Notes under the pieces: generated by a model
What the model was told of the DNA's origin: nothing
Seen by the model: the letters and a program-made list of their open reading frames with translations, nothing else
The model's database searches: none
Translations under genes and position numbers: made by a program
Shown here: piece after piece, positions 1-62,484 of the stretch
Numbering within the stretch: position 1 is the first letter of the stretch
How the letters are laid out: each line of letters opens with the position of its first letter
From: a bacterium
Lineage (GTDB): Bacteria > Patescibacteriota > Minisyncoccia > Phycocordibacterales > UBA2100
DNA length: 62,484 bases
Assembly: GCA_030647655.1 (NCBI GenBank)
Contig: JAUSJH010000018.1
Location: forward strand, 1 to 62,484
Direction of reading: 5' to 3'

Positions 1-2789
1 CCGAGATCGATCATCTCACCTGACGCGAGGTCCACGCCGTAGCACTTTTGACAGACGCCTCGGTAGACTTTGCAGGTCATTGGTGAGCGGACGATGACTT
101 CTTTGATACCTGCAGTGTCTTCTATTTTCTTGGCGTCGTCGCGAGTGAGCATGACATTGCGCTTGAAGATGACTTCAGTGCCGGCCATTGCATCCTCCGC
201 GAGTACGCGGCCATTGACGCGATCAGCGAAACTGCCGCCGATGTTTTCCTTGCCCGGGCGCTTGATGAGAGCACCATCTTTGGTACCGCAATCAGCTTCC
301 AAGATGATGACATCGTGTGACACATCGAAGAGACGGCGTGTGAGGTAACCAGCGCGTGCGGTGTTGAGCGCGGTGTCAGCGAGACCTTTGCGGGCGCCGT
401 GTGTCGAGATGAAGTATTCGATCGGAGTGAGGCCTTCTTTCAAGCTGGATGTGATGGGGAATTCGATGATTTCTCCGCGCGGGTTCGTGATGAGACCTTT
501 CATACCCACCATCTGGTGGAGCTGGACCACGGAACCGCGCGCGCCCGAGGTAATCATGTCGTGGACAGGGCCGTGCTCGTCGAGTGCGTCAACTACGTGC
601 TTGCGGAGTTCTCCGGAGACCTTGCCCCATATCTCAATCGTCATGCGGCGGCGCTCATCTTCGGTGAGGAGTCCGCTCTGGTAGTTCTCGATTTCTTTCG
701 CCGCCTTCTCGCGCCCCGCGCGGACCAGTTCTTCTTTCTGCTTAGGCACTACGACGTCCGAGATGGCCCACGTGATGCCTGCGTGAGTCGCATAACGGAA
801 GCCGAACGCCTTAATCTTGTTGAGAATTACGGGGATGCCATCGAGCTTGTAGTGAGTGACGAGGTCCTGCACGAGTGCGCCCATGCGCTTGTTGGTAATC
901 TCTTCGTTCAGGTACGGAAAATCGCTTGGGAGGACGGAGTTGAAGAGGAGGCGACCGACAGTCGTCTCGAATACACGCCCTCCGAACTGTGCATACTTTT
1001 TGTTCTCACTCGGCAAAACCTTTATCTTCGCGCGCAAATCGATAGCGCCGAAGTCGTACGCGGTGATGGCGGCATTGGTGGAAGGATGCGCTGTCCCCTC
1101 GCCTTTCGCTTTTTCGATAGCACGCGTCATCCAGTAACAGCCGAGCACGATGTCGAGGAGCTTCGAGGCGACGACGACGTCCCCGGACCCCGGCTTCAAG
1201 ACGTTCTTGTTGGCCGACATGATGAGTTTCGCTTCAAGCTGTGCGGCTTCCGAGAGTGGCACGTGGACGGCCATGGCGTCACCGTCGAAGTCGGCGTTGT
1301 ATGCGGGACAGACAAGCGGGTGCACCTGAATCGCATTGCCTTCGATGAGAACGGGGCGGAATGCTTGGATTGATTGACGGTGCAGAGTCGGTGCGCGATT
1401 CAAGAGCACGTATTTATCCTTTATCGCCTCTTCAAGGATGGGCCAGACCTCCGGCGCCTCATCTTCGATGAGGCGGCCGGCGCCGCGGATGTTGTAAGCA
1501 AGCTCGCGCGCAAGGAGTCCTGCGATTACGAACGGGCGGAAGAGCTCCAAAACCATGTGCTTCGGCAACCCGCATTCATCGAGTGCGAGATCCGGTCCGA
1601 CGACGATGACCGAGCGACCGGAGTAATCCACGCGTTTTCCGAGGAGATTCTGGCGAAGATACCCGTGTTTGCCTTTGAGGTAATCAGCGAGCGACTTTAA
1701 AGCACGGCGGCGGCCTCCCAAGATCCCAAGCACGCCCGCGCCGCGACGCATCGAGTTGTCGAGAAGCGCGTCTACGGCTTCCTGCAAAATCCTTTTTTCA
1801 TTGCGCAAAATCACCTCAGGCGCGTGTATGGCGAGGAGTCGCTTCAAGCGATTGTTGCGGTTGATGACGCGACGGTAGAGATCGTTCAAATCCGAGCTCG
1901 CGTGGCGGCCGCCTTCGAGTGCGACCATTGGGCGAAGCGCCGGCGGCACGACGGGGAGGCGCGTCAGGAACATCCATTCTGGGCGCACCCCTGCCCGTTG
2001 CAGACTTTCGGCGAGCCCCAAGCGTTTGCGCAGTTTGTCGCGATCGGCAACGCCGGACTTCTCGTACTGTTCTTTCACTTTCTTGATGAACTGTCCGATG
2101 TCGATGTGTTTCAAAATATTGTAGAGAGCCTCGGCTCCGATGAGGGCACGGAACATTGCGCCATATTTGACGGCAAAGAGGTGATACGACGCCTCGTCCA
2201 AAACGGCACCCATGCGGATGGACTCGATCTCTTTCTTCGCCTTTGTGGCGCGTTCCTTAAGATCGGTTTTCACCTCGGCGCTTGCGGCCGATTTGTTCTT
2301 GGTCTGGAATTCCTGCTCGAGATCTTTCAAAAGTCTGTCGCGCTCTTTCTCATCCACGTGTGTCACGATGTATCCTGCAAAATAGACGACCTTCTCCACC
2401 TCGGCGGCAGAAAGGCCGAGCATCAAGGCAATGCGTGATGGAATACCGCGCAAAAACCAGATGTGGGAAACCGGAGTCGCGAGATCGATGTGGCCCATGC
2501 GCTCTCTTCGCACGATAGCACGTGTAATCTCTACACCGCACTTCTCGCAGGTAATGCCGCGGAAGCGGATACCGCGGTATTTGCCGCAGTAACATTCATA
2601 ATCTTTTTCCGGACCGAAAACGCGCTCGTCGAAAAGACCGTTCTTCTCGGGGCGCTGGGTTCGATAGTTGATGGTCTCGGGCTTTGTTATCTCGCCGAAG
2701 CTCCACTCCAAAACGCGATCTGGTGCCGCGAGACGCATCGCGACTGCTTCGAAATCTTGCGGAATCATATCTTTCTTTTTCATAGCCAT
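1..2789 (-). CDS. rpoC: DNA-directed RNA polymerase subunit beta' (partial, runs off left edge)
   Basis: Manual minus-strand translation from ATG at 2789 (alt 2783): Zn-finger CYCGKY...[25 protein letters not shown] and catalytic NADFDGD; directly downstream of rpoB; no stop before position 1. Confidence 0.98.
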
Positions 2790-2800
2790 AGGAATTTTGA

Positions 2801-5800
2801 TTAGAAGTTCTGCGAACCGCCTTTAAATTCGATGTCGATACCCAAGCCACGCAAGTGCCGGACCAAGACACTGAAAGTGGCGGGGGTGTTCGACTCTTCA
2901 ATGCGTTTTCCGGAAACGATGGCATCGAACGCGGCGCTTCTTCCGAGGATGTCGTCGGATTTAATGGTGAGGATTTCGCGCAAGCTGTATGCGGCACCGT
3001 AGCCCAAGAAGGCCCAGACTTCCATTTCCCCCACGCGCTGACCGCCATTCTGTGCTTTGCCGCCCAAGGGTTGCTGTGTCGTGAGCGAGTAGGGGCCGAT
3101 GGAACGCATGTGGATTTTGTCCTCAACCATGTGGTGGAGCTTCAAGATATACATGACGCCTACGGAAACCGGCTGTGCAAAAGCTTCGCCGGTGCGTCCG
3201 TCGAAGAGAATGCGCTTGCCTGTTTCGGCAACGCCGGCGGCCTTTAGCTCGCTGCGGATCTCTTGTTCGGTAGCTCCCGCAAATGATGGCACAACTGCCT
3301 GATAGCCGAGCATGTCGGCGGCAAGTCCGAGATGGAGCTCGAGGATTTGCCCCAAGTTCATACGCGAAGGAACGCCCAACGGAGTAAGAATGATGTCCAC
3401 CGGATTCCCTTCCGCGTCGAACGGCATGTCTTCCTCGGGAAGAATGCGCGAAATGACACCCTTGTTGCCATGCCGGCCCGCGAGCTTATCGCCCACCGAA
3501 ATCGTGCGGAGCTGCGCGACCTCGACGTGCACACGCTTTATGACGCCGCTTTCGAGCTGGTCGCCGGTCTCGCGCGAAAATATCTTGACACCGATAACGC
3601 GGCCGCGTTTCCCGCCCTCCATACGAAGAGAGGTGTCTTTCACGTCTTTCGCCTTCTCGCCGAAGATCGCGTGTAAGAGCCTTTCTTCGGGCGTGAGCTG
3701 CGTCTCGCCTTTCGGCGTTACTTTGCCGACCAGAATATCTCCCGAGCGGACTTCTGCGCCGATACGAATAATGCCGTCTTCGTCGAGATTACGAAGCTTG
3801 AATTCGCTGACGTTCGGAATGTCGTGGGTCGTAACTTCCGCACCAAGTTTGGTGTCCCTTACGACGCAAATAAACTCTTCCATGTGTATGGAAGTGAAGC
3901 GTGCTTCCTTGGCGAGACGTTCTGAAATGACGATGGCGTCCTCGAAGTTGGCACCGAACCACGGCAAAAAGGCGACGCGTACGTTCTGACCGATGGAGAG
4001 CTGGCCGCCGACCGAAGTGGATGTATCGGCAAGAAGGCCGCCCTTTTTCACCGTGTCGCCGACAGATACGGCGGGGCGCTGGTGGAAAGTGGTAAAGCCG
4101 TTGGTTCGGGAGAAATTGACGAGTGTGTGTTCTTTGGTCTTTCCTTCTGCATTTTTGACCTTTATCATTTGAGCGTCTGCATACACGACCTCACCTGCCT
4201 CTTCTGCAAGGACAAGGCGGCCCGAATCGCGTGCCGCGGCGGCCTCCACTCCGGTTGCAACGACCGGTGCCTCGGGCACCACGAGCGGGACCGCCTGCTT
4301 TTGCATGTTCGAACCCATGAGGGCTCGGTTGGCGTCGTCGTTCTCGACAAAAGGAATGAGCGAGGTCGCAACCGAAAAGGGCTGATTGGTGGCAACCTCC
4401 ATGAAATCCACCTGCTCGCGCTTCACGAGGGTCGGATTCCCTTCGCGCCGCACTTCCACCATTTTTACCGAAATGTGACCGTCCTCATCGCGCGGGGTCG
4501 CCGCGTGCGCGATAGCATACTGTTCTTCCTCGAGTGCATTTAGATAAACGATACTTTTGGTCACTGTTCCCTTCTCGACTTTTGCATATGGGGTTTCGAT
4601 GATGCCGAATTCGTTGGGACGCGCGTAGAGCGACATGTGCAATACGAGCCCGATGTTCTTGCCTTCGGGAGTGTGGATGGGGCAGACGCGGCCGTAGTGC
4701 GAGGAGTGCACATCGCGGACCTCGAGACCTGCACGCTCCGAGGTAAGCCCACCGCGCCCGAGTGTCGAGAGCGTGCGCAAGTGCTCGATCTCGTCGAGCG
4801 TATTGTATTGCTGCATGAGCTGAGAGAGTTGGTCGGTCGTGAAAAATTCCCGTATCGCCGCTTGAAACGGGCGTGGATTGATGAAGGAAACCGGATTGGT
4901 GGTCTCCGCGTCTACCATCGCCATACGGTCCTGAATGTTGCGCTTCATGCGTGAGAGTCCCACGCGCATGCGGCCCTCGAGAAGCTCGCCTGCAAAACGC
5001 ACGCGTCGGAAGCCAAGGTGGTCAATATCGTCTGCCTGAGCGAGCGGGTCGGCGTTCAATTCGGCGATGTGGGTGATGATGCGAACGATATCGGAGAGCG
5101 TGAGCGTCGAATTAACGAGATCTTTTTCAGAAATGCCGAGGCCGAATCTTCGGTTGAAATGAAAGCGGCCGACGCGGGAGAAATCATAGCGATCCCCCGA
5201 GAGGATGGATTCCACGTGAGCGCGGGCCGACTCGGGTGTTGCTATGTCGCCATCGCGGAGCCTTCTATAGATCTCGACGAATGCCTCCTCGGGCGTCATC
5301 GCATGGTCATGTGCGAGTGTCGACGCAACCGCGTCCCGAGCGAGCGGGGACTTTTCAAATGCAGAGAGTATTTTCTTCTCGGTCGCGAGTCCCAAGACGC
5401 GCAAAAGCGAAGTTACCGGAAACTTCCGCTTACGGTCTATCTTAACGTAAATGCCTCCATCCGCGTCGGATTCTATTTCTATCCAGACTCCGCGGGCGGG
5501 AATTATCTTGGCGGCAAAATAATTGTTGCCTTTGTAGGGAATGGACTCGAAGAAGACGCCGTACGAGCGCGCAAGCTGCGGCACGACGATTCTCTCGACA
5601 CCGTTGATGATGAACGTGCCGTGCGGTGTCATCCATGGAAAATCTGCAAGGAAAATCTCCTGTTCCTTTTCATCTCCCGTCGTTTTGTTCTTCAAGCGGA
5701 CGACCATCGAGAGCGGCGCTTCGTAGGTGCGCATGGCGCGCTTCGCGTAGTGCTCGTCCCAGCGCAGTTCACCGAAAGTGAATTTCACCAGCTTCAATTC

Positions 5801-5977
5801 GAACTTCTTTGCGGAGTGGTCGGTGATAGGGGAAAACTCCTTGAAGACACGCTCCGCGCCACCCTCCACGAATTGTCGGAAGGATGCGATCTGACTCTCG
5901 ACGAGCGAGGGGAATTTGACGAGCGGCTCTCGGAATTTGCCGAAGTATTTCTGCGGTCGCATTTTTGTCTTCGCCAT
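2801..5977 (-). CDS. rpoB: DNA-directed RNA polymerase subunit beta
   Basis: 1058 aa; GDKLAGRHGNKGV, HYGRVCPIHTPEG, GGQRVGEMEVWA motifs. Confidence 0.99.
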   Translation of the reverse strand: MAKTKMRPQKYFGKFREPLVKFPSLVESQIASFRQFVEGGAERVFKEFSPITDHSAKKFELKLVKFTFGELRWDEHYAKRAMRTYEAPLSMVVRLKNKTTGDEKEQEIFLADFPWMTPHGTFIINGVERIVVPQLARSYGVFFESIPYKGNNYFAAKIIPARGVWIEIESDADGGIYVKIDRKRKFPVTSLLRVLGLATEKKILSAFEKSPLARDAVASTLAHDHAMTPEEAFVEIYRRLRDGDIATPESARAHVESILSGDRYDFSRVGRFHFNRRFGLGISEKDLVNSTLTLSDIVRIITHIAELNADPLAQADDIDHLGFRRVRFAGELLEGRMRVGLSRMKRNIQDRMAMVDAETTNPVSFINPRPFQAAIREFFTTDQLSQLMQQYNTLDEIEHLRTLSTLGRGGLTSERAGLEVRDVHSSHYGRVCPIHTPEGKNIGLVLHMSLYARPNEFGIIETPYAKVEKGTVTKSIVYLNALEEEQYAIAHAATPRDEDGHISVKMVEVRREGNPTLVKREQVDFMEVATNQPFSVATSLIPFVENDDANRALMGSNMQKQAVPLVVPEAPVVATGVEAAAARDSGRLVLAEEAGEVVYADAQMIKVKNAEGKTKEHTLVNFSRTNGFTTFHQRPAVSVGDTVKKGGLLADTSTSVGGQLSIGQNVRVAFLPWFGANFEDAIVISERLAKEARFTSIHMEEFICVVRDTKLGAEVTTHDIPNVSEFKLRNLDEDGIIRIGAEVRSGDILVGKVTPKGETQLTPEERLLHAIFGEKAKDVKDTSLRMEGGKRGRVIGVKIFSRETGDQLESGVIKRVHVEVAQLRTISVGDKLAGRHGNKGVISRILPEEDMPFDAEGNPVDIILTPLGVPSRMNLGQILELHLGLAADMLGYQAVVPSFAGATEQEIRSELKAAGVAETGKRILFDGRTGEAFAQPVSVGVMYILKLHHMVEDKIHMRSIGPYSLTTQQPLGGKAQNGGQRVGEMEVWAFLGYGAAYSLREILTIKSDDILGRSAAFDAIVSGKRIEESNTPATFSVLVRHLRGLGIDIEFKGGSQNF

Positions 5978-6210
5978 GGTTGCAACAGGCTACCCGTGGG
6001 GCGCCAGAGGCGCTCCAGGTGTGACTTCGGTTATTAAATTTTCGTATATATGAGACTTTGTCTCATGCTGCCTGCGTCGCTCGGAAATTAAAATGCAAAG
6101 CATTTTCATTTCACTCGCTATCCTCGGCAGAACAAATGCATCTTTCGATGCTACCCTACTTTTCTCCAAAAGCGCAACCGCAACTCAATCAGCTCTTGAA
6201 ATGTCCGCAG

Positions 6211-6239
6211 AGTATAAGCGAGGTGCTCTGGAGTGTCAA
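6211..6239 (-). promoter_or_regulatory. sigma70-type promoter upstream of rpoBC
   Basis: Minus strand TTGACA-17nt-TATACT; implies a ~225-nt leader before the rpoB ATG. Confidence 0.75.
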
Positions 6240-6250
6240 GCGTTTTCGGG

Positions 6251-6691
6251 CTACTTGTACTTTTGTACCTTTGTAAGCATTATAACGAGCTCTTTTGCAG
6301 TGCCATCTGACATTTGAGCTTCTTCTTCATGGGGTCTATGTCTCACATTTCCCGTAGCGAAGAGGCCCTCAAGTTCTTTCCAGAGAAGTGTGGCGCGCGA
6401 AGCATATCCCTCCTGCACTGAAGCGACATAATAATCATAGGGTTCTGCTTCGTGATAATCCTTTGCGGGAGTGATACCTATGGCGCCGATAATGTTCCAG
6501 TATAATGTCCGCGCTGTACTCCAGCGCTTCTGTAAAATAACGTTAGCACTCGCGTTTGACTGACTTTCTGAATCTCCCGTATTTTTTCTCTGAAGATCCT
6601 TGGCTAATTCTAGTGCCGCTTTTTTGAATAGTTCCTGCCGCTGCAATTCGAGTGAGTTCTGTTGAAGCGACTGGGGCTTTTCTGGATTCAT
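6251..6691 (-). CDS. hypothetical protein (visibly AT-richer than flanks)
   Basis: 146-aa ORF filling the trmD-rpoB gap; no recognised motif. Confidence 0.6.
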   Translation of the reverse strand: MNPEKPQSLQQNSLELQRQELFKKAALELAKDLQRKNTGDSESQSNASANVILQKRWSTARTLYWNIIGAIGITPAKDYHEAEPYDYYVASVQEGYASRATLLWKELEGLFATGNVRHRPHEEEAQMSDGTAKELVIMLTKVQKYK

Positions 6692-6701
6692 GTTGTATAT
6701 A

Positions 6702-7343
6702 TTACCTCCGCGTGCGTTTTTTCCACTCCTCTATCTTGGCGTGGTGGCCGGATTTGAGGACCTCCGGCACCTTGTACTTTTTGCCTTTCCAGACCAAAAC
6801 ATCAGGACGTGTGTAGACCTCGGGGCTTGATACGCGGCTCGCTTCGAGCGATTCGGCTTTACCCAAGACGCCGGGGACAAAGCGCGAGATGGCATCAATA
6901 ACGGTTGCCGCGGGAAGCTCGCCGCCAGTCAGAACGTATGGGCCGACGGAGACTTTCTTCGCTTTGAGTATTTTTTGTACGCGTGCATCCACGCCCTCGT
7001 AGTGCCCGCAGATAAAAAGAATGCCTTTCTTTTTTGAGAGCTTCTTCGCCATCGCCTCGTCGAACAACTTCCCATCGGTCGAGAAAAATATCTTTTCGAC
7101 ACCTTCCTTATTCCCTATCGCCTTGTGTGCCGCTCGCAACACGCCGTCGGGTTCCAAGACCATCCCAGGTCCACCACCATACGGTCGCCTATCCACACGA
7201 CCGTATTTGTCGCGGGTGAATTTCTTCGGGTCGTAATATGAAATCTTTATCTTCTTCGCCGCGAGCGCGCGGCCGATGATTGAGCTCTTGAGATATGGCT
7301 CGATGGATTCGGGAAATAAACTGATTATGTGAAAGTGGAGCAT
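6702..7343 (-). CDS. trmD: tRNA (guanine37-N1)-methyltransferase
   Basis: VDRRPYGGGPGMVL, ICGHYEGVDARV, YVLTGGELPA, YTRP motifs. Confidence 0.97.
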   Translation of the reverse strand: MLHFHIISLFPESIEPYLKSSIIGRALAAKKIKISYYDPKKFTRDKYGRVDRRPYGGGPGMVLEPDGVLRAAHKAIGNKEGVEKIFFSTDGKLFDEAMAKKLSKKKGILFICGHYEGVDARVQKILKAKKVSVGPYVLTGGELPAATVIDAISRFVPGVLGKAESLEASRVSSPEVYTRPDVLVWKGKKYKVPEVLKSGHHAKIEEWKKRTRR

Positions 7344-7373
7344 GGTATTCCGTGGTGTGGTATCCTTTATCTT

Positions 7374-7688
7374 ATGGGAAAACTCATCTTATTTCTGTGG
7401 TCGCTAGCGGGAAGCATGGCTTTGCAGATGGGTTGGATTGTAGCGCTTGGGCTTATAGACATTGCAAAGGGTGTAGCGCTCGATTGCCCTCAATTTAGTT
7501 TTTGGGGACCAACTGTACATAATGTCTGCTCATTCGGAGAATATATGTCCTACTCAATAACGTGGGTAACGATGATTAACGTACTGTCTCTCGGCCTCCC
7601 TACACTAGTCATCACGCTGGTGCTTTTCTTAATTTTACTGTTCGTCCAAAAAATTCGATCGATTGCTACTCCCCCTTCAAATCCTTGA
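7374..7688 (+). CDS. small hypothetical membrane protein
   Basis: Hydrophobic segments at both ends; ATG 7 nt after a TATCCT -10-like box; antisense to neighbours, slight overlap with khpA end. Confidence 0.5.
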   Translation: MGKLILFLWSLAGSMALQMGWIVALGLIDIAKGVALDCPQFSFWGPTVHNVCSFGEYMSYSITWVTMINVLSLGLPTLVITLVLFLILLFVQKIRSIATPPSNP

Positions 7689-8040
7689 TGACGTCGTCCA
7701 CCGTCGTGTCGCGCACGTAGGGCTTGGCGGGGCCCGAGTCAATTTCGCCTGCGCCACCCATACTGCGCTCGCCCCGCCCTTCGCGGGGCTCGCTTCCCTC
7801 CGGCTCTTCAATCTTGAGATTGACCCGCGCATCGTTCTTCATCCCGACCACGCGCAAGACGGTGCGGATGGCTTTGGCGGTCGCACCAGAGCGGCCGATG
7901 ACCTTGCCCATGTCGTCTTTGTGCACCGAGAGCGTGAGAAGGACTCCCATCTCATCCACCGTGCGATTAATCTTTACGTCATTCGGATTGTCAACCAATG
8001 CCTTTACCACATAGTCCAAAAATTTCTCATCTTGTTCCAT
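7666..8040 (-). CDS. khpA: KH-domain RNA-binding protein (KhpA/YlqC family)
   Basis: DMGKVIGRSGATAKAIRT (GxxG KH loop); position downstream of rpsP. Confidence 0.9.
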   Translation of the reverse strand: MEQDEKFLDYVVKALVDNPNDVKINRTVDEMGVLLTLSVHKDDMGKVIGRSGATAKAIRTVLRVVGMKNDARVNLKIEEPEGSEPREGRGERSMGGAGEIDSGPAKPYVRDTTVDDVIKDLKGE

Positions 8041-8079
8041 ATCTGAATTGCTATCTTCTAATGGTCTTTTTAGTATACC

Positions 8080-8541
8080 TTATGCGGCCGGCGTCTCCAC
8101 AACATCAGGCGTTTTCTTTTCTACCACTGGCTCCTCTGGTTTTGCCTCTTCGGCAGGAACTTCTGCGGGCGTCTCTGCGGGAGCTACAACTTCTTCCTTC
8201 TTCGCCTCGCCAGAGCCTTCCTCGCCCGTAGTAGCTTTAGCAGAGTCGGGGGCGACGGCGGGTGCTGGTTCTTTGTATTTCGGAAGTACGTTTATCTTCT
8301 TCGCATTCAAAATGCCGAGCGAGACAAGCATATTGTGCACCGTGTCCGACGGCTTGGCGCCTACCGACATCCAATATTTGATGCGTTCGGCATTGAGTAC
8401 GCGCTCCTTGGTCTTGGGGTTGTAGGTGCCGACTTTCTCTACGACGTTGCCTGTCTTGGGACCCTCAGTGTGTTCCACTACGACAATGCGATATGAAGGC
8501 GTATTTATGCGCCCCGTCCTTTGCATTCGTATCTTCAACAT
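8080..8541 (-). CDS. rpsP: 30S ribosomal protein S16 with acidic Pro/Ala/Glu-rich C-terminal extension
   Basis: MLKIRMQRTGR...YRIVV...GTYNP...ERIKYWMSVGAKPSDTV. Confidence 0.96.
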   Translation of the reverse strand: MLKIRMQRTGRINTPSYRIVVVEHTEGPKTGNVVEKVGTYNPKTKERVLNAERIKYWMSVGAKPSDTVHNMLVSLGILNAKKINVLPKYKEPAPAVAPDSAKATTGEEGSGEAKKEEVVAPAETPAEVPAEEAKPEEPVVEKKTPDVVETPAA

Positions 8542-8554
8542 ATGTCGCGACACT

Positions 8555-8660
8555 GTACCCCATGAGATAAAAATAGTCCAGTTTATTTACCCTGACATTC
8601 AGGTACGTGCGGCGCGCTACTTTGTTCAATATTCGGAATGACTTATCTCACGGGGTGTAC
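8555..8660. mobile_element. ~106-bp inverted-repeat-bounded element (copy A)
   Basis: Arms gtaccccatgagataa (8555-8570) and ttatctcacggggtgtac (8643-8660); same arms as element at 31794-31900. Confidence 0.6.
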
Positions 8661-8674
8661 CAGATAACTATATA

Positions 8675-8709
8675 AAATCAACGGCCGGCGCCCCGCAGTG
8701 GGCGCCGGC
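8675..8709 (-). terminator. putative intrinsic terminator
   Basis: 10-bp GC stem gccggcgccc/gggcgccggc (8684-8709) followed on minus strand by a weak T-rich tract. Confidence 0.5.
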
Positions 8710-8722
8710 ACATGACACGTTG

Positions 8723-9004
8723 TCAGCCGTGCGAAAAGCGGTCGTCAGGCAACGAAGGGTCGGAGGCCCCGAGCTCCGGCCGATCCGGAAACGGAAACTG
8801 ATCCGCAGGCCGTTCGACTTTTTCGAAGTCCTCCGCCGGCAACCAGCCACCGTAGCCGATGTGCAGTCCTGCCAACAAGACCTTCCAGCCGTCTCTGCCG
8901 AGCATCACCGCGTCAACGGTGTAGTTATCTCGAACCGGCATATGGACGCCCGCCTTCGGACGCACTTGGTCGTCGGGGTCGAATGGTACTCTCTGACCCT
9001 CCAT
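8723..9004 (-). CDS. small hypothetical protein, possible SH3/KOW-like beta-barrel
   Basis: MEGQRVPFDPDDQVRPK...YTVDAV...WKVLLAG...WLPAEDFEKV pattern resembles small SH3-like barrels; purine-rich SD-like (AAGG) upstream; fold call is inference. Confidence 0.5.
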   Translation of the reverse strand: MEGQRVPFDPDDQVRPKAGVHMPVRDNYTVDAVMLGRDGWKVLLAGLHIGYGGWLPAEDFEKVERPADQFPFPDRPELGASDPSLPDDRFSHG

Positions 9005-9082
9005 GACACCTTCTCTCGCTCGGCGAACATGCGACGCATGTTCTCCCAACCGAGCTTCCGACGACACTCTACGCTTCGTATG

Positions 9083-11308
9083 TTATTTGGCAACCTTTTC
9101 CGCCTCCTCTAATTTCACCGACAACAACTTTGATACGCCGTCCTGCCCCATGGTGACGCCATAAAGCTCGCCGGCGGCGGACATGGTCGCCCTATTGTGG
9201 GTGATGACGATGAGTTGTGATTTTGCCCCAAGTTCTTTTATCATGTCGGCGTAGCGCTTTGAGTTGGCTTCGTCGAGCGCGGCGTCGGTCTCATCAAGAA
9301 TTAAAAACGGTGGGGGATTCACTTGGCTCATAGAAAAGATGAGTGCGATGGATGTAAGCGCACGCTCGCCGCCCGAGAGCACTTCGAGCCCGCGGATTTT
9401 CTTTCTCGGGAGCGAGACATCAATAGAAAGACCGGCATATAACTCTTCTTCTTCATCAATCCCTTCTTCGCCATCGTCATCCTCCTCACTTTCCGTGTCA
9501 AGGACGGTCCTTGACACGCGGCGGCGGGGCTCCTCGACCTCGAGCTTGGCGTAACCACCCCCGAACAATTTATTGAAGAAGCCTTTGAGCGCTTCGTTGA
9601 TGTGCTTTAGCCCTTCGGTGAATCGAGCGTCAATGGTCTTTTCCAGCTCGGCAATGATGTCCTCGAGTTTCCCAGCCGAAGATTCGAGGTCGGCGAGTTC
9701 CCTCGCAAGAAATTCTTCGCGCTCTTTAGTCTGTTTGAATTCCCGCACGACGGCATCCCCGCTCCCCACCCCCGATTCCTCTATTTTTATCTTCAAGCGC
9801 TCGATATCGCGGCGGCGCTTATCTTGTCGTTTCCTATCTTCCTCGAGAAGTGCACCTTCCGGCACTCCTGCCTTCTCCCAACCATGCACCGCTTCTCCGA
9901 TGAGTGCGATGCCTTCCCGCACTTCTTCCTCGAATCGCGCGCGCAAAATCGCGAGTGCGGTGCGTGCGCTCGAAACGGCGCCGAGTTTGGCTTGCGCCTC
10001 ACGCACCTGTCCCTCCAATTCCACCAAGTCGCGCTCGGCAGTGAATCCTGCCTCGCGCGCTTCCGCAATTTTCTTGCGTAGTGTTTCCAGCTCACCCGCG
10101 AGCGCCGTTTCCTCTTTGCGCACGCGCTCAAGTGAATTCGCGAGCGAATTCACTTGCTGGCGCACTTCTTCGTTGGTCTCGGGTGCCGAGCCGGAAAGCC
10201 CGTCGACAAAAGCCTTGATGCGCTCACGAATCTGTCCGAGACGGCTTTTGAGCTTCACTATATCGGTCTCCCGCTCGGCTTCTGCGACAGTCAGAGAAAG
10301 CTCGCGCGCGAAGCTACGCACATGCGGCACGGGGACTATCTGCTCCACAGTGATGGTGTTGGCCTCGAGTGCTCCTTCGGCGCGTCCGAGCTCTCGGGTG
10401 AGTTTTTCACTCTCGCGACGCGCCTCCGATAGTTTCCCTTCCCGCTCCGACAACTTCTTTTGCAACTCTTGCAGGGCGCCTTGCCCCGCCGAAGCTTTTG
10501 CCGAACGGGTTTGCGAGACCGATTCGTTTAACTTTTTCAACTCGTGCACTTGTGCCTGTTCTTCTTGGCGAAGCCGTGCGTCTTCCTGCGTAATCCACGC
10601 GTTCTCGCGCGCGAGGTAGTCACTCAATTTCACAGCAAGCTCTTCCTTCATCTCACGGGCTTTCTCTATCTTTTCCACCTGCACGCGCAAGAAATTGATG
10701 TGCGGCGCGAGCTCGCGCCGGAGCGATTTTGTCTTATCGATATTATTCCCTGTCTCCTCGAGTTTGCGCTTGCTCTCCGCTTTCTTGTGCTGGTAGAGCT
10801 TCAGGCCGAGCGCGTCTTCCACCATCTCTCTGCGCTCGCGCGGGTGCGCATTCAATATCCTGTCCGCCTCACCTTGCGAAATTATCTGATAGCCCGAGCC
10901 GCCGATATTCGCTCCAGCGAGGAGGCGGGTGACGTCTTTGAGCCGCACCTGCGTGCCGTTCAACAAATACTCATTTTGCCCGTCGCGATAGACGACACGT
11001 TCCACCGTGACCTCCTTGAAGTCCAAATCCAAGAGGCGTTTTGAATTATCAAAAACCACTTTCACCCCCGCGCGATTCATGCGCGGCAAGGAAGGCGAGC
11101 CGCCCCAGATGAGGTCTTCGCCGCGCTTGCTTCTCATGGATTTCATCGATTGCTCGCCCAAGACGAAACGGAACGCCTCCGCGACATTGGACTTGCCCGA
11201 GCCATTCGGCCCGACAGCGGCGGTGATAGGGGACCCGAATACGAGCTCGGTCTTTTTGCCGAACGACTTGAATCCAGACAGTTCTATTGATTTCAAACTA
11301 AGAAACAT
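9083..11308 (-). CDS. smc: short SMC-family ATPase (no recognisable hinge)
   Basis: Walker A GPNGSGKSN, Q-loop IISQG, signature LSGGE, Walker B/D-loop LDETDAALD, VITH; central coiled coil; downstream of rnc. Confidence 0.88.
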   Translation of the reverse strand: MFLSLKSIELSGFKSFGKKTELVFGSPITAAVGPNGSGKSNVAEAFRFVLGEQSMKSMRSKRGEDLIWGGSPSLPRMNRAGVKVVFDNSKRLLDLDFKEVTVERVVYRDGQNEYLLNGTQVRLKDVTRLLAGANIGGSGYQIISQGEADRILNAHPRERREMVEDALGLKLYQHKKAESKRKLEETGNNIDKTKSLRRELAPHINFLRVQVEKIEKAREMKEELAVKLSDYLARENAWITQEDARLRQEEQAQVHELKKLNESVSQTRSAKASAGQGALQELQKKLSEREGKLSEARRESEKLTRELGRAEGALEANTITVEQIVPVPHVRSFARELSLTVAEAERETDIVKLKSRLGQIRERIKAFVDGLSGSAPETNEEVRQQVNSLANSLERVRKEETALAGELETLRKKIAEAREAGFTAERDLVELEGQVREAQAKLGAVSSARTALAILRARFEEEVREGIALIGEAVHGWEKAGVPEGALLEEDRKRQDKRRRDIERLKIKIEESGVGSGDAVVREFKQTKEREEFLARELADLESSAGKLEDIIAELEKTIDARFTEGLKHINEALKGFFNKLFGGGYAKLEVEEPRRRVSRTVLDTESEEDDDGEEGIDEEEELYAGLSIDVSLPRKKIRGLEVLSGGERALTSIALIFSMSQVNPPPFLILDETDAALDEANSKRYADMIKELGAKSQLIVITHNRATMSAAGELYGVTMGQDGVSKLLSVKLEEAEKVAK

Positions 11309-11374
11309 TGATACCCATTGTACCAAACCTAAAAGCGAGCCTTGGCATTTGTATTTCTCAACCTTAAGCGAGCG

Positions 11375-11470
11375 CGGATGTTCCCTTTTGCCGTCTTCGT
11401 AGCGCCGACGGGCGCGAGACCGAGCGCTGGCCTAGCAAGGCCAGACAGCGACGGCAAAAGGGAACATCCG
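11375..11470. repeat. perfect 21-bp inverted repeat enclosing two small hairpins
   Basis: cggatgttcccttttgccgtc (11375-11395) / gacggcaaaagggaacatccg (11450-11470); inner hairpins gcgcc-gacg-ggcgc and ctggcc-tagcaa-ggccag. Confidence 0.85.
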
Positions 11471-11481
11471 TCGAGCGCCCC

Positions 11482-12171
11482 CTACCATCCCTTCGCCGCA
11501 AGGGCTTTCTGCGCGGCATCCTGCTCCGCTTCCTGCTTTGAGCGGCCGGAGCCTTCTGCGACTTTTTCCTCTCCGATGTAAGCGCCGACGACAAACACCT
11601 TGTTGTGGTCGGGGCCGGACTGGTCCATCAGCTTGTACGTCGGGGTCACGCCGTGTTTTTCTTGCGCGATTTCCTGCAGTTTGCTCTTGGCATCCTGCCA
11701 CAAGCGCTTCTCGACGACCTCATCGGTCTTGTGAAAAATCTGAGTCGCAATAAAGCTCTTTGCCGTTCCGTATCCGGAATCAAGATATAAAGCACCTATC
11801 AAGGCCTCGAATGCATTGGCAAGGATTATCTGTCGAGCGCGGCCCATGTCGCGCGCTTCGCCACGACTAAGCAGAAGATATTCATTGATGCCAAGTTTGG
11901 TGGCGGCGTCCGCAATGCTCACAGTATTCACAAGAGCCGCGCGGTAAGCGGTCAGGTCACCTTCGGGCTTGTCGGGATATTTGGCATACAAAAATTCCGT
12001 GACTACGAGTTCCAAGACGGCGTCACCGAGGAATTCCAGCCGCTCATTGTGTTCGCGGCCGGCGCTTCGATTTTCGTTGAGGTGCGAGCGGTGCGTGAAG
12101 GCTTGCTCAAGAAGCTCCTTCTTGTTGAACACATAGCCAATCTTAGTCTCAAAGGATGCTAGATCCGCCAT
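11482..12171 (-). CDS. rnc: ribonuclease III
   Basis: HNERLEFLGDAVL signature, ANAFEALIGALYLD, C-terminal dsRBD. Confidence 0.98.
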   Translation of the reverse strand: MADLASFETKIGYVFNKKELLEQAFTHRSHLNENRSAGREHNERLEFLGDAVLELVVTEFLYAKYPDKPEGDLTAYRAALVNTVSIADAATKLGINEYLLLSRGEARDMGRARQIILANAFEALIGALYLDSGYGTAKSFIATQIFHKTDEVVEKRLWQDAKSKLQEIAQEKHGVTPTYKLMDQSGPDHNKVFVVGAYIGEEKVAEGSGRSKQEAEQDAAQKALAAKGW

Positions 12172-12173
12172 AT

Positions 12174-13151
12174 TTATTTCCGGCGTGAACGCGTCGAGCG
12201 CTCTACCGGAGCAGGCTTCGCCCGTGATTCTACGACTGATGGCTTTTCTTTTTGCGCCAGTACGTTGATGGCGGGCACGATTATCTTCAATGTGTCGTCA
12301 TAGAAATTCAAGTCTCCGACGGCCGAAAGAGGGAACCACTGCGCGTCGTCAAGGCCTCCGCTCGAGCCCAGACGTAGTTCACTAAAAGGGGATTCTGCGA
12401 GAAAATAACTCACGCGCTTGCGTTTCTTGCCTCCATCTATCTTGGAATCGTTCGCGATATACTCATTGACCCCGAGTTCCTGTACTATTTTTATATCGAG
12501 ACCCATTTCTTCTTTTATCTCGCGAACAGCACCGGCTTGTATATCCTCCCCTTCTTCTATCTTTCCCTTGGAAAGCGTCCAGTGACCGAAAATATCGTGT
12601 ACGAACGCGAGATACGTCTCCCCTTCCGAGCGAGCGTAGACGACGGCGCCGGCTAGGTGTTCGGTCGGCATCTTAGCTGGTTTACTCCCCGTTTCCTTGC
12701 GCACTCCCCCTTCATTTTTGCCCGGCTCGCCCAATTCCACGTAGACGGCGCCGAGAACTCCGTTCACGAAGCGGCCCGACGAATTACTGCCGAATGCTTT
12801 GGCGAGCTCTATCGCCTCGTTGATTGCAACCTTGGCCGGAACCTGTGTTCTGTCCGCGAAAAGAAGCTCGGTCAAGCCCAATCGCAGGACGTTGCGGTCG
12901 ATGGCGCTTATCTTATCGATGGGCCACTCGGGTGCCGCACGGATGATGACCTCGTCTATTTCATTCTGCTTCACTATCGCCGTCTGTAGGAGATTCTTCA
13001 TGAACGGCATATCGCTCTCGCGCGCGCCGAATTCCTTTCCATAGTCGGCAAGGCGCGAGAATCCTTCGTCGTTAGTCATTTTCCCCTCCGAAGCATCGCG
13101 CTCAAAAAGCACTTGGAGAACCACCGAACGAGCAAGGTGCCTATTTGCCAT
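12174..13151 (-). CDS. nusB: NusB antitermination factor fused to C-terminal Nudix hydrolase
   Basis: NRHLAR...IDRNVLRLG...VAINEAIELAKAFG...RFVNGVLG; then complete Nudix box GKIEEGEDIQAGAVREIKEEMGL. Confidence 0.93.
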   Translation of the reverse strand: MANRHLARSVVLQVLFERDASEGKMTNDEGFSRLADYGKEFGARESDMPFMKNLLQTAIVKQNEIDEVIIRAAPEWPIDKISAIDRNVLRLGLTELLFADRTQVPAKVAINEAIELAKAFGSNSSGRFVNGVLGAVYVELGEPGKNEGGVRKETGSKPAKMPTEHLAGAVVYARSEGETYLAFVHDIFGHWTLSKGKIEEGEDIQAGAVREIKEEMGLDIKIVQELGVNEYIANDSKIDGGKKRKRVSYFLAESPFSELRLGSSGGLDDAQWFPLSAVGDLNFYDDTLKIIVPAINVLAQKEKPSVVESRAKPAPVERSTRSRRK

Positions 13152-13219
13152 ACACGAAGAACAACTTCACTGCTTCAGTATACACAAGAAAATAAAGAAC
13201 AAACGAAAACGGGTGTGTA

Positions 13220-13492
13220 TTAAGTTTTCGCTGGTTCTTTTTCTTTTGTCTCGGCGGTTTGCCCGCTCGCGCGCAATTCTGTTTGCTTGCGCTTATCACG
13301 GCGCGCATCACGCTTGGCGCGTGCGACGATATCAATAATTACATTGCCATTGTACTTGCCGCACTCCGGACACGCGCGATGCGACATACGTGAGGCGCCG
13401 CACTCACACTTCGCAAGGCGCTGACCCGCAATTGCGTGGTGGCTCCGCCGCATAGCGGTCTGGGAGCGATTTCTGCGCATTCGTACAACCAT
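13220..13492 (-). CDS. rpmF: 50S ribosomal protein L32 (Zn-ribbon type) with basic C-terminal extension
   Basis: MVVRMRRNRSQTAMRRSH...CECG...HRACPECGKY. Confidence 0.9.
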   Translation of the reverse strand: MVVRMRRNRSQTAMRRSHHAIAGQRLAKCECGASRMSHRACPECGKYNGNVIIDIVARAKRDARRDKRKQTELRASGQTAETKEKEPAKT

Positions 13493-13515
13493 AATCCGCA
13501 GTCTACTGCGGAAAG

Positions 13516-13608
13516 TAACAAATATCAAGTTTCAAGTATCAAGAAATCCTCTTCTTCTAATTGAAACTATTTTATTTGTTTGATACTTGCTACCTGTTAC
13601 TTGATACT
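13516..13608. repeat. inverted array of degenerate 7-mers (consensus TATCAAG / CTTGATA)
   Basis: taacaaa-tatcaag-tttcaag-tatcaag then tttgata-cttgcta-cctgtta-cttgata. Confidence 0.65.
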
Positions 13609-14196
13609 TCCGCTGACAAAGTCCGAGCAAAACGATGTCCGGTGTAGCGGACACAAACCATGCTTGTGTATCATTTTTTGATGCCGCGGCGTGCCGTAGC
13701 CTTTGTGAGCACGAAAATCGTATGCGGGATATTTCTCTGCGAGTCTCTGCATCAATCTGTCGCGCGTGACCTTGGCGGCGATGGAAGCGAGCGAGATGAC
13801 GGGCTCGGATTCGTCTCCGCGGATGATGGTCTTTTGCACGGTGAATATTTCCGGCGCGCGCAAGCTGCCATCAAGGCGGATTTCGCACTGCTCCGGCGTA
13901 GCATCAAGCTTGATGAGACAGCGCGTGAGCGCCGAGTGAATAGCAAAGACGATGCCGCGGCGGTCTATTGTCCCCGCGGCAGAAAAAGAAACCGAAAAAT
14001 CCAACATGCCCGCCTGCCGCATTGCACGCAACTTTCTATACCACTCTTCGCGTGCAAACGGCGTCAACTGTTTTGAATCCCGCACACCTTTCAAGATTTT
14101 CCAATCAAAATCGTGCGGGACCATGACCGCGCCGACGGCAACGGGGCCCGCGAGCGGCCCCCGCCCCGCCTCATCGATGCCTATGAGATATCTCAC
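13597..14196 (-). CDS. rnhB: ribonuclease HII
   Basis: GIDEAGRGPLAGPV, DSKQL, ISLASIAAKVTRD, HKGYGT, HRTSF. Confidence 0.97.
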   Translation of the reverse strand: MRYLIGIDEAGRGPLAGPVAVGAVMVPHDFDWKILKGVRDSKQLTPFAREEWYRKLRAMRQAGMLDFSVSFSAAGTIDRRGIVFAIHSALTRCLIKLDATPEQCEIRLDGSLRAPEIFTVQKTIIRGDESEPVISLASIAAKVTRDRLMQRLAEKYPAYDFRAHKGYGTPRHQKMIHKHGLCPLHRTSFCSDFVSGSIK

Positions 14197-14207
14197 CCAT
14201 TAATCAT

Positions 14208-14243
14208 AACAACAAACAGGACCGCGACACCGCCGCGGTCCTG
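14208..14243 (-). terminator. intrinsic terminator
   Basis: 10-bp stem caggaccgcg/cgcggtcctg followed by TTTGTTGTT on minus strand. Confidence 0.75.
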
Positions 14244-14267
14244 CAAACACGGAAATTGGACTCGGCT

Positions 14268-14489
14268 TCAGCCTTGTCCGGTGCCGGGCTCAACAACGCC
14301 AACTTGACCCTTGACACGCCGTTGGCCATCGCCTTTGCGTGTTCCCGGCACCAAGCCCGCTGGGTTGTGCGGGTCGTAGGATTTGTCCTGATCACGATAG
14401 ATCCTGCTCGCGCCGATGTGGTGAGTTTCGCCCCCCAGAGCTGCACTTCTTTCGACAACCAGATCCTTATCCTTCCTCTTCTTCGCCAT
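14268..14489 (-). CDS. small basic hypothetical protein (73 aa)
   Basis: GGGAG SD, upstream TTGACT-17-TAGAGT promoter-like, downstream terminator. Confidence 0.6.
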   Translation of the reverse strand: MAKKRKDKDLVVERSAALGGETHHIGASRIYRDQDKSYDPHNPAGLVPGTRKGDGQRRVKGQVGVVEPGTGQG

Positions 14490-14652
14490 GATCTACTTCT
14501 CCCGATTAGGATTCAAGTCTGGCGACTGCCGCCTGACCTGTAGGCACGCATATTCAAACAACCAGACCGCACTCTAAATGTCGGCTTGAAAGAAGTCAAA
14601 GCCTGTCTGCGCAGGCAGATGGGGAAAACTCGCGATGATATACTCTCCCTGC

Positions 14653-14703
14653 ATGTCGTCCGCCTTTGCTAAAGCTTCGGCGGGACAAGCGCGCGCACTA
14701 TGA
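14653..14703 (+). other. 16-codon leader ORF built from a palindromic repeat, stop overlapping dnaE start (ATGA)
   Basis: TATACT (14639-14644), 8 nt, ATG 14653, MSSAFAKASAGQARAL*, TGA 14701-14703 overlaps ATG 14700-14702. Confidence 0.5.
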
Positions 14704-17700
14704 AAACTGATTTTGTGCACTTGCATACTCATTCGCACTATTCCCTTCTTGAAGCACTGCCAAAAATCCCCGACCTTGTTGCCACGGCCAAGATTGATGG
14801 GCAGGAAGCGCTCGCACTCACCGACAACGGCAATCTCTACGGCGCAATAGAATTTTACAAGGAGTGCACGGAGAACGATATCAAGCCTATTATCGGCGTT
14901 GATTTTTTCGTGGCGCCCCGCACGCGGCACGACAAAGAACACCGCGTCGACGACCACACTTCACGGCTCGTACTTCTGGCGAAAAACGAGGTCGGATATC
15001 GCAATCTTCTCCAGCTCGTCTCCACATCGCACCTCGAAGGTTTTTATTATCGCCCGCGTATTGATTGCGAGCTCATCGAGAAACACCGCGAAGGCCTTAT
15101 CGCCATTCTTCCTTCTTTCGGCGGAGAACACGCGAAACTTTTGCGCGATGGCAATACGGAGCGCGCGCGCGAAATGCTGGATTGGTACAAGAAAATATAC
15201 GGAGAGGAGCTCTTTTTGGAAATAACTCGTCATCCGGAGATAGACGGTCACGAGAAACAGATGCAGGCGCTTATCTCGCTCGCGCACGACGCAAACGTAC
15301 CGATTGTCGCCGCCCACGACACGTATTACCTGAAACAGGAAGATGCGCTCGCGCGCGAGCTCGTCGTGAAGATTCGCACAGCCACCGTCTTGAATCGCGA
15401 CTTCGAACAAAGTGCCCATGACTTCTCATTTATCCCCCGCGCGCGTGCCCTCGAGCTCTTTGCCGATATTCCAGAAGCACTTGAAAATACCGCCCGAATC
15501 GCCGAAATGTGTGAGCTCAAATTAAAGCTCGGTAAAGCCATATTCCCCGGCTTTCCGGTCCCCAAAGGTTCTAGTGACGATATAGAGCTGCGCATACTTG
15601 CCGAGAGTGGAGTCAGCGAGCGTCAGATGAAAGACACACCGGAATTACGCAAGCGCATTGACTATGAACTCAAAATAATTGCCGACAAAGGCTATGCCTC
15701 GTATTTTCTTATCGTCGCCGATCTCCTGCGTCATGCGCGCTTGACCGGCATTTTCACCAACACACGCGGCTCGGCAGCGGGCTCCCTTGTCTCGTACCTC
15801 TCCGGCATTACGACGGTTGACCCTATCGAATTCAACATGCCGTTCGAGCGTTTTCTCAATCCTGAACGGCCGTCCGCGCCGGATATCGACATGGATATCG
15901 CCGACAACCGGCGCGACGAGCTCATCGAATATGTGCGGCACAAATACGGCGAGGACAAGGTGGCGCAAATCGGCACGTTCGGCACGATGATGGCGCGCGC
16001 CGCGGTGCGCGACGTCGCACGCGCGCTCGGACATCCCTACGGTCTAGGCGACACGATTGCCAAGCTCATCCCCTTTGGCAAACAGGGATTCCCCGTCACG
16101 CTCGAGAAAGCCCTGAAAGACACACCAGAGCTTGCGCAGATGTACAAGACAAGCGCCGACGCGCGTGAGATTCTCGACCTCGCGCAAAAGATAGAAGGGA
16201 ACGCGCGTCACGTCGGTGTACACGCCGCCGGAGTCGTCATCGCGCCCACTGCCGTCAGTGATTTCTCCCCCATCCAAATAGACCCGAAGGGCAACCACAT
16301 CATCACTCAATACGACATGTACAGCATAGCCGATGAGTATGGCGGCATCGGTCTCCTGAAATTTGATATCCTCGGCCTCACCAACCTGTCGGTCTTGGCG
16401 GATTCTGTGGCAAGAGTGAAGGTGCGGCTTGGTCTTGACGTGGACCTCGACAAGATCCCGCTTGACGACAAAAAAGTGTACGAACTTCTCACGCGCGGCG
16501 AAACACTCGGCGTCTTCCAAATGGCAGGCAGTGGCATGACCTCCTACCTCAAAGACCTGAAGCCCACGGTAATCCATGACATAAACGCAATGGTGGCGCT
16601 CTACCGCCCCGGCCCAATGGCATTCATTCCAGAGTATATCGAGCGCAAGAAGGATCCCGCGCGCGTGAAATATCTCGATCCGCGCATGGAAGAAATACTA
16701 AAGCCGACATATGGCGTCCTCATTTATCAAGACGACGTCATGATGATAGCGGTTCAGCTCGCCGGCTACTCGTGGGGCGAGGCCGATAAACTCAGGAAAG
16801 CGATGGGGAAGAAGATACCCAAAGAAATGGCCGCCCAAAAAGAGAAATTCGTCTCGGGCTGTGCCGCGGGTGGCATGAAGAAAGATGTGGTGCAGAAATT
16901 GTGGGAACAGATAGAAACATTCGCCGCCTACGGCTTCAACAAGGCGCACGCCGCTAGCTACGGCAACCTAGCGTACAAGACGGCATACATGAAGGCCAAC
17001 TTCCCCATCGATTATATGGCTGCGGTCTTGACCGCCGACGCGGGCGACGTGGAAAAGATAGCGGAGGTGGTCGCGGAGTGCAAGCGCATGGGGATTAATG
17101 TACTCCCACCTTCGGTTAATGAGAGTAAAGGAAATTTCACAGTCAAAGATGAGAAAAATATACGCTTCGGACTCTATTCCATCAAGAATTTCGGCACCGG
17201 CGTGGCCGATTCCATCATTGCCGCAAGAGACGCTAATGGGTCGTTTACTGACATCGCGAACTTACTTTCCCGCATCCCCGATAAGAATCTCAACAAGAAA
17301 TCGCTCGAATCGCTGATACAGTGCGGTGCCTTCGACGATATGCAAATAAGTCGCGGCGAGCTCATGGCGAACGTCGAGACGCTCCTCACTTTTCACCGCG
17401 AACATCTCAACACTCCGAAGAATCAGGGCCTGCTGTTCGGTACCATGAGCTCGCCGCGGCTTTCGCTCTCGTTGCAACACGCCCCGCCCGTGCTACTCGA
17501 GACGCTGCTCGGATGGGAAAAAGAATTGCTCGGTCTCTACATTTCGGGCCACCCGCTCGACAAGTACAAAGACAAATTCAAGGACGAGAAAAAGAGTATC
17601 AAGCACGCCAAAGAACACCTTCGCGGCGTCGAGACCGTCATCGCTGGATTCATAGAAAGCGCTCGCATCAATCAGACGAAAAATGGAGAGCGTATGGGAT

Positions 17701-17870
17701 TCTTGAAGGTCGCCGACTTCTCGGATTCCATCGAGGTCGTCGTTTTTCCACGCACATTCAAGGAATACGAAAAGATTATGCTCACCGGCGCCTGCATAGC
17801 CGTCAAAGGAAAAATATCCGAGCGCAATGGCGAAATGAGTTTTGTTGTAGAACGCGCGAAGTCGTTGTAA
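14700..17870 (+). CDS. dnaE: DNA polymerase III alpha subunit
   Basis: PHP HLHTHSHYSLL, GRGS-like TRGSAAGSLV, catalytic PDIDMD, LLKFDILGL, YGFNKAHA, C-terminal OB fold. Confidence 0.98.
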   Translation: MKTDFVHLHTHSHYSLLEALPKIPDLVATAKIDGQEALALTDNGNLYGAIEFYKECTENDIKPIIGVDFFVAPRTRHDKEHRVDDHTSRLVLLAKNEVGYRNLLQLVSTSHLEGFYYRPRIDCELIEKHREGLIAILPSFGGEHAKLLRDGNTERAREMLDWYKKIYGEELFLEITRHPEIDGHEKQMQALISLAHDANVPIVAAHDTYYLKQEDALARELVVKIRTATVLNRDFEQSAHDFSFIPRARALELFADIPEALENTARIAEMCELKLKLGKAIFPGFPVPKGSSDDIELRILAESGVSERQMKDTPELRKRIDYELKIIADKGYASYFLIVADLLRHARLTGIFTNTRGSAAGSLVSYLSGITTVDPIEFNMPFERFLNPERPSAPDIDMDIADNRRDELIEYVRHKYGEDKVAQIGTFGTMMARAAVRDVARALGHPYGLGDTIAKLIPFGKQGFPVTLEKALKDTPELAQMYKTSADAREILDLAQKIEGNARHVGVHAAGVVIAPTAVSDFSPIQIDPKGNHIITQYDMYSIADEYGGIGLLKFDILGLTNLSVLADSVARVKVRLGLDVDLDKIPLDDKKVYELLTRGETLGVFQMAGSGMTSYLKDLKPTVIHDINAMVALYRPGPMAFIPEYIERKKDPARVKYLDPRMEEILKPTYGVLIYQDDVMMIAVQLAGYSWGEADKLRKAMGKKIPKEMAAQKEKFVSGCAAGGMKKDVVQKLWEQIETFAAYGFNKAHAASYGNLAYKTAYMKANFPIDYMAAVLTADAGDVEKIAEVVAECKRMGINVLPPSVNESKGNFTVKDEKNIRFGLYSIKNFGTGVADSIIAARDANGSFTDIANLLSRIPDKNLNKKSLESLIQCGAFDDMQISRGELMANVETLLTFHREHLNTPKNQGLLFGTMSSPRLSLSLQHAPPVLLETLLGWEKELLGLYISGHPLDKYKDKFKDEKKSIKHAKEHLRGVETVIAGFIESARINQTKNGERMGFLKVADFSDSIEVVVFPRTFKEYEKIMLTGACIAVKGKISERNGEMSFVVERAKSL

Positions 17871-17872
17871 TA

Positions 17873-17901
17873 TTGACAATTTGGAGGAGACAGGTTATAA
17901 C
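17873..17901 (+). promoter_or_regulatory. sigma70-type promoter
   Basis: TTGACA-17nt-TATAAC. Confidence 0.75.
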
Positions 17902-17943
17902 AGCACCTGCGTCCTCTTGAACATTGTGACTGGAGAAAAAGCG

Positions 17944-18285
17944 ATGGATATTCTTCGTAGACTGGCCGCAGATACGGCCACCGAGATCCGCTCCGCAAAC
18001 GGACCGGGTCCATGCACGCAAGCGCTCGCGAACTACTTCAACTCGCTGATCACCACCATCGTGAGAACCAAGTCGGTCGTGTTCGATCACCGATATTGGA
18101 CGAAGATAGTGCGGGCGATGGGTGCAAACGGCGCCCACGGCGATGAGAATCTTCTGCTGTGGGTCTCGGCGATGGGTGGACAAATAAGCCTCCTGCTCAT
18201 CGCGCACCAAAAACAGGTGCCTCGTGAGCACCTGAAAACAAGCGTGCTCGCATTTTGTGATGCGGTCGAAAGTGTCGACGGCTGA
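17944..18285 (+). CDS. hypothetical helical protein (monocistronic cassette)
   Basis: GGAG SD before ATG 17944; own promoter and terminator. Confidence 0.65.
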   Translation: MDILRRLAADTATEIRSANGPGPCTQALANYFNSLITTIVRTKSVVFDHRYWTKIVRAMGANGAHGDENLLLWVSAMGGQISLLLIAHQKQVPREHLKTSVLAFCDAVESVDG

Positions 18286-18309
18286 ACAGGCGTTCCCTCC
18301 TCCAAAAAC

Positions 18310-18341
18310 CGGTCGCCGCGCTCTTCGCGGCGGCCGTTTTT
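18310..18341 (+). terminator. intrinsic terminator
   Basis: cggtcgccgcg-ctctt-cgcggcggccg + TTTTT; A-run upstream. Confidence 0.8.
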
Positions 18342-18382
18342 ACTTTTTACATACTGCAAAAAGTTGTTATGATGTCTGAATC

Positions 18383-19627
18383 ATGAACGAACCGGCCAAG
18401 GATGCGGAAAACAGAGACCACAAAAAGCTGGGGAAGGAGCTCGATCTTTTCACCTTCTCCGACGCCGTCGGCAAAGGCCTTCCGCTCTGGACACCAAAAG
18501 GTTCAGTCATCCGTCGCGAGCTCGAGCGATTTATCGTAGACGAGGAGATCCGCCGCGGCTACCTGCATGTCTATACGCCCGATATTGCCAAGCTCGACCT
18601 CTACAAGAAATCCGGCCACTACCCGCACTACAAGGATTCGATGTATGCGCCGATAGTTATTGACGACGAGGAATACATGCTGCGGCCGATGACGTGCCCG
18701 CATCATTTCGAACTCTATCTCGACAAGCCGCACAGCTATCGAGAGCTCCCCATGCGCATCGCCGAACTCGCCAAGCTCTATCGCTATGAGCAATCGGGCG
18801 AGCTGATGGGCCTCCAGCGTGTACGCACATTCTGCCTCGCTGATGCGCACATCATCTGTGCCACCGAAGAGCAGGCGGCTGATGAAATCTCGAAATCTCT
18901 CGATCTTATCGAATACGTCGCGGGAGTCTTTGGTCTTAAACAGGAAACGGATTATCATTTCCGTCTCTCGCTCGGCGACAGGAATAATACGGGAAAATAC
19001 TACAAGAACGACGCCGCGTGGGAAAAGAGTGAAGCCCTTTTGCGCGACCTGCTCAAAAAACGCGGCGAGAAATTCGAGGAGGCAAAAGACGATGCCGCGT
19101 TTTACGGCCCAAAGATAGACGTCCAAATGAAGAACGCGAATGGCAAAGAAGACACTGCTTTCACCGTGCAATACGACTTTTGTATGCCCGACAGATTCGA
19201 CCTCACGTACGTCGCGACTGATGGCTCCAAGAAGCGCGCGTTCGTCGTACACCGCTCATCCATAGGCGCTATAGAGCGTATTGTGGCCTTCCTCATCGAA
19301 CATTACGCCGGTGCCTTCCCCCTCTGGCTCTCGCCGGTACAGGTGAAGCTCCTACCGATTTCCGAAAAGCACGCGGGGTATGCGAAAGAAATCCTCGAAC
19401 AACTCCGCGCCGAAAACATCCGCGTCGAGCTTGCCGAAGGAGATAGTTTGGGCAAGCGCATACGCGACGCCAAAATGGAGAAAGTTCCTTATGTACTTGT
19501 GGTCGGTGATGCGGAGGTTGAGGCAAAAACGGCCACACTCGAGGGCCGCGCGGGAAAAGTGGGCGCGCTACCAATCGCCGATATCATTGTGAAATTGAAA
19601 GAGGAAATACGAACGCGCGCCGCTTAG
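18383..19627 (+). CDS. thrS: threonine--tRNA ligase, short form (no N-terminal TGS/editing domains)
   Basis: Starts at RDHKKLGKELDLF; LRPMTCPHH, YRYEQSGEL.GLQRVR, AFYGPKID, HRSSIGAIER, anticodon domain. Confidence 0.96.
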   Translation: MNEPAKDAENRDHKKLGKELDLFTFSDAVGKGLPLWTPKGSVIRRELERFIVDEEIRRGYLHVYTPDIAKLDLYKKSGHYPHYKDSMYAPIVIDDEEYMLRPMTCPHHFELYLDKPHSYRELPMRIAELAKLYRYEQSGELMGLQRVRTFCLADAHIICATEEQAADEISKSLDLIEYVAGVFGLKQETDYHFRLSLGDRNNTGKYYKNDAAWEKSEALLRDLLKKRGEKFEEAKDDAAFYGPKIDVQMKNANGKEDTAFTVQYDFCMPDRFDLTYVATDGSKKRAFVVHRSSIGAIERIVAFLIEHYAGAFPLWLSPVQVKLLPISEKHAGYAKEILEQLRAENIRVELAEGDSLGKRIRDAKMEKVPYVLVVGDAEVEAKTATLEGRAGKVGALPIADIIVKLKEEIRTRAA

Positions 19628-19640
19628 ACGGCGCGCGCTC

Positions 19641-19675
19641 AACAAAAACTCCCCCGTTGGGGGAGTTTTTGTTTT
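19641..19675. terminator. bidirectional terminator between convergent genes
   Basis: aacaaaaactccccc-gtt-gggggagtttttgtt 15-bp stem. Confidence 0.85.
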
Positions 19676-19704
19676 CACCTTAGAGCTCTTGGGCGGCGGC
19701 GAAA

Positions 19705-21111
19705 TTAGTTGCGCGTAATTACGATGCGCGGAGCACTGCCATCCTTAGCGCGTGTGAGCACCATCGAATCAGTTGTCCCGATGCGAGTTGTCTCTACAGG
19801 CTGTGCCTCAAAGACCCTAAGCGCATCCACAAGATGCGCCGGGCGATCGCTTAGCGATATAGCTGGGAGATTCTGGAGGGGCGAGAGTGTCGGTTCGACA
19901 GGAGCTACGGCAACTACCGGAGTTTCCATTCTTACAACTTCCCTCTTTGAGCTTCCGAGCATCGCTCCGGCGAGCGCGAATGCGCCACCTTTGTAGTAGA
20001 CCAAGAGGTAGGCGCCGGCGGCTGCGAAGGAGAGCATCGAGAGCCAGTACATCGCGTTCCCTACCGGACCGAAATCGAAGCCGGTGTACGGGATCTGTGA
20101 GAGCGAGACGTACGAAGAGGTCGGAGTGTAGCGGAAGCTAGTCTGGCACGTGTTCGTACCACCTGGGCCCGTTACCGTCATCGTATAGATGGTGTTGCCA
20201 GTCGGGTACACCGCCCTCGTTCCGTAGGTCGAAACAGAACCAACGTTCGGGCTGATGTAGGCCGACGTCGCGTTCCCCGATGTCCAACTCAAGGTCGCCA
20301 ATTGGTTACTGTAGGAACCGTAATTGCCACTGGCGTTGTTTGAGATGGTGATTGTGCAGTACGGCTGGGGTTGCGTGTACGTCGGGGGGGTCGGGTACGT
20401 GGGATAGGTTGGGTAGACGTACTGGATCGGGTACGTGGTCTGGGTCTGCGAGACCGGCGTGACCACTGATACCGTGTTCGTGTTGACGTTGTTGTTATTG
20501 TTCGTGTTGGTGTTCACGATGTTAATCGGCTGCGCTGGATGCTGTTGCTGTTGCTGTTGCTGTTGTTGCTGCTGTTGCTGTTGCTGCGGCTGTTGCTGTT
20601 GCGGCCGTGGGTACGAAGGAGCGTAGTAGTTAGACGGCGCGCTGAAGGAGAACGGTCGCGAGGGAGAGTAACTTGAGCCGCCGCAACTTCCACATCCGCC
20701 GCCGCTGTAACCACAGTTCGAACCACAACCATAGTCGCGCTCCGAGTAACCTACTCCGTCTTGGACCGTGTACGTCTGATATGTGTCATACGTGTCATAA
20801 ACGTCGTACGCGTCCCATGCGTCATAGGTGTAATCGATGGAATCCGTATAACTCGGGTAGTAAGCATCGTACGTGTAGTCGATGGAGTCGGTGTAGCTTG
20901 GGTAGTAAGCATCGTACGTGTAGTCGATGGAGTCGGTGTAGCTTGGGTAATACGAACCGTATGTGTAGTCGATTGATTCGACATAACTTCCCGAGCAGTA
21001 ATCACACCCATAGCCTTCTTGTGCGAAGACTTGCGGTGCCGCTACCACAAAAAGACACATTATCATTACGGCAAGAATCCCGACACGCACACTATTTTGT
21101 AATGTATACAT
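19705..21111 (-). CDS. secreted low-complexity surface protein with IPYTG motif + transmembrane helix (candidate sortase substrate)
   Basis: Signal peptide, YDAYYPSYTDSIDYT repeats, Gly/Cys stretch, poly-Gln, Asn-rich tract, small Ig-like domain, LSQIPYTG then hydrophobic helix ending in YYK. Confidence 0.8.
   Translation of the reverse strand: MYTLQNSVRVGILAVMIMCLFVVAAPQVFAQEGYGCDYCSGSYVESIDYTYGSYYPSYTDSIDYTYDAYYPSYTDSIDYTYDAYYPSYTDSIDYTYDAWDAYDVYDTYDTYQTYTVQDGVGYSERDYGCGSNCGYSGGGCGSCGGSSYSPSRPFSFSAPSNYYAPSYPRPQQQQPQQQQQQQQQQQQQQQHPAQPINIVNTNTNNNNNVNTNTVSVVTPVSQTQTTYPIQYVYPTYPTYPTPPTYTQPQPYCTITISNNASGNYGSYSNQLATLSWTSGNATSAYISPNVGSVSTYGTRAVYPTGNTIYTMTVTGPGGTNTCQTSFRYTPTSSYVSLSQIPYTGFDFGPVGNAMYWLSMLSFAAAGAYLLVYYKGGAFALAGAMLGSSKREVVRMETPVVAVAPVEPTLSPLQNLPAISLSDRPAHLVDALRVFEAQPVETTRIGTTDSMVLTRAKDGSAPRIVITRN
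20855..20944. repeat. intragenic 45-bp tandem repeat (2 exact copies, degenerate flanking copies)
   Basis: gggtagtaagcatcgtacgtgtagtcgatggagtcggtgtagctt x2. Confidence 0.9.
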
Positions 21112-21151
21112 ACGACTCGTTAATTACTCGTTATTTTGGCTAATTACGTGC

Positions 21152-21179
21152 ATTATACTCATAAATCTCGACGTGTCAA
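21152..21179 (-). promoter_or_regulatory. consensus sigma70 promoter
   Basis: TTGACA-16nt-TATAAT on minus strand upstream of 21111. Confidence 0.8.
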
Positions 21180-21257
21180 GCCCCCGTTATAGGTAGTTTT
21201 GGGTCGCGGAATAGGAACATCCGCGACCCATTGCTCTTACTCATGTGCTTTCTCCGC

Positions 21258-21713
21258 TTAGGGCGAGACATAACCGGGGCAAGCTGGCCCCAAAAGGCAC
21301 ATCTCGAGCCGCCGAGTCTTCAGCACATCGGCTAGTTCCCCCGCGGCTCGGGTGCGTCGCGAATAGTACTGCACCACTCCGCCGGGTCCATAGACGCACA
21401 TGTAGACCTCTTCGGTTGCTTCACCGAACCAGCCGCAACCAACGCGATGGGTCACCCAGCCTGCCTTCACGTTCTTGTTGCGAGGAGCACGCCAGCGCGA
21501 TTTACCGGTCTCATCTCGAACGACAAGACCAGTTGTGCCCGCGATGGAGGGCGCGACGACCTCGACGAAGCAGCTCGTGCGGCCATGACCTCTGGAGCCC
21601 TCGCCCCAGCATGGGACGCCCGAACAAAGTTTCTTGGCCGCCTGAGCCGAAACTGGTGCCAAAGCGAGAAGAACCGTGGATAGAACAACAAAGATCACTT
21701 GAATCACTTTCAT
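21258..21713 (-). CDS. secreted Cys-containing hypothetical protein
   Basis: Signal peptide ending AQA-A, several Cys, GGAGG SD. Confidence 0.75.
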   Translation of the reverse strand: MKVIQVIFVVLSTVLLALAPVSAQAAKKLCSGVPCWGEGSRGHGRTSCFVEVVAPSIAGTTGLVVRDETGKSRWRAPRNKNVKAGWVTHRVGCGWFGEATEEVYMCVYGPGGVVQYYSRRTRAAGELADVLKTRRLEMCLLGPACPGYVSP

Positions 21714-21829
21714 GGCATCCTCCAGCCATTAGCTCCCGTACAACGCCCGAGTGCAGAAGGCTCTGTCCTTTATACGATGGACGTCATTAGGTAGTATCAC
21801 GGAGCACACATGAACGCAACATTAATATC

Positions 21830-21864
21830 AAAAAAGAAGAAGACGAGCTGGGTTGCAGCTCGCC
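21830..21864 (-). terminator. intrinsic terminator
   Basis: ggcgagctg-caacc-cagctcgtc + TTCTTCTTTTTT on minus strand. Confidence 0.7.
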
Positions 21865-21899
21865 TTCGCCGATGCGGAATAATCCGCAACGGAAGCCTT

Positions 21900-22394
21900 T
21901 CAAGTCTTCGGGCGCGTCCCGCACACCACGTGCGCGATGCCTTTGGCGCCGTCCGGACCAATCACCGCCTTGTCGTACCGATGACCGGGCGGCTTGCCCT
22001 TGCAGTTCGGGTCGTTGTTCAGGTCGGGCGAGACCTTCTGGAGCTCTGCCACGTTCGTCTCGCGACGAACGCAGGCGTCAATCTGGTCTACGTAGACCGA
22101 ATCTAGGACCAGGCAAGTTCCCTTCGCCGCAACTGGCGGAGCCGTCACGACCGGAGCCGCAGGAGGAGCCTTGGCCTCCTTTACGAGCTTGTTCAGCTGC
22201 TCGATTTGGGCCGTAGCAATCGGACCGCGGACGAAGTAGTCGTAGGCTGCGAGCCCGCCGAGGACGAGGACGAGCGCCACGGCACAACAGGCCGCGAAGC
22301 GACCGAGCCCACGATACCAAGGCGTCGATTTTTGATTGAGATTCCGTTTTCTCGCCGCACGGCGACGAGCAGCAAGCTGTTGTTTGGTCGGCAT
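21900..22394 (-). CDS. membrane-anchored hypothetical protein with Cys-containing outer domain
   Basis: Basic N-terminus, single TM, Pro/Ala linker, Cys pairs; GAGGAGG SD. Confidence 0.75.
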   Translation of the reverse strand: MPTKQQLAARRRAARKRNLNQKSTPWYRGLGRFAACCAVALVLVLGGLAAYDYFVRGPIATAQIEQLNKLVKEAKAPPAAPVVTAPPVAAKGTCLVLDSVYVDQIDACVRRETNVAELQKVSPDLNNDPNCKGKPPGHRYDKAVIGPDGAKGIAHVVCGTRPKT

Positions 22395-22477
22395 GGCTAT
22401 TTCCCTCCTCGGGTTAAGCCGGTTGAATCAAAGAGCGCGTCCCACCACGGGACGCACCCGTAGTTGACTCACGGAGG

Positions 22478-22505
22478 ATTATAGCACCCCAATCGGGATT
22501 GTCAA
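22478..22505 (-). promoter_or_regulatory. sigma70 promoter with extended -10
   Basis: TTGACA-16nt-TATAAT with TGn before the -10. Confidence 0.8.
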
Positions 22506-22532
22506 GGCTATTATATGGCTTAAACCGTGCAT

Positions 22533-22574
22533 AAAAAAGAAGCAGCGCCCCCTCCGTCGTAGAAGGAAGCGCTG
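22533..22574 (-). terminator. intrinsic terminator
   Basis: cagcgc...gcgctg stem followed by CTTCTTTTTT on minus strand. Confidence 0.65.
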
Positions 22575-22593
22575 TGTTCGGCATCGAGCCGAT

Positions 22594-23076
22594 TCAATAC
22601 CGCGGCAGAGACGTGCGCACTTCGCCGGTCCGCCGGTTGACATACACGGTCCGCTCGGATCCCGGAACGATGTGCGTCCGGAGGGATCCCGGAACAATGT
22701 GCGTCCGGAGGGATCCCGGAACAATGTGCGTCGCGGTGGTCTTGCGGGGCTGTTGGCGAGTCTGCCTACCATGGGCGTCTTGCCTCTGCCCATGACCACG
22801 CATGTCGTGACGGGCGTGACCACGATTTGCGCGATGCGCTGGCGCCGCGTGACGATACGGGCGATGCGATTTCGCGTGACTGCGCTTTGCGCGATGCGCT
22901 GGCGCTACGTGACCGCGGTAGACGTTGCGGTCCTCGTAGGTGTTGATGGGGCTGCCATAACGCGGTTCGCCCTTGCGGAACACTTTGTCCTCGTAGGTGC
23001 CTGAGAAGGCGGTGGCCGGAGCGAGCGAAAGTGTGGCGCCGATCAAGGCGAGTGATAGAACGACTCTTTTCAACAT
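22594..23076 (-). CDS. secreted His/Arg-rich hypothetical protein with THIVPGS(L/E)R tandem repeats
   Basis: Signal peptide; AGGAGG SD; 27-bp repeat x~3 at 22657-22732. Confidence 0.75.
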   Translation of the reverse strand: MLKRVVLSLALIGATLSLAPATAFSGTYEDKVFRKGEPRYGSPINTYEDRNVYRGHVAPAHRAKRSHAKSHRPYRHAAPAHRANRGHARHDMRGHGQRQDAHGRQTRQQPRKTTATHIVPGSLRTHIVPGSLRTHIVPGSERTVYVNRRTGEVRTSLPRY

Positions 23077-23139
23077 GCTGTCCTCCTGACAGTTGATGTT
23101 GCCCGCAAACTCCTACGGAGTCTGTACGGACTAGTTGGG

Positions 23140-23168
23140 ATAATACATTAGAACTGCCCAGAAGTCAA
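23140..23168 (-). promoter_or_regulatory. sigma70-type promoter
   Basis: TTGACT-17nt-TATTAT. Confidence 0.6.
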
Positions 23169-23205
23169 TAGTGTGAAAAACCCAGAAAATAAGCCCCAAA
23201 TGAGA

Positions 23206-23292
23206 CTACCGAGCGAATGTGACCGCGCGCCCTATCTCGACAGCGTAGCCGATTTCTACGGGACGCGCGACCTCGACTGCATGAGCGATGGT
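23206..23292 (-). pseudogene. 3' remnant of a paralogue of the His-hexapeptide repeat gene
   Basis: Translates TIAHAVEVARPVEIGYAVEIGRAVTFAR*, 22/28 identical to the C-terminus of 23900-24505. Confidence 0.8.
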
Positions 23293-23305
23293 GAAGGGAA
23301 TGAAA

Positions 23306-23587
23306 TCATCGATCTTGCGCGCCATGAAAAATACCCAGAATGACAACCTCTCTGCCCTTTCGGCTCAATTCATACACAATCACGTAAGGCAATCCTTTTA
23401 CCAAAAGTTCATGGGTATTTCTTGCAGCGCCAATCCGGCCCATTCGGGGAAAGAGGCCGATTGAACGAACGGTGAGATGGATACGGACAACGATTCCGAC
23501 TGCCGCGGACGGATTGCGCCCTTTGACATATGTGTATATTTCGGCAACATGCCGACGAGCTTCAAGTGTGTACTGCGGACCCTTCAT
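23306..23587 (-). CDS. RelE/ParE-family toxin
   Basis: YTLEARRHVAEIYTY...FPRMGRIG...HELLVKGLPYVIVY...VVILGIFHGAQDR; ATGA overlap with upstream small gene. Confidence 0.85.
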   Translation of the reverse strand: MKGPQYTLEARRHVAEIYTYVKGRNPSAAVGIVVRIHLTVRSIGLFPRMGRIGAARNTHELLVKGLPYVIVYELSRKGREVVILGIFHGAQDR

Positions 23588-23817
23588 AGACCGCAGCTCT
23601 TCCAGAGCGCGGTCATTTCTCGCTTTGTCGCAAGACGTGTTTTGCCGGTGTGCAGATTGCGTTGAATTCGTTTTACTTCCCTGACCTGTTCGTCCGTAAG
23701 ATGATAACCCCCGTTACCGCTCGTCATATGGACGAACAACGCCTCCGCAGCCGCATCCTGATTTTCGGCGGGAAGTTCCCGGAGCTGTTCGATCGCCTGT
23801 TCAAGCAACTTGGTCAT
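23584..23817 (-). CDS. putative antitoxin (addiction-module type)
   Basis: 77 aa, MTKLLEQAIEQLRELP...LTDEQ, translationally coupled upstream of the toxin. Confidence 0.75.
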   Translation of the reverse strand: MTKLLEQAIEQLRELPAENQDAAAEALFVHMTSGNGGYHLTDEQVREVKRIQRNLHTGKTRLATKREMTALWKSCGL

Positions 23818-23899
23818 ACCCTAAAGTGTACCACAACCCCAAATATCAAGGCAACGAAAACCCCAGCGAACCTTCGGTACACAAGTCAGACTTGTGTAT

Positions 23900-24505
23900 T
23901 TAGCGGGCGAATGTGACCGCGCGACCTACTTCAACGGCGTGGGCGATTTCGACAGGACGCGCGACTGAAACTGGGTGAGCGATAGAGACCGAGTGGGCGA
24001 TGCTGACAGGATGCGCGATGTTGACCGCGTGAGCGATCTCCACCGGATGAGCTATATCGATAGGGCGACCGATAGCGTCAGCTTTGATGGAGGCAATGTC
24101 TACGGCGTGAGCGATGTCTACGATGTGGCCAATATCGACGGGACGCGCGACATCGACGATGTGCCCTACTTCAACCGGATGAGCGATGTTGACGGGATGT
24201 GCGATGAACACAGGGTGCGCTACAGAAACAGGATGAGCGATGTTGACGGGATGTCCGACGTTCACGACGTGGCCCACGCTCACGGGATGGCCCACGCCAA
24301 CGGAGTGCCCGACCGATGCCGGGTGTCCGACAGAGGCGGGATATCCTGCCGAAAATGGATGTCCGATGCTAACGGGCTCCGCGATGGAGACCGGATAGGC
24401 AATCACGCATCCACACGTTGCCGCAGAGACGATTTGTGCAGGGTCTATAAGAGACCCACCTAGGACAGCTACGCCAAGCGCGAGGAGAAGCGTCCTTTTT
24501 TGCAT
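23900..24505 (-). CDS. secreted His-rich hexapeptide-repeat protein (predicted beta-solenoid)
   Basis: Signal peptide, CGC, ~26 repeats of [IV][AG]H[PA]V[SNED]; alternative start at 24526. Confidence 0.8.
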   Translation of the reverse strand: MQKRTLLLALGVAVLGGSLIDPAQIVSAATCGCVIAYPVSIAEPVSIGHPFSAGYPASVGHPASVGHSVGVGHPVSVGHVVNVGHPVNIAHPVSVAHPVFIAHPVNIAHPVEVGHIVDVARPVDIGHIVDIAHAVDIASIKADAIGRPIDIAHPVEIAHAVNIAHPVSIAHSVSIAHPVSVARPVEIAHAVEVGRAVTFAR

Positions 24506-24533
24506 TGTACGGATTGTCTGAAACATACGTATG

Positions 24534-25253
24534 TTAGAGCGAGCCAATGAAATCCGCCTCGACGATGAAGCGTGCGCTCTTACCGGTCAGTGTGTCGCAC
24601 GTGACGAGCGTGAGCTTCGTCCCCTGTGTGGGCGAAAGGTCTATCGTCGTATCGCCCACATCAACGCTGCGTACGGAGGTTACGCTGTAGAGATAGTTTT
24701 TGCCTTTACCCTCGAGCGTAATCGTATCGCCCACGGAAAGTTCCGGCGCTCGATTGAAAGCCTTATACATTTGGTTTTTCACGACCGGCAAGTGCGACGA
24801 GTGGCCGAAGATGAGAACGTTCCCTTCCTCGCCGAGACGCGCGGAATCGACGTAGCGAATGGGCCCTTTCTTTAGATATTCATCCAGTACGGAAAGGTCG
24901 CGACTTTCGATATTTTGCACCGGCAAATCGAGGTCGATGGCCGAGATTTTGATGCGCTCGGGCAACGTCGTCTCTACAGGTGTCGCGGTTTTGGATGTGA
25001 CAATTTCTTCACCAAGTTCCGGCAGATCTGAGAGCGCAAGTGTCTCTGTTCTCACTCCGCCGTAAGCGGAGACCGGCTCGGTTCCACTTGTGGTGAGCGA
25101 TCCGCCAGCTGGCGGAGAACCATCTATGTAGTACGGTACGAAACCGATAGAATCCGCGACGGAGACCGCGCAGAAAAATACCATTACGACGGCGGCAAAA
25201 AACACCCGCTTCGGCGGTCTTTCGTGAACTTGATATTGAGGACGTGTACTCAT
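24534..25253 (-). CDS. sortase
   Basis: N-terminal TM, RIKISAIDLDLPV, GNVLIFGHSS (His), TLVTC (Cys), ARFIV (Arg) catalytic triad. Confidence 0.9.
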   Translation of the reverse strand: MSTRPQYQVHERPPKRVFFAAVVMVFFCAVSVADSIGFVPYYIDGSPPAGGSLTTSGTEPVSAYGGVRTETLALSDLPELGEEIVTSKTATPVETTLPERIKISAIDLDLPVQNIESRDLSVLDEYLKKGPIRYVDSARLGEEGNVLIFGHSSHLPVVKNQMYKAFNRAPELSVGDTITLEGKGKNYLYSVTSVRSVDVGDTTIDLSPTQGTKLTLVTCDTLTGKSARFIVEADFIGSL

Positions 25254-25363
25254 AGAGAGCCGCGATAGTACACTATAAATATACCTTTGTCAATCCCACT
25301 CTTTCGGAATAAATAATGGGCGGGATTGACAAAGAGCAAGATATATGTAAGTATACCGATAAT

Positions 25364-26320
25364 ATGGCAGAACAGGTGCACACAGAGACCCGCACAACCA
25401 CACACACGCAAGTAGAGCAGAGGCAGAGCATGCTTTCCAACGTCCTCGCGATTATCGGCTTCATCATTCTCATTGTCATCGTGCTCTGGGGTCTTTTCCA
25501 CATCGCCTCTCTTAGTCAGCCGTGGCTCTCTTCCCTCTTCAAGAAGGCAGCTCCTGCACTCACGGTTACCATTCCCTCAAACGCGATTTCTGGAGATTCC
25601 ATCACCGTAAGCTGGAAATATTCGACACCCGAGAAGGGTATGTACGCGTTTTTGTACCAGTGCAAAAATAATTTTCGTTTTGAAACAACGGGTAACGCCT
25701 CTGCGATTCCCTGCGGTGCGGCATATGCCATTCAAACGACAAGCAACACGGTGGGCGTTACGCCAACCCTCTCCGGCACGGCCTCTACGAGCGTCCCCGT
25801 TTCTGTCATCTTCATACCAAGCGCGACAAGCTCGAAGCAGGCACAGGGAACTGCAACAGTCGTCGTGCATCCGAAAGTTGTGACGATGACTCCGGTGGAG
25901 CCAGCACCCGTAACTCCTGCAAAACCGGTAACCCCGACGCCGGTCAACCGCGGCCCTGCCGATCTCTCCGTCAGCATTATCTCCGTCACGTCGGACGGTT
26001 CGGGCAACGCGGTCGCGACCTTTGATATCGGCAACGTCGGCGGGAACGCTTCGGGCTCGTACTACTTCACCGCACAGCTTCCGATGAACGGCGGCTACAC
26101 ATACACTTCTCCCGTCCAATACTCGCTTGCGCCCGGTGACCACATCGTAAACACCCTGCGCTTCGCGCAAGCAGTATCCGGAAACGTCTCCGTCGTTGTC
26201 GACCCGCAGAATATGGTGAGCGAGTCGAGCGAGAGCAACAATTACACCTCGCAATTTCTCAACACGCCCTACAACTACAACCAGCCGTACTATCCAAACC
26301 AGTACCCGTACGTGTACTAA
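25364..26320 (+). CDS. membrane-anchored CARDB-domain protein
   Basis: N-terminal TM; Pro/Thr linker; ADLSV...IGNVG...LAPG...VVVDPQNMVSESSESNN CARDB pattern; Tyr/Pro-rich tail. Confidence 0.8.
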   Translation: MAEQVHTETRTTTHTQVEQRQSMLSNVLAIIGFIILIVIVLWGLFHIASLSQPWLSSLFKKAAPALTVTIPSNAISGDSITVSWKYSTPEKGMYAFLYQCKNNFRFETTGNASAIPCGAAYAIQTTSNTVGVTPTLSGTASTSVPVSVIFIPSATSSKQAQGTATVVVHPKVVTMTPVEPAPVTPAKPVTPTPVNRGPADLSVSIISVTSDGSGNAVATFDIGNVGGNASGSYYFTAQLPMNGGYTYTSPVQYSLAPGDHIVNTLRFAQAVSGNVSVVVDPQNMVSESSESNNYTSQFLNTPYNYNQPYYPNQYPYVY

Positions 26321-26340
26321 ACTTAGTTAGATTGAGATAA

Positions 26341-26384
26341 CAAAAAGGCGCCCCACGTTTTGTCGAGGGGCGGCCTTTTGTTTT
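26341..26384. terminator. probable bidirectional terminator
   Basis: aaaaggcgcccc...ggggcggcctttt between convergent genes. Confidence 0.6.
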
Positions 26385-28500
26385 AGACGTCGAGTGTCGC
26401 CTCCCTCGCGTGGCTTTGAATGAATGACTTACGCGCGGGGACGTCGGTGCCCATGAGCATGTCGAAGACCATGTCGGCTTCCTGCGCGTCCTCGATGGCG
26501 ACCTGCTTCAATATGCGGCGTGCAGGGTCCATTGTCGTTTCCCACAATTCTTCAGAATTCATCTCGCCCAAGCCTTTGTAGCGTTGAACAGAGACTTTTG
26601 CGGTTTTCCCGACGCTCCGACCTTCATCGGAAGTCGGGACCCCGACTTCGACTTCGTCGAGCGTCGGGGCTTCCAGCGGCATATCCTTGCCCACGAGCCT
26701 GATGCGTTCCTCGTCGGAATATGCATAGTGAATTTCTTTTCCTTTGCGCACCTTAAAAAGCGGCGGCTGGGCGATGTAGAGATATCCGCCGTCTATTACC
26801 GGTCGGAAGTGGCGGTACATGAGCGTGAGGAGAAGTGTGCGAATGTGCGCGCCATCCACGTCGGCATCGGTCGCAATGATTATTTTGTGATAGCGCAACT
26901 TCGCGACATCGAAAATATCGCCTATCGCAGTCCCGAGCGCGACAACAAGATTACGTATCTGCTCGGAGGCGAGCATCTTGTCGAGGCGTGCGCGTTCGAT
27001 GTTGAGTATCTTGCCGCGCAGAGGAAGCACGGCCTGTATGCGACGGTCGCGGCCCATCTTTGCAGTGCCGCCGGCCGAATCACCTTCTACGATAAAGAGC
27101 TCCGATTCTTCCGCGCTTTTGCTCTGGCAATCGGCGAGTTTACCGGGAAGCGTCATGCCATCCAAGGCGCCCTTGCGCAAAATGCTGTCTTTGGCGGCTT
27201 TGGCGGCTTTGCGCGCCTTCATCGCGAGCGCTATTTTCCCCAGAATAGCGCGCGCGTCGTCGGGATGCCCTTCGAGGAACGTGCTGAATGCTTCGGCAAA
27301 GACGCTATCGGTCGCACCACGCGCCTCGACACTTCCGAGTTTCGACTTGGTTTGGCCTTCGAATTGCACTTCGCGCATTTTGACCGAAATAACCGCCGTA
27401 AGACCTTCCAAGACGTCGTCGCCGGTAAAGGTATCGCTCTCCTTGCCGCCATTCCCATTTTTTATCTGTGAATTCAAGGTGCGCGTAAGTGCGCCCTTGA
27501 ATCCTGTCACGTGCATGCCGCCTTCGGCGTTGTAGATGTTGTTGGCAAAAGCCGAAAGACGTGAGGTGATATCGTCTACATACTGCAGAGCGATTTCCAC
27601 CGAGACACCGTCTTGTTCTTTCTCGATGTGGAAAATATTCTTATGGATCGGTTCGAGATAGCGGTTTTGGAATGCGACAAGAGAGCGTAAGCCTCCTTCA
27701 AAATAGAACGATGTCGAGGGGGCATCGAGCCCAAGTTCACGCAAATAAAATACGTCTGCCCCGTTAGAGCGCGAAGTGTCTCTAATGGGGTCTTTGTCCA
27801 CCTTTCTGAAATCCAGGATAGAAATACGCAGTCCCCGAACAAGGTACGCCTGCTGGCGCATGTGCGCGACGATGGTATCGGAGTGGAGCTCGCGGTCGGG
27901 GAAAATCTTGGCATCGGCCTCGAAAGTAATTATAGTCCCGTGCAGTTTTGAAGAATCGATTTTCTTCGTTTTGCCGATAGGCTTGCCGCCGTCTTTGTAT
28001 TCCTGCATATATTTTCCCCCATCGCGATACACCTCTGCACGCACATGCGAGGAGAGTGCGTTGACGACCGAGACGCCTACGCCGTGCAATCCGCCCGATA
28101 TCTTGTATCCTTCGCCACCGAATTTCCCTCCGGCATGGAGCTTGGTCATTACCGTCTCGAGCGTTGAGACTTTTGTCTTGGGATGTATTTCCACAGGGAT
28201 ACCGCGACCGTTGTCGGCGACGCGTACGCGATTGTCCGGCAGAAGGGCTATCTCGATATCATCCGCAAACCCGCCCATCGCCTCGTCGCGCGAGTTGTCG
28301 AAGACTTCCCAGACGAGATGATGGAGTCCCGAGGTACCGGTCGTCCCGATATACATACCGGGACGGCGTCGCACCGCCTCCAACCCCTCGAGAACGGTAA
28401 TGTCGCTCGCTCCGTAAGAAGAAGTCCCTACTTTAGGGCTCTTTACCTTCCCTCCGGAGGAGGGTCCGCCTCCGGCGGATTTCGCCTTCTTTTTAGCCAT
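26383..28500 (-). CDS. gyrB: DNA gyrase subunit B
   Basis: VRRRPGMYIG, DNGRGIP, GGLHGVGVSVVNALS, EGDSAGG, PLRGKILN, DADVDGAHI, QRYKGLGEM. Confidence 0.95.
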   Translation of the reverse strand: MAKKKAKSAGGGPSSGGKVKSPKVGTSSYGASDITVLEGLEAVRRRPGMYIGTTGTSGLHHLVWEVFDNSRDEAMGGFADDIEIALLPDNRVRVADNGRGIPVEIHPKTKVSTLETVMTKLHAGGKFGGEGYKISGGLHGVGVSVVNALSSHVRAEVYRDGGKYMQEYKDGGKPIGKTKKIDSSKLHGTIITFEADAKIFPDRELHSDTIVAHMRQQAYLVRGLRISILDFRKVDKDPIRDTSRSNGADVFYLRELGLDAPSTSFYFEGGLRSLVAFQNRYLEPIHKNIFHIEKEQDGVSVEIALQYVDDITSRLSAFANNIYNAEGGMHVTGFKGALTRTLNSQIKNGNGGKESDTFTGDDVLEGLTAVISVKMREVQFEGQTKSKLGSVEARGATDSVFAEAFSTFLEGHPDDARAILGKIALAMKARKAAKAAKDSILRKGALDGMTLPGKLADCQSKSAEESELFIVEGDSAGGTAKMGRDRRIQAVLPLRGKILNIERARLDKMLASEQIRNLVVALGTAIGDIFDVAKLRYHKIIIATDADVDGAHIRTLLLTLMYRHFRPVIDGGYLYIAQPPLFKVRKGKEIHYAYSDEERIRLVGKDMPLEAPTLDEVEVGVPTSDEGRSVGKTAKVSVQRYKGLGEMNSEELWETTMDPARRILKQVAIEDAQEADMVFDMLMGTDVPARKSFIQSHAREATLDV
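26608..26646. repeat. palindromic element translated in frame within gyrB
   Basis: cccgacgctccgac...gtcgggaccccgac; encodes VGVPTSDEGRSVG; related copy at 54635-54659. Confidence 0.6.
28451..28479. repeat. palindromic element in gyrB N-terminal extension
   Basis: cctccggagg plus tccgcc-tcc-ggcgga; related tccgcc-agct-ggcgga at 25101-25116 in the sortase. Confidence 0.55.
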
Positions 28501-28609
28501 ATTTGATTGATTGAGTATAGCAAAAAACAAGCTGTTTGCCTAGACCCAAAAGGTGGGTATAGTGGGTATGGACCGACAATGAAGTCGGCTGAAAAAGTGA
28601 GGAAGCGCG

Positions 28610-28938
28610 ATGAAGATTCGTTGGTTTCTCGGTGGTTTGCTGACGGTCGTCGTGGGTGCCGGCATCCTAACGGCAAAAACATCGATGACGGAAGGCTCAT
28701 GCCATATCAAGATGCTTGCGCTTGCGCTTGATTGCCCATGGGTTGCAACATTGGTGCCCTTGGGACTGATCGATAGCGACGATAGCCTCGGCACAATGCA
28801 TAATGGAGATATCTTTATCTGTCGATGGCCGGCACTACACGTGTTCGGCATTGCGATGCCAACACGCAAAATCCACAGCACACGCAAAATCGACAGGCCG
28901 AAATGCATGCGGCCTCGGATACGCTGGCATCTCAATAG
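28610..28938 (+). pseudogene. possible secreted small protein gene, probably frameshifted
   Basis: GAGG SD and signal-peptide-like start at 28610; that frame reads through the terminator into pheT, while another frame stops at 28936-28938 just before the terminator. Confidence 0.3.
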
Positions 28939-28945
28939 CCAACTC

Positions 28946-28976
28946 GGCCCGGGCGTCTCGCCCGGGTCTTTTTCTT
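28946..28976 (+). terminator. intrinsic terminator
   Basis: ggcccgggc-gtctc-gcccgggtc + TTTTTCTT. Confidence 0.7.
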
Positions 28977-30768
28977 ATCTCACTTGCCAGCCTTTTTCTG
29001 CGACAGCGGCATTTACTTTTTCCATAATCAAATTTGCTTCCGCATCAGTCAACGTCTTTTCGAATGACTGAAAGACAAGACGGAATGCGAGCGATAATTT
29101 CTCCCCTTTTTCGAATGTGTCGAAAAGTTCGCTACGCACGAGAAGCTCCCCCGCTTGTGCGCGGATAACGTTCAGCACTTCAACAGGCCCCGTTCCTTGT
29201 GAACACCACAGGGCAATATCGCGCACTATGAATGGGTATTTTGAGAATGTTTTGTAGCGTTCAGTTTTTGAAATCGGCAAGTCGTCGTAGGCGGAAGCCG
29301 CGACAACACCGAGCGGTTCTTCCGAGATTATACCTCCCTCTTCTGCCGTACCGACCATCATCATTTCTTTATTATCCTTCCACACGGCGCCAACCTCAAA
29401 CAACTTTACTTTGTAAAGTTGAAGCAGGTCCTTATTGCGTGTATTTCTCTCAAGCGCGTCTTTCAGCCCATCGGTCAGATTCGCACGAAGGTACGGACGC
29501 ACGCCGTCTACTTTGTTTGCGATGACGCGCTCGCCTTTGTCGGCAAATACAGACGTGAATACTTCGGAATAACCTTCCGAAATAAGTTTTTCACGCATCT
29601 GCTCGGCGGCGTAAAAGTTCTTGTTGATTTCCGGCTTCTTCGGAAACGGTGATAACTCGGTTGTGGGGATTTTGTCGTAGCCCACGATGCGAGCGACCTC
29701 TTCTATCAGATCTTCGGGAATGACAAGGTCGAGCCGCTCGAAAGGTGGTGTAATGACAAAATCCCCGCCGCCTATTTCAAACGGCAAATCAAGCCGCTTG
29801 AACGCGTCTACAACATCTGATTCTGCAAGTTTGGTTCCAAGGACGGCGTTGATTTTCTGGAGCGATACAGATACGGTCCATTTCTCTTGCGGCTTCGGAT
29901 ACTCATCAACGAATCCCGCGACTGCCCCACTGGCAAGCTTCACGATGAGATCGGTAGCGGCCCGTAGACCGTATGCCGTGAGCTCGGGAGAGATGACTTG
30001 CTGAAAACGGTCCGATGCGTCGGTACGTAGATTTAAAGTCTGCGAAGCTTTCCTGATGGCCACGCCATCCCAATTCGCAGCTTCGAGAATAATGGCAGTC
30101 GTCGCTTCATCAATTCCTGTTGGCTTACCACCCTTGATACCGGCGATGCTCACCGTCTCGCCCGTATTCCCGTCGGCAATTGTGAGCATGGTGGGCGTGA
30201 GCGCGTATTCTTTGTCATCAAGCCCGAGCATCTTTTCCCCCTTTTTCGCCAAGCGCACATCAAGAGCCCGTACTCCTTTATTCTCGGTAAGTTTTGCCGC
30301 ATCGAAGGCGTGGAGCGGCTGACCGATGTTGAACATCACGTAGTTTGTTGCGTCCACGATGTTGTTGATGCTTTTCTGGCCGATGCTCTCAAGCGCCGTG
30401 CGCAGCCAATCGGGCGAAGCCCCTACTTTGACGCCTGTAATGTATGCCGCACTAAAGCGCGGGCAAAGCTGCGGATTTTCAATCGTCACTTCGAGTGCCT
30501 CAGTTTTTGGTTCCAGCTTGATGTCGGTTATGCCGTACGGATGCGGTACGAGCGGAAGATTCAATATCGCCGAGACCTCTTTCGCAATTCCGCGATACGA
30601 GAGACAGTCGCGCCCGCGATTTGGCGTTACCTTCACGTCGAGAACGATATCGCCTTCATGTCGTCCAATACTTTCTACCTCAAACGCGTGAAATGTTAGT
30701 GCCTCCGAAAGCCCTTCCGGCAGAGGTTTTTCAAAATATGTCTGGAGCCAGTTACGCGAGATTTTCAT
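28975..30768 (-). CDS. pheT: phenylalanine--tRNA ligase beta subunit, short form (no tRNA-binding OB insert)
   Basis: TPNRGRDCLS, INNIVDATNYVM.IGQPLHAFD, RLDLVIPEDLIEEVARIVGYDKIP, C-terminal FDX-ACB (SKYPFIVRDIA). Confidence 0.95.
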   Translation of the reverse strand: MKISRNWLQTYFEKPLPEGLSEALTFHAFEVESIGRHEGDIVLDVKVTPNRGRDCLSYRGIAKEVSAILNLPLVPHPYGITDIKLEPKTEALEVTIENPQLCPRFSAAYITGVKVGASPDWLRTALESIGQKSINNIVDATNYVMFNIGQPLHAFDAAKLTENKGVRALDVRLAKKGEKMLGLDDKEYALTPTMLTIADGNTGETVSIAGIKGGKPTGIDEATTAIILEAANWDGVAIRKASQTLNLRTDASDRFQQVISPELTAYGLRAATDLIVKLASGAVAGFVDEYPKPQEKWTVSVSLQKINAVLGTKLAESDVVDAFKRLDLPFEIGGGDFVITPPFERLDLVIPEDLIEEVARIVGYDKIPTTELSPFPKKPEINKNFYAAEQMREKLISEGYSEVFTSVFADKGERVIANKVDGVRPYLRANLTDGLKDALERNTRNKDLLQLYKVKLFEVGAVWKDNKEMMMVGTAEEGGIISEEPLGVVAASAYDDLPISKTERYKTFSKYPFIVRDIALWCSQGTGPVEVLNVIRAQAGELLVRSELFDTFEKGEKLSLAFRLVFQSFEKTLTDAEANLIMEKVNAAVAEKGWQVR

Positions 30769-30770
30769 AT

Positions 30771-31031
30771 TCAGCCCGTTAGAGATAGAAAACGCTTGAG
30801 ACGATTCTTTATGTACCGCTTCCCCATACCAGTTTTTAAATACTTCTCGCGCGTATATGCGTCAGACTGCTCCCTGCACGCCTCGTAGTACATCAGTTCG
30901 AACGGATGTCGTTTGGCCGTGGCAACCATTTGACCGCCGTTATGTTGTCTCAGGCGTTTTCGTAGATCGTTTGTACACCCGGTATACCATTTACCATCAA
31001 CTTTGCTTCGGAGTACGTAGGTGTAGTGCAT
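30771..31031 (-). CDS. GIY-YIG nuclease family protein
   Basis: YTYVLRS...WYTGCTNDLRKRLRQHN...YYEAC...AYTREKYLK. Confidence 0.92.
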   Translation of the reverse strand: MHYTYVLRSKVDGKWYTGCTNDLRKRLRQHNGGQMVATAKRHPFELMYYEACREQSDAYTREKYLKTGMGKRYIKNRLKRFLSLTG

Positions 31032-31050
31032 AAAGAATCTCTAACGGGCT
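30773..31050. mobile_element. GIY-YIG cassette bounded by perfect 14-bp inverted repeats, between pheS and pheT
   Basis: agcccgttagagat (30773-30786) / atctctaacgggct (31037-31050). Confidence 0.7.
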
Positions 31051-31786
31051 AAAACTGATTGATGAACCGCAAATCGGCGGAATGCATAAGACGGATGTCG
31101 TCGATGCCCCAACGCAGAAGCGCGAGACGGTCGAGCCCCATGCCGAAGGCAAAGCCCTGATACTTTTTCGGGTCGACGCCCGCGTTCTTGAGCACATCCG
31201 GATGCACCATGCCCGCACCCATCATTTCTATCCACCGGTCTTTCAGCTTTTCCGGAACATTCGCGCCAACGAGCCGCATATCCACTTCGACCGACGGCTC
31301 GGTGAATGGAAAGAAGCTCGGACGGAACCGTATCTCGACTGACGCGCCTTTAAACAACTCTTTGAGAAATCGTTCGAGCGTTCCTTTGAGATTTGCGAGT
31401 GTTACATCCTCACCCACGGCAAGCCCTTCTATCTGAAAAAATTCCGCTTCGTGCGTCATGTCGGTCGCCTCGTTGCGGAAGACTTTGCCTGGCACAATGA
31501 CACGGTACGGTGGCACAATGCCCTTCTTCATCTGCGTCTCCATGTAGCGCACCTGGACGGGAGAAGTGTGTGTGCGCAGTACGTAACCCGGCTCATCTTT
31601 GATGAAAAAAGTGTCCTGCATGTCGCGCGCGGGATGGTCCTTGGGGACATTGAGGGCGTCGAAATTGTGCCATTCGTCTTCGAGAAGCGGGCCTTCCGCG
31701 CAAGTAAAGCCCATGCGATAAAATATCTGATTCGCCTCGCGGATGAGGGATGAAATAGGGTGAATGTGCCCTCGTGTTTTCTCCAT
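31049..31786 (-). CDS. pheS: phenylalanine--tRNA ligase alpha subunit, short form (no N-terminal coiled-coil arm)
   Basis: GHIHP, NFDALNVPKDHPARDMQDTF, LRTHTSPVQ, RFRPSFFPFTEPS, GFAFGMGLDRL. Confidence 0.96.
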   Translation of the reverse strand: MEKTRGHIHPISSLIREANQIFYRMGFTCAEGPLLEDEWHNFDALNVPKDHPARDMQDTFFIKDEPGYVLRTHTSPVQVRYMETQMKKGIVPPYRVIVPGKVFRNEATDMTHEAEFFQIEGLAVGEDVTLANLKGTLERFLKELFKGASVEIRFRPSFFPFTEPSVEVDMRLVGANVPEKLKDRWIEMMGAGMVHPDVLKNAGVDPKKYQGFAFGMGLDRLALLRWGIDDIRLMHSADLRFINQF

Positions 31787-31793
31787 ACACGAC

Positions 31794-31900
31794 AGTATAC
31801 CCCATGAGATAATAATTCTAATTTTCCGAGAAAATCTCTCCGCAGCAATCACCTAGACAGTCGAAGATACTTTAAAACTGCTTATCTCACGGGGTATACT
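31794..31900. mobile_element. ~107-bp inverted-repeat-bounded element (copy B)
   Basis: agtataccccatgagataa (31794-31812) / ttatctcacggggtatact (31882-31900), 18/19 complementary. Confidence 0.65.
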
Positions 31901-32717
31901 AGAGAGAAATCTCGTAGAGCGCGCTGCCGTCCTTCACGATGAGATGCCCGTTGACGATGCGGAAGTCTGCACCGGCTCGCGGATACAGGGGCACAGTAAT
32001 CGCCGTCGGGCGGATATCCGCTTCGCCCAAGAACACGCCGCCCTCGATGGTAGCGTAGACGATGCCACCGCCGAAAAATGCCGCCGTGCGGGAGGTCTGT
32101 TTGCCGCGCTCGATCGGTATTTCGCGCACACAATATGAGGGCCGGCCGCAAAAATTGCTCGGCGGGGACGACTCTGCATCGATGCGAACATATACATCGC
32201 CATGCTCGACGTAAAGCGCGGCGCCTCGCGTACCCTCGGTGGTTGTCGCAACAGGTACATCAAAAGCCGAACGGTAAAGAAGCGCGGTCGGCGGCGTGAT
32301 AATAGCGGTCGAGGATGCCCCTGTATTCGTTCCTGTAAGCAGACGGATCGGGATGATTTCTTTGGGGACGAGAAGCGCGCGTACGTCGGTCACGAGCTGC
32401 TGCTCGACGACGAGCGTGCGGTACCACGGATAATCCCCCTCCCGCGATACATGGAGCGCGTAGGCGCCAGGGGTGAGATTGTCGAGATAGAATCCGCGAT
32501 TCAATATCCCGCTTGTCCCGATCTCCTCGCCGTTGAGCGAAACATGAGCATCAGAGTACGGCACCGAGATAAAAATGCCTCCGGTTTGCACGAACCCGAG
32601 TCCGCTTTTGAAACGATATCCGCCTGCATAGAAAAAGACGAAGGGGAGACAGAGAAAGAAAAGTGTTATGAACGCAAGAAGATAGATGCGGCGTTTGAGA
32701 CGTGAGAGCGGTTGCAT
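31899..32717 (-). CDS. PEGA-domain membrane protein
   Basis: N-terminal TM then TGGIFISVPYSDAHVSLNG...LTPGAYALHVSREGDYPW PEGA-like pattern. Confidence 0.75.
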   Translation of the reverse strand: MQPLSRLKRRIYLLAFITLFFLCLPFVFFYAGGYRFKSGLGFVQTGGIFISVPYSDAHVSLNGEEIGTSGILNRGFYLDNLTPGAYALHVSREGDYPWYRTLVVEQQLVTDVRALLVPKEIIPIRLLTGTNTGASSTAIITPPTALLYRSAFDVPVATTTEGTRGAALYVEHGDVYVRIDAESSPPSNFCGRPSYCVREIPIERGKQTSRTAAFFGGGIVYATIEGGVFLGEADIRPTAITVPLYPRAGADFRIVNGHLIVKDGSALYEISL

Positions 32718-32781
32718 AGAGGACAGGGTATCGCCACTAGCCACTAGTGTCTAGCGAAGAATCAAAGAAACTGATGAATTG

Positions 32782-34347
32782 TTATTTCCCCATTGGCTGA
32801 ACCATAGTGGCTAACTTTCTATGCTTCGGCGTCACCCAGAATCCGAGGTAACGACCTGTGAGGAGCCGTATTTGTGAGTCGAGTCCGGGTATAGAGCTGA
32901 AAATGACCATCGTCGCCGGCACTAGTGTCCACTGCAAAAGGAGCATGAGGCTCCGGAAGCGCCCGTACTCGAGCGGTCGCGCGGGCACTAAGTACATCGA
33001 GATCGCAGCAGAGAACACGAGCCCGAACATCGCGGCAGAAAGGAATCCTTTTGCGACAAGCGGAAGGCTGTACGAAAGCACTGTCGCATTGAATTTGTCG
33101 CCGCCGACCAAGAGCGGGAGCCAGCCGAGCGCAAAGAGGATAAGTGGATGCGTCACCAAGGACCAGAAACCCTCGAGCTGGACGGCCGCCGCCCGAAGTT
33201 TCTTGTAAAGTGGGATGCGCGGATTCTTGCAGAAAGCGAAAAGAATGTAGGGGATGTTTTCCGCGCCGTAGGTCCACCGGCGATGCTGAAGATAAATATT
33301 CTTGACTGTGCCTAAGAAGGTCGGGGCGACATTCGCATCCATCGAGACGGGATACGCCATTGGTATCACCTCATAGTCGCCGTCATTCCTAACGAAAAGA
33401 TTCCAAAAAATTCGCGAGTCTTCCGATACGATGTTGCGCTGCCAATAGCCCACCCTGTAGAGCTGGCTAAAGGGAATGGCATGCGAAGAAAAAGTCGCCA
33501 ATTTTTCCGGCCGCTCCTGTTGTATCATCTGCCAGAACGAGCTCGAATACGCGATGACCCGAGAAAGCATCCTCGCCTGCCAGATGTTGTTGTTATAGAG
33601 CGGGACAGGTTGGAGCGATACACGCTCCGGATTCTCGGCAGTAAGAAAATGCCACGTAAGGCAGGCAAAGTAGTGCGGGTAGACTACGGTGTCGATATCG
33701 AACGCCGAGACGATGGTGTGTTCATAGGGAATGCTACGCGCATCAAGTATCCGCTGTCGGGCTTCTTCCGCCGCATATGACATGTTGGAGCCCTTACCTC
33801 GAAGCTCTCCTTCTACTCCGTCGGGGTGGACCGTCACGATACAATCGAGGAAATATGAGCCGAATTCGCCCGCGACGCGCTCCGCGATCTGAAGCTGTGC
33901 CGCTCCACCGCGCTCCTCAACAGCGATTACAACAGCTATACGGTGCGGGTCCCCTATTGCGCCCAGCAATCCGCGCACGCTCTCGGCGACCACCTCATAG
34001 CCTTCCATGTAGAACGGAAATATGACGAGATGCACGATGTGCTCATGCCGCAAGTCCTTGAGACGCTCGCTCCAATCTACGCGCAGGTTGTGTTGGATGC
34101 GTTTAAAATTGTGACGAAGGTGGATGGAAAGATACGTGGTCTTGAAAAGCCAGTAAACAGAAAAAGCGATTGTGAGATACGCCGCCCACGCAGGCTTCAT
34201 GAATGAGAAGGCAACAAAGAGGATGAGGGTCCCTATCGAAAGCAGCCCTGGCAACATTTCGAAGAAGCGGTAGAGGACACGGTCGAGGCCGGTTAGATCG
34301 CTCGCGCGACCGACGTGTAAATACCAATACGGGTCTTTGTGTTCCAT
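32782..34347 (-). CDS. processive membrane glycosyltransferase family 2
   Basis: KGSN, FDIDT (DxD), SED, QHRRW (QxxRW), TM helices at both ends; true start MEHKDPYW (upstream ORF extension is the tRNA). Confidence 0.85.
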   Translation of the reverse strand: MEHKDPYWYLHVGRASDLTGLDRVLYRFFEMLPGLLSIGTLILFVAFSFMKPAWAAYLTIAFSVYWLFKTTYLSIHLRHNFKRIQHNLRVDWSERLKDLRHEHIVHLVIFPFYMEGYEVVAESVRGLLGAIGDPHRIAVVIAVEERGGAAQLQIAERVAGEFGSYFLDCIVTVHPDGVEGELRGKGSNMSYAAEEARQRILDARSIPYEHTIVSAFDIDTVVYPHYFACLTWHFLTAENPERVSLQPVPLYNNNIWQARMLSRVIAYSSSFWQMIQQERPEKLATFSSHAIPFSQLYRVGYWQRNIVSEDSRIFWNLFVRNDGDYEVIPMAYPVSMDANVAPTFLGTVKNIYLQHRRWTYGAENIPYILFAFCKNPRIPLYKKLRAAAVQLEGFWSLVTHPLILFALGWLPLLVGGDKFNATVLSYSLPLVAKGFLSAAMFGLVFSAAISMYLVPARPLEYGRFRSLMLLLQWTLVPATMVIFSSIPGLDSQIRLLTGRYLGFWVTPKHRKLATMVQPMGK

Positions 34348-34358
34348 AGGTGAGCTTG

Positions 34359-34431
34359 AGCCGCCTCCCAGACTCGAACTGGGGACCTTCTCTTTACAAA
34401 AGAGTTGCTCTACCAACTGAGCTAAGGCGGC
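34359..34431 (-). tRNA. tRNA-Thr(TGT)
   Basis: GCCGCCT/AGGCGGC acceptor, GCTC-AGTTGGTA-GAGC D-arm, TTTGTAA anticodon loop, CCCAG-TTCGAGT-CTGGG T-arm; CCA not encoded. Confidence 0.95.
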
Positions 34432-34433
34432 GT

Positions 34434-34844
34434 CTAGATATTGTGCCCGTTGTCAGTTGTTGTATCAAGTCCGTTACCATTCTTATGCTCCGCGACTTTC
34501 TTCAAGAATTCGGAGCGCGTGTCGCGTTTCTCGAAGCGGTGCTTGTAGGACATAAGGTCAGCGAGCTGGTGCGCATGCCGCTCGGCAAAACGCGCTACTG
34601 CCGCGAGCCCGAGCGCGGCTTCGTGTATCGTGATGCGCGAGAGGCGCGCGGCCTCTGGCGGCAGTTTCTCAAGATCGACACGCAAGGCCGTGAGAAGCGT
34701 CTTCAAGAGAATCGCATGGGCATCGAGTTTGCCTCGTATGCCGGGCGCAAGTACGCGCCCGTGCCTCATTTCCCAGTTCTTAAGTAGTAAAAGAAGCACG
34801 ATACTTACGAGAGAGACCACGAAGAGTATCGCTGAAAAAGTCAT
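34434..34844 (-). CDS. hypothetical single-pass membrane protein
   Basis: N-terminal TM then helical basic domain; fills the tsf-tRNA gap. Confidence 0.7.
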   Translation of the reverse strand: MTFSAILFVVSLVSIVLLLLLKNWEMRHGRVLAPGIRGKLDAHAILLKTLLTALRVDLEKLPPEAARLSRITIHEAALGLAAVARFAERHAHQLADLMSYKHRFEKRDTRSEFLKKVAEHKNGNGLDTTTDNGHNI

Positions 34845-34847
34845 ATT

Positions 34848-35432
34848 CTATTTCACGGAGAGGCGTTCGAAACGCGCAACCTCTATTTTCTCGCCGAATT
34901 TTTGCACTGCGGAATCAATAAGTTGCTGGATAGTAATGCTCGCATCTTTGACGTATGGCTGTTCGAGAAGGACACGCTCTCCCAAATAACTCCCGACTTT
35001 GCCTTCGATGGCTCTTGCGCGTGAGGCCTCCGGCACCTTTGCCGCTTCTGCCGCAAAGACTTCGCGGGCGGCTTTGAGATCACTTTCCTTCACATCGTGG
35101 CGCGAAATAAATTGCGGTCTCATCGCCGCAACGTGCATGGCGATATCGTATGCAAGTTTGGAAAATTCCTCATTTTTTGAGACAAAATCAGTCTCACACA
35201 TGAGCACGACGGACCCGACGACGGAGCCGCCGGCATGCGTGTATGCGGATGCGACCCCCGCACCCAAGGTTCGATCGGCCTTCTTGCCAGCGATGGTCGA
35301 GCTTTGCTTGCGCAATATTATTTTTGCCCTTTCGGTGTCACCACCAGCCTCTTCGAGAGCCTTCTTGCATTGCATGATGGACACACCGGTCTCGTCCCGC
35401 AATGCTTTGACCATGTCAGTTGAAATTTCCAT
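34848..35432 (-). CDS. tsf: elongation factor Ts (short form)
   Basis: VKALRDETGVSIMQCKKALEEAGGD, CETDFV, LLEQPYVKD. Confidence 0.95.
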   Translation of the reverse strand: MEISTDMVKALRDETGVSIMQCKKALEEAGGDTERAKIILRKQSSTIAGKKADRTLGAGVASAYTHAGGSVVGSVVLMCETDFVSKNEEFSKLAYDIAMHVAAMRPQFISRHDVKESDLKAAREVFAAEAAKVPEASRARAIEGKVGSYLGERVLLEQPYVKDASITIQQLIDSAVQKFGEKIEVARFERLSVK

Positions 35433-35435
35433 ACG

Positions 35436-35498
35436 GTAAGTATCAGGTATTGCGTAATAAGTATCAAGCCAGTGCCTGATACCTGTGTGCCTTACTTA
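35436..35498. repeat. inverted array of degenerate 7-mers (second locus)
   Basis: tatcagg-tattgcg-taataag-tatcaag then cctgata-cctgtgt-gccttac. Confidence 0.55.
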
Positions 35499-36211
35499 TT
35501 CGCAGGTTGAACCTTCTCGACTGTCGCGACCTTTTTCCCCTCCGCATACGCCTCCGCAAGCAGGTTGGTGACGAGTGCGATAGAGCGGACGGATGTGTCG
35601 TTGCCGGGAATTGGATGCTGAACGAGAGAGAAATCGCAATCCGAGCTCGAGAGTCCGACCACGGGAATGCTGAGCTGGTTGGCTTCCTGCACGGCAGTAT
35701 CCTCGTGCCGCGTATCGATGATAAAGAGTGCCGCGGGAAGCTCTGCCATTTTTACCAGCCCGCCGAAGCGACCCAAAAGCTCCGTAATCTCGCGGTCGAT
35801 CATGAGACGTTCGCGTTTTGTGTACTTTTCCAACTCCCCACTTTCGCGCTCGCTCATCAATTTTTGCAGACGGTCGATGCGCTTGCGAATGTTCTTGAAA
35901 TTCGTCAGCGTACCTCCTATCCAGCGGCCCGCGACGTACGGTGCGCCCACTCGCTCTGCCGCCTCTTTCACAATACCTACCGCCTCGTGCTTGCCGCTAA
36001 CGAAGAGGACTTGTTTGCCTTTCCCGGAAATAGAAGCCACAAATGCGCGCGCCGCCTCGAGGCGCCTTTCTGTCTCTTCGAGATCGAATATGTCTGTGCG
36101 ATCCTTTGTACCGAAGATGTATGTAGCGGCACTCGGGTGTCGGCGCGCCCGTGCGTAGCCGAAATGTGCTCCTGCTTCAAATAGCGTTTGGATATCGGTC
36201 GTTGCGGCCAT
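35492..36211 (-). CDS. rpsB: 30S ribosomal protein S2
   Basis: LFEAGAHFG, RWIGGTLTNF, AVQEANQLSIPVVGL..SDCD, PIPGND. Confidence 0.97.
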   Translation of the reverse strand: MAATTDIQTLFEAGAHFGYARARRHPSAATYIFGTKDRTDIFDLEETERRLEAARAFVASISGKGKQVLFVSGKHEAVGIVKEAAERVGAPYVAGRWIGGTLTNFKNIRKRIDRLQKLMSERESGELEKYTKRERLMIDREITELLGRFGGLVKMAELPAALFIIDTRHEDTAVQEANQLSIPVVGLSSSDCDFSLVQHPIPGNDTSVRSIALVTNLLAEAYAEGKKVATVEKVQPANK

Positions 36212-36232
36212 ATTTCGAGGATACTAACAAAA

Positions 36233-37219
36233 TTAGTCGTCCGTGGCAACCGGCTCGCCCTCTTCGGCCTTCGAGAGGGATTTGATAATAGTGCCGATGG
36301 AGCCCGCCATTATCTTTGGCACATTGGACCATGATTCCTTGATGCGATGGTCGGTCACGCGGTCCTGCGGGAAATTGTAGGTGCGTATCTTTTCAGAGCG
36401 ATCTCCGGTACCCACTTGCGCTTTTCTATCAGACGCGCGTGCACGCGCTTCGCGCTCATCTTGTTCCTGTTGTAGCCTGCTCGTGAGCAATTTCATGGCT
36501 TTCTCTTTGTTTTGGGCCTGACTTCTCTCGGACGTGCATTTTACGTCCATGCCTGTCGGTTTGTGGATAATACGGACCGCTGTTTCCACTTTGTTTACAT
36601 TTTGCCCGCCTGCGCCGCCAGAACGCGACGTTTCTATCTCCAGATCTGCAGGATTTATTTCTATCTTCGTGCGCTTATAGATGGGAAGTATCGCCACCGA
36701 TGCTGTCGAAGTGTGTATGCGACCAGCCTTTTCAGTAGCCGGCACGCGCTGCACACGATGCACTCCCGTTTCAAATTGCAACTCGCGATATGCGTTCTCG
36801 CCCTTTATCTCGAATTGCGCTTCCTTCAAACCGCCGAGAGCCGCGCGCGATTCATCTAGCGATTTGGCTTGCCAGCCGCGCGATTCCGCGTAACGCAAAT
36901 ACATGTTCGCAAGCTCTTCTGCGAAAAGTGATGCCTCCTCGCCGCCGACCCCCGCACGCACCTCGACGACGACCTCATTGGGCCATTCGCGCTCGTTATC
37001 GGAGCCAACGATACTCTCTATCTGCTTCAGTAAGGTATCTTTCTGGGCCTCAATCTCGTTCAATTCTTTTTCGGCAAGTTCTTTCATCGCGGGATCAACT
37101 TCGATGAGTTCCTGTGCGTCTTTTTCCGCCTTTGAAAGGCGTTGCCATTCGACAACAAGAAAAGAAACACGATGGTCTTTCGCGTAATCCTCGGGCTTTA
37201 TGATTGGGGTCTCTGTCAT
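36233..37219 (-). CDS. prfA: peptide chain release factor 1
   Basis: [12 protein letters not shown] (PxT), [37 protein letters not shown]. Confidence 0.95.
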
Positions 37220-37303
37220 ACGAAAATTATAGTCGCTTCTTGCCGCAACACCAACTCGCGCATCATGAAAGCGCGAATTGGTGCTGGGCTGCGACCAACA
37301 AAG

Positions 37304-37645
37304 TTACTTCTCCGATTTACGAGATGCTTTCGGTTGAGATGTCTTTTTCGATTTTGCTGCGGATGCTCTGGTCTTGAATTTCTCCACGCGTCCTGCGGTA
37401 TCAATTGTCTTGGCGGTTCCTGTATAAAAAGGATGCGACGCACTTGAAATTTCGACTTGAAATACAGGATATTGCTTGCCGATTTCCCCTAAGCCCTTCT
37501 GGCCTGGCGAGCCGTCTTCGTCGGCTTTAGCCCACTTATCGGTCTTAGTAGTCTCCACTGTGGAACCAATGAGAAAACGCTTCCCGCTCGTGGAATCCTC
37601 GAATATTACCTGCCTATAGTTTGCCGGATGAATGTCCTTTTTCAT
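37304..37645 (-). CDS. rpmE: 50S ribosomal protein L31 (type B, Cys-less) with internal insertion
   Basis: [17 protein letters not shown]...[13 protein letters not shown]...GRVEKF. Confidence 0.93.
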
Positions 37646-37652
37646 GCTTTGC

Positions 37653-37710
37653 CCGTCCGAAGCCTTCTTTGACCTTCGTAGCTTTAGCGAAGTAGGTTGG
37701 CGAAGGAGGG
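37653..37710. repeat. palindromic repeat element upstream of rpmE
   Basis: ccttcgtagctttagcgaagtagg core; shares the GCTAAAGC core with 14659-14685 and with the L31 insertion. Confidence 0.55.
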
Positions 37711-37792
37711 TCGCCAAAACATACCATATATGTTAGAACTGTGCCAGTTGTTCGGGGTTCGCCCGACGACATTAACCGCTTCGGAGGACACA

Positions 37793-38122
37793 ATGAGGTG
37801 CTTTGTTCTTGTGGCTTTAGCCGCGTTAGCAATTGTTTGGACAGCTCCTGCGAAAGCTGACGACGACCTGGGGAAAAGACTCCTTGTCGTCGCATCAACG
37901 GACTGCGGCCCTGGCCCGGGATCTTTGTATAATTCCGGCACAGCTGCCTGCAACGTCGCAAAGACGATGGCGTTCACGGCCTACGGCCAGCGGATTATTC
38001 TGCTCAACCAATGCACAGCATCCGGTATCTGGATGACTAGGTGCGAGAAAAATCGTACCAAATTCGACGAAGCAATCGAAGCCCGGTTGTTCGGCAAGAA
38101 AGCGGACACGGCCAGCCGCTGA
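37793..38122 (+). CDS. secreted Cys-containing hypothetical protein (monocistronic cassette)
   Basis: GGAGG SD, signal peptide ending AKA-D, 4 Cys in the mature part, downstream terminator. Confidence 0.75.
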   Translation: MRCFVLVALAALAIVWTAPAKADDDLGKRLLVVASTDCGPGPGSLYNSGTAACNVAKTMAFTAYGQRIILLNQCTASGIWMTRCEKNRTKFDEAIEARLFGKKADTASR

Positions 38123-38148
38123 TCGACTGCCAGCTACCTTCTGGCGAA

Positions 38149-38192
38149 CGGCTCGGCGTGCGTACCTGTACGCGCCGAGTCGTTTTTCTTTT
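38149..38192 (+). terminator. intrinsic terminator
   Basis: cggctcggcg...gtac-ct-gtac...cgccgagtcg + TTTTTCTTTTT. Confidence 0.75.
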
Positions 38193-39529
38193 TACTGATT
38201 CAAAATGTCTATCTCGCCCTGTATCTTATCCGTTAGATCCATCACGCTGTCGCCATAGGGAGCGACGCTGGATTTGTTCCAGTTACTTCCGGCAAAATAC
38301 TTGAGTGCTGCCGTACGTTCCGAACTACGCGTACCGCCGTCGGCACCGTTGTCCTCCATGAGAAGTGCGGTCGCAAAAATGGCGGTACGTGCACTCCACG
38401 GGTCGGGAAATGTCTCGCCGGTGAGGCGGCCCAAGCGGTCCTTGTAGAGCATCCATGTCGAGGGAATGAATTGCGATGGACCCATCGCCCCACCATAATA
38501 TGAAACTCCCTGTGGACACGAAACCGCGGTCGTGTACCAGTTGCGCCCCAAAGCATCAAGTATTGTCTGGAACGGCACCGTGTCGCGCGGCGCCTTCATC
38601 ACGTTTGAAAATACTTTCCCTGTATTTTTCCCCACACCGCTCCCAGTCTGCATGTTCTTGACATAGCACGAGCCCACGTTCTTCCCGAGATCCGACTCCT
38701 GTGTGAGTATCGCGAGAATGAGCGCAGGACGCACTCCCGTCCCCTTTGATGCGTCCTTTGCGTAATCATATGCGGTCCCGAATGGAATGGCACTCGAATC
38801 GCGGAGCCCGAAAAGTGCCGTGCGTATCGCTGCGGCCTGCTTTTGCTTGTCGGCGATGAGTTGCTGATAGGTCTTTTCCTGACCTTTCGTTACTGATAGG
38901 ATATTTTGTTTCTGTTTTTCGTCGTTCTGCACGGCCTGTTTGGCCAAGACCTGCACCGTGCGCACCTTTTGCGCCTCATCTTCTTTCTCCTCGAGCGCCA
39001 CTTTACGACCCGAAAGATCAAAGCGGAGCGCCGCCATTTCTGTGAACGATTCACCAAGCGCACGCTGGAGGGTCTGGAAATCATCGATGTCTTGGAAGAA
39101 ATCGTTCAGATTCTTGGCGAGAGCCAATTCTGCGAGCGACAGGTCGTCGATCTCGCGCGTACGCCGCAGGAGCTGGGCAAGCGCTTCTTGCCCGCGCGCG
39201 ACCTTGGCATCCACGGCACGAATAGCAGACTGCTTCTCTGAAATGTTGGTCTTGATCTGGGAGAGCGCGACGTCGCTCTTTTTTATCTGGAGCTGGGCGG
39301 TCTTGATTTTGTTGTCAAGTATACTGATGTCGCGCTCAAGTGTTGTGCGCTGTTTTTGCAGGTCCGTGAGAGTGCCCTGATTGTTCGCGATGTCCTTCTC
39401 TATTTTATCGAGCTCTGCCTGCAGTGCCGCACGCTCCTCGACACTCGTCACGGCGAGCGCTTGTTGTGGCAACGCAGAGAACCCCGCACACACGAGTACC
39501 ACAAAAAGGCCTGCCCACATCGAGCGCAT
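38192..39529 (-). CDS. secreted coiled-coil protein with C-terminal lytic transglycosylase/lysozyme-like domain
   Basis: Signal peptide, long coiled coil, LILAILTQESDLG, GGAMGPSQFIPSTW, DPWSARTAI, AALKY. Confidence 0.85.
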   Translation of the reverse strand: MRSMWAGLFVVLVCAGFSALPQQALAVTSVEERAALQAELDKIEKDIANNQGTLTDLQKQRTTLERDISILDNKIKTAQLQIKKSDVALSQIKTNISEKQSAIRAVDAKVARGQEALAQLLRRTREIDDLSLAELALAKNLNDFFQDIDDFQTLQRALGESFTEMAALRFDLSGRKVALEEKEDEAQKVRTVQVLAKQAVQNDEKQKQNILSVTKGQEKTYQQLIADKQKQAAAIRTALFGLRDSSAIPFGTAYDYAKDASKGTGVRPALILAILTQESDLGKNVGSCYVKNMQTGSGVGKNTGKVFSNVMKAPRDTVPFQTILDALGRNWYTTAVSCPQGVSYYGGAMGPSQFIPSTWMLYKDRLGRLTGETFPDPWSARTAIFATALLMEDNGADGGTRSSERTAALKYFAGSNWNKSSVAPYGDSVMDLTDKIQGEIDILNQ

Positions 39530-39570
39530 GACACTACAGTATACCAAAGCTCTCACACTGCTTCGACGCG

Positions 39571-40260
39571 CTACTCTTTCTTTTCTTTCTTTTCTTTTTT
39601 CTCCGCTTTTTCCTCTTTTACCCCAGAGGCGGACCCGTCTTTGGCGGGTACAGCTCCCTCCTCCGGCTTTTCGGTCGTGATTATTGTCTCCGGCGGCGGC
39701 GTTATCTCTACCTTCTCTTCCCTGAATTCGGTGACGGATGCGACTATCTCTTCGCCATGCACAATAAGGGTTGCGCTTGGTGGGAGTGTAATCTCGGAAG
39801 CGGTTATGCGGTCGCCGACATTCACGAGCTTCGTGAGGCCAACGGATAGATGGTGCGGCAGTTCTGTCGGTAAAACCTCGATTTCTATCTCGTGAAGCGC
39901 TTTGACGACAATGTGGCCCGCTTTTTCCGCAGGTGCTACGCCAGTCCATTCGAGCGGTACTTTGATCTTGATTTTCTTTCCCTTCTCGAGCACGTAGAAA
40001 TCGGCATGCAAAAGCTGCCCGTTTACCGGATGGAACTGCGTATCATGGATGAGGGTATCCTTGTCTTCTCCGACACCCTTTAGGGTCACGATGGTCGTCT
40101 CTCCCGCTTCGCGCCACACGTGCGCAAGCTTGCGGGCATCCACGGAGATCGCGGTCGCCGCCTGTTTGGGACCATAAAAAACAGCGGGTACGGCGCCATG
40201 CTTGCGCAGTGTATCTGCGGATTCATTCGCTTCACGCGGCTTTACTTCAAGCGCTAACAT
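39571..40260 (-). CDS. rplY: 50S ribosomal protein L25/Ctc
   Basis: LRKHGAVPAVFYG, QFHPVNGQLLHADFY, IEIEVLPTELP. Confidence 0.94.
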   Translation of the reverse strand: MLALEVKPREANESADTLRKHGAVPAVFYGPKQAATAISVDARKLAHVWREAGETTIVTLKGVGEDKDTLIHDTQFHPVNGQLLHADFYVLEKGKKIKIKVPLEWTGVAPAEKAGHIVVKALHEIEIEVLPTELPHHLSVGLTKLVNVGDRITASEITLPPSATLIVHGEEIVASVTEFREEKVEITPPPETIITTEKPEEGAVPAKDGSASGVKEEKAEKKEKKEKKE

Positions 40261-40334
40261 GGCGAGCAGTATACGGATTTGCGGCGCATATGCAAATATC
40301 TGGGCGAATAAATTATTATGCTACAATTCTTTTC

Positions 40335-41318
40335 ATGCAGTATGACTTCGTCGCTATCGGCGACATCACGACCGACGCGTTTATCAAGCTCAAAGACGCA
40401 GAGGAGATGATGAATCACAATACGCGCGAGCTATGCGTGCGCTTCGCCGATAAAGTACCGTACGAAGAGGTCATCGAGGTGCGGGCGGTTGGCAACGCGG
40501 CGAACGCTGCCGTTTCTGCGAAGCGTATCGGCCTTACGTCGGCACTTATCGCACGCGTGGGTGACGACGAAAATGGCAGGAATTGCCGTGCGACTCTGAA
40601 GGAAAATGGTGTCGCCGACGAATACGTCGAGACACAGGCGGGACTTCCTACCAACTATCACTACGTCCTCTGGTTCGGCGCCGAGCGCACCATCTTGGTC
40701 AAACAAACGAAATTCACCTATTCGATGCCGCGGTTCGAGAGTCCGCCGAAATACATCTATCTCACCTCGCTCGGCGAAAGCGCCAAAGATTTCCACCATG
40801 AGATCGCGGCCTACGTGCACGAACACTCCGAGACCAAGCTCGCCTTCCAGCCCGGCACGTTCCAGATAAAGCTCGGCGCCGAAGAACTTAAAGACGTATA
40901 TGCCGTGACCGAGATATTTTTCTGCAACAAAGAGGAGGCACAGAAGATTCTCGGCTCGGCCGAGGGTAACGTGAAGAATCTTATGGAAGGGTTGCGGGAA
41001 CTCGGCCCAAAAATCGTCGTCGTTACCGATGGTCCGAATGGTTCCAACATTCTCGATGGGAGTGGCGCATGGCATGTACCTATGTATCCCGATCCTGCGC
41101 CGCCCGTTTCTCGTACTGGTGCGGGAGACGCGACGGCATCCTCGACCGTTTCCTACATCATGAAAGGTCTCGCGCCCAAAGACGCGCTTTTGCGTGGCAT
41201 GATAAACGCCGCCTCGGTGGTGCAAGGCGTCGGTGCGCAGACAGGACTTCTGACGGATAAAGAAATTGAAGCATGGGACGCGAAGCGACCGGCGGATTTT
41301 GTAGCAACGGAGCTCTAG
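40335..41318 (+). CDS. PfkB-family carbohydrate kinase
   Basis: GNAANAAV, VGDDENG, NKEEA, VTDGPNGS, RTGAGDA. Confidence 0.92.
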   Translation: MQYDFVAIGDITTDAFIKLKDAEEMMNHNTRELCVRFADKVPYEEVIEVRAVGNAANAAVSAKRIGLTSALIARVGDDENGRNCRATLKENGVADEYVETQAGLPTNYHYVLWFGAERTILVKQTKFTYSMPRFESPPKYIYLTSLGESAKDFHHEIAAYVHEHSETKLAFQPGTFQIKLGAEELKDVYAVTEIFFCNKEEAQKILGSAEGNVKNLMEGLRELGPKIVVVTDGPNGSNILDGSGAWHVPMYPDPAPPVSRTGAGDATASSTVSYIMKGLAPKDALLRGMINAASVVQGVGAQTGLLTDKEIEAWDAKRPADFVATEL

Positions 41319-42307
41319 GCACTCTTCCGCGACACTACTTTCTTCACTGCTTCCACAATGTGGGAGACACCCATACCGTAGTGCTCTATCAATTCTTTTG
41401 GTGTGCCGGATTGGCCGAATTTGTCGTGCACGCCGACAAACTCGATTGGTGTGGGACATACCTCTGCGAGTAATTCAGCGATTGCGCCTCCCAAACCTCC
41501 CATTATCTGGTGTTCTTCGACGGTAACAACGGCACCCGCGCCACGCGCAAGCGAGTGGATTATCTCGCGGTCGAGTGGTTTTATTGTGTGCACATTGGTG
41601 ACCGAAACCGCGATGCCTATTTCTTCTAACTCCCGCGCCGCGAGAAGTGCTTGGTAGAGGAGGTGCCCTGTCGCGAAAATCGCGACGACAGGAGAGTCGG
41701 ATTTCCACACGACATTCGCCTTCCCTATTTCAAATGGTGTCTCGGCTGTTGTCATGATCGGCGTCTTGTCGCGTCCGAAGCGCATGTAGCCGGGCTTGCC
41801 GGCCTTAGCGAGCGCGAGCGTTGCCTTGCGCCCCTCTTCAGAGTCGCACGGAGAAATAACTATCATATTCGGAAGCGCGCGCATGAGCGCGATGTCCTCA
41901 AGCGCTTGGTGTGTGGCGCCATCGGGCCCGACAGAGACCCCCGCATGCATGCCGCAGACCACGACTGGCACATTGTTGAGACAAATAGTCGTCCGTATCT
42001 GCTCCCAATTCCTCCCCGGAGAGAACGTCGCGTACGAGGTGATGAAGGGGAGCTTGCCGTAATTGGCCATGCCCGCGGCGACCGTCGCCATATTCTGTTC
42101 GGCAACACCCACCTGCACAAAACGCTCCGGAAATGCTTTTTGGAAATGGTGCGCCTGCGTTGATTCTGCAAGGTCAGCCGTCAAGACGACGACTCGCTCA
42201 TCTAGTTTCCCCGCTTCAACGACACCCTTGCCAAACCCCTCGCGTGTCGAGGCCATGTCGGGTTTATCGAAAATATTAGCGGCAAGTTTTGCTTCTGGAT
42301 TGATCAT
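41315..42307 (-). CDS. transketolase C-terminal (pyrimidine-binding) subunit
   Basis: LTADLAEST, VGVAEQNM, VGPDGATHQALED, VTVEEH, GQSG. Confidence 0.93.
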   Translation of the reverse strand: MINPEAKLAANIFDKPDMASTREGFGKGVVEAGKLDERVVVLTADLAESTQAHHFQKAFPERFVQVGVAEQNMATVAAGMANYGKLPFITSYATFSPGRNWEQIRTTICLNNVPVVVCGMHAGVSVGPDGATHQALEDIALMRALPNMIVISPCDSEEGRKATLALAKAGKPGYMRFGRDKTPIMTTAETPFEIGKANVVWKSDSPVVAIFATGHLLYQALLAARELEEIGIAVSVTNVHTIKPLDREIIHSLARGAGAVVTVEEHQIMGGLGGAIAELLAEVCPTPIEFVGVHDKFGQSGTPKELIEHYGMGVSHIVEAVKKVVSRKSA

Positions 42308-45300
42308 ATATATGATAGCGAGTGTCTTAAGGTATTCATGAGCCAAGTGAAAAATCTCTCTACAATGCCGGGTGAGGAGGCGGTGGCGAGGTTGGAGGAG
42401 GAGTTCGTATCGGAAGTCACGGCTACCGGAAGCGCAGCGACGTAATCAACTGCAATATTGGGACGCACGTCGCTTGCGGAGGCACCGGCGCGGCAGACGC
42501 GGACGTAACGCGCAGGGCTCGCCGAAATGTTCGCGAAATTTTGTGTGCGTTTAGCCGCCGAGAATACAAGCGTGCCGAGCGTTGTCCAGTTTATTTTGTC
42601 GGTACTTGCGAATACATTGCCTCCGGAATTTGTGCCGCAATAGGTTCCGGTGCAAGAGTCGCCGCAGATAGAATCGGGTGTCCAGTAGTCTACGCGCAGA
42701 TTGGAAAAAGACCGCACTGAGCCAAAATCTATATCAATGCATGAAGTGACGGCGTGCGCATCGACGATGTAGGCGATCTGGCCGTCTCTAAATGAGAGAC
42801 CGGCGGGTTGTGAGTCATCTGTCCTTGCACTCGAAACAGAACAGTAATTCGGCACGGTCGCCGCCGTTGCCCCCGGAGGTATAACGCCCGTAACGATGCC
42901 GGTAATCCATTGAGAAGCTCCCGTGACAGCACACGATGCAAATTGGTATGCCCTGGAGAGTACTCCATTGGTGCAGACGCGACTTTGAGAAACGCACTGT
43001 GCTCCGGCAGGGACAGATGATGTTTGGTATGCGGTCACCGATGCACCATTCGCAACGGTGCTGCCGTTGAAGGTACATGATGCACCGGGGCTGGTATTGG
43101 AAACGGTAACGGAGACTGCCGCGGACGTTCTTGTGTTCCCCGCCGCATCGCGCGCGACTGCGGTGATCGAATGTGACCCGTTCGAGACTGTAGTGGTGTT
43201 CCATGATGTTGAGTACGAAGACGCCGTGCCTGTTGTGTCTTCTGCACCGACATTCGTACCATCAACCTTGAACTGCACGCCTGCAACTGCGATGTTGTCA
43301 GAGGCTGTGGCGGTGATGTTCACTGTGCCCGAGACGGTTCCTGTGGCAGGTGCGGTGAGAGAGACTGTGGGTGCGGTGGTGTCGGACGAGCCGCCGGTGA
43401 GAGGAATTTCTACCTCGACTACTGTTGGAATACCAATCGAGCCGTCTGCAACTTTATGATTTTTGTCTCTGACCTCTTGAAGGAAAAGGATCTTCCCATT
43501 CACGAGAGCCGCGCCGCTCTTCGCTTTCATCGTGAATACTTGATTGTAGGAATATTCAGTACGCGAATACCCAGTTAGGGAAAACGTGCGGACATTCCAT
43601 GTGTTCCCGCCATCCATACTCGTCGCTATCTTTCCTCCGCCGAGCACGTCGATACGCGAGCCGTTGACCACGATATTGTGCTGGGACCCGACTATTCCGG
43701 GGATCGGCGCACCTCTGCTCCACGCACCAGTAGTTTTGTTGATTGTATAGAGATACACAGGAACCCCGGTTGCTTCTGTTCGCGCTCCCACAAGATAAAG
43801 CGTGTTTTGCCCATCAAAATCCATATCTTCTTGATGAAACTGCGTGTCATTCGCTCGATTTCCCAACTCTACTGCGCTCACTTTGTTAGACGCATAGTTG
43901 CTCAAGAGTACGAGTTTGTTCTTTTCGCGCTGCGCATTATTTTCTGCGCCCGGATACAAGAACGCACCTGCCACAATCAAGAGTTTATCGCCCCATGCAT
44001 ACATGTTGGGATAAATATACAGAAGGCCCGGTTCATTCAATACCACGTACGGGCCACCCCAAACGCCGTTGCGGTAGGCCCCGCAGCGAAAGTTTTGCAC
44101 TCCGGTACCGTTCGAACTCCTGTCGTACCCGCAGGTGTACAGCGTATCGGAGTCAGCCGCATATGCGACGCCAAGATATCCGATATATCTGCCCTGCGGC
44201 CAACCCGACATATCAACACTGATAGGTGCCGAGAGCGTACCGCTCGAGGCCCTCGTGAATTTGTAATGGACCATCTGATTCACGCTAGCGCCCCCCTCCG
44301 TCGCATATATGAGATGAAGCGTGCCATTCTTATCGACGACAAGGCTCGGCGGCTGGTGCGCGTTGTGCGCAGGAATGTGCTTCGCGAGCGTCCAGCCCGC
44401 CGTAGGGTTATTCTCGTCAAACTTGTAGATGTCAACGGGAAAACCGACTCTCTCATTAGTGCCCACTGTCCTGTTCATGGGGATTTGCAACGTCGCGTAG
44501 CGATAGCGCCCGACACGGATGTACTTCGAACTATGACGCCCCCAGAGAGTTTCGAACTCCGCGTTTGGATCCGGGCCAATCACGCGCCGCGCTGAGTATG
44601 TGCTAGTCGTTGGTGCATCCACGGAGCACGACGCATATTGATACGAGGTATTTCCTGAGAGTACGCCATTGGTACAAGTGCGCTGGACGCTTGAGCACGT
44701 TTGTCCATACGGTACGGAAGGCGTGTTGTAAAACGCTCGCGACTGTCCGCTCGGGACCTCCACATCATCCAACGTGCAGGAGGCGGCCGGCGCGTTCGAC
44801 ACCATCAGATCCCTTGCCTTGCTCGTACCCCCAACGGTCGTGACGGTAAGGCTATAGGTGGCCGGAGGAATGTCGGAGGGAACAGTGAAGCTGATGGTGG
44901 TGCCGTCAGAAGAGGGTGCCGGTATGGCGGTGCTCTGTGCGCCGAAGAACGTATCCCAAATGAGCGCGACGGCGGCGGCGAGGATGCCATTGGGCTTCTT
45001 GGTGAGGCGGACGGTATTGCTTGGGGCGAAGTTGGCACCGGTGATTATCTCCTGTGCTCCTTGTGCAACCGGATTCGGAGACAGGCCGGAGATAGTAGGA
45101 AGAGGCAGGCTCGGGGTGCACGTGGAGAACGCGTAGGTTCCCGTGAGAGTGCCGTTTCCGCAAACACGTGACTGCGATGCACACGTTTGTCCCACGGGGA
45201 CAGACGCGGTTTGATGCGCGGTCACACTTGCACCGTGCGCGACAGTTTGTCCATTGAACGTACAGGAGAGAGGTGCGGCCGTGGAGCAGGTACGGTACTG

Positions 45301-46740
45301 GTGGGTGGTCGGTGCAGAGAGGACTCCGTTGGCACAGGTGCGTGTTTGTGCGATGGATGAACAAACTTGGCCGAAGGCGACGGTGCGTGCGGAGTACGCG
45401 GTCACGAAGGAACCGTGGGAGACGGTGGTGCCGTCGAGGGTGCAGGAAGAAGGTTGACCCGGAGTGCATGTGGCGTTTTGGTATGTTCCCGACAGCACTC
45501 CATTAGTACAGAGTCTTGACTGTGAGATGCAGGTTTGGTCGAAGGGTACGGAGGCACTCTGGTATGCGGTGATGGAGTTTCCGTTCAATACCTGTGCTCC
45601 GTTGAAAGTACAGCTGGTGGGTTGTCCCGGCGTGCAGGCGGAGTATGCGTATGTGCCGGAGAGAGAGCCGTTCGTACACGTGCGGGTTTCAGAGGTGCAG
45701 GTATTGCCGACGGGGACGGAGGAGGATTGATAGAAGGTGTGGGAAGAGGCGTGCGGGATTGAGACGCCGTTTTGTGTGCAAGAGGCGGGTTCTCCTGTTG
45801 TGCAGGAGGTGTATATATTGAGGGAGCTTCCGGTGAGGACTCCGTCGGAGCAAGTACGGGACTGCGCGTACGTGGCACATTGTTCGCCGAAGGGAGCGTT
45901 GGTGCGGGAATACAGCGTCTGGGATGCGCCGTGTGAGAACGTGACACTGCCGAGTGTGCAGGAGCGAGGTGGTGGGGGTGGAGGGCTTCCTCCACCTCCG
46001 CCTCCTCCGCCGCCTCCACCTCCTCCTCCACCGCCTCCACCTCCGGTACTTCCTCCACCAGTTGTTCCTCCTGTTCCAGTACCAGTTCCTGTTCCACCTC
46101 CGGCGGCTGCTCTCGTTGCAATGAACGTTCTCGTCCTCGGACCCACTGCTCCGTATCCTGTTGTGTTTGGTGAGCCTGTAGAGACGATGCCGCTCTGCAC
46201 TTGGAATCGTTGTACGGCGGCTTCGGTGAGAGCGCCGAAGAAGCCCGTGGCGGAGTCGGTAGAGAGAAAGCCTTCTGCGATGAGAATGTGCTGGAGGATG
46301 ATGACGTCTTCTCCGGTACTTCCTTTGGATAGAGTGCGGGTGATGGCAGAGGTTGTTGGAGTTGGTGTGGGAGTTGGAGTAGGAGTGGCAACTGTTCCTC
46401 CGCAGGAGAGGGTGATGGCGGCACGGGTCCTTGGTCCCACTGCTCCGTATCCTGTGGTTGAGGGTGTGCCGCTGGAGACGAGGGAGTGAGATGCCTGCCA
46501 CTGCTTGACCACCGCTTCGGTGGTGGGGCCGAAGTATCCGGTCACGGAGTCTTGGGTGAAGTCTGCGTATTCTTGTGTGAAGAAGGTCTGGAGGGCTTTG
46601 ACATCGTTGCCCGAGACACCGCGCGATAGAGTGCGGGTGAATGTGGGGCAGGTGGAGGCGTGGGAAAAGAGAGGCATCGCGAGGAAGAGCCCCGTGAAGA
46701 TTACGAGAACGATGTGACGAGTTAGTGTCATGTTGATCAT
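42304..46740 (-). CDS. giant modular surface protein (2x peptidoglycan-binding domain, poly-Gly/Pro linker, 7x four-Cys repeat, IPT/TIG-like, BNR/Asp-box propeller, Ig-like, Cys-rich discoidin-like domain)
   Basis: LSRGVSGNDVKALQ...TGYFGPTTEAVVKQWQ x2; SCTxNG...C...RxCxNGxL...Y..C repeats; SMDGGNTW; DTTAPTVSLTAP...VAGVQFKVDG. Confidence 0.85.
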   Translation of the reverse strand: MINMTLTRHIVLVIFTGLFLAMPLFSHASTCPTFTRTLSRGVSGNDVKALQTFFTQEYADFTQDSVTGYFGPTTEAVVKQWQASHSLVSSGTPSTTGYGAVGPRTRAAITLSCGGTVATPTPTPTPTPTTSAITRTLSKGSTGEDVIILQHILIAEGFLSTDSATGFFGALTEAAVQRFQVQSGIVSTGSPNTTGYGAVGPRTRTFIATRAAAGGGTGTGTGTGGTTGGGSTGGGGGGGGGGGGGGGGGGGSPPPPPPRSCTLGSVTFSHGASQTLYSRTNAPFGEQCATYAQSRTCSDGVLTGSSLNIYTSCTTGEPASCTQNGVSIPHASSHTFYQSSSVPVGNTCTSETRTCTNGSLSGTYAYSACTPGQPTSCTFNGAQVLNGNSITAYQSASVPFDQTCISQSRLCTNGVLSGTYQNATCTPGQPSSCTLDGTTVSHGSFVTAYSARTVAFGQVCSSIAQTRTCANGVLSAPTTHQYRTCSTAAPLSCTFNGQTVAHGASVTAHQTASVPVGQTCASQSRVCGNGTLTGTYAFSTCTPSLPLPTISGLSPNPVAQGAQEIITGANFAPSNTVRLTKKPNGILAAAVALIWDTFFGAQSTAIPAPSSDGTTISFTVPSDIPPATYSLTVTTVGGTSKARDLMVSNAPAASCTLDDVEVPSGQSRAFYNTPSVPYGQTCSSVQRTCTNGVLSGNTSYQYASCSVDAPTTSTYSARRVIGPDPNAEFETLWGRHSSKYIRVGRYRYATLQIPMNRTVGTNERVGFPVDIYKFDENNPTAGWTLAKHIPAHNAHQPPSLVVDKNGTLHLIYATEGGASVNQMVHYKFTRASSGTLSAPISVDMSGWPQGRYIGYLGVAYAADSDTLYTCGYDRSSNGTGVQNFRCGAYRNGVWGGPYVVLNEPGLLYIYPNMYAWGDKLLIVAGAFLYPGAENNAQREKNKLVLLSNYASNKVSAVELGNRANDTQFHQEDMDFDGQNTLYLVGARTEATGVPVYLYTINKTTGAWSRGAPIPGIVGSQHNIVVNGSRIDVLGGGKIATSMDGGNTWNVRTFSLTGYSRTEYSYNQVFTMKAKSGAALVNGKILFLQEVRDKNHKVADGSIGIPTVVEVEIPLTGGSSDTTAPTVSLTAPATGTVSGTVNITATASDNIAVAGVQFKVDGTNVGAEDTTGTASSYSTSWNTTTVSNGSHSITAVARDAAGNTRTSAAVSVTVSNTSPGASCTFNGSTVANGASVTAYQTSSVPAGAQCVSQSRVCTNGVLSRAYQFASCAVTGASQWITGIVTGVIPPGATAATVPNYCSVSSARTDDSQPAGLSFRDGQIAYIVDAHAVTSCIDIDFGSVRSFSNLRVDYWTPDSICGDSCTGTYCGTNSGGNVFASTDKINWTTLGTLVFSAAKRTQNFANISASPARYVRVCRAGASASDVRPNIAVDYVAALPVAVTSDTNSSSNLATASSPGIVERFFTWLMNTLRHSLSYI

Positions 46741-47162
46741 ACGTGCAAAAGATTGAGACCTATATCTTCATCGAGACCGCGAAGAAGCGGCTGGGTCACA
46801 AGCCAGAGACAGAGTTCGAGCGTCACGGCAACCGTCGCAGACCGGAGGTGCCCTCCGATGCACTCAAGAGTTTCATCGCACCTTGAAAGCACCGCGTGCG
46901 CATGGACGAGGGGTCGTTCATTAAGCTCGGAAACATTGCCGTCCATACTCGCGACCTCGAGCGGCCCTTCTTCTTCACGGAACACGTATCTACGATTTAC
47001 CAGATCATAATAGCCAATTTCCACATCCTTGACGGCACCGATCGCCTGAAACTGCGCCCAGTGCACGTCCTGCTCTTCGCAAAAACGCGTCAACGTGTCT
47101 ATGAGCTCTTCCTCACGCGAGAGTACTAGGAAAAAACCATTGTGTATTTGGATAGCTTGCAT
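46737..47162 (-). CDS. PPC/DUF296 domain protein
   Basis: LSREEELIDTL, AIGAV, EVASMDGN, VHAHAVLS, GGHL, TLEL. Confidence 0.88.
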   Translation of the reverse strand: MQAIQIHNGFFLVLSREEELIDTLTRFCEEQDVHWAQFQAIGAVKDVEIGYYDLVNRRYVFREEEGPLEVASMDGNVSELNERPLVHAHAVLSRCDETLECIGGHLRSATVAVTLELCLWLVTQPLLRGLDEDIGLNLLHV

Positions 47163-47163
47163 A

Positions 47164-48051
47164 TTACGGATGCCCGACCGCAACATTTTTTTGTACCGTG
47201 CGGAGCTCCGCCAAGAAAACCTCTTTCTGCTTGTCGGCGGGGATTTTGTCGGTCGGGCCTTTGCCAGGCGGATTGCCGTGCCAGCGATAATCGTTTTCAA
47301 TGGTCGGCACACCTTTGCCGGGGATGGTGTGCGCGAGGATGAGGGTCGGTTTTTCCTTAATAGCTTTCGCCTCATCGCAGGCGGCGACGAATTGCGGGAT
47401 ATTGTGGCCATCTACCTCGATGACATGCCAGTTGAACGCGCGGTACTTGTCGGCCATAGGCTCGAGCGGCATCACATCCTCTGTGTTGCCGTCTATTTGA
47501 ATGTTATTGCGGTCCATAATGGCGGTCAGATTGGTCAGCCGGTATTTACCAGCGAACATCGCGGCTTCCCACGTATTGCCTTCTTCCTGCTCGCCGTCCG
47601 ACATCGCGCAGAAAACGCGAAATGTCTTGCCGTCCATGCGCGCGGCATAGGCGTATCCGGCGGACTGTGAGAGCCCGCTTCCAAGTGGCCCCGATGTGGT
47701 TTCCATACCGGGCAACATATCGCGCTCCGGATGCCCTTGCAGTCGCGAGCCGAATTTGCGAAGTGTCATACATTCCTCAATAGGAAAATATCCAGCATGC
47801 GCCATTGCGGCATAGCGCACGGGGACGATGTGGCCGTTGGAGAGCATCAGGCGGTCGCGCAGTGGCCACTCGGTATTTTTAGGATCGTGCTTCATGACGC
47901 GGAAATAGAGCGCCGTGAAAATGTCCGCCATGCCGAGCGGCCCCGACAAGTGGCCGGAGCCTGCGGCAACAAGCATCTCGATTATGGTTACACGAATGGC
48001 ATTGGCACGCTGTTCGAGTTTCTTTATCTCTTGGTCGGTTAGCGCTTCCAT
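47164..48051 (-). CDS. transketolase N-terminal (TPP-binding) subunit
   Basis: SGHLSGPLG, RDRLMLSNGH, RLQGHP, TSGPLGSGLS, SDGEQEEGNTWEA, DRNNIQIDG. Confidence 0.94.
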   Translation of the reverse strand: MEALTDQEIKKLEQRANAIRVTIIEMLVAAGSGHLSGPLGMADIFTALYFRVMKHDPKNTEWPLRDRLMLSNGHIVPVRYAAMAHAGYFPIEECMTLRKFGSRLQGHPERDMLPGMETTSGPLGSGLSQSAGYAYAARMDGKTFRVFCAMSDGEQEEGNTWEAAMFAGKYRLTNLTAIMDRNNIQIDGNTEDVMPLEPMADKYRAFNWHVIEVDGHNIPQFVAACDEAKAIKEKPTLILAHTIPGKGVPTIENDYRWHGNPPGKGPTDKIPADKQKEVFLAELRTVQKNVAVGHP

Positions 48052-48127
48052 TAATAGCAATATAGCAGACTTTGTTACGCGAACCGCCGTCAAGTCCTGT
48101 GGACTTACGAAGCCCTTCTACCCGACC

Positions 48128-48805
48128 CTAGAGAGCCTGCTTTGCGATTTGCATCAACTTCTCGTACGCCGCTTTCGGGTCGGGCGCTTTTGATATCGCA
48201 GAACCAATGCCAAACCGCGTGGCTCCCGCTCGAACCAAGTCGGCGATATTGGATTCTGCAACACCACCATCGACTGAAATTTTGACTTCGGGAAACTGCA
48301 TATGAAACTGTGCGATGCGCGCCGGTGCCGAAGGGTCATAAGGAATTCCCTGTGTTCCAATCGTTGCGATAGACATCAGATGCACGACATCACACGCCGG
48401 CACAAGCGGAGCGATAACCTCAAATGGTGTCGGGAGAAGGAGGCCGAGACCGACCTCTTTCGCTCCCGCCTGTCTCCACGCATTGAGTGCGCCGTGCGCT
48501 TCGTTCGTATCAGCAAAAGCTTCCGCGTGTCCCATGATACGCACGGCGCCGGCGTGCGCAAAAGCGATCCCAAGTTCTCGCGGCTCTTCAATCATGAGAT
48601 GCACATCGGCAGAGAGACCTCGTACTGCGCCAAGACCAAAGGCACGAAATTCCCCCTGCTTCACGTATGGCCATGTGATATGCGGAGCAAAAAGTCCATC
48701 ATCGACATCGATATGGATGGCGGTCGTGAACGAACGAATTCGCTCTGCCCCCGCCGCTAAATCCTCTTCATCGCGAGGCACGTACGTCGGGATTATTTCG
48801 ATCAT
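48128..48805 (-). CDS. rpe: ribulose-phosphate 3-epimerase
   Basis: IHIDVDDGLFAP, DVHLMI, VHLMSI...GTQG, ISVDGG, GSAI. Confidence 0.9.
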   Translation of the reverse strand: MIEIIPTYVPRDEEDLAAGAERIRSFTTAIHIDVDDGLFAPHITWPYVKQGEFRAFGLGAVRGLSADVHLMIEEPRELGIAFAHAGAVRIMGHAEAFADTNEAHGALNAWRQAGAKEVGLGLLLPTPFEVIAPLVPACDVVHLMSIATIGTQGIPYDPSAPARIAQFHMQFPEVKISVDGGVAESNIADLVRAGATRFGIGSAISKAPDPKAAYEKLMQIAKQAL

Positions 48806-48816
48806 GGAAAAACTCG

Positions 48817-49245
48817 CTACGGGCCAACAACATAATTGCCGTCAGGCGCAGGCCCACCGAGCCCTGTCGATCCTATGTTGCACGACGAGACTGGCTGCGG
48901 CGTCGTTTCCAACATAGCGCCAAGGCAATAAAACTCACCGCCTTCCGACCTGTGTGTATAGGTGTAATCATCACCCGTTCCGGGATCCTTCGGCACGTTA
49001 GCGATATAAGAGGAACCAATCGAAGAAAGATCGGGCGGATATGCTGGCACTGGCTGGTCACTGTAATAGAGCTCCATGGCCACCTGTAGCTGCTTTAAGT
49101 CAGCAAGGCGGCGAGCATCGCGCCCCTTCTTCCGCGCGCCATTAAGCGACGCAAGTACGACAGACGAGAGGAGTCCGATAATCGCAATCACGACCAAGAG
49201 TTCGATGAGCGTGAAGCCCCGAGATTTCTGTGCAGATGTAAACAT
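48817..49245 (-). CDS. type IV pilin / T2SS pseudopilin-like protein
   Basis: Class III signal KSRG|FTLIELLVVIAIIGLL; ARKKGRDARRLADLKQLQVAMELYY; DP motif; C-terminal Cys pair. Confidence 0.9.
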   Translation of the reverse strand: MFTSAQKSRGFTLIELLVVIAIIGLLSSVVLASLNGARKKGRDARRLADLKQLQVAMELYYSDQPVPAYPPDLSSIGSSYIANVPKDPGTGDDYTYTHRSEGGEFYCLGAMLETTPQPVSSCNIGSTGLGGPAPDGNYVVGP

Positions 49246-49260
49246 AGAGAGTCTGAATAA

Positions 49261-49506
49261 TTAATAGGTGGCGGTTCCCCAGTTCGGCGTCGTTGGGACA
49301 TTGGAAGAACCCGAGCTACTCATATAAACAAAAATGGCAACTATCAGAGCAATGACCCCAATTCCAATCAACACATACTCTGCCTCTTTTCGCGATGACA
49401 CAAGTCCCCATGCGACAAGTTTGCCGCTAAAGTCGAAGCCTCCTGAAGCTACGGGCGGCCTGCCAAACTCATTCTGGTCGTCGGTCTGAAATTGCATCTC
49501 ACTCAT
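49261..49506 (-). CDS. small hypothetical membrane protein
   Basis: 81 aa, single TM; -10 TATACT 6 nt upstream of ATG. Confidence 0.7.
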   Translation of the reverse strand: MSEMQFQTDDQNEFGRPPVASGGFDFSGKLVAWGLVSSRKEAEYVLIGIGVIALIVAIFVYMSSSGSSNVPTTPNWGTATY

Positions 49507-49560
49507 AGGATGAGTATACCCTGTTGGTATGAGTTGTATAGATTAAGTGTGGATTGCGTA

Positions 49561-50010
49561 TCAGGACCTCTCTTCTATCCTCATTATCTTCTTGAGTCGC
49601 CGTAAGTGCCGATCCTCTCCGCTGAAAGACGTGGAAAGAAATGCTGCGATTATATCCCGAGCTTCTTCTGCAGTGAGTGCATCGCTTGAAAGCGCGACCA
49701 CGTTGGCATCGTTGTGCTCGCGCGCGTGCTGTGCTTCTTCCTTCGTCCGAGCGACCACGGCCCGCACGTCCTTGACCTTATTCGCAACGATTGCGGCTCC
49801 GGCACCGGAACGACACAGGAAAATGCCGCGGGCGTTCATATCTTCTCCGATCTTTTGCGCCGCCGGATACATAAAATCCGGATAGTCGTCCGCAGGGTCG
49901 AGCGTATGTGCGCCCTCATCTATAACGTCGTACCCCTGAGTCAAGAGGTATGCCTTCAGCGCCTCTTTGAGGTTGAACCCGCCGTGATCCGTCGCCAGAT
50001 ATACCTTCAT
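49561..50010 (-). CDS. rpiB: ribose-5-phosphate isomerase B (RpiB/LacAB family)
   Basis: TDHGG, DDYPD, LCRSGAG, ANKVKDVRA, AREHNDANVVAL, RHLRRL. Confidence 0.92.
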   Translation of the reverse strand: MKVYLATDHGGFNLKEALKAYLLTQGYDVIDEGAHTLDPADDYPDFMYPAAQKIGEDMNARGIFLCRSGAGAAIVANKVKDVRAVVARTKEEAQHAREHNDANVVALSSDALTAEEARDIIAAFLSTSFSGEDRHLRRLKKIMRIEERS

Positions 50011-51017
50011 GACCTTAGGCGCTTTGCGACTTCGGAGACGTGCTCGATGAGCGTGTGCGTGTAGCCCATTTCGTTGTCGTACCACGCGAGGACTTTCACC
50101 AAGAGGCCGTCGACGACGCGCGTCATGCCGAGGTCGGCTATCGCGCCATATGGCAGACCGAGAATATCAGATGAAACGAGAGGCTCGTCGGAGACTGCAA
50201 ACACGCGTTTCCAACGGTCGGTTGCGGCGGCCTTTCTCATCGCATCGTTCACCTCTTCGACAGTGGTCGGGCGCGATGGAGTGAAGGTTATGTCGACGAT
50301 GGAGCCGGAAGGCACCGGCACGCGCACCGCGATGCCGTCGAATTTGCCTTTGAGTTTCGGATATGCGATCGCTGTCGCCTTCGCCGCACCTGTGGAAGAC
50401 GGCACGAGATTTTGTGCGCCTGCCCTACCGCGACGGAAATCGTCGGGCGCCGTGCCGTCGACGATACCCTGCGTTGCCGTATAGGCGTGGGTGGTGTTGA
50501 GAAGCGCCCGCTCGATGCCGATGGCTTCATCCAAAATGCCGATAAGAGGGCTCGCGCAATTGGTCGTGCACGACGCGTTCGATGTGATGTCGCACGTACC
50601 GAATTTCTCTTCGTTGGCGCCGATGAGAATGGTTTCTACGCCCTCGCCTTTGCCGGGTGCGGTGATGACAACCTTTTTCGCTCCCGCATCAATGTGCGCA
50701 TGCGCCTTCGCTCCATCTGTAAAATATCCGGTCGACTCGATGACGATATCGACCTTCATGTCCCTCCACGGCAACTTCGCCGGATCTTTCTCCGCAAAGA
50801 CCGGAATGGTTTTCCCGTCAACGACAAGCGCCTTGTCCGCCAACGCGACAGAGAACTTCGCGCGGCCATAGACCGTGTCGTATTTCAAAAGGTAGGCGAG
50901 ATTTTCCGCCGGCGCCAAATCATTCACGGCGACAATCTCAAATTCTGCGCGCCCATGGACTGCTCGCATGAATCCCCTGCCAATTCTCCCGAACCCATTT
51001 ATTGCTATGCGTGCCAT
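50007..51017 (-). CDS. gap: type I glyceraldehyde-3-phosphate dehydrogenase
   Basis: INGFGRIGR, SNASCTTNC, PSSTGAAKA, WYDNEMGY. Confidence 0.97.
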   Translation of the reverse strand: MARIAINGFGRIGRGFMRAVHGRAEFEIVAVNDLAPAENLAYLLKYDTVYGRAKFSVALADKALVVDGKTIPVFAEKDPAKLPWRDMKVDIVIESTGYFTDGAKAHAHIDAGAKKVVITAPGKGEGVETILIGANEEKFGTCDITSNASCTTNCASPLIGILDEAIGIERALLNTTHAYTATQGIVDGTAPDDFRRGRAGAQNLVPSSTGAAKATAIAYPKLKGKFDGIAVRVPVPSGSIVDITFTPSRPTTVEEVNDAMRKAAATDRWKRVFAVSDEPLVSSDILGLPYGAIADLGMTRVVDGLLVKVLAWYDNEMGYTHTLIEHVSEVAKRLRS

Positions 51018-51080
51018 GGTCAACCTATTATATCCTATTCTGTATCAATGCGTGCGCACGATGACGGTTTCCTTTGAATA

Positions 51081-52052
51081 TTACTTGAAACTGCTTCCCG
51101 AGCTTGCTCTTTTTGGCGTGGTAATAGAAATAAAACTCACTGTCGGGTCGACATATGCTTCGGAGCCCATCGTCAGCTCTATCCCCTTGTTGCCGTTACG
51201 AATTATCGTAGTACCGCCACTAGCGTTAAACAGCAAGTCCGAAGTACGGGCAGCTAGCACGACATGGCTGGTTGCGGTGCCTCCTCCACCTTGCAGTGTG
51301 CCGCCGAGCCAAGATACCCGAGATGCGGACGCATACAACACCGTTTTGCTACCACCCTTAACCGTAAGGTTGTAGCCTGGCCACGTCGAAGCCCAGAAAT
51401 ACGAATCGTAATATATCTCCAACACTGCTGGAGCAGTCGTATTGCCCGAATAGTCTATTGATACGTTATCATCTTTGGCGCGCAGATAGACTGTGCCACG
51501 GCCTGTTTGTATCATGGACTTGTTTCCTGACTGCCACTCGCCGGCGATTGCGGTGAGCCATAACGTACCGCCGCCACGAACCATTATCTGTGCAAACTGC
51601 TCCCATGCGTCGTTATAGTTGTTCAAAGGTTTTGATATCTGTCGGATAGTGATGCCGCCGATATAGACGATTGCACCTCCGGAGATGTTCATCTCTGCGG
51701 TGACCACGGCGCTACGCGGACCGGTTATCGCTATGGATTTGCGGATTTGAACGGGAACAGTACTGTCGTATGTTCCGGCGGCAAGTTGCAAGGTCTTCAT
51801 ATCATTTGTCATCGCGACACCGCGCGTGAGCGTTTGGCACGGCTGAGCGGACGTGCATGAATTCGAGTCGTTGCCCGAAGGAGAGATATATACGTCAGCC
51901 ACGCCAGACGCCGCAACTTCCATCGAAGCTGGTTCCGTTGCGACCTCCGCTGTAGCAAACATGCCGGATCGGTTGAATGCGGAAACGCTGGCCACACCAG
52001 TCAGAACAAGCGCGAACAAAAGTGCATATATGTGGAGGGGTTTGAATTTCAT
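51081..52052 (-). CDS. secreted pectin-lyase-fold (DUF1565-like) beta-helix protein
   Basis: Signal peptide; VYISPSGNDSNSCTSAQPCQTL...LQLAAGTY pattern followed by beta-helix-like rungs. Confidence 0.7.
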   Translation of the reverse strand: MKFKPLHIYALLFALVLTGVASVSAFNRSGMFATAEVATEPASMEVAASGVADVYISPSGNDSNSCTSAQPCQTLTRGVAMTNDMKTLQLAAGTYDSTVPVQIRKSIAITGPRSAVVTAEMNISGGAIVYIGGITIRQISKPLNNYNDAWEQFAQIMVRGGGTLWLTAIAGEWQSGNKSMIQTGRGTVYLRAKDDNVSIDYSGNTTAPAVLEIYYDSYFWASTWPGYNLTVKGGSKTVLYASASRVSWLGGTLQGGGGTATSHVVLAARTSDLLFNASGGTTIIRNGNKGIELTMGSEAYVDPTVSFISITTPKRASSGSSFK

Positions 52053-52134
52053 GTGGCCATTATAACCTATAGCTATACCGAGAGGGCAACTCTGGGGTCA
52101 TCCACGGGTTGAAAGCACGCCTAGAATATGGCGT

Positions 52135-54552
52135 TCAAGTGTGCCTTATGTTCATAATGAGATTCGCGAGCCACACAAAGAATCTCTCTACGAGGCCAGG
52201 TGAGGAGGCGGAGGCGAGACTGTCTTTGGGCTCCGATCTATCGGACGCACTCTCACTTGCAGTAGAAAGCACATCACCCAAAGGCATCTCAACTTCCAGA
52301 ATTGCCTGCCTTCCAGTGGTAAGATTTCGCACATTTTCCAAAAGCAGTATCCTGTCGTCGGGCAGAGCCGCACCGCTCTTTGTTTTCATGATGTGTGTAC
52401 GCACATATGCATAGTCGTTGAGCGGATATCCGGCTATTGTGTACGGACTCACCGACCACGTAGTTCCGGCATCTATGCTCACCGCATGTTGGCCATTCCC
52501 AATCACGTCAATCCGCGCACCGTGGACAATAAGATTGTGCCCCGCTTCATTCGTTTGGGCGCCGAAGCCGGCAATGGGAAGCCATATCTTCTTCCGAAAT
52601 CCCGTAGCAGTATCGATCACAAAGAGGTAGTTGGCATTGGTTGCAAGAGCCGTCCCCAGAAGGTAGAGGGTGTGTTGGCCGTCAAAATCTATATCTTCTT
52701 CAAAGAATTGCGTGCTGTTGCTTATGTTTCCGAGCGTCGCTTTGGAGTCAACGTGCGACCCATATCCACTCACCAGAATAAAGCGGTTGAGCTGACGTAT
52801 ATCGTAGTCGGCTTGGTCCATATGAAGACCGGAAGCAATCCGTAACTTATCACCCGATGCATACAGATTGGGGTACAAGAGCCGACCGCCCACTTCTTTT
52901 GAGATTTCGTAGGCCTGACTCCAGGCTCCACTGCGGTACGCTCCACAGCGAAAGATGTCCGATATATGATCGGTCGCACAGAAGTAGATGGTATCGGAGT
53001 CTACAGCATATGCCACACCGTGGTAGGCAAAATAAAAATTCCCTAGTAACGAATTGAAGGGCGAGGTATTAATAATCTGTGGTGAAGAGAGCGTGCCTGT
53101 CGAGGCCCCGGTAAATTTGAGGTGCGCCAGTTTGCCATTAGCATCATCGTAGAGTATGTTAAGTGCGCCATTGTTATCCAAAATCAACGATGGTGGCTGA
53201 TGTGCGTCTTTGCTCGGTTGCATCCACGCGAGTTGCCATCCGCTGCCCGGAGCATTCTCATCAAAACGGTAAATAGCAGCTGGTATCGGAAGTGTTGTTA
53301 AGTCGTTCTGAAGTACCGCGTAGCGGTAATGCCCTACACGCACATATTTTGGGCTGTGGCGGCCCCACATCAGCGTGAGTTGGGAGAGCGCGTCTGTAAT
53401 AATAGGGCGGGGCGTATACTCCTGCGCGGCGGCGACGGTACATTGAGCGAAGCGATATTGAAGCTCGCCCGACAACACTCCGTTGGTACACGTTCTCGTC
53501 TGGACATACGAAGAGCAGAGCGCGGGAGGTGCCACGATGGATGTAGAATAGAATGTGGCCGATTGTCCGGACAAAATCTCTACGCCATTGAGTATGCAAG
53601 GAGCTTGTGTGTTCAGTACATTTGCGGTACGTGCTGCAGATACTTTGATATTTCCCGACGCGTCAGTAGCGATGGCGACCACCGTATGCGGCCCGTCTGC
53701 GACACGAGTTGTGTCCCATGAGGCTGAATATGGAATTGTGGTATCTCTATCGCCTACACTCGCATTGTCGACTTTGAATTGCACGCCCGCCACACCTTTT
53801 TCGTCGGAAGCCGTTGCGGATAGTACGATTGCGCCCGATATAATTTGATTATTCGCCGGAGTGTAGAGGGAGACAGAGGGAGGAGTCGTGTCGGGAAACA
53901 CTGTATTCCCCGCCAAAAAGTCAACCGCAATACCTCCCCGGACAAAGCTTGCGGCTGCACCCGCGCGGCACACCCGGGCGTAGCGTAGAGGCATTGTTGA
54001 GACTTTCGCATAATTCACCGTGCGCTCAATCGTCGAATATGGCAGGGAGCCGAGTAGTGTCCACGTCGCCTTGTCTCTGCTCACTAATATGTAGCCTCCC
54101 GGGTTGGTTCCGCAATAGTTTCCGGTACACGAGTTGCCGCAGATGGAATTCGGCATCCAATAATCCACGCGCAGAGAGGAGAAAGACCGCACCGAGCCGA
54201 AATCCATGTCAATGCATGAAGTAACGGCGTAGCTGCCTACTCTGTATGCAATATTCCCTTTGCGGTAAGAAAGTCCTGCAGGAAGCGAGTCATCAGTTTT
54301 GAGTCTGGCGATTGAGCAGTAGTTCGGCGTAGTCGTTGCGGAAACTCCCGGCGGTATGACGCCAGAAACCGCGCCCGTAATCCACGCCGGTGCAACCGCC
54401 AACGCCTCTGTGGCCGCCGTTGCCACATCTGGTGCCAACATTTCTTCGGCGACCGCCAGATTGTTGCCCTGAAATAAGGCAGACGAAACAATAAGTAGAA
54501 GAACGAGACCGAGAAGGATCAGGAGTGGGTATACTCTCGGACGAAGGGTCAT
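52135..54552 (-). CDS. modular surface protein (Cys-rich discoidin-like, Ig-like, four-Cys repeat, BNR propeller)
   Basis: Same domains as 42304-46740 in different order; RPRVYPLL signal-anchor; shared C-terminal SSPGLVERFFxWL motif. Confidence 0.85.
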   Translation of the reverse strand: MTLRPRVYPLLILLGLVLLLIVSSALFQGNNLAVAEEMLAPDVATAATEALAVAPAWITGAVSGVIPPGVSATTTPNYCSIARLKTDDSLPAGLSYRKGNIAYRVGSYAVTSCIDMDFGSVRSFSSLRVDYWMPNSICGNSCTGNYCGTNPGGYILVSRDKATWTLLGSLPYSTIERTVNYAKVSTMPLRYARVCRAGAAASFVRGGIAVDFLAGNTVFPDTTPPSVSLYTPANNQIISGAIVLSATASDEKGVAGVQFKVDNASVGDRDTTIPYSASWDTTRVADGPHTVVAIATDASGNIKVSAARTANVLNTQAPCILNGVEILSGQSATFYSTSIVAPPALCSSYVQTRTCTNGVLSGELQYRFAQCTVAAAQEYTPRPIITDALSQLTLMWGRHSPKYVRVGHYRYAVLQNDLTTLPIPAAIYRFDENAPGSGWQLAWMQPSKDAHQPPSLILDNNGALNILYDDANGKLAHLKFTGASTGTLSSPQIINTSPFNSLLGNFYFAYHGVAYAVDSDTIYFCATDHISDIFRCGAYRSGAWSQAYEISKEVGGRLLYPNLYASGDKLRIASGLHMDQADYDIRQLNRFILVSGYGSHVDSKATLGNISNSTQFFEEDIDFDGQHTLYLLGTALATNANYLFVIDTATGFRKKIWLPIAGFGAQTNEAGHNLIVHGARIDVIGNGQHAVSIDAGTTWSVSPYTIAGYPLNDYAYVRTHIMKTKSGAALPDDRILLLENVRNLTTGRQAILEVEMPLGDVLSTASESASDRSEPKDSLASASSPGLVERFFVWLANLIMNIRHT

Positions 54553-54581
54553 ACAGGCACTCTATTGTACTACGGGATACG

Positions 54582-54680
54582 TCATGGTTGCGGTGCTTCT
54601 GCGGTTGGTGCTGGAGGCGGTTCTAGTGTAGCTTCGACGCTTTCGGTCGGGGTCCCGACCTCTTCGACCCCCACAACAGA
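54582..54680 (-). pseudogene. 3' remnant of a Pro-rich gene ending ...EAPQP*
   Basis: tcatggttgcggtgcttctgc identical at 54582-54602 and 58257-58277; no upstream ATG in frame. Confidence 0.5.
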
Positions 54681-54827
54681 CCTATTCGGCGATGTATTTC
54701 GTAACTATCCGAAGACCATTTCTACGTACTTAAAAGATATTGAGCTCTCACCCGTGAGGCCTTACCTCTTCGAGTAGGGATATCTGGATTTACGAAATCC
54801 AGATTTTGTGCTCACATGTACATCTTA

Positions 54828-56891
54828 TTACCTAGCGAGCACGTAATCAACAGCGGCGTTGCTAATCGCAGCGCTACCCCCGCCTCTGCAGACGCGCACA
54901 TAGCGGAAGGGCGTGGGCGATGTGGCCGTGTTGCTTGTGAGCGTGAGCGATGGGGCCAGGCTTGTGAGGCGACTCCATGCAGAGGTGGCGCGGCTCGTGC
55001 TCGTGAACACATGCAGTGACGGATAGGTACTGCAATACGTCCCCGAGCACGAGTCTCCGCAGATAGTTTTGAGCATACGGTATCCGATCTTCGCCTCCGT
55101 ATACTGGGTACTACCAAAGTCAATGTCAAAGCAGGCGGTTACGCCCAGCCCCGCAATGGTTGAATATCCACCGGTGGCCTGTGCGAGCCCTGCCACTTGC
55201 CCGTTCTCGGTCCGTGCATTTCCGATTGTGCACGCGATACCGGCAAGCCCAGAGACCGGAAGTATGGTGCCGCTCTGCCATTGCGCTACTGGTGCGGGGG
55301 GAAACACCGCTCCTGCTCCATTTCCAACAATTGTATTAATTGAAGATACTGTATTACTTGTAGCATATGCGCCTGTGCCTGCGATTTCTACGCCATAGCG
55401 TGGATTGAACTTGATGATATTCGCGCTACTTGCATCGCCATCTTTACCCACGGAATTATTCAAAGCGTCTTTAATATAAATGCCATCCCTTGCGTTCCGA
55501 ATTGCAATTTGACCGGTAACATCAGTGCCAATCTTGTTGCCGATAATGTTATTGTCGTGCGCTATCCAATTGAGGGGGTTTGTGGTCAGAGGGTCTGTAT
55601 TCGCGGCTGCCCCCGCAGGGTCGCCACGTATCCAGATACCGTCATTTGTATTTCCCGATATGAGATTGCCCTGTATCGTTGCCGTTTGAGCTTCAAAAAT
55701 AATTATCCCCCACGTGCCGTTCCCCAACGGGCCCGTACCGGACGCATTTGTCCCGATATAGTTTCCTACCACAAGATTGTCGTGACTAAAGCCCTTGTGG
55801 CCGAAGTGGGGCTCCGGAGTGGTTGGCGTCGGTGGCGAGCCGTCAAGATTGATGCCGTGCCGGTTGTTACCGGAAATAACGTTGCGGGCAAGCGGGTTAT
55901 ACCCGCCAATCTGGTTGTTCGGGCTATTGTGCAGAAGAATTCCCGTACGGATGTTCGGTATTTTGTACGACCCGGTGATATCCGTGCCTACATAATTCCC
56001 CTGGACGACGTGCCCGCTGGATTTGTCTCCTGCAATATTAATGCCGTATACGCCATTTCCTGAAATAATATTTCGATACTGCACTCCCGGGCCGCCAATG
56101 GTATTTTTGTCCGACTGACGAATAGAAATCCCGTTCCCGTTCCCAGTGCCGTTAGCGCCATTGCCAACGGCTGCTGTGCCAGCCGCATTGGTCCCTATCA
56201 GGTTGTTCAAAATCCAATTTCCCGTGGAGCCCTCCGGAATACTTATCCCGTTTTCTCCATTCCCGGAAATGACGTTCCTCTCCTGCGGGAGCGGCCCGCC
56301 GATTTGGTTGCGTGACGACGTGCTAACAAGAATGCCATTCCCTTTATTTGCACTTGCCGCCAAGCCGTCTGCACGAGTGCCGATATAGTTTCCTATGATT
56401 TTATTTGAGCCTCCTCCATTTAAATTGATTCCGTCTCCCGTAAAATTCTGAATCACGAGTCCTTGCACAGTGCTACCGCCCGCCTTTATCGTAAGGCCTG
56501 TGCTAGTGCTTGCGCCCATACATGAACCGTTGAGAATGATAAGCGGGGTGCCGGCATATCCGCTTTGCGTGGTACCGTCAATATGCACCGGTTTGGTGAT
56601 GTCCGGCAACGGAGAGGTGGGGCAAATCCGTTTTGAACTGGTGCTGATATTAAAGACAATCCGCCTTGTACCGCTTGCAAGCGCATTTGATTGCAAGATA
56701 GCCTCCCGCAAAGAGCCGGGACCGGAATCGTCCGTAGTCGTGACATATTGGATTCCGGCTGTGACCGCAGCGGCGGATTGAGACGAACTCATACGACCAC
56801 CAATAGTAGGGGCGAATGAAATAAGAAACAGAACAAAGAGAAGAAAGCCGAGAAGAGTCAGGAGTGGGTATACTCTCGGACGAGGGGTCAT
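54828..56891 (-). CDS. surface protein with CSLREA-type N-domain, parallel beta-helix repeats and C-terminal Cys-rich discoidin-like domain
   Basis: DDSGPGSLREAILQSN; repeated GNYIGT..G...NxISGN..GI rungs; ICGDSCSGTYC. Confidence 0.85.
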   Translation of the reverse strand: MTPRPRVYPLLTLLGFLLFVLFLISFAPTIGGRMSSSQSAAAVTAGIQYVTTTDDSGPGSLREAILQSNALASGTRRIVFNISTSSKRICPTSPLPDITKPVHIDGTTQSGYAGTPLIILNGSCMGASTSTGLTIKAGGSTVQGLVIQNFTGDGINLNGGGSNKIIGNYIGTRADGLAASANKGNGILVSTSSRNQIGGPLPQERNVISGNGENGISIPEGSTGNWILNNLIGTNAAGTAAVGNGANGTGNGNGISIRQSDKNTIGGPGVQYRNIISGNGVYGINIAGDKSSGHVVQGNYVGTDITGSYKIPNIRTGILLHNSPNNQIGGYNPLARNVISGNNRHGINLDGSPPTPTTPEPHFGHKGFSHDNLVVGNYIGTNASGTGPLGNGTWGIIIFEAQTATIQGNLISGNTNDGIWIRGDPAGAAANTDPLTTNPLNWIAHDNNIIGNKIGTDVTGQIAIRNARDGIYIKDALNNSVGKDGDASSANIIKFNPRYGVEIAGTGAYATSNTVSSINTIVGNGAGAVFPPAPVAQWQSGTILPVSGLAGIACTIGNARTENGQVAGLAQATGGYSTIAGLGVTACFDIDFGSTQYTEAKIGYRMLKTICGDSCSGTYCSTYPSLHVFTSTSRATSAWSRLTSLAPSLTLTSNTATSPTPFRYVRVCRGGGSAAISNAAVDYVLAR

Positions 56892-56915
56892 ATACGCATT
56901 CCATTGTACTACGAG
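56770..56915. repeat. 146-bp promoter+signal-anchor cassette, copy 1
   Basis: 144/146 identical to 58106-58251; partial third copy at 54509-54574. Confidence 0.92.
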
Positions 56916-56925
56916 GTATTTCATT

Positions 56926-58227
56926 TTATGGGGCGCTTGAAAGTTGCTTTACCATATCGTCGCTTGGGATGTTTTTGCTGAACGCAAATTCTTGAAGGTA
57001 GCAATTACATATAGGGCCCCCGTGTCCGTAGGAACCGCCCAGTACGGCAACTCTCAAAATTGGTGGCCACGTATTGGCGTGCTCGTTGATGCGAACATCG
57101 CTACCGTCGAGGGCGACGACCGCGCGCAGGCCGGTGGCATTCATGGCTCCGACGAACGTATGCTGACCCTTGACGAACGGGCGCAGTGGGTCGAAGCCTT
57201 GGGCGTTGTTGTCCCCGTTCATAGCGGTCATGCCGTAGTGTGCAGTAATCGGGTTCCCGTTGAAGGAGACGCGGTGATAATCGTCGTCCTTGGCCGTGTG
57301 CAATGACAGCATGGTGATGCTATGTACGTCTTGGTTTGAGTAGAACTTGACCAGCACACTGCCATTCGGGACCGGAAAGTGAGCGCCAAGGGGGACCAAC
57401 GCCATCGTGACGTGGTCTTGCTCGCGCGTCACGGGCGTCGCCCCGACCTCCATTGGTGAGGTCTTAAAGGCACCGTTCTCGTTGAGCACGAAGTCAACGC
57501 CGAACTCATCGCCCCTTGTCTCAACTTTGAAGCCGACCTTCGGATTGGCGAGCGTCCGCGACGGAATATCCTTCCACGCCCACCGGCTGTTGGGGGGTGT
57601 TATATCTGTCCAGTGCGCGCCGCCGTCCATTGTCATAAACAGCTGTCCGGTACCGGTGCCGATTCTCCTAACGAAAGCGGACTGCGAGCGAACTGACGAC
57701 GGCAACGTAATCTTTTGCAAGACCGTGGCGTTATTTGCCGTCGCCTTGATACGCGATGCCGAGTGGGCAATGCCGTCCACACCGGCAATACCGCGCGTGA
57801 CGAGCATATTGGTGCGGACCCATACCGATGCCGTCAAGTCCCGATTGTAAAGTGCAACGAACGTGCGGACGCCCTCAATGAGCGCACCGCGATCTGACCG
57901 TCGCAGAGTGTTCGGCGGAACTTTCTTCCAAACGCCAGCAGTATTATCAATCCAGGCAGATGATGCGCGTTGTGTTTTAATGCCGAGTGCACCGATCGTC
58001 GTCGGGCCGTTGAGATAGGCGCGGTTGTTAGCGAAGTCGACATCCATAAACATGCTGGGGGTGGGCCATGCTTGTGCGCCGAGGATAACTGGCACCACGA
58101 CAGCGGCGGCGGATTGAGACGAACTCATACGACCACCAATAGTAGGGGCGAATGAAATAAGAAACAGAACAAAGAGAAGAAAGCCGAGAAGAATCAGGAG
58201 TGGGTATACTCTCGGACGATGGGTCAT
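56926..58227 (-). CDS. surface protein with phage head-spike/tail-fibre-like carbohydrate-binding modules
   Basis: QRASSAWID..G...RRSDRGALIEGVRT and ENGAFKTSP...TPVTREQD resemble TRASxA...GLLIEGxRTN and EAGAFATSYIP...VTRAAD motifs of phage structural proteins. Confidence 0.65.
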   Translation of the reverse strand: MTHRPRVYPLLILLGFLLFVLFLISFAPTIGGRMSSSQSAAAVVVPVILGAQAWPTPSMFMDVDFANNRAYLNGPTTIGALGIKTQRASSAWIDNTAGVWKKVPPNTLRRSDRGALIEGVRTFVALYNRDLTASVWVRTNMLVTRGIAGVDGIAHSASRIKATANNATVLQKITLPSSVRSQSAFVRRIGTGTGQLFMTMDGGAHWTDITPPNSRWAWKDIPSRTLANPKVGFKVETRGDEFGVDFVLNENGAFKTSPMEVGATPVTREQDHVTMALVPLGAHFPVPNGSVLVKFYSNQDVHSITMLSLHTAKDDDYHRVSFNGNPITAHYGMTAMNGDNNAQGFDPLRPFVKGQHTFVGAMNATGLRAVVALDGSDVRINEHANTWPPILRVAVLGGSYGHGGPICNCYLQEFAFSKNIPSDDMVKQLSSAP

Positions 58228-58251
58228 ATACGCATTCCATTGTACTACGAG
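58106..58251. repeat. 146-bp promoter+signal-anchor cassette, copy 2
   Basis: See copy 1. Confidence 0.92.
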
Positions 58252-58323
58252 ATGCATCATGGTTGCGGTGCTTCTGCCGGCGGTGGTAGCTCTAGTGCAG
58301 GAGCGGGTGACGGAGATGGTTGG

Positions 58324-58539
58324 CTAGTCCTTGAAAATATAGTTACAGGAAAGCCTTGTATCGCGCATTATTTTCCGAAGTAATCCTGGACCTATCACGT
58401 CATGTAACGGCACAGTTGTCGGCGACAGTGTCGGATGTTTGAGCCGAACATGGCTACCTGTTGTGCGAACTTGAACATATCCGACTCGTTCAAGTCGCTT
58501 GATAATCTGCGCACCCGATATGCGCGGAATATGCGGCAT
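58324..58539 (-). CDS. hicA: HicA-family toxin
   Basis: ISGAQIIKRLERVGY.QVRTTGSHVRLKH...TTVPLH...GLLRKI. Confidence 0.88.
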   Translation of the reverse strand: MPHIPRISGAQIIKRLERVGYVQVRTTGSHVRLKHPTLSPTTVPLHDVIGPGLLRKIMRDTRLSCNYIFKD

Positions 58540-58542
58540 ATA

Positions 58543-58773
58543 CTAAACAGTAATGACGTGTACGCTCACGCTTGACGCAGTCCCAGCAACATCTTCCGTC
58601 TTCTGCTCCGCAAGGCACGCCTCCGTCGCTTCGCGCACGTTCAGAAGTGCCTCCTCCATGTTTTTGCCTTGACTATAGCAACCAGGGATTGCGGGATTCG
58701 TAGCAACAAAGAAGCCCCCATCGTCTTTCTCAACGATGATTGGAAATGATTGTGTGCTACGGATTCCTTTCAT
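58543..58773 (-). CDS. hicB: HicB-family antitoxin (short, no DNA-binding domain)
   Basis: IIVEKDDGGFFV..PAIPGCYSQGKNMEEALLNVREA. Confidence 0.88.
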   Translation of the reverse strand: MKGIRSTQSFPIIVEKDDGGFFVATNPAIPGCYSQGKNMEEALLNVREATEACLAEQKTEDVAGTASSVSVHVITV

Positions 58774-58826
58774 GATGGCAGTATACCCCCGCGAGATAAT
58801 AGTTTCAATGCACCACATTATATACG

Positions 58827-61800
58827 CTACGGGGTGGTTGAGATCGCGCTTCCAGTATCGGTGCCGCTCCCCCCATCAGCGGGCGGGGTTTCGGATGGCG
58901 GAGGTGTAGGAGCAGGAGCAGGAGCGAGCTCTGGTTGTGGCGCTGGTTCAGGTGCGGGCGTTGGCTCCGGTGCAGGAGTCGGAACGGGGGCTGGCACTGG
59001 TTCCGGGGAAGGTTCTGGTGCAGGCGACGGCTCTGGCGCAGGGGTGGGGGCCGGAGCGGGCTCTGGTGTTGGAGCGGGTGCGGGTGAAGGTTCAGGAGCC
59101 GGAGCCGGCGCAGGTGGGGTTGATGTCGCGTCCGTAGGAGGAGGAGTGCTTCCGCCGGCACCTCCGGCACCGCCCGTGTCTCCGGCCTGCGGCGGCGCGC
59201 TCTGCGCGCCGCCGCTCCCACCGCTTCCGCTTCCCACATTCCCCGAGTTGCTACCCGCCCCTGCCGCAAGCAATGAATCGAGTTGTACCTTGGTGATGCA
59301 GGTCTCCCCGCCTTCGCCCGAGACGCAAAGCTTGTCGGTGTGCACTTCTTTGGCGAAGACTTTCTCAAAGATGCCGGTCGCGGCGTAGAGCGCTTCTTTA
59401 AACGCGCGAATCACTATGTCGCCGAGACCGGAAATCGCGCTCTTCAGTCCATCCGACGCATCAGTAAATGATGCGTACCACGGCGTCGACGATGCAAATT
59501 GCTCTCTCGGCGTCGTGGTCGCGCTCACCAATTCCCCCGCCGATGTCGTCGCAAGAAGCGGCTGGACCTCTAGATTGAGTTCTTGTATCGCCTTTATAGT
59601 CGGAGAAACAAGGGCCTGATATTGAATCCCCCACGGGTCTACATGCGGGTCCGCGCCGCCAACGTGGACGAACTGGGGAAAGACATCGTAAAGTTCTTGA
59701 GCGATAAGGCCTGTCTTCCGGCCCTCCTCCCCTTCGAAGTTGAAGTCAACAACGTGGATATTCATAAGATTGGCGAGCGAGGAGGAAGTATTCGTAATAT
59801 CGGATTTCAAGCGGACGTCCGAGGGGATAACACATCCACCAGTTGTTGCACCGCGAAGAGAGCCGTTGGAATCTACGATACACACACCTCGATTTCCATT
59901 GTTATCAGCCGAAAGACCGGAAAAGGCCACTGGGCCAGTTGCCGTAAGATTGAGCATACCTGTGATTGAACCGACACTATTTATGGTAAGCGCTCCGCCT
60001 CCAAAAGTTGCAACACCGGTATTGGAGATCGACCAGTCAGTGCTGCCATCGCTAATCGTATTGCTGAAATTAGCTGCGGTCGCAATAATTGTGCCGGTAA
60101 AGGTGGGAGAAGCCGAAAGCACCATGTTGCCCGTTCCCGTAACCGCGTTGGAAAGTGTAACGCCGCCGTATTGTAAGGTGCCATTCGTACCTCCTGCCGT
60201 AGACGCGCCGATAACTACATTTCCACCGACTGAGAAAAGTTTTGATGGTGATGTCGTCCCGATGCCGACGTTGCCGGAAGAGTCAATGCGCATGGCTTCG
60301 GCAGGGCCGCTCCCTGTTCTGAAAACAATGTCTCCTGTTGTAGTCCCATTGTCAAAATAGAAGTCTGGGTCGGATTTCTTGCCGCCCAAAATGCGCATCC
60401 CGACCGCGCCGAGCTCACCGTTAAAGATAAGGGAATTATAGCCGTTGGAAGTGCCAATTATTTGTAAGTCCGTTTCAGCTCCAGTTGATACTACAAATTT
60501 CGATCCCGGTGTTGTGGAGCCAATCCCGACGTTGCCGCCATTCGCAATCGTGAGATACGTCGAGGTGGCATAGACATCGGTTGACGTACCGATTTGGAGA
60601 CTCCCGAGGACCGAGCGGAACGTCCAGTGTTTTGCGTTTACCCCCGCAAGGGTGTCGGTCAAGGTGAGCTGGCCGCGGAAGGTTGAATCTGCGCTCGTGG
60701 TGGCGAATTGTGCGGGCCAGTAGGGAGAGGTGGTGCCGACACCGATGCGATTTGCTCCGTTGAGGAAGATGCCGAAGACATCATTTGTCGAAGATGCCCA
60801 CTTGGAATTGGGGCCAGCTCCTCCACCGTCATCAACTTCGCATCCGAAGTTACCCGCTGTCCACGTCAGCACATTGTTTGACGAACAGTCTATAAGACCG
60901 TCGGCAAAGAAGTCAGAAGTGGAAGCGACACCGGAAACAGTGAGCGCGGTGGATGAGGCATACGGGAATCTGTTGGCGACGAGCCCTGTGGAGTAGAACG
61001 TGAGAGCTGTGGGAGTGGTCGTTGCGCGAAGCGAGCCACCTGCATCAATCCACGGCAAGACACTTGCAAGTCCGGCACTCGAGAAAATTGCGTTTCCTGT
61101 GATTGTCATGTTGGTCGTCGTGGCGTCTGTCGAGCTCGCGTTGACCATTCTCAAATTGGTAATCGTCGAAGTGCCGGAGTTCACGATGATGCCGCCTGTG
61201 AACGAGAGACGGGTCGAGGTGGCGTCAGATGGGAAGGGCCATGAGTAGCCATTCTTGTTGTTGAAGGTCGTCCAGTCGGTGGAGGAGAGACAGCCCGCGG
61301 CGCTTCCGCTTCCGACGGTGCAGTCGACGGCCAAAGCGCCGCCCACCGCAGAGCGTCCCGCCGTGACCGTGATGCCGTTCGTACCCGAGACGGTTCCTGT
61401 CGCGACAGAGGAGAGATTGCCCGTGCCGTTGCCGTATATGAGTTGGGAGGAGGTGAAGGTGTCGACACCGGTACCACCCTTTGCAACAGCGAGAGTGCCC
61501 GTGATATTCGCAAGTGTCGTCGTTGCGACCCACGAAGACGCTCCGTCGATGAAGGTGAGGACGTATCCGGGAGTGCCGACGCCGAAGAATGTTGACGTGG
61601 CGATGGAGCGGGCGTCCCCCGTTGAACCGGTCTGGTTGCCGAGGATGCTCGCGGCGGCGACTTGGGCGAGATTGGCAAACGGAAGGTCGCCCGTGACGTC
61701 GAGGGTGAGGTCAACCGTGGCACAGGTCGCCGCACCTGCTCCGTTGAGACTTCTGACAAATTGATTGGTGCAGGAGGCACCGGCGTATTCGGATAGCGTT

Positions 61801-62484
61801 CCTCCTGCGTCGGCAAGCGGAATGGCGGAGGTAATCCCTTGAAGGATGGTGGTTCCTGTGATTGTCATGTTTGTCGTCGTGGCGTCCGTTGCAGAAAAGC
61901 GTGAGCTGTTCAAGAGTCCTGTGGTAGTGGCGTTGACCGACTTCAATGAAGTCGTTTCAAGAAAGCCTGTTGTCGTCGCGTTGGTAGCGTACAGAGAGGT
62001 GGCGAAGAAGCTCGTCGTGGTTGCGTCGGTGCCGTATATGCGGGTGAACTTGGCGTCGGTTCCTTCGAGTTTGAAGATAGTCGAGCTCGCGGTGGTGGAG
62101 GTGGCGTTGAAGTACGGAGCGGCAATCTTTGTCCACACTTCGAGTCCTGCGGCAAAGGTGGAGGTGGCGGTGGATTCAACGGCGATTGGGACGGTCGAGG
62201 TGGGACGTATCGCCTGCACACCGAAGAGGTTGGAAAACTGACTCCATGATTCTCCGAATCCTCCGATACAGGTGCCATTGAGTGACCAGCATCCTGCCGT
62301 CAGATTCACTCCGTTCCCGAAACTGGAGGTCGCGGTACTCGATACATACAGGGCTTTGGAAAGTGTGGTGGAGGCGTTGGTGAGGGTCAAGATGGTGGAA
62401 GTAGAATTCAGGGCATCAGAGGTGGTGCCGATGGAGAAGACTCCCGAGGCGGAGGTGAGGTTCCAGTGCTTCAGGTTCACGCCT
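58827..62484 (-). CDS. giant Thr-rich tail-fibre-like surface protein with peptidase S74 (intramolecular chaperone) domain; partial, 5' end beyond window
   Basis: ATST/NATTT repeats, GNVGIGTTSP repeats, PSDVRLKSDI...GLIAQEL...IQYQAL..PTIKAIQEL, Pro-Ala-Glu-Thr tail; frame open at right edge. Confidence 0.88.
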   Translation of the reverse strand, partial: GVNLKHWNLTSASGVFSIGTTSDALNSTSTILTLTNASTTLSKALYVSSTATSSFGNGVNLTAGCWSLNGTCIGGFGESWSQFSNLFGVQAIRPTSTVPIAVESTATSTFAAGLEVWTKIAAPYFNATSTTASSTIFKLEGTDAKFTRIYGTDATTTSFFATSLYATNATTTGFLETTSLKSVNATTTGLLNSSRFSATDATTTNMTITGTTILQGITSAIPLADAGGTLSEYAGASCTNQFVRSLNGAGAATCATVDLTLDVTGDLPFANLAQVAAASILGNQTGSTGDARSIATSTFFGVGTPGYVLTFIDGASSWVATTTLANITGTLAVAKGGTGVDTFTSSQLIYGNGTGNLSSVATGTVSGTNGITVTAGRSAVGGALAVDCTVGSGSAAGCLSSTDWTTFNNKNGYSWPFPSDATSTRLSFTGGIIVNSGTSTITNLRMVNASSTDATTTNMTITGNAIFSSAGLASVLPWIDAGGSLRATTTPTALTFYSTGLVANRFPYASSTALTVSGVASTSDFFADGLIDCSSNNVLTWTAGNFGCEVDDGGGAGPNSKWASSTNDVFGIFLNGANRIGVGTTSPYWPAQFATTSADSTFRGQLTLTDTLAGVNAKHWTFRSVLGSLQIGTSTDVYATSTYLTIANGGNVGIGSTTPGSKFVVSTGAETDLQIIGTSNGYNSLIFNGELGAVGMRILGGKKSDPDFYFDNGTTTGDIVFRTGSGPAEAMRIDSSGNVGIGTTSPSKLFSVGGNVVIGASTAGGTNGTLQYGGVTLSNAVTGTGNMVLSASPTFTGTIIATAANFSNTISDGSTDWSISNTGVATFGGGALTINSVGSITGMLNLTATGPVAFSGLSADNNGNRGVCIVDSNGSLRGATTGGCVIPSDVRLKSDITNTSSSLANLMNIHVVDFNFEGEEGRKTGLIAQELYDVFPQFVHVGGADPHVDPWGIQYQALVSPTIKAIQELNLEVQPLLATTSAGELVSATTTPREQFASSTPWYASFTDASDGLKSAISGLGDIVIRAFKEALYAATGIFEKVFAKEVHTDKLCVSGEGGETCITKVQLDSLLAAGAGSNSGNVGSGSGGSGGAQSAPPQAGDTGGAGGAGGSTPPPTDATSTPPAPAPAPEPSPAPAPTPEPAPAPTPAPEPSPAPEPSPEPVPAPVPTPAPEPTPAPEPAPQPELAPAPAPTPPPSETPPADGGSGTDTGSAISTTP

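Follow-up and report, generated by a model that had tools for sequence, protein, structure and literature searches.

Very short GC-rich hairpin-forming repeats, probably forming several dispersed families, in frame within essential genes of a patescibacterial DNA segment

The stretch of patescibacterial DNA analyzed here (62,484 nucleotides, hereafter the window) probably carries dispersed repeats of several families, all very short, rich in GC, and able to form hairpins. Such families are common in Kaiserbacteria and in other CPR/Patescibacteria genomes; they are REP/RPE-like and predominantly intragenic and, in CPR bacteria, apparently undescribed so far. The hairpin repeats range from 16 to 63 nt across families, and one or two copies per family are found in the 62 kb of the window. 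The typical unit is either a single hairpin or a pair of adjoining hairpins that share one stem sequence (arm-loop-arm'-arm-loop-arm'), the whole double-hairpin unit being a nested palindrome because each half is itself palindromic. The canonical unit has a length that is a multiple of three (30 nt in family A) and contains no stop codon in any frame. The window was compared with 80 syntenic loci of Kaiserbacteria and at least 120 metagenome stretches, and motifs were counted in 1.4 Mb of related loci against a Markov-1 expectation. Family A, family B, the 16-mer of the sortase gene, the AAGGAC family and the CAAGTC family all recur at non-orthologous sites, and the repeat families display a patchy, non-orthologous distribution, a match between inserts and palindromes, a frame bias, a signal at the DNA level and compensatory stems.

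A preliminary description of this DNA had reported palindromes that lie in intergenic DNA and also, without disrupting the frame, inside essential genes, where they would add peptide loops. This holds for GyrB, with two elements, and for the sortase, and the tail of ribosomal protein S16, absent from that description, also contains an in-frame palindromic repeat; the L31 insert, however, could not be upheld as a palindromic element. All the motifs named at that time were recovered where they had been placed, some of them being part of a larger element. Orthologues lacking a palindrome also lack the corresponding peptide, and the objection that the peptide might exist independently of the DNA repeat therefore fails.

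Family A, with the pattern TCCGCC-NNN-GGCGGA present twice in 30 nt, is represented at positions 28450-28479 (minus strand) in the gyrB CDS (26383-28500, minus strand), which is host to the family A and family B copies. The window copy consists of the adjacent hairpins TCCGCCGGAGGCGGA and CCCTCCTCCGGAGGG, i.e., a TCCGCC-GGA-GGCGGA + CCCTCC-TCC-GGAGGG double hairpin (DNA fold z = -2.7), and is read in frame as SAGGGPSSGG, such peptides being translations inferred from intact reading frames. It lies in the tail preceding the GyrB ATPase domain, a structurally permissive site. The nearest relatives (L001-L003) are devoid of the element, and an identical 33-nt stretch spanning it is present in the GyrB N-terminus of L007. 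Across lineages, family A DNA occupies three different GyrB sites (variants being found at two sites besides the N-terminal one) as well as other genes of relatives, and the GyrB tree requires at least about as many changes as there are carriers, namely three for the N-terminal site and four for the mid site. The stems co-vary (CCCTCC/GGAGGG versus CCCGCC/GGCGGG and TCCGCC/GGCGGA), and the TCCGCC and GGCGGA ends have TTT and AAA flanks. Regarding the metagenomes, at least 120 stretches carry family A, and the matches are conserved even at positions left free in the pattern. In the loci listed, the element is in frame in SecA, FtsK, DnaK, DnaE, UvrB, UvrC, RecG, MutL, and GyrB. Among the matches listed, 70 of 126 copies are located within ORFs of at least 200 aa, 55 of these 70 being read in the SAxGGSAxGG frame, and the Arg-rich frame is seen almost exclusively in short ORFs. 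In the Kaiserbacteria loci, all strict family A doublets (9/9) are inside coding sequence. Contigs from the source sample also break at the family A copy.

The second GyrB element, family B (about 26607-26669, minus strand), is a double hairpin of approximately 63 nt, CCCCGAC..GTCGGGG followed by TCCCGAC[inner hairpin]GTCGGGA, with GTCGGGGTCCCGAC at its center. In frame, it yields approximately PTLDEVEVGVPTSDEGRSVG in the linker before QRYKGLGEM, and its two DNA hairpins (z = -4.2) are matched by none of 200 shuffles. Aligned with mycobacterial GyrB structures, the linker region falls opposite gaps, and mapping onto structures, as had been suggested, places the GyrB inserts at permissive sites. 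Both peptide and DNA are common to L003, L011, and L016 and are missing from the sister loci L001 and L002; the same linker site holds family B in three lineages, and the minimum number of changes on the GyrB tree is four, again about the number of carriers. The window and L003 owe their common copy to a recombined gene segment and not to separate insertion, and some of the seemingly independent occurrences are therefore transfers. Elsewhere, family B is found in L201, another species, where it lies in the S16 tail, and at three intergenic sites, namely L011:4227, L023:19696, and a partial copy in the window (CGACGC..GGTCGGGGTCCCGACC, 54635-54665) within the 275 nt that separate the gene at 52135-54552 from that at 54828-56924. 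The region 54628-54670 folds no better than shuffles (z = -0.2), and the partial copy is assigned to family B by sequence likeness alone. The earlier grouping of the GyrB C-terminal insert with the motif at 54635-54659 stands for GyrB, where the element is larger than first thought, but the intergenic copy has no significant fold.

In the sortase gene, a perfect 16-nt palindrome, TCCGCCAGCTGGCGGA (25101-25116, minus strand), is read as (S)PPAGG in the linker following the membrane helix. The preliminary description had placed it in one TCCGCC-n-GGCGGA family with the GyrB N-terminal element; both sites are real, but they represent two families, one a 16-nt single palindrome and the other the 30-nt double hairpin. 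Six sites, spread over five loci (the window, L015, L028 twice, L030, and L036), have its core CCGCCAGCTGGCGG in frame as PPAGG, and the L037 sortase harbors a compensatory variant, TTCGCC..GGCGAA. Such stem co-variation extends to family B, the copies of which differ in their inner hairpins.

Considering the small size of these motifs, they could be a by-product of chance and codon bias, short GC-rich inverted repeats being expected in any genome of 54% GC, an explanation that is scarcely credible for the families as a whole. Within the window alone, it has some basis: each listed hexamer arm occurs 27-33 times, perfect hairpins with stems of 6, 7, and 8 bp number 144, 41, and 10 versus 139, 36, and 9 in dinucleotide shuffles, and the 9-mer GCTAAAGCT is not over-represented (9 observed versus 9.3 expected). 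Stems of at least 9 bp are enriched in the window (16 versus about 3 expected), unlike the shorter ones. The exact 13-16-mers tell against chance, since in the 1.4 Mb of related loci they exceed the Markov expectation by 200 to 8000 times, i.e., two to four orders of magnitude: TCCGCCAGCTGGCGGA is observed 8 times against 0.001 expected, GTCGGGGTCCCGAC 5 times against 0.011, and AAGGACGGTCCTT and CAAGTCAGACTTG 8 times each against 0.04. The 6-base arms on which the first description relied are thus at chance frequency in the window, and comparison with relatives nevertheless reveals genuine dispersed families. Codon usage contradicts this explanation as well. Among 31 SAxGG peptides, 15 are encoded by TCCGCC..GGCGGA, where 0.11 would be expected, and 6 of 7 PPAGG peptides are encoded by CCGCCAGCTGGCGG; the excess of palindromic codons therefore places the signal at the level of the DNA and not of the peptide. 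Furthermore, inserts and palindromes coincide, hairpins with stems of at least 7 bp reaching 5.05 per kb in those gyrB columns that hold lineage-specific inserts and 0.73 per kb in the rest, a sevenfold difference; the conservation of metagenome matches at pattern-free positions argues in the same direction. The significant DNA folds of the window elements have z values from -2.7 to -5.4 versus shuffles.

Family C, a hairpin family with a GCTAAAGCT loop, is also real. The loop is found between co-varying GC stems in the GyrB N-terminus of L012 and in the GyrB C-linkers of L046 and L043. In the window, the hairpin TCCGCC-TTT-GCTAAAGCT-TC-GGCGGG-ACAAGC (14659-14692, plus strand) occupies the gap upstream of dnaE; the region 14655-14692 folds no better than shuffles (z = -0.06), its membership being based on likeness of sequence only. 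A second hairpin, CTTCG-CTAAAGCTA-CGAAG (37666-37698, minus strand), is a 33-nt insert within the apical portion of the L31 leader hairpin; in alignment, both the window and L005 have it, whereas the leaders of L019 and L028, homologous in other respects, do not. A weak copy, CCCGA-CTCT-GCTAAAGCT-ACTA-CGGG (8225-8250, minus strand), is read as PDSAKATTG in the C-terminal tail of S16; over 60 nt it has 72% likeness to the L31 leader, it does not fold significantly better than shuffles, and the tail stretch of about 10 residues is common only to the window and P0125 among 23 S16 homologues. As to the coding insert of L31 (37487-37531, minus strand; 45 nt, 15 residues), which had been assigned to the same family as the hairpins at 14659 and in the L31 leader, the two hairpins are retained and the insert is not, being neither demonstrably palindromic nor repeated. 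It is lineage-specific, carried only by the window and L001 among 35 L31 sequences, its fold is no better than shuffles (z = -0.7), and a search of the window plus the 1.4 Mb of related loci yields no further copy. The insert resembles the leader hairpin only weakly, equally good matches to the 300 nt upstream being obtained with 130 of 2000 shuffles. As an explanation, chance is refuted for both families A and B and the sortase palindrome and is possible only for this likeness between the L31 coding insert and leader.

Palindromes in the SMC gene have a bearing on how such sequences arise. A palindrome with a 12-bp stem and the core CAAGGACGGTCCTTG (9494-9518, minus strand; fold z = -5.4) is read as SRTVLD in the variable acidic linker of SMC, and the same core is found in GyrB inserts of L018, L009, and L011 and in an intergenic double hairpin (L018:4897). 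At 10129-10156, a perfect palindrome with a 13-bp stem involves no change in length, QQVNSLANSLE replacing the QQVEALAKSLE of orthologues, and at 10703-10720 a perfect 18-nt palindrome lies inside the invariant peptide RRELAP. The latter two are not inserts, and a second, in-place process therefore also makes palindromes. It could be proposed that all the palindromes are made in this way by hairpin-templated mutation, i.e., template switching or quasi-palindrome correction during replication, in low-constraint DNA encoding Gly, Ser, Ala, and Pro, where NCC and GGN codons are naturally complementary and the likeness between sites would be convergent. While the two perfect palindromes and the nested architecture, an expected product of repeated inverted duplication, are in line with this proposal, it is very unlikely as a general explanation: identical strings of 30-33 nt, including the loops and the TTT/AAA flanks, are found in unrelated genes and genomes, alignments reveal block insertions, and one palindrome family flanks Y1 transposase genes.

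Mobile repeats thus being the preferred reading, transposition by a dedicated enzyme can be inferred. Copies at new sites would result from copying and insertion, with hairpin or cruciform DNA as the substrate, in the mode proposed for REP sequences mobilized by Y1 (HUH) transposases (RAYTs), and would later pass between lineages by recombination. With genomes that are about 92% coding, most landing sites would therefore be genes. Under selection, only copies located in disordered tails or linkers, and read in a Gly/Ser/Ala/Pro-rich frame, would survive, giving lineage-specific loops in GyrB, the sortase, and S16 here and in SecA, DnaK, DnaE, FtsK, UvrB/C, RecG, and MutL elsewhere. No flanking direct repeat suggestive of a target-site duplication is evident at the aligned insert boundaries, and no polymorphism between empty and occupied sites was seen within a single population.

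Two candidates can be considered for the enzyme, a RAYT-type Y1 transposase, observed in relatives alone and alongside another family, or the GIY-YIG nuclease of the window, which has no sequence link to the families. Y1 (IS200-like) transposase genes (PF01797) are present in L020 (421-1122) and L029 (761-1492), both flanked, in a REPtron-like manner, by a CACAAGTCWGACTTGTG hairpin; a solo copy of this palindrome family, CACAAGTC(A/T)GACTTGTG, is found in the window at 23878-23898. The cognate HUH transposase anticipated in the preliminary description did not materialize, since no window ORF matches PF01797 and the Y1 genes of relatives are flanked by a palindrome family different from those described above; a Y1 gene with family A, B, or C on its flanks was encountered neither in the window nor in the relatives searched. 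The GIY-YIG nuclease gene (30773-31050, minus strand; PF01541, E = 2.7e-17; 86 residues) lies between pheS and pheT in a 280-bp cassette bounded by 14-bp inverted repeats, AGCCCGTTAGAGAT, at a junction that is empty in most relatives (4-8 nt). Inverted repeats bound the GIY-YIG cassette in all 11 loci examined (11/11), at several distinct sites and in several phyla, and relatives of the gene in other genomes are directly beside palindromes and tRNA genes (L075, L128, and L152). The nuclease is a candidate mobilizing enzyme. A bolder and rather unlikely possibility is that families A-C would constitute an undescribed minimal class of mobile DNA, made of nested palindromes from 30 nt upward, multiple-of-three in length, stop-free and adapted to essential genes, mobilized by a structure-specific, cruciform-recognizing nuclease in place of a RAYT, a role for which the GIY-YIG protein would be the candidate.

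The palindromes could also be selected functional cis-elements, such as a binding site for gyrase or a nucleoid protein, a DNA-uptake signal, or an RNA hairpin acting on mRNA stability or translation, spread by natural transformation and homologous recombination and not by transposition. The exact DNA is indeed kept, including synonymous positions and stem complementarity, while the flanks diverge to about 50% identity; gyrB is visibly mosaic, indicating that segments move by recombination, a single GyrB linker site holds family B in three lineages, and the L31 leader, a regulatory hairpin, contains a family C copy. Elsewhere among bacteria, gyrase is bound by REPs, and uptake sequences are concentrated in coding frames that tolerate them. 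This explanation is nonetheless improbable, considering that unrelated families share nothing but their architecture, which fits selfish elements better than one binding site, that recombination alone cannot produce block insertions of 30-63 nt at non-homologous sites, that the density of one or two copies per 62 kb is low, unlike that of uptake signals, and that degenerate copies exist.

The host of the window is an ultra-small groundwater bacterium. The genomes of CPR/Patescibacteria are tiny and gene-dense and are regarded as poor in mobile DNA. Mobile palindromic repeats would mean that very small repeats have colonized the coding sequences of gyrase, SecA, DnaK, the replicative polymerase, and other essential proteins, as a recurrent source of lineage-specific peptide loops; an undescribed minimal mobile class, if real, would steadily supply core CPR proteins with new surface loops. 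In practice, annotation, alignment, marker-gene phylogenetics (gyrB), and assembly are made harder. The repeats also offer a tractable route to how REP-like elements move and why in-frame hairpin DNA is tolerated, and the GIY-YIG cassette may be a new miniature mobile gene that is directly testable. With these repeats, a third and very different lineage joins the Rickettsia RPEs and the intragenic REPs of proteobacteria.

Among known systems, homing endonuclease genes of the GIY-YIG type, free-standing or intron-borne, are, like the window gene, small, horizontally spread, patchy, and wedged in a tiny gap between essential genes. Unlike them, the window gene encodes the catalytic domain only, without a DNA-binding domain, falls short of the group I intron endonuclease model (22.9 bits, cut-off 56), and is bounded in its cassette by inverted repeats of 13-16 bp. 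MITEs are short palindromic elements sometimes fused in frame to host ORFs (PMC10969869) and resemble the repeats in being non-autonomous and dispersed; they are usually 50-500 bp long, with the terminal inverted repeats of a parent IS and target-site duplications, whereas neither a parent IS nor a duplication is seen here. In-frame RPEs have been documented in other phyla (PMC10969869), these palindromic repeats being in frame in housekeeping genes of a reduced genome (Ogata et al., 2000, summarized in PMC10969869). The parallel with Rickettsia drawn in the preliminary description is apt for the in-frame peptide loops: in both cases unrelated housekeeping genes receive an extra peptide at fold-compatible sites, and copies also exist between genes. 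Judged by length, the window repeats would nevertheless fall outside the RPE families (16-63 nt and 5-21 residues versus about 100-150 bp encoding a conserved peptide of 30-50 residues); the host phylum differs, and CGTC, present at RPE ends (PMC3733652), is not found at the ends of families A and C. REP units have a conserved GTAG (or CGTC) tetranucleotide at one end (PMC3733652), and no such terminal tag is present in families A, B, and C, GTAG being found in family C only on the complementary strand of the loop and CGTC in family B inside the 3' arm (CGTCGGGA) and not at the unit end. REPs are predominantly extragenic and the repeats described here mostly coding, as illustrated by the family A counts among the matches listed; a REPIN is an inverted pair of asymmetric REPs, in contrast to the tandem pair of identical hairpins found here. 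Intragenic REPs, many of them in replication and repair genes, are nevertheless established in other phyla (Di Nocera et al., 2013, PMC3733652). The REP/REPIN-RAYT system likewise consists of GC-rich palindromes of 20-40 nt with many dispersed copies and several families per genome, its units are often paired and foldable into larger structures, its distribution is patchy between related strains, with some copies inside genes and often those of replication and repair, and a REPtron, i.e., a Y1 gene flanked by the repeat, is found in L020 and L029 for one family with a copy in the window.

The palindromes of the window, a 62.5-kb, ~92% coding contig of 54.5% G+C from a groundwater metagenome and of Kaiserbacteria-like (Parcubacteria/CPR) affiliation, are a real feature. 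The motifs on which the preliminary description was built are each present in their places, and its identification of the genes for GyrB (26383-28500, minus strand), a sortase (24534-25253, minus strand; PF04203) and ribosomal protein L31 (37304-37645, minus strand; PF01197) is borne out. Regarding chance frequency, the answer depends on length. Each 6-base arm occurs 27-33 times in the window, and perfect hairpins with stems of 6, 7 and 8 bp number 144, 41 and 10 there against 139, 36 and 9 in dinucleotide shuffles, so that hexamer counts are by themselves no evidence for an element. Only stems of at least 9 bp are in excess in the window (16 observed vs. ~3 in the shuffles), and longer palindromes stand far above expectation once related genomes are included. 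The repeat census was based on the window and 80 syntenic GyrB-bearing loci of related species (L001-L080; 1.4 Mb including the window), with at least 120 metagenome loci from one pattern scan and a few loci picked by protein identity. In the 1.4 Mb, the sortase 16-mer TCCGCCAGCTGGCGGA has 8 copies where 0.001 are expected, GTCGGGGTCCCGAC, which is the central part of the element in the GyrB linker, 5 copies vs. 0.011, and the palindromes AAGGACGGTCCTT and CAAGTCAGACTTG, both with window copies, 8 copies each vs. 0.04.

The repeat signal sits in the DNA rather than in the peptide. Across genes called in the 81 sequences, TCCGCC...GGCGGA is used exactly in 15 of 31 SAxGG peptides where codon usage predicts 0.11, and 6 of 7 PPAGG peptides use CCGCCAGCTGGCGG, for an expected fraction of 0.005. 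Hairpins with stems of at least 7 bp are likewise concentrated where fewer than 30% of the species fill a column of the gyrB alignment (5.05/kb vs. 0.73/kb elsewhere), and many of the lineage-specific GyrB inserts, all of which were listed, are strong hairpins. One of them, RTVLKGSQGPSLPQ in L018 (-40 kcal/mol), is made of the AAGGAC(C/G)GTCCTT family, which has a window copy at 9494-9518 in the SMC gene.

Family A is represented in the window by two abutting hairpins at 28450-28479 (coding strand TCCGCC-GGA-GGCGGA followed by CCCTCC-TCC-GGAGGG), read in frame as SAGGGPSSGG in GyrB. The nearest relatives, L001-L003, have neither the palindromic DNA nor the peptide, in keeping with the in-frame insert proposed at the GyrB N-terminus. 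An identical 33-nt stretch spanning the element is found in the GyrB N-terminal tail of L007, and variants occur in that of L012, in a Gly/Asn-rich loop in the middle of GyrB (L003, L005, L036, and L053), in the C-terminal linker (L023 and L015) and twice in the gene upstream of L012 gyrB. L012 and L023 have 3-4 family A copies within 12-22 kb. The change from CCCTCC/GGAGGG in the window to CCCGCC/GGCGGG in L023 is a double compensatory one. Examined for presence/absence polymorphism of the elements, the reads and contigs of the source sample gave only contigs that are fragmentary and derive from many related organisms, with a depth spike and contig breaks at the family A copy of the window and an L023-like gyrB. 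A metagenome scan with a pattern specifying 20 bases matched at least 120 stretches, and the consensus of 126 copies among the matches listed, TTT-TCCGCC-AAA-GGCGGA-TCCGCC-TYT-GGCGGA-AAA, is conserved even at positions left free in the search pattern. Within the same listed matches, 70 of the 126 copies lie in ORFs of at least 200 aa, 55 of these 70 being read in the frame S-A-x-G-G-S-A-x-G-G, and the Arg-rich frame is nearly limited to short ORFs. Nine of ten long host ORFs scanned are SecA, FtsK, UvrB, RecG, DnaE, GyrB, MutL, UvrC, and DnaK; the tenth matches an LptC-related domain only.

Family B lies in the GyrB linker at ~26607-26669 and consists of the hairpins CCCCGAC..GTCGGGG and TCCCGAC[inner hairpin]GTCGGGA (z = -4.2 for the two-hairpin fold relative to shuffles, none of 200 of which equals it), read in frame as roughly GVPTSDEGRSVG. 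A variable acidic linker is found at this place in all 80 GyrB orthologues, the peptide G-V-G-V-P-T-S...S-V-G-K occurring only in the window, L003, L011, and L016, and being encoded by family B DNA in each. The inner hairpin varies and yet always pairs (TCCGA/TCGGA, TCCGGC/GCCGGA and, in L201, CTCTC/GAGAG). Simpler intergenic copies are found at L011:4227 and L023:19696, and a partial one at 54635-54665 in a 275-nt intergenic gap of the window. In another Kaiserbacterium, the tail of S16 also contains this element, read as PTPEGVGVPTSPLESVGKK. The DNA of GyrB residues ~581-660 of the window is 83-87% identical to that of L003 and 50-67% to that of the sister taxa L001 and L002, so that the family B copy is common to the window and L003 through a recombined gene segment and not through two insertions. 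More generally, the 3' part of gyrB (26383-27300) is a mosaic, residues ~400-660 resembling L003 more closely at the DNA level than they do L001/L002 and the linker reaching 87% identity with L003 vs. ~50% with the sister taxa, which indicates recombination between lineages.

The third well-supported palindrome, TCCGCCAGCTGGCGGA, lies at 25101-25116 in the sortase gene and is read as (S)PPAGG in the variable linker that follows the membrane helix. The sortase of L015 has the same DNA in the same place and that of L037 a compensatory variant (TTCGCC..GGCGAA). Most sortase orthologues have neither. The 14-nt core recurs in five loci, at six sites in all, each time in the PPAGG frame.

The carriers of each element trait are scattered over a GyrB tree from which the insert columns had been left out, with a minimum of 3 changes for family A in the N-terminal tail, 4 in the mid-protein loop and 2 in the C-terminal linker, 4 for family B and 3 for the AAGGAC family. 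Even with the transfer between the window and L003 taken into account, each element trait still requires more than one independent gain or transfer, several in every case. With regard to protein structure, both GyrB inserts map outside the aligned fold of mycobacterial GyrB (8s7k and 6gau). The alignment begins at residue 33 of the GyrB ORF translated from an upstream TTG, which places the family A peptide in a tail outside the ATPase domain, and the family B peptide faces gaps in both structures, just ahead of the conserved QRYKGLGEM. The sortase copy is in a membrane-proximal linker and an S16 copy in a C-terminal tail. The gyrB C-terminal linkers of L005-L009 contain tandem heptamers (e.g., GGTAGCY facing GCTACAA, CTGTCAG facing CTGAAAG) that form both arms of long inverted repeats read in frame.

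Group c of the preliminary description is the least secure family, since its window copies fold no better than shuffles. The 9-mer GCTAAAGCT alone is at expectation (9 observed vs. 9.3); most of its occurrences are loops between co-varying GC stems, with CAAG(R)AAG next. Copies are found at 14659-14692 upstream of dnaE in the window, and elsewhere in the GyrB N-terminus of L012 (read AAAKASAGKK), in the GyrB linkers of L046 and L043 and in L118. A weaker copy at 8225-8250 encodes PDSAKATTG in the S16 tail, a stretch common to just 1 of 23 homologues. In the L31 leader, a family C hairpin constitutes a 33-nt insert (37666-37698), also present in L005 and missing from L019 and L028, whose leaders are homologous in other respects, and located in the apical part of a hairpin pairing the ribosome-binding site GGACGGG with CCCTCC. 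This leader hairpin (37646-37712, minus strand), in which CCCTCC lies upstream of the ribosome-binding site, is conserved in L005, L019, and L028 and may be an autoregulatory leader. An Rfam scan gave tRNA-Thr as its sole match, with no known RNA family over the elements or the L31 leader. A third GCTTTAGC, at 37814, was rejected, as it is no more than the VALA-coding part of a signal peptide, that of a small secreted protein encoded on the opposite strand. The L31 coding sequence does contain a genuine lineage-specific insertion of 15 residues (37487-37531) in an L31 loop, shared only by L001 among 35 sequences. Its interpretation as an in-frame palindrome has been dropped: the fold is not significant (z = -0.7), no second copy exists in the 1.4 Mb searched, and its 14/16 match to the leader is equalled by 130 of 2000 shuffles once matches anywhere in the 300 nt upstream are counted. 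It should be left out of the palindromic-element claim.

Not every long palindrome is an insert. Two of three SMC palindromes were ruled out as such: the one at 10129-10156 (perfect, 13-bp stem) accompanies a change from QQVEALAKSLE to QQVNSLANSLE with length unchanged, and that at 10703-10720 (perfect, 9-bp stem) lies within the invariant peptide RRELAP. These two cases point to the formation or sharpening of some palindromes in place. Another perfect palindrome, with a 12-bp stem (GCGGCGGCGCGC-TCT-GCGCGCCGCCGC, 59189-59215), is read GGAQSAPP in a 1217-residue surface protein, and no second copy was found in the loci searched. An 18-nt periodic repeat of at least 12 copies (23222-24259) lies in and around an ORF at 23900-24547 (minus strand) whose similarity to a left-handed beta-helix domain is weak and falls below the threshold; the repeat may encode a hexapeptide-repeat protein. 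The window also has toxin-antitoxin genes at 23306-23587 (ParE toxin) and 58324-58818 (HicA/HicB pair).

Regarding the enzymes that might act on such repeats, the cognate HUH transposase that had been envisaged is not in the window, as none of 59 ORFs of at least 70 aa from a greedy scan has a Y1/HUH transposase domain. In L020 and L029, a Y1_Tnp-domain protein of 233-243 residues (PF01797, E ~9e-9) is encoded between an SLT-domain gene and L31, and its gene is flanked by CACAAGTC(A/T)GACTTGTG hairpins, double upstream and single downstream, an arrangement resembling what is called a REPtron. These IS200-like genes with their flanks span 376-1170 in L020 and 752-1540 in L029. A solo hairpin of the same kind is located at 23878-23898 in the window, and the Y1 genes of L076 and L166 have other hairpins at their flanks. 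A second candidate is the gene at 30773-31050 (minus strand) for an 86-residue GIY-YIG protein (PF01541, E = 2.7e-17). It is enclosed by inverted repeats of 14 bp, AGCCCGTTAGAGAT, and occupies the pheS-pheT junction, which in most relatives is an empty 4-8 nt. This protein family keeps ~70% identity across phyla, and the same 13-16 bp inverted repeats bound a ~280-bp cassette at all 11 loci examined, among them pheS/pheT junctions of Kaiserbacteria and, in further phyla, different sites. From its boundaries and distribution, the cassette looks like a miniature mobile nuclease gene. Its fused-end palindrome CCGTTAGAGAT..ATCTCTAACGG was not found as a solo element anywhere in the 1.4 Mb searched, window included, so that the cassette is not supported as parent of families A-C or of any other palindrome family here. 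The pheS-pheT junction itself (30769-31048 in the window; L001-L080) appears to be an insertion hotspot, many Kaiserbacteria holding differing small inserted genes of 300-900 nt there. More distant GIY-YIG genes are found ~30 nt downstream of a family A copy in L152 and, in L128 (5980-6300), after a tRNA 5' half and a 20-nt palindrome, CCTGCCTGCCGGCAGGCAGG; in L075 (15300-16210), tRNA-Thr-like copies broken by TCCCGA..TCGGGA double hairpins adjoin a GIY-YIG gene.

A literature search turned up no description of palindromic elements lying in frame in CPR/Parcubacteria genes, and two known systems offer themselves for comparison. REPs are palindromes of 20-40 nt, usually GTAG- or CGTC-tagged, often paired and sometimes intragenic, notably in replication and repair genes, and RAYTs are considered the likely mobilisers of the GTAG type (PMC3733652). 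RPEs are palindromic as well, measure ~150 bp and are inserted in frame in a large number of genes of Rickettsia (PMC10969869). The parallel with Rickettsia drawn in the preliminary description stands for the in-frame location in GyrB and sortase, but not for size, the elements of the window being three to ten times shorter than RPEs. Unlike REPs, they lack a terminal tag and lie for the most part within genes. They thus work like both REPs and RPEs and yet fail defining features of each, and are best described as REP/RPE-like miniature palindromic repeats, whose mode of spread we infer and which survive in frame within the disordered segments of essential proteins.

What the first reader, a model, noticed from the sequence alone, without database searches (positions are those of the whole stretch)
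30771..31051. GIY-YIG nuclease gene bracketed by perfect 14-bp inverted repeats, wedged exactly between pheS and pheT
One IR begins at the pheS TAG. The other encodes the nuclease C-terminus (LSLTG*) and ends 2 nt before the pheT ATG. There is no transposase. The arms (CCCGTTAGAGAT) resemble the 106-bp element arms (CCCCGTGAGAT), and in both cases an arm abuts a TAG stop. This suggests one family of IR-bounded cassettes that carry variable cargo, from nothing to a nuclease, and target gene junctions.
Basis: partly seen in the sequence, partly recalled or inferred. Interest (0 to 1): 0.62.

Follow-up and report, generated by a model that had tools for sequence, protein, structure and literature searches.

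The report
Tiny nuclease-only mobile element in pheST
A 278-base selfish DNA element whose only gene is an 86-residue GIY-YIG nuclease sits exactly between the essential genes pheS and pheT; it belongs to a large, apparently undescribed family of miniature inverted-repeat elements in ultra-small (CPR) bacteria that may move with no classical transposase.

Summary
A perfect 14-bp inverted repeat (30773-30786 / 31037-31050) brackets an intact 86-aa GIY-YIG gene between the pheS stop and the pheT start.

It is an insertion. About 20 related genomes have pheS and pheT only 4-8 nt apart.

The bracket is a family trait:
- 87% of 114 homologous loci carry it, against 2-3% of controls.
- The two arms covary with strict Watson-Crick pairing, and synonymous sites inside the 3' arm are frozen.
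- A second covarying stem (P2) lies inside the ORF, next to the 3' arm.

Evidence of mobility in sister copies:
- They show 4-5-bp target duplications on host start codons, confirmed against empty sites.
- One genome holds two 99.6%-identical copies at different loci, plus at least 9 gene-less ~125-bp derivatives with the same ends.

This copy is an old resident. It has no clear duplication, dN/dS is 0.05, and the same junctions occur in distant lineages.

Best reading: an autonomous member of an IS/MITE-like family whose Slx1/UPF0213/Ssn-like nuclease acts on the folded single-stranded ends. That the nuclease itself moves the element is not shown.

Closest published system: Ssn nucleases with flanking hairpin repeats (2025).

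The parts
30773..31050 (-). The whole inserted unit (278 bp), bounded by the perfect 14-bp inverted repeat
   Evidence: Searches give the IR; about 20 relatives have only 4-8 nt between the pheS stop and the pheT ATG. Two near-identical copies in G077 lose identity exactly at the equivalent ends.
31037..31050 (-). 5' arm of terminal stem P1 (AGCCCGTTAGAGAT). It overlaps the pheS TAG stop.
   Evidence: The 13 core pairs are 94-100% Watson-Crick in 81 unique loci, with compensatory changes.
30771..31031 (-). GIY-YIG nuclease ORF, 86 aa, with its own ATG and a TGA stop
   Evidence: PF01541, E 2.7e-17. Y5, G18, R26, H30, E50, R61, E62, N76 and R77 are invariant and Y3 and Y16 nearly so. AF2 pLDDT 92.5. 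Fold matches are UPF0213, Slx1 and I-TevI. dN/dS 0.05 against orthologous copies.
30947..30961 (-). 5' strand of internal stem P2 (ORF nt 71-85, codons 24-29)
   Evidence: I2: 15 nt, 93% complementary. Family-wide 12-bp stem with covarying synonymous third positions. Present in the ssDNA minimum-energy fold.
30788..30802 (-). 3' strand of P2 (ORF nt 230-244, codons 77-82), 1 nt from the 3' arm
   Evidence: The G077 MITEs keep this stem as a local hairpin next to the arm.
30773..30786 (-). 3' arm of P1 (ATCTCTAACGGGCT). It encodes ...S-L-T-G and the first base of the stop.
   Evidence: Third positions of codons 83-85 (TCT CTA ACG) are invariant in 51-59 sequences, against 1.5-2 bits elsewhere.
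31049..31786 (-). pheS (host gene upstream). Its C-terminus ...INQF* is unchanged by the insertion.
28975..30768 (-). pheT (host gene downstream). Its ATG lies 2 nt after the GIY stop.
31795..31899 (-). Gene-less relative: GTATA|CCCCGTGAGATAA...TTATCTCATGGGG|TATAC unit between the upstream gene's TAG and the pheS start
   Evidence: The same arms bracket GIY-YIG genes in sister genomes (L054, L056).
8553..8660 (-).

Best explanation
The 278-bp unit at 30773-31050 is an autonomous member of a family of miniature mobile elements. Each consists of one bare GIY-YIG nuclease gene enclosed by terminal inverted repeats.

It inserted into the 4-6-nt spacer between pheS and pheT without damaging either gene. 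It supplies the pheS stop codon (T+AG). I found no predicted promoter or terminator of its own, so it is probably co-transcribed with the operon.

Proposed mechanism (inferred). When the element is single-stranded, during replication, repair or DNA uptake, its ends fold. The two arms pair as P1 (13-17 bp). The sequence just inside the 3' arm pairs with codons 24-28 as P2 (12-15 bp). This gives a branched stem. The Slx1/UPF0213/Ssn-like nuclease recognises this structure and nicks at its base. The freed or copied unit is then joined into T(G/A)A-containing sites at gene starts and ends, with help from host repair or ligation.

Gene-less units with the same ends would be moved in trans. This particular copy is an old, vertically or homologously transmitted resident kept under purifying selection.

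Shown: the insertion, the family-wide arms, covariation, target duplications, recent copies, MITE derivatives and an intact nuclease.
Inferred: that the nuclease is the mobilising enzyme, that the substrate is folded ssDNA, and how joining occurs.

My odds: about 0.9 that this is or was a mobile insertion of this family, and about 0.5 that the GIY-YIG nuclease itself drives movement.
For: Insertion at this site:
- About 20 of 28 related pheS-pheT junctions are 4-8 nt long. Only G001 shares the insert.

Family trait:
- There are 0-9 GIY copies per genome, at different loci, in 56 of 61 genomes of the genus.
- The IR bracket occurs in 87% of 114 loci, against 2-3% of controls.

The arms are functional nucleic acid:
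- 13 pairs are 94-100% Watson-Crick with double-sided changes at 6 or more positions.
- Synonymous sites in the 3' arm are frozen.
- For P1+P2, 97.4% of cells are paired and 138 are compensated, against 33 in shuffles (0/500). Slid controls reach 50% or less.
- The ssDNA fold contains both stems, z = -2.45.

Mobility:
- G000 has empty sites matching the sister insertions L044, L045, L052 and L053. These show duplication of (A)TGAA, TGAT or TATG, including the host start codon.
- 29 of 89 loci have a perfect 4-nt direct repeat.
- L085 and L089, in one genome, are 283/284 identical, with unrelated flanks beginning at the ends.
- The same genome has at least 9 ~125-bp MITEs with the same arms, the same P2 hairpin and the same ATGAA start-codon sites at the starts of conserved genes; from their N-terminal translations I read three of these as rpmJ, ssb and gpmI (my reading, not checked with a tool).
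- G000 has a 116-bp MITE with TGAG duplicated at a start codon.

Nuclease intact:
- Catalytic residues are conserved.
- dN/dS is 0.05.
- The fold is Slx1-like, a structure-specific nuclease.

Precedent: Ssn single-domain GIY-YIG enzymes cut ssDNA next to hairpin repeats that flank their own genes (PMC11893778).
Against: - No movement was observed, and no activity of this protein is known.
- A hydrolytic GIY-YIG nuclease cannot perform strand transfer on its own. Joining must therefore be outsourced, and no such transposition pathway is established.
- This copy has no target duplication. Its flanks instead extend the IR (TTTAG...CTGAA).
- The 7 paralogs in G000 are only 42-54% identical to this copy, so there is no sign of recent movement in this genome.
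- The length of the flanking direct repeat varies (3-6 nt), and the left junction of the very recent copies is imperfect. That is unlike a classical transposase.
- Both G000 and G077 also encode Y1_Tnp-like and rve-like proteins that could act in trans.
- Arm-nuclease 'co-evolution' is partly trivial, because the 3' arm lies inside the gene.
- Some cross-phylum labels of homologs may be binning errors: identical loci carry different phylum labels (L094/L103, L106/L110).
Confidence: 0.55

Rival explanations
1. Domesticated Ssn-type module. The nuclease is a host-serving, site-specific ssDNA nuclease, for example controlling incoming or recombining ssDNA as in Neisseria. The repeats around its gene and across the genome are its recognition sites. 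The unit at pheS-pheT is a fixed gene and no longer a mobile element.
For: - Strong purifying selection (dN/dS 0.05).
- The same junctions persist in lineages whose PheS is only 60-67% identical.
- The gene is embedded in an essential operon with no predicted promoter or terminator of its own.
- Published Ssn biology.
- There are no young copies in G000.
Against: - The distribution within the genus is patchy: 3 carriers against about 20 empty sites.
- Copy number ranges from 0 to 9 at non-orthologous loci.
- Young copies and MITE bursts occur elsewhere.
- Insertions sit on start codons of essential genes with target duplication.
- Five genomes of the genus have no copy at all.
- The published SRM motif is absent.
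Confidence: 0.2
2. Non-autonomous element moved by another enzyme. The IR-bounded units would be mobilised in trans by a different protein, for example the Y1/HUH (IS200/RAYT-like) or rve-type proteins encoded elsewhere. The GIY-YIG gene would be a passenger, or a homing or 'maintenance' nuclease that cuts empty sites, comparable to TnpB in IS605.
For: - G000 has 4 Y1_Tnp-like and 2 rve-like ORFs. G077 has 2 and 3.
- Y1-like genes occur in 56 of 61 genomes of the genus.
- From established knowledge of IS200/IS605, Y1 enzymes act on folded ssDNA ends and insert next to a fixed tetranucleotide without a true duplication. That would fit the (A)TGAA pattern and the conserved pheS-pheT junction.
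- One Y1 gene lies 400 bp from the C2 MITE.
Against: - The Y1 genes in G000 are flanked by their own, different palindromes (TCCAAGGTCGAACCTTGGA, CAAGGACGGTCCTTG).
- IS200/IS605 ends are not inverted repeats of each other.
- Four genomes have GIY copies but no Y1 hit, and four have Y1 but no GIY.
- The only gene always inside the ends is the GIY-YIG.
- The MITEs retain part of the GIY 3' end rather than any other gene.
Confidence: 0.15
3. RNA-level device only. The arms and P2 would be mRNA structures that stabilise, process or translationally restrain the nuclease message inside the pheST transcript. They would not be DNA ends.
For: - The gene is probably co-transcribed with pheST.
- In this copy a further pairing (30803-30816 with 31026-31039) would bury the start codon.
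- Long-range pairs covary.
Against: - Only about 1% of cells are G-U, and there is no strand bias in the mismatches.
- Gene-less copies keep the same stems.
- Identity between young copies ends exactly at the arms.
- Target duplications and empty sites exist.
- The start-codon pairing is not conserved even in the G001 ortholog.
Confidence: 0.06

Closest known systems
Ssn nucleases with NTS/SRM hairpin repeats (Chenal et al., Nat Commun 2025, PMC11893778)
   Same: - Single-domain GIY-YIG protein of about 90 aa.
- The gene is flanked on both sides by inverted repeat sequence that is also scattered through the genome.
- The enzyme reads a DNA stem (which can be formed from two halves) plus adjacent single-stranded sequence, and cuts ssDNA beside it.
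- The authors themselves noted that the repeat-gene-repeat layout looks like an insertion sequence.
   Different: - In that work each flank is a complete local 20-50-nt hairpin. Here the two flanks are the two halves of one stem, with a second stem reaching into the ORF.
- The published SRM pattern is absent from this genome.
- Here there are target duplications, empty sites, young copies and MITE derivatives. That paper showed no mobility.
- No CPR members were discussed there.
- Sequence membership in cd10448 could not be tested. The nearest solved relatives are UPF0213 proteins.
Bacterial insertion sequences and their MITEs (e.g. Correia elements of Neisseria; from my own knowledge)
   Same: Terminal inverted repeats, short target duplication, autonomous plus gene-less copies sharing ends, insertion close to gene starts, and co-transcription with host genes.
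   Different: - The only gene is a hydrolytic GIY-YIG nuclease, not a DDE, DEDD, HUH, serine or tyrosine enzyme.
- At 278 bp the unit is several-fold smaller than the smallest insertion sequences I know of.
- The 3' end of the element is coding sequence.
- The repeat length at the junction varies.
REP/BIME repeats with RAYT (Y1) transposases, and IS200/IS605 (as summarised in PMC11893778, and from my own knowledge)
   Same: A small nuclease gene is flanked in inverted orientation by the palindromic repeat it is thought to disperse. A folded ssDNA substrate is proposed. A fixed short word lies at the insertion point.
   Different: - Different enzyme fold and chemistry, with no covalent HUH-tyrosine intermediate.
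- The genomes here carry separate Y1-like genes with their own palindromes.
Free-standing GIY-YIG homing endonucleases (phage T4 Seg proteins; I-TevI catalytic domain)
   Same: - GIY-YIG catalytic domain (I-TevI is fold match rank 11).
- Optional gene wedged between conserved genes.
- Presence/absence polymorphism at the same junction in different lineages.
   Different: - There is no DNA-binding domain (86 aa in total).
- Homing leaves no terminal inverted repeats, target duplications or MITEs.
Slx1 and UPF0213 (YhbQ/YazA, BH0048, EF2693) proteins
   Same: Best sequence and fold matches. Slx1 cuts branched and stem-loop DNA.
   Different: Those are single-copy housekeeping or uncharacterised genes, and no association with bracketing repeats or mobility has been reported for them, to my knowledge.

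Membership tests
GIY-YIG nuclease superfamily | Match to the GIY-YIG domain model above the curated cut-off | tested here: met
   PF01541, 63.3 bits against a cut-off of 22.6.
GIY-YIG nuclease superfamily | Conserved catalytic set (two Tyr, Arg, Glu, Asn) and the beta-beta-alpha-beta-alpha fold | tested here: met
   Y5, G18, R26, H30, E50, R61, E62 and N76 are invariant and Y3 and Y16 nearly invariant in 40 homologs. Model pLDDT is 92.5 with strands 2-9, 15-20 and 44-52. Matches UPF0213, Slx1 and I-TevI.
Ssn family (cd10448) | Single-domain GIY-YIG protein of about 90-100 aa | tested here: met
   86 aa, with one domain covering residues 1-68 plus a C-terminal helix.
Ssn family (cd10448) | Gene flanked on both sides by its repeat, which is also dispersed in the genome | tested here: met
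   The layout differs, however: half-sites forming one stem rather than two hairpins.
Ssn family (cd10448) | Flanking repeats fit the published SRM pattern HGTCWY..YYVSBRH..WNVSBRG..RNCYNB | tested here: not met
   4 matches in the genome against 4-11 in shuffles, and none within 300 bp of any of the 7 paralogs.
Ssn family (cd10448) | Sequence assignment to cd10448 / clade with N. meningitidis SsnA | not testable with these tools
   No CDD library and no SsnA reference sequence were at hand. The nearest solved sequences are UPF0213 proteins (E 2e-7).
Ssn family (cd10448) | Site-specific cleavage of ssDNA, not dsDNA or RNA | not testable with these tools
   Needs biochemistry.
Insertion sequence / autonomous transposon | Terminal inverted repeats at the exact limits of the mobile unit | tested here: met
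   Identity between two copies in one genome begins and ends at the arms (plus TGA). The own copy has a perfect 14-bp IR.
Insertion sequence / autonomous transposon | Target-site duplication, verified against an empty site | tested here: inconclusive
   Met for sisters L044, L045, L052 and L053, and in 29 of 89 loci. Not visible at this copy, and the length varies from 3 to 6 nt.
Insertion sequence / autonomous transposon | Encodes a transposase of a known catalytic class | tested here: not met
   The only ORF is the GIY-YIG.
Insertion sequence / autonomous transposon | Multiple near-identical copies at unrelated sites (recent movement) | tested here: inconclusive
   Met in G077 (283/284 identical). 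Not met in G000, where paralogs are 42-54% identical to this copy.
Free-standing homing endonuclease gene | Nuclease with a separate sequence-specific DNA-binding domain | tested here: not met
   86 aa, catalytic domain only.
Integron gene cassette (ORF + attC) | Cassettes in a same-orientation array next to an integron integrase | tested here: not met
   The units are dispersed singly at gene starts and ends. No array was seen. The integrase was not searched for specifically.

The most novel reading that the evidence does not exclude
A bare 86-residue GIY-YIG nuclease would be the 'transposase' of a new mechanistic class of prokaryotic transposon. It would read the branched stem (P1+P2) that its own ends form in single-stranded DNA, nick at the stem base, and rely on host ligation or repair for joining at T(G/A)A words on start and stop codons. 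At about 278 bp this would be the smallest autonomous mobile element of cellular genomes that I know of. It would be built so that host translation passes through it. The pheS|pheT copy would show that such elements can persist for long periods inside essential operons.
Probability: 0.4. Interest if true: 0.92.

Novelty: new variant of a known kind. Interest (0 to 1): 0.78.

Why it matters
If the nuclease moves the element, this is a transposition chemistry outside the known DDE, DEDD, HUH, serine, tyrosine and Cas1 classes, in the smallest self-contained mobile unit I know of.

It would also answer a question left open by the 2025 Ssn paper: why single-domain GIY-YIG genes are flanked by their own repeats.

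The family reshapes promoters, start codons and operon junctions of essential genes in the reduced genomes of CPR bacteria.

The paired nuclease-stem specificities differ between subfamilies and covary. They could therefore become programmable ssDNA-cutting tools.

The covarying stem inside the ORF is a clean example of a protein-coding sequence that is also constrained as a DNA structure.

Tried and rejected
- **Rfam:** a scan of the window found only one tRNA and nothing at the element.
- **SRM pattern:** the published Ssn pattern is not enriched in the genome and is absent near the paralogs.
- **Plasmid collection:** a protein search gave only YazA-like hits and no route to an Ssn reference.
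- **Ssn paper supplements:** none are held.
- **NCBIfam:** only a weak sub-threshold group I intron endonuclease hit.
- **Literature:** searches for a bacterial TIR-bounded GIY-YIG transposon, or for start-codon targeting with GIY-YIG, found nothing beyond the Ssn paper.
- **Sequencing runs:** Empty-site or circle-junction reads, and transcription, could therefore not be checked.
- **Duplication at this copy:** I could not derive a clean target duplication. Several decompositions fit equally well: insertion inside an ancestral TGA or TAA stop, or a TGAA duplication followed by a 2-bp deletion.
- **'TAGCC' in G021:** the empty site in this genome may be a deletion scar, but this is weak.
- **Start-codon pairing:** the pairing that buries the start codon (30803-30816 / 31026-31039) is not conserved in the closest ortholog, so I treat it as local or chance.
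- **Integron attC reading:** rejected, because there is no array and the units are dispersed.
- **Chance:** rejected by the controls.
- **Promoters and terminators:** none predicted on the coding strand between pheS and pheT.
Full report
**1. What is at the locus**

All three genes are on the minus strand.
- pheS runs 31049..31786. The listed GTG at 31852 lies inside an upstream repeat unit, so the likely start is the ATG at 31786.
- The 86-aa GIY-YIG ORF is 30771..31031.
- pheT is 28975..30768.

A perfect 14-bp inverted repeat, AGCCCGTTAGAGAT, occupies 31050->31037 and, as its complement, 30786->30773. The upstream arm overlaps the pheS TAG. The downstream arm encodes S-L-T-G and the first base of the TGA stop. 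That stop ends 2 nt before the pheT ATG.

No promoter-like or terminator-like site is predicted on the coding strand between pheS and pheT. The gene is probably read from the pheST transcript.

**2. It is an insertion**

I compared 28 pheS-pheT junctions from related genomes.
- About 20 have only 4-8 nt between the pheS stop and the pheT ATG, for example TGATatg and TAGCCatg.
- The PheS C-terminus (..INQF*) and the PheT N-terminus (MKIS..) are the same with and without the insert.
- Within that set only G001 shares the insert, at 94% protein identity.

The junction is also a general hot spot.
- Two genomes carry a PNPOx-like ORF there.
- Two carry other small ORFs.
- One genome from a different family carries a gene-less IR-bounded unit. 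Its arms, ACCCTGTTAAAT, equal those of another GIY paralog in this genome.

**3. The bracket is a family property, not chance**

- The genome (0.9 Mb, 21 contigs; earlier scan notes call the lineage Kaiserbacteria-like) has 7 GIY-YIG paralogs. Several are bracketed by their own, different IRs.
- In the genus, 56 of 61 genomes have 0-9 copies at non-orthologous loci.
- Across 114 loci, 87% have an IR score of 10 or more between the region just before the start and the region around the stop. Shuffled or displaced controls give 2-3%.
- In the 81 unique loci of the CCGTTAGA subfamily, 13 pairs are 94-100% Watson-Crick. Compensatory double changes occur at 6 or more positions. G-T pairs are almost absent.
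- The third positions of codons 83-85 (TCT CTA ACG, inside the 3' arm) never vary in 51-59 sequences. Comparable codons elsewhere show 1.5-2 bits of variation. The arm is therefore constrained as nucleic acid, beyond its coding role.
- The pheS|pheT lineage itself shows a compensated pair: TAGCCCG...CGGGCTGA against TAGTCCG...CGGACTGA. This changes the last residue from G to D.

**4. A second stem inside the gene**

ORF nt 71-82 (codons 24-28) pair with nt 233-244 (codons 78-82), directly beside the 3' arm. Synonymous third positions covary here: A-T 33 / G-C 22; C-G 37 / T-A 19; T-A 32 / C-G 12 / G-C 9.

I scored P1+P2 on a 59-sequence alignment:

| Measure | Observed | Control |
|---|---|---|
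| Cells paired | 97.4% | 88.7% in shuffles; 50% or less when slid |
| Pairs with double-sided change | 12 of 25 | - |
| Compensated cells | 138 | 33 in shuffles (0/500) |
| G-U share of cells | about 1% | - |

In this copy P2 is 30961->30947 with 30802->30788 (15 bp, one mismatch). The minimum-energy fold as ssDNA contains both stems, with z = -2.45. The near-absence of wobble pairs, and the retention of both stems in gene-less copies, argue for a DNA-level structure rather than an mRNA structure.

**5. Evidence of mobility in relatives**

Sister copies have the form ATGAA|TCCCGTTAGAGAT...ATCTCTAACGGGA|TGAAa.
- The downstream ATG(A) is the host gene's start codon and overlaps the nuclease's TGA stop.
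- The upstream copy is the host's original ATG.

G000 has empty sites for four such insertions. Each shows a single copy of ATGAA, ATGAT or TATG. Of 89 loci:

| Flank pattern | Loci |
|---|---|
| Perfect 4-nt direct repeat | 29 |
| 3 of 4 direct repeat | 6 |
| Flanks extend the IR instead (TTTA/TTCA ... TGAA/TAAA) | 26 |

This copy belongs to the third class.

Two copies in one 0.7-Mb genome (G077) are 283/284 identical. Their flanks become unrelated exactly at A|TCCCG and after ...CGGGATGA. That genome also has at least 9 gene-less ~125-bp units with these properties:
- the same arms and homologous interiors;
- the last 26-28 nt of the gene;
- P2 kept as a local hairpin;
- the same ATGAA(T) start-codon sites at the starts of conserved genes. 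From their N-terminal translations I read three of these as rpmJ, ssb and gpmI; this is my own reading, not checked with a tool.

G000 has a 116-bp unit with a TGAG duplication on a start codon. It also has about 17 hairpin units with CCCCGTGAGATAA arms, two of them in this window. GIY genes with those same arms occur in sister genomes.

**6. This copy**

It shows no clear duplication.

The same junctions, TTTTAG(C/T)CCG ... CGG(G/A)CTGAATATG, recur in at least seven other genomes. In five of them (L071, L080, L111, L126, L144) PheS is only 60-64% identical to ours, yet the nuclease is 65-76% identical; an eighth locus (L142; PheS 67%, nuclease 65%) has only a similar junction. Most genomes of our own genus have the site empty. 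The history is therefore either old residence with repeated precise loss, or repeated site-specific gain.

An independent start-codon-type insertion on the pheT ATG exists in another genome (L105).

dN/dS against the two closest orthologous copies is 0.05, at dS 0.5-0.75. The nuclease is therefore maintained by selection.

**7. The protein**

- PF01541.
- Y5, G18, R26, H30, E50, R61, E62, N76 and R77 are invariant and Y3 and Y16 nearly so.
- The AF2 model is confident (pLDDT 92.5).
- Best structural matches are UPF0213 BH0048, Slx1 (a nuclease of branched DNA) and the I-TevI catalytic domain.
- There is no DNA-binding domain.
- Homologs at about 70% identity are labelled from many phyla. Some labels are doubtful, because identical loci carry different phylum names.

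**8. Comparison with what is known**

The closest published system is the Ssn family (PMC11893778). These are single-domain GIY-YIG enzymes that cut ssDNA beside hairpin repeats. The repeats flank their own genes and are scattered through the genome. The authors remarked that the layout resembles an insertion sequence, but they showed no mobility.

Here the repeats are arranged differently, as half-sites of one stem plus an intragenic stem. The published SRM pattern is absent. Membership in cd10448 could not be tested.

No paper I could search describes a bacterial TIR-bounded element whose only gene is a GIY-YIG nuclease.

Earlier notes of this scan describe the same family in other genomes. 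I reached the main points independently before reading them, and I treat them as leads only.

**9. Mechanism and rivals**

Best reading (0.55 for the full statement): an autonomous miniature mobile element whose nuclease acts on its folded ends. That it is or was a mobile insertion of this family I put at about 0.9. That the nuclease is the mover, I put at about 0.5.

Rivals:
- A domesticated Ssn-like host nuclease (0.2).
- Trans-mobilisation by the Y1_Tnp-like or rve-like proteins that both G000 and G077 also encode, with the GIY as a passenger or maintenance nuclease (0.15). The Y1 genes have their own, different palindromes, and GIY and Y1 presence are uncoupled in 8 genomes.
- A purely RNA-level device (0.06).

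**10. Limits**

- No activity, transcript or read-level data are available.
- The insertion geometry of this copy is unresolved.
- Cross-phylum spread rests partly on MAG labels.

Noticed in passing
window 27759-27790: A 32-nt hairpin with the same arm motif (CCCCGTTAGAGCGCGAAGTGTCTCTAATGGGG) lies in frame inside gyrB. On the coding strand it encodes ...PIRDTSRSNG... in what looks like a variable insert of GyrB.
   Followed up: partly
relatives' pheS-pheT junctions (L016, L018, L017, L023, L030): The pheS|pheT spacer is a general insertion hot spot. There are PNPOx-like ORFs in two genomes, two unrelated small ORFs, and a gene-less IR unit with ACCCTGTTAAAT arms in a genome of another family.
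   Followed up: partly
G000 C20:130014-130310 (outside the window): A GIY paralog with arms GCCCCTCACATG sits against the 5' end of a tRNA-Cys gene. It is flanked by a 7-bp direct repeat, CCAGTAG. The element's terminal GGG plus the repeat rebuilds the tRNA 5' end. A similar case occurs in L059. Other paralogs abut what I read, from the sequence only, as a tmRNA gene (C5:13884) and an RNase P RNA gene (L054).
   Followed up: no
G000 C2:1590-2305 and C16:76743-77621 (outside the window): Y1_Tnp-like ORFs of about 245 aa are flanked by their own perfect 18-22-nt palindromes (TCCAAGGTCGAACCTTGGA; CAAGGACGGTCCTTGACA). This is a second, separate repeat-plus-nuclease system, present at 0-15 copies per genome in the genus.
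   Followed up: partly
window 30803-30816 with 31026-31039: A 14-nt, 93% complementary pairing joins the spacer and start codon of the GIY gene to codons 72-77. It would bury the start codon. It is not conserved in the G001 ortholog.
   Followed up: partly
L009 (G021) pheS-pheT junction: The empty site reads TAGCCatg. Its first five bases equal the left junction of the element (TAGCC|CGTT...). This may be a deletion scar of a lost copy.
   Followed up: no
loci L094/L103 and L106/L110: Loci with matching boundary sequence carry different phylum labels in public MAG records: L106/L110 are 100% identical over 661 nt (Planctomycetes vs Syntrophales), and L094/L103 share nearly identical junction flanks (Moraniibacteriota vs Bdellovibrionales). 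Some cross-phylum occurrences of the family may therefore be binning errors.
   Followed up: no
window 31795-31899: The gene-less unit upstream of pheS abuts the TAG stop of the preceding gene (TAG|TATA|CCCC...). It ends 12 nt before the pheS ATG, with TATACT in -10 position. The ORF caller's GTG start at 31852 lies inside it.
   Followed up: partly

What the first reader, a model, noticed from the sequence alone, without database searches (positions are those of the whole stretch)
42300..46741. 4.4-kb adhesin gene inserted at the transketolase start codon with a 9-bp direct repeat
TATGATCAA (minus strand) occurs at both junctions (46733-46741 and 42300-42308). The adhesin and TktC therefore both start M-I-N, and both junctions are ATGA stop/start overlaps. 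The insertion keeps translational coupling through DUF296-adhesin-tktC. It looks like a target-site duplication or microhomology insertion with no mobility gene, putting a giant surface protein under central-carbon operon control.
Basis: partly seen in the sequence, partly recalled or inferred. Interest (0 to 1): 0.65.

Follow-up and report, generated by a model that had tools for sequence, protein, structure and literature searches.

The report
Surface-protein gene inserted before tktC
In one ultra-small (Kaiserbacteria-like) groundwater bacterium, a 4.4-kb gene for a large secreted cell-wall-binding protein sits exactly between two overlapping genes of a sugar-metabolism operon and duplicates the first bases of the downstream gene; relatives still show the empty site, so this is a clean but mechanistically ordinary case of gene gain.

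Summary
TATGATCAA lies on the minus strand at 46741-46733 and 42308-42300. It flanks a 1478-codon ORF, and both junctions are ATGA stop/start overlaps. In the genus (116 genomes), 58 carry the PCC/DUF296 gene and none has this gene between PCC and tktC. The closest relatives by a TktC tree, G106 and G117, join PCC to tktC through a single ATGA overlap (cgtATGATACATCC), inside a collinear 12-gene block. The left repeat copy is therefore the old PCC/tktC junction, which kept the first 8-9 nt of tktC. The right copy is the working tktC start. The inserted gene is a unique mosaic of modules shared with paralogs in the same genome. Those paralogs end ...CTATCATATATA-TAA, whereas this gene ends ...CTATCATATATA-TGA-TCAA, so its stop codon was created at the junction. 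There are no terminal inverted repeats, no transposase and no second copy. The likely mechanism is illegitimate (microhomology-level) recombination or template switching, not transposition. "Adhesin" and "operon control" remain inferences. The space between the split transketolase genes is a recurrent insertion site in this order. This is a new member of a known kind, of modest interest.

The parts
46733..46741 (-). Left copy of TATGATCAA. It is the retained ancestral PCC/tktC junction: the PCC stop TGA overlaps an ATG that was once the tktC start and now opens the inserted ORF.
   Evidence: Relatives have the same junction directly in front of tktC.
42300..42308 (-). Right copy of TATGATCAA. 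The TGA stop of the inserted ORF overlaps the working tktC ATG. ATGATCAAT encodes the conserved M-I-N of TktC.
   Evidence: Many relatives' tktC genes begin ATGATCAAyCC (M-I-N-P).
42304..46740 (-). Inserted gene ('BIG', 1478 aa). Its modules are: signal peptide; 2x PG_binding_1 (res 31-115, 133-215); Gly/Pro linker (216-262); about 56-aa Cys repeats (263-545, 651-712, 1216-1275); an IPT-like stretch (546-650); a central all-beta module with one Asp-box SMDGGNTW (713-1118); Big_7 (1124-1194); a galactose-binding-like domain (1276-1440); and a C-terminal tag.
   Evidence: Pfam. Sequence. Mosaic similarity to paralogs in the same genome. No full-length homologue in 5.8 billion proteins.
46729..46731 (-). 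Second ATG (codon 4). It is probably the native start of the inserted gene: MTLTRH... resembles the MTLRPRV/MTPRPRV heads of neighbouring family members.
   Evidence: inference.
42307..42420 (-). Family-specific C-terminal tag ...SNLATASSPGIVERFFTWLMNTLRHSLSYI. Its coding end CTATCATATATA matches paralogs that then stop with TAA.
   Evidence: The tag was found in 5 genes of this genome and in none of 40 relatives.
46737..47159 (-). PCC/DUF296 gene (PF03479). The start is taken at the Met 4 nt after the tktN stop.
47164..48093 (-). tktN, the transketolase N-terminal (TPP-binding) subunit. The listed ORF may be about 15 codons too long at its 5' end.
41315..42307 (-). tktC, the transketolase C-terminal subunit (Transket_pyr + Transketolase_C). 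It is the last gene of the operon.
48128..51023 (-). Upstream part of the operon: GAPDH (50007-51023), RpiB (49561-50085), an 81-aa ORF, a pilin-like protein (48817-49245) and Rpe (48128-48805).
   Evidence: The order is collinear in G106 and G117.
40209..41318 (+). Convergent PfkB-family sugar kinase gene. The 342-aa minus-strand ORF 40431-41459 is its shadow.
52135..54552 (-). Nearest paralog (805 aa). It shares the central module (47% identity), the galactose-binding-like domain (64%), Big_7 and the C-terminal tag with the inserted gene.

Best explanation
After the G000 lineage split from its closest sampled relatives, one ORF-sized piece of DNA was inserted into the overlapping PCC/tktC junction of a pentose-phosphate operon (GAPDH-RpiB-...-Rpe-TktN-PCC-TktC). 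The piece encodes a secreted, peptidoglycan-binding, multi-domain surface protein of a family that expanded in this lineage. The break lay just after the first 8-9 nt of tktC, and 6-9 nt of target (GATCAA up to TATGATCAA) were duplicated. The old tktC start, overlapping the PCC stop, now opens the new ORF and adds M-I-N in front of its own Met-4 signal peptide. The second copy restores an intact tktC start. The new gene's stop codon (TGA, where the family normally uses TAA) was created at the junction, with a likely 3-nt TAT microhomology. The event was most likely illegitimate recombination or replicative template switching, that is, repair-type joining with no element-encoded machinery. Only an outcome that kept ATGA overlaps on both sides, and hence tktC expression, would have survived selection. 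Shown: the repeat, the overlaps, the empty site in relatives, the derived state, and the absence of IRs, transposase and extra copies. Inferred: the exact breakpoints, the mechanism, co-transcription and translational coupling, and the surface or adhesive role.
For: Repeat and overlaps. Empty site: 19 genus genomes have TktN-PCC-TktC with PCC next to tktC, most through an ATGA overlap. The emptied G000 site aligns base for base with them. Polarity: in the TktC tree G000 is nested (support 99/94) with G106 and G117, both with the empty site. A block RF-SLT-L25-PfkB-TktC-PCC-TktN-Rpe-pilin-orf81-RpiB-GAPDH is collinear, and BIG is the only extra gene in G000. The central module of BIG is absent from the other 115 genus genomes. 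Junction anatomy: paralogs end CTATCATATATA-TAA-TG whereas BIG ends CTATCATATATA-TGA-TCAATCC. Met-4 starts a family-like signal peptide. Not a mobile element: there is no inverted repeat of 7 nt or more at the ends, no transposase or integrase among the neighbours, and BIG is single-copy. Composition is host-like at GC 0.565 and GC3 0.598. The assembly is confirmed across both junctions.
Against: No donor copy was found; the best paralogs are 43-78% identical and only in pieces, so the left breakpoint shows no demonstrable microhomology. The TAT microhomology rests on two tandem paralogs. The 9-mer alone is not rare enough to prove duplication: 8 comparable start/next-start matches exist genome-wide. 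TATGA is ancestral at the PCC end, so only TCAA (about 1/256) strictly needs the duplication. A 9-bp duplication is also what a staggered transposase-type cut would leave. There are no RNA data for coupling or co-transcription.
Confidence: 0.72

Rival explanations
1. This is a true transposition-type target-site duplication. A transposase or other staggered-cutting enzyme encoded elsewhere, acting in trans, inserted the segment and gap repair produced the 9-bp duplication.
For: The perfect 9-bp direct repeat flanks the insert exactly. By general knowledge, 9 bp is a classical TSD length (IS1, Tn5, Tn10). Two other insertions at the tktN/tktC site in the order may also carry short junction repeats: ATGAGTA in G027 and AAACCCAAAA in G036.
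Against: There are no terminal inverted repeats of 7 nt or more. There is no transposase in or beside the insert. There is no other copy of the segment in this genome or in 115 genus genomes. The insert boundaries coincide with an ORF, and its 3' end is simply the family's normal coding end.
Confidence: 0.12
2. The insertion is real but the 9-mer identity is coincidence plus constraint. ATGA overlaps are common, TATGA is the ancestral PCC end, TA is the family's own 3' end, and TCAA matched by chance. Alternatively, a circular intermediate recombined at a pre-existing 9-bp microhomology (Campbell-type), so nothing was duplicated de novo.
For: There are 154 candidate ATGA junctions in the genome, and the pairwise 9-mer identity probability is 0.0029. 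Eight similar start/next-start matches exist genome-wide. Family genes occur as spacer-free tandem arrays (TAATG overlaps on contig C17) that could loop out unit-length circles.
Against: The left copy shares with the right copy the G000-specific states ATC-AAy, where the sister genomes have ATA-CAT and ATT-CAT. The array junction sequence (TATATATAATGCTC) does not contain TGATCAA. Chance for TCAA is about 0.4-1%.
Confidence: 0.1
3. The gene is ancestral at this site, and the relatives lost it by deletion between the two 9-bp repeats.
For: Deletion between short direct repeats would leave exactly one copy, as seen in the relatives.
Against: It would need several independent, identical losses. 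Every sampled relative lacks the gene, including both sister genomes and all outgroups. The central module and the C-terminal tag are absent from the rest of the genus.
Confidence: 0.03
4. It is an assembly artefact: a paralogous surface-protein gene was wrongly joined into the operon.
For: The gene family is repetitive, and contigs of this genome break inside such genes (C17/C14).
Against: Independent Logan contigs from run X1 cross both junctions with 0 differences at even depth of about 27-29. A 9-bp repeat is far below assembler k-mer size. Both junctions are unique sequence.
Confidence: 0.02

Closest known systems
Microhomology-mediated illegitimate recombination / template switching (MMBIR-FoSTeS type events; Hastings et al. 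2009, PMC2621351, found)
   Same: The insertion has no element-encoded machinery and no inverted repeats. The junctions carry 0-3 nt of possible microhomology, and there is a short duplication of target sequence.
   Different: That model was defined on human and E. coli copy-number changes. Here the donor is unknown, and the product is trimmed exactly to one ORF, with both stop/start overlaps preserved. Selection rather than mechanism probably accounts for that precision.
Target-site duplications of IS elements and transposons (for example the 9-bp TSDs of IS1, Tn5 and Tn10; general knowledge)
   Same: A perfect 9-bp direct repeat of target sequence lies on both sides of the inserted DNA.
   Different: There is no transposase, no terminal inverted repeats and no additional copies, and the insert ends are ordinary coding sequence.
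Split transketolase operons (tktN + tktC as separate adjacent genes), here in Parcubacteria/Kaiserbacteria-like CPR genomes
   Same: TktN (PF00456) and TktC (PF02779 + PF02780) are separate genes in one operon with Rpe and RpiB.
   Different: In G000 the two subunit genes are 4.9 kb apart, separated by PCC and a 1478-codon secreted-protein gene. In relatives they are 5-30 nt apart or separated by PCC only.
   Same: A newly placed surface-protein gene carries a copy of the head of a resident gene.
   Different: Here only 9 nt (three codons) are shared, and the head belongs to a metabolic gene, not to another surface-protein gene.

Membership tests
Transposable element insertion (IS/Tn) with target-site duplication | Short direct duplication of the target flanking the insert | tested here: met
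   There is a 9/9 repeat at both junctions. Relatives have a single copy.
Transposable element insertion (IS/Tn) with target-site duplication | Terminal inverted repeats at the insert ends | tested here: not met
   The longest inverted match between the first and last 120 nt is 6 nt, and it is not terminal.
Transposable element insertion (IS/Tn) with target-site duplication | Transposase or recombinase gene inside or next to the element | tested here: not met
   The insert is one ORF with PG_binding_1 and Big_7 domains. The neighbours are PCC, Tkt, Rpe and PfkB.
Transposable element insertion (IS/Tn) with target-site duplication | Multiple copies at different sites | tested here: not met
   There is only one full-length copy. 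The paralogs are 43-78% identical in pieces. The central module is absent from 115 genus genomes.
Illegitimate / microhomology-mediated insertion | Empty site in close relatives with otherwise collinear flanks | tested here: met
   G106 and G117 share the collinear 12-gene block, and PCC and tktC are joined by ATGA.
Illegitimate / microhomology-mediated insertion | Microhomology between donor and target at the breakpoints | tested here: inconclusive
   At the right junction, TAT is shared by the family 3' end (CTATCATATATA-TAA) and the target (gTATGATCAA). The left junction cannot be judged because no donor is known.
Illegitimate / microhomology-mediated insertion | Identifiable donor sequence | tested here: not met
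   No near-identical copy was found in the genome, in 116 genus genomes, in 5.8 billion proteins or in JGI contigs.
Translationally coupled operon genes (ATGA overlap) | Stop codon of the upstream gene overlaps the start codon of the downstream gene, on the same strand | tested here: met
   Both junctions are ATGA overlaps. Actual coupling or co-transcription is not testable here because no RNA runs exist.
Bacterial surface adhesin | Secretion signal plus cell-envelope attachment plus Ig-like or lectin-like modules | tested here: met
   The N-terminus is hydrophobic with an AST|C-type cleavage region (sequence). PG_binding_1 x2 scores 1.3e-19 and Big_7 scores 8.9e-15. F5_F8_type_C_2 is below threshold at 1.2e-4.
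Bacterial surface adhesin | Demonstrated binding to a host or substrate ligand | not testable with these tools
   There is no experimental data. The single-sequence AlphaFold model of the central module was unusable (pLDDT 33).
Split transketolase (TktN/TktC) | Separate genes carrying Transketolase_N, and Transket_pyr + Transketolase_C | tested here: met
   Orthologues were found in 38 of 41 related genomes.

The most novel reading that the evidence does not exclude
The space between the split transketolase genes may be a preferred landing site for ORF-sized cassettes in these CPR bacteria. An unrecognised trans-acting mechanism would place the cassettes so that they leave 7-10-bp duplications of the resident gene's start or end. 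The cases are G000 with 9 bp, G027 with ATGAGTA around an 828-bp insert, and G036 with AAACCCAAAA near both junctions. The insert would then take over the old start codon. If so, the spacer-free surface-protein arrays of G000 would be products of the same process.
Probability: 0.1. Interest if true: 0.65.

Novelty: new member of a known kind. Interest (0 to 1): 0.3.

Why it matters
This is an unusually clean natural example of how a streamlined, transposon-poor CPR genome gains a gene inside an essential metabolic operon without breaking it. The empty site, the derived state and the chimeric stop/start junctions can all be read directly from sequence. It also separates the two subunit genes of transketolase by 4.9 kb and makes tktC translation potentially dependent on a 1478-codon secreted-protein gene. 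That is a testable oddity for operon stoichiometry. Beyond that, it describes no new kind of system.

Tried and rejected
(1) Terminal inverted repeats at the insert ends: none of 7 nt or more. (2) Full-length homologues of the inserted protein: none. The top hits in 5.8 billion proteins cover only the Cys-repeat third, so alignment A1 built from them was useless for the central module. (3) AlphaFold of the central module from a single sequence: pLDDT 33, discarded, and no fold search was run. (4) The PDB sequence search gave only spurious Gly-linker matches to scFv chains. (5) Closer strains: there were no relatives of the central module in JGI metagenome contigs and no exact protein on record. 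There was no exact 25-nt empty-site sequence in metagenome or genome collections. (6) RNA evidence: only three DNA runs exist for this study and there is no RNA. (7) Promoter and terminator scans were at background level and uninformative for this lineage. (8) Foreign composition of the insert: rejected, because GC and GC3 match the host. (9) The minus-strand 342-aa ORF downstream of tktC, which I first treated as a gene, is a shadow of a PfkB gene on the plus strand. (10) TSD-like repeats around other cargo at this site: present or possible in G027, G036 and G005 (TATGA only), absent in G020, G006 and G001. There is therefore no general rule.
Full report
**1. What is in the sequence**

On the minus strand, TATGATCAA occupies 46741-46733 and 42308-42300. 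It is the longest direct repeat between the two junction zones.
- The upstream ORF has a PCC/DUF296 domain (PF03479, 2.1e-23). It ends with TGA at 46739-46737, overlapping the ATG of a 1478-codon ORF (42304-46740).
- That ORF ends with TGA at 42306-42304, overlapping the ATG of a 330-aa protein with Transket_pyr and Transketolase_C domains.
- Both downstream proteins begin M-I-N.

**2. Context**

The genes lie in one same-strand, tightly packed block:
- GAPDH (50007-51023)
- RpiB (49561-50085)
- an 81-aa ORF
- a pilin-like protein
- Rpe (48128-48805)
- TktN (47164-48093)
- PCC (46737-47159)
- the large gene
- TktC (41315-42307)

A convergent PfkB kinase gene on the plus strand follows at 40209-41318. 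The 342-aa minus-strand ORF there is only its shadow.

This is a non-oxidative pentose-phosphate operon with a split transketolase. The genome is 0.9 Mb in 21 contigs. Database names of related proteins and earlier notes point to a Kaiserbacteria-like CPR bacterium from groundwater.

**3. Is it an insertion?**

TktC was sought in 41 related genomes and PCC in all 116 genomes of the genus.
- 58 genus genomes carry PCC.
- In 19 fetched loci the order is TktN-PCC-TktC with PCC abutting tktC, mostly through one ATGA overlap.
- In 10 loci the order is PCC-TktN-TktC.
- In many genomes TktN abuts TktC directly.
- None has the large gene, or anything resembling it, between PCC and tktC.

A maximum-likelihood TktC tree nests G000 (support 99/94) with G106 and G117, and both have the empty site. 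Fifteen-kb regions of G106 and G117 are collinear with the window over RF, SLT, L25, PfkB, TktC, PCC, TktN, Rpe, pilin, orf81, RpiB and GAPDH. The large gene is the only extra gene in G000.

With the insert and one repeat copy removed in a script, the G000 site aligns base for base with the relatives' junctions:
- G000: cacgTATGATCAATCCAGAAGC
- G003: gaccTATGATCAACCCGGACGC
- G011: caatTATGATAAGCCCCGACGC
- G106: cgcgtATGATACATCCCGAC

The central module of the large protein occurs in no other of the 116 genus genomes. Its C-terminal tag occurs in none of 40 relatives. Gain in the G000 lineage is far more parsimonious than repeated precise loss.

**4. Anatomy of the junctions**

ATGATCAAyCC (M-I-N-P) is the common 5' end of tktC in the genus, and xTATGA is the common 3' end of PCC. 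The left copy is therefore the old PCC/tktC junction, preserved through the first 8-9 nt of tktC. After it comes c-ATG-ACA-CTA..., where Met-4 opens a signal peptide (MTLTRHIVLV...). That peptide resembles the heads of neighbouring family members (MTLRPRV, MTPRPRV).

On the right side, two paralogs on contig C17 end ...CTGCTATCATATATA-TAA-TG. The inserted gene ends ...CGCTATCATATATA-TGA-TCAATCC. This has three consequences:
- The gene runs to its family-typical last codon (…L-S-Y-I).
- Its stop codon is a junction product.
- The right breakpoint lies within TAT|GATCAA.

So 6-9 nt of target were duplicated, with a possible 3-nt microhomology.

The two copies share ATC-AAy, where the sister genomes have ATA-CAT and ATT-CAT. 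This fits a duplication that took place inside the G000 lineage.

**5. How strong is the repeat by itself?**

The repeat alone is only moderately strong.
- The 9-mer occurs 9 times in the genome.
- Two random ATGA junctions share a 9-mer with probability 0.0029.
- A permissive genome-wide scan finds 8 of 1540 candidate start/next-start pairs sharing a run of 9 nt or more that includes the ATG.
- Because TATGA is ancestral at the PCC end, only TCAA strictly requires the duplication.

The case therefore rests on the comparative evidence, with the repeat as a consistent detail.

**6. What was inserted**

The 1478-aa protein has this module order:

| Residues | Module | Support |
|---|---|---|
| N-terminus | signal peptide | sequence |
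| 31-115, 133-215 | PG_binding_1 x2 | 1.3e-19 |
| 216-262 | Gly/Pro linker | sequence |
| 263-545 | five Cys-rich repeats of about 56 aa | no Pfam model |
| 546-650 | IPT-like stretch | sequence |
| 651-712 | Cys repeat | no Pfam model |
| 713-1118 | all-beta module with one Asp-box | only sub-threshold BNR hits |
| 1124-1194 | Big_7 | 8.9e-15 |
| 1216-1275 | Cys repeat | no Pfam model |
| 1276-1440 | galactose-binding-like domain | F5_F8_type_C_2, 1.2e-4, below cut-off |
| C-terminus | tag SPGIVERFFTWL...LSYI | shared with paralogs |

It is a mosaic.
- Its N-terminal 240 residues are 72-78% identical to C17 paralogs.
- Its central module is 47% identical to the 805-aa gene 5.4 kb upstream (52135-54552).
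- Its lectin-like domain is 64% identical to that same gene.

No full-length homologue exists among 5.8 billion proteins. GC and GC3 match the host. [quoted passage not shown] is justified. "Adhesin" is a reasonable guess only.

**7. Mechanism**

There are no terminal inverted repeats, no transposase or integrase, and no second copy. These features fail the membership test for a transposable element, although a 9-bp duplication is what a staggered cut would leave.

I favour illegitimate recombination or replicative template switching (MMBIR-like; PMC2621351). Selection would then keep only an outcome that preserved the PCC stop, gave the new ORF a start and restored the tktC start.

A Campbell-type crossover of a unit-length circle at a pre-existing 9-bp match cannot be excluded, because family genes do form spacer-free tandem arrays. 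However, the array junction lacks TGATCAA.

Co-transcription and termination-reinitiation at both ATGA overlaps are inferred from the zero spacing. No RNA data exist, and the consensus promoter scan is uninformative.

**8. Assembly**

Logan contigs from run X1 cover 42122-46432 and 46513-47456 with no differences at depth about 27-29, and no contig skips the insert. This is probably the source sample, so it checks the assembler, not the biology.

**9. Wider pattern**

The gap between tktN and tktC holds varied cargo across the order:
- a Gp49-like/HTH_3 toxin-antitoxin pair (G006)
- a 23S-rRNA-IVP four-helix protein (G001)
- a pilin-like gene plus PCC (G002)
- small membrane proteins (G020, G005, G033, G036)
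- a 263-aa membrane protein (G027)

Short repeats at the junctions are not consistent across these inserts:
- In G027 the 828-bp insert has ATGAGTA at both junctions.
- In G036, AAACCCAAAA recurs near both junctions.
- G005 has only TATGA.
- G020, G006 and G001 show nothing.

The site is a hotspot, but a common mechanism is not established.

**10. Verdict**

This is a lineage-specific, ORF-precise gene insertion with a short target duplication and no mobility machinery. It is a tidy new example of a known process rather than a new kind of system.

Noticed in passing
L010 (G006), L014 (G001), L007 (G002), L006, L011, L021, L022, L023 between tktN/PCC and tktC: The gap between the two split-transketolase genes is a recurrent insertion site in this order. 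Cargo includes a Gp49-like + HTH_3 toxin-antitoxin pair, a 23S_rRNA_IVP four-helix protein, a pilin-like gene and several small membrane proteins.
   Followed up: partly
L021 (G027) and L023 (G036), junctions of the inserts upstream of tktC: The 828-bp insert in G027 has ATGAGTA at both junctions, the left copy being the tktN 3' end. In G036 the inserted small ORF and tktC both begin ATGAAC and share AAACCCAAAA. These may be further target duplications or may be chance.
   Followed up: partly
L008, L009, L046, L047, L050, L051, L053-L055, L059-L061 versus L002, L044, L045 and others: The PCC/DUF296 gene sits either before tktN or between tktN and tktC in different genus members, and is absent from half of the 116 genomes. 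It is a mobile partner of the tkt operon whose function is unknown.
   Followed up: partly
window 42307-42420, 52153-52233; genome contigs C17:5284-5388, C17:1598-1696, C14:5818-5901: The C-terminal tag ...ASSPG(I/L)VERF(L/F)TWL... is shared by five large secreted proteins of this genome and was not detected in 40 related genomes. It is a candidate lineage-specific sorting or anchoring signal.
   Followed up: partly
genome contig C17 (about 1-8300, minus strand), continuing into C14: Three family genes form a spacer-free tandem array. Each stop overlaps the next start (…TCATATATA-TAA-TG…), and the tail-plus-head junctions are nearly identical. The contig breaks inside the repeat.
   Followed up: partly
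window 45106-45954, 44605-44790, 42916-43095: A Cys-rich repeat of about 56 aa (C.FNG.T.AHG.SVTAY...C.S..R.C.NG.LSGSY....C) has no Pfam model. It dominates the best database hits, which include Bdellovibrio-like and other non-CPR proteins.
   Followed up: no
window 43387-44604 and 52279-53412: An all-beta module of about 400 aa with a single Asp-box is present twice in this window (47% identity) and in no other of 116 genus genomes. Its origin is unknown.
   Followed up: partly
L080 7530-8744 (G106) and the matching place in L081 (G117): G106, and apparently G117, carry a 404-aa gene with a twin-arginine-like N-terminus directly after tktC, again with an ATGA overlap. G000 and many other relatives lack it.
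   Followed up: partly
window 40431-41459 (-) versus 40209-41318 (+): The long minus-strand ORF has no Pfam hit and is the antisense shadow of a PfkB-family kinase gene. tblastn 'hits' to it in relatives are shadows too.
   Followed up: yes
L008 (G016) and L015 (G024): The tktN and tktC start contexts share 8-mers (AAGGTATG and TGCGTATG) in these two genomes. Matching start contexts of adjacent genes may be commoner here than uniform chance predicts.
   Followed up: no
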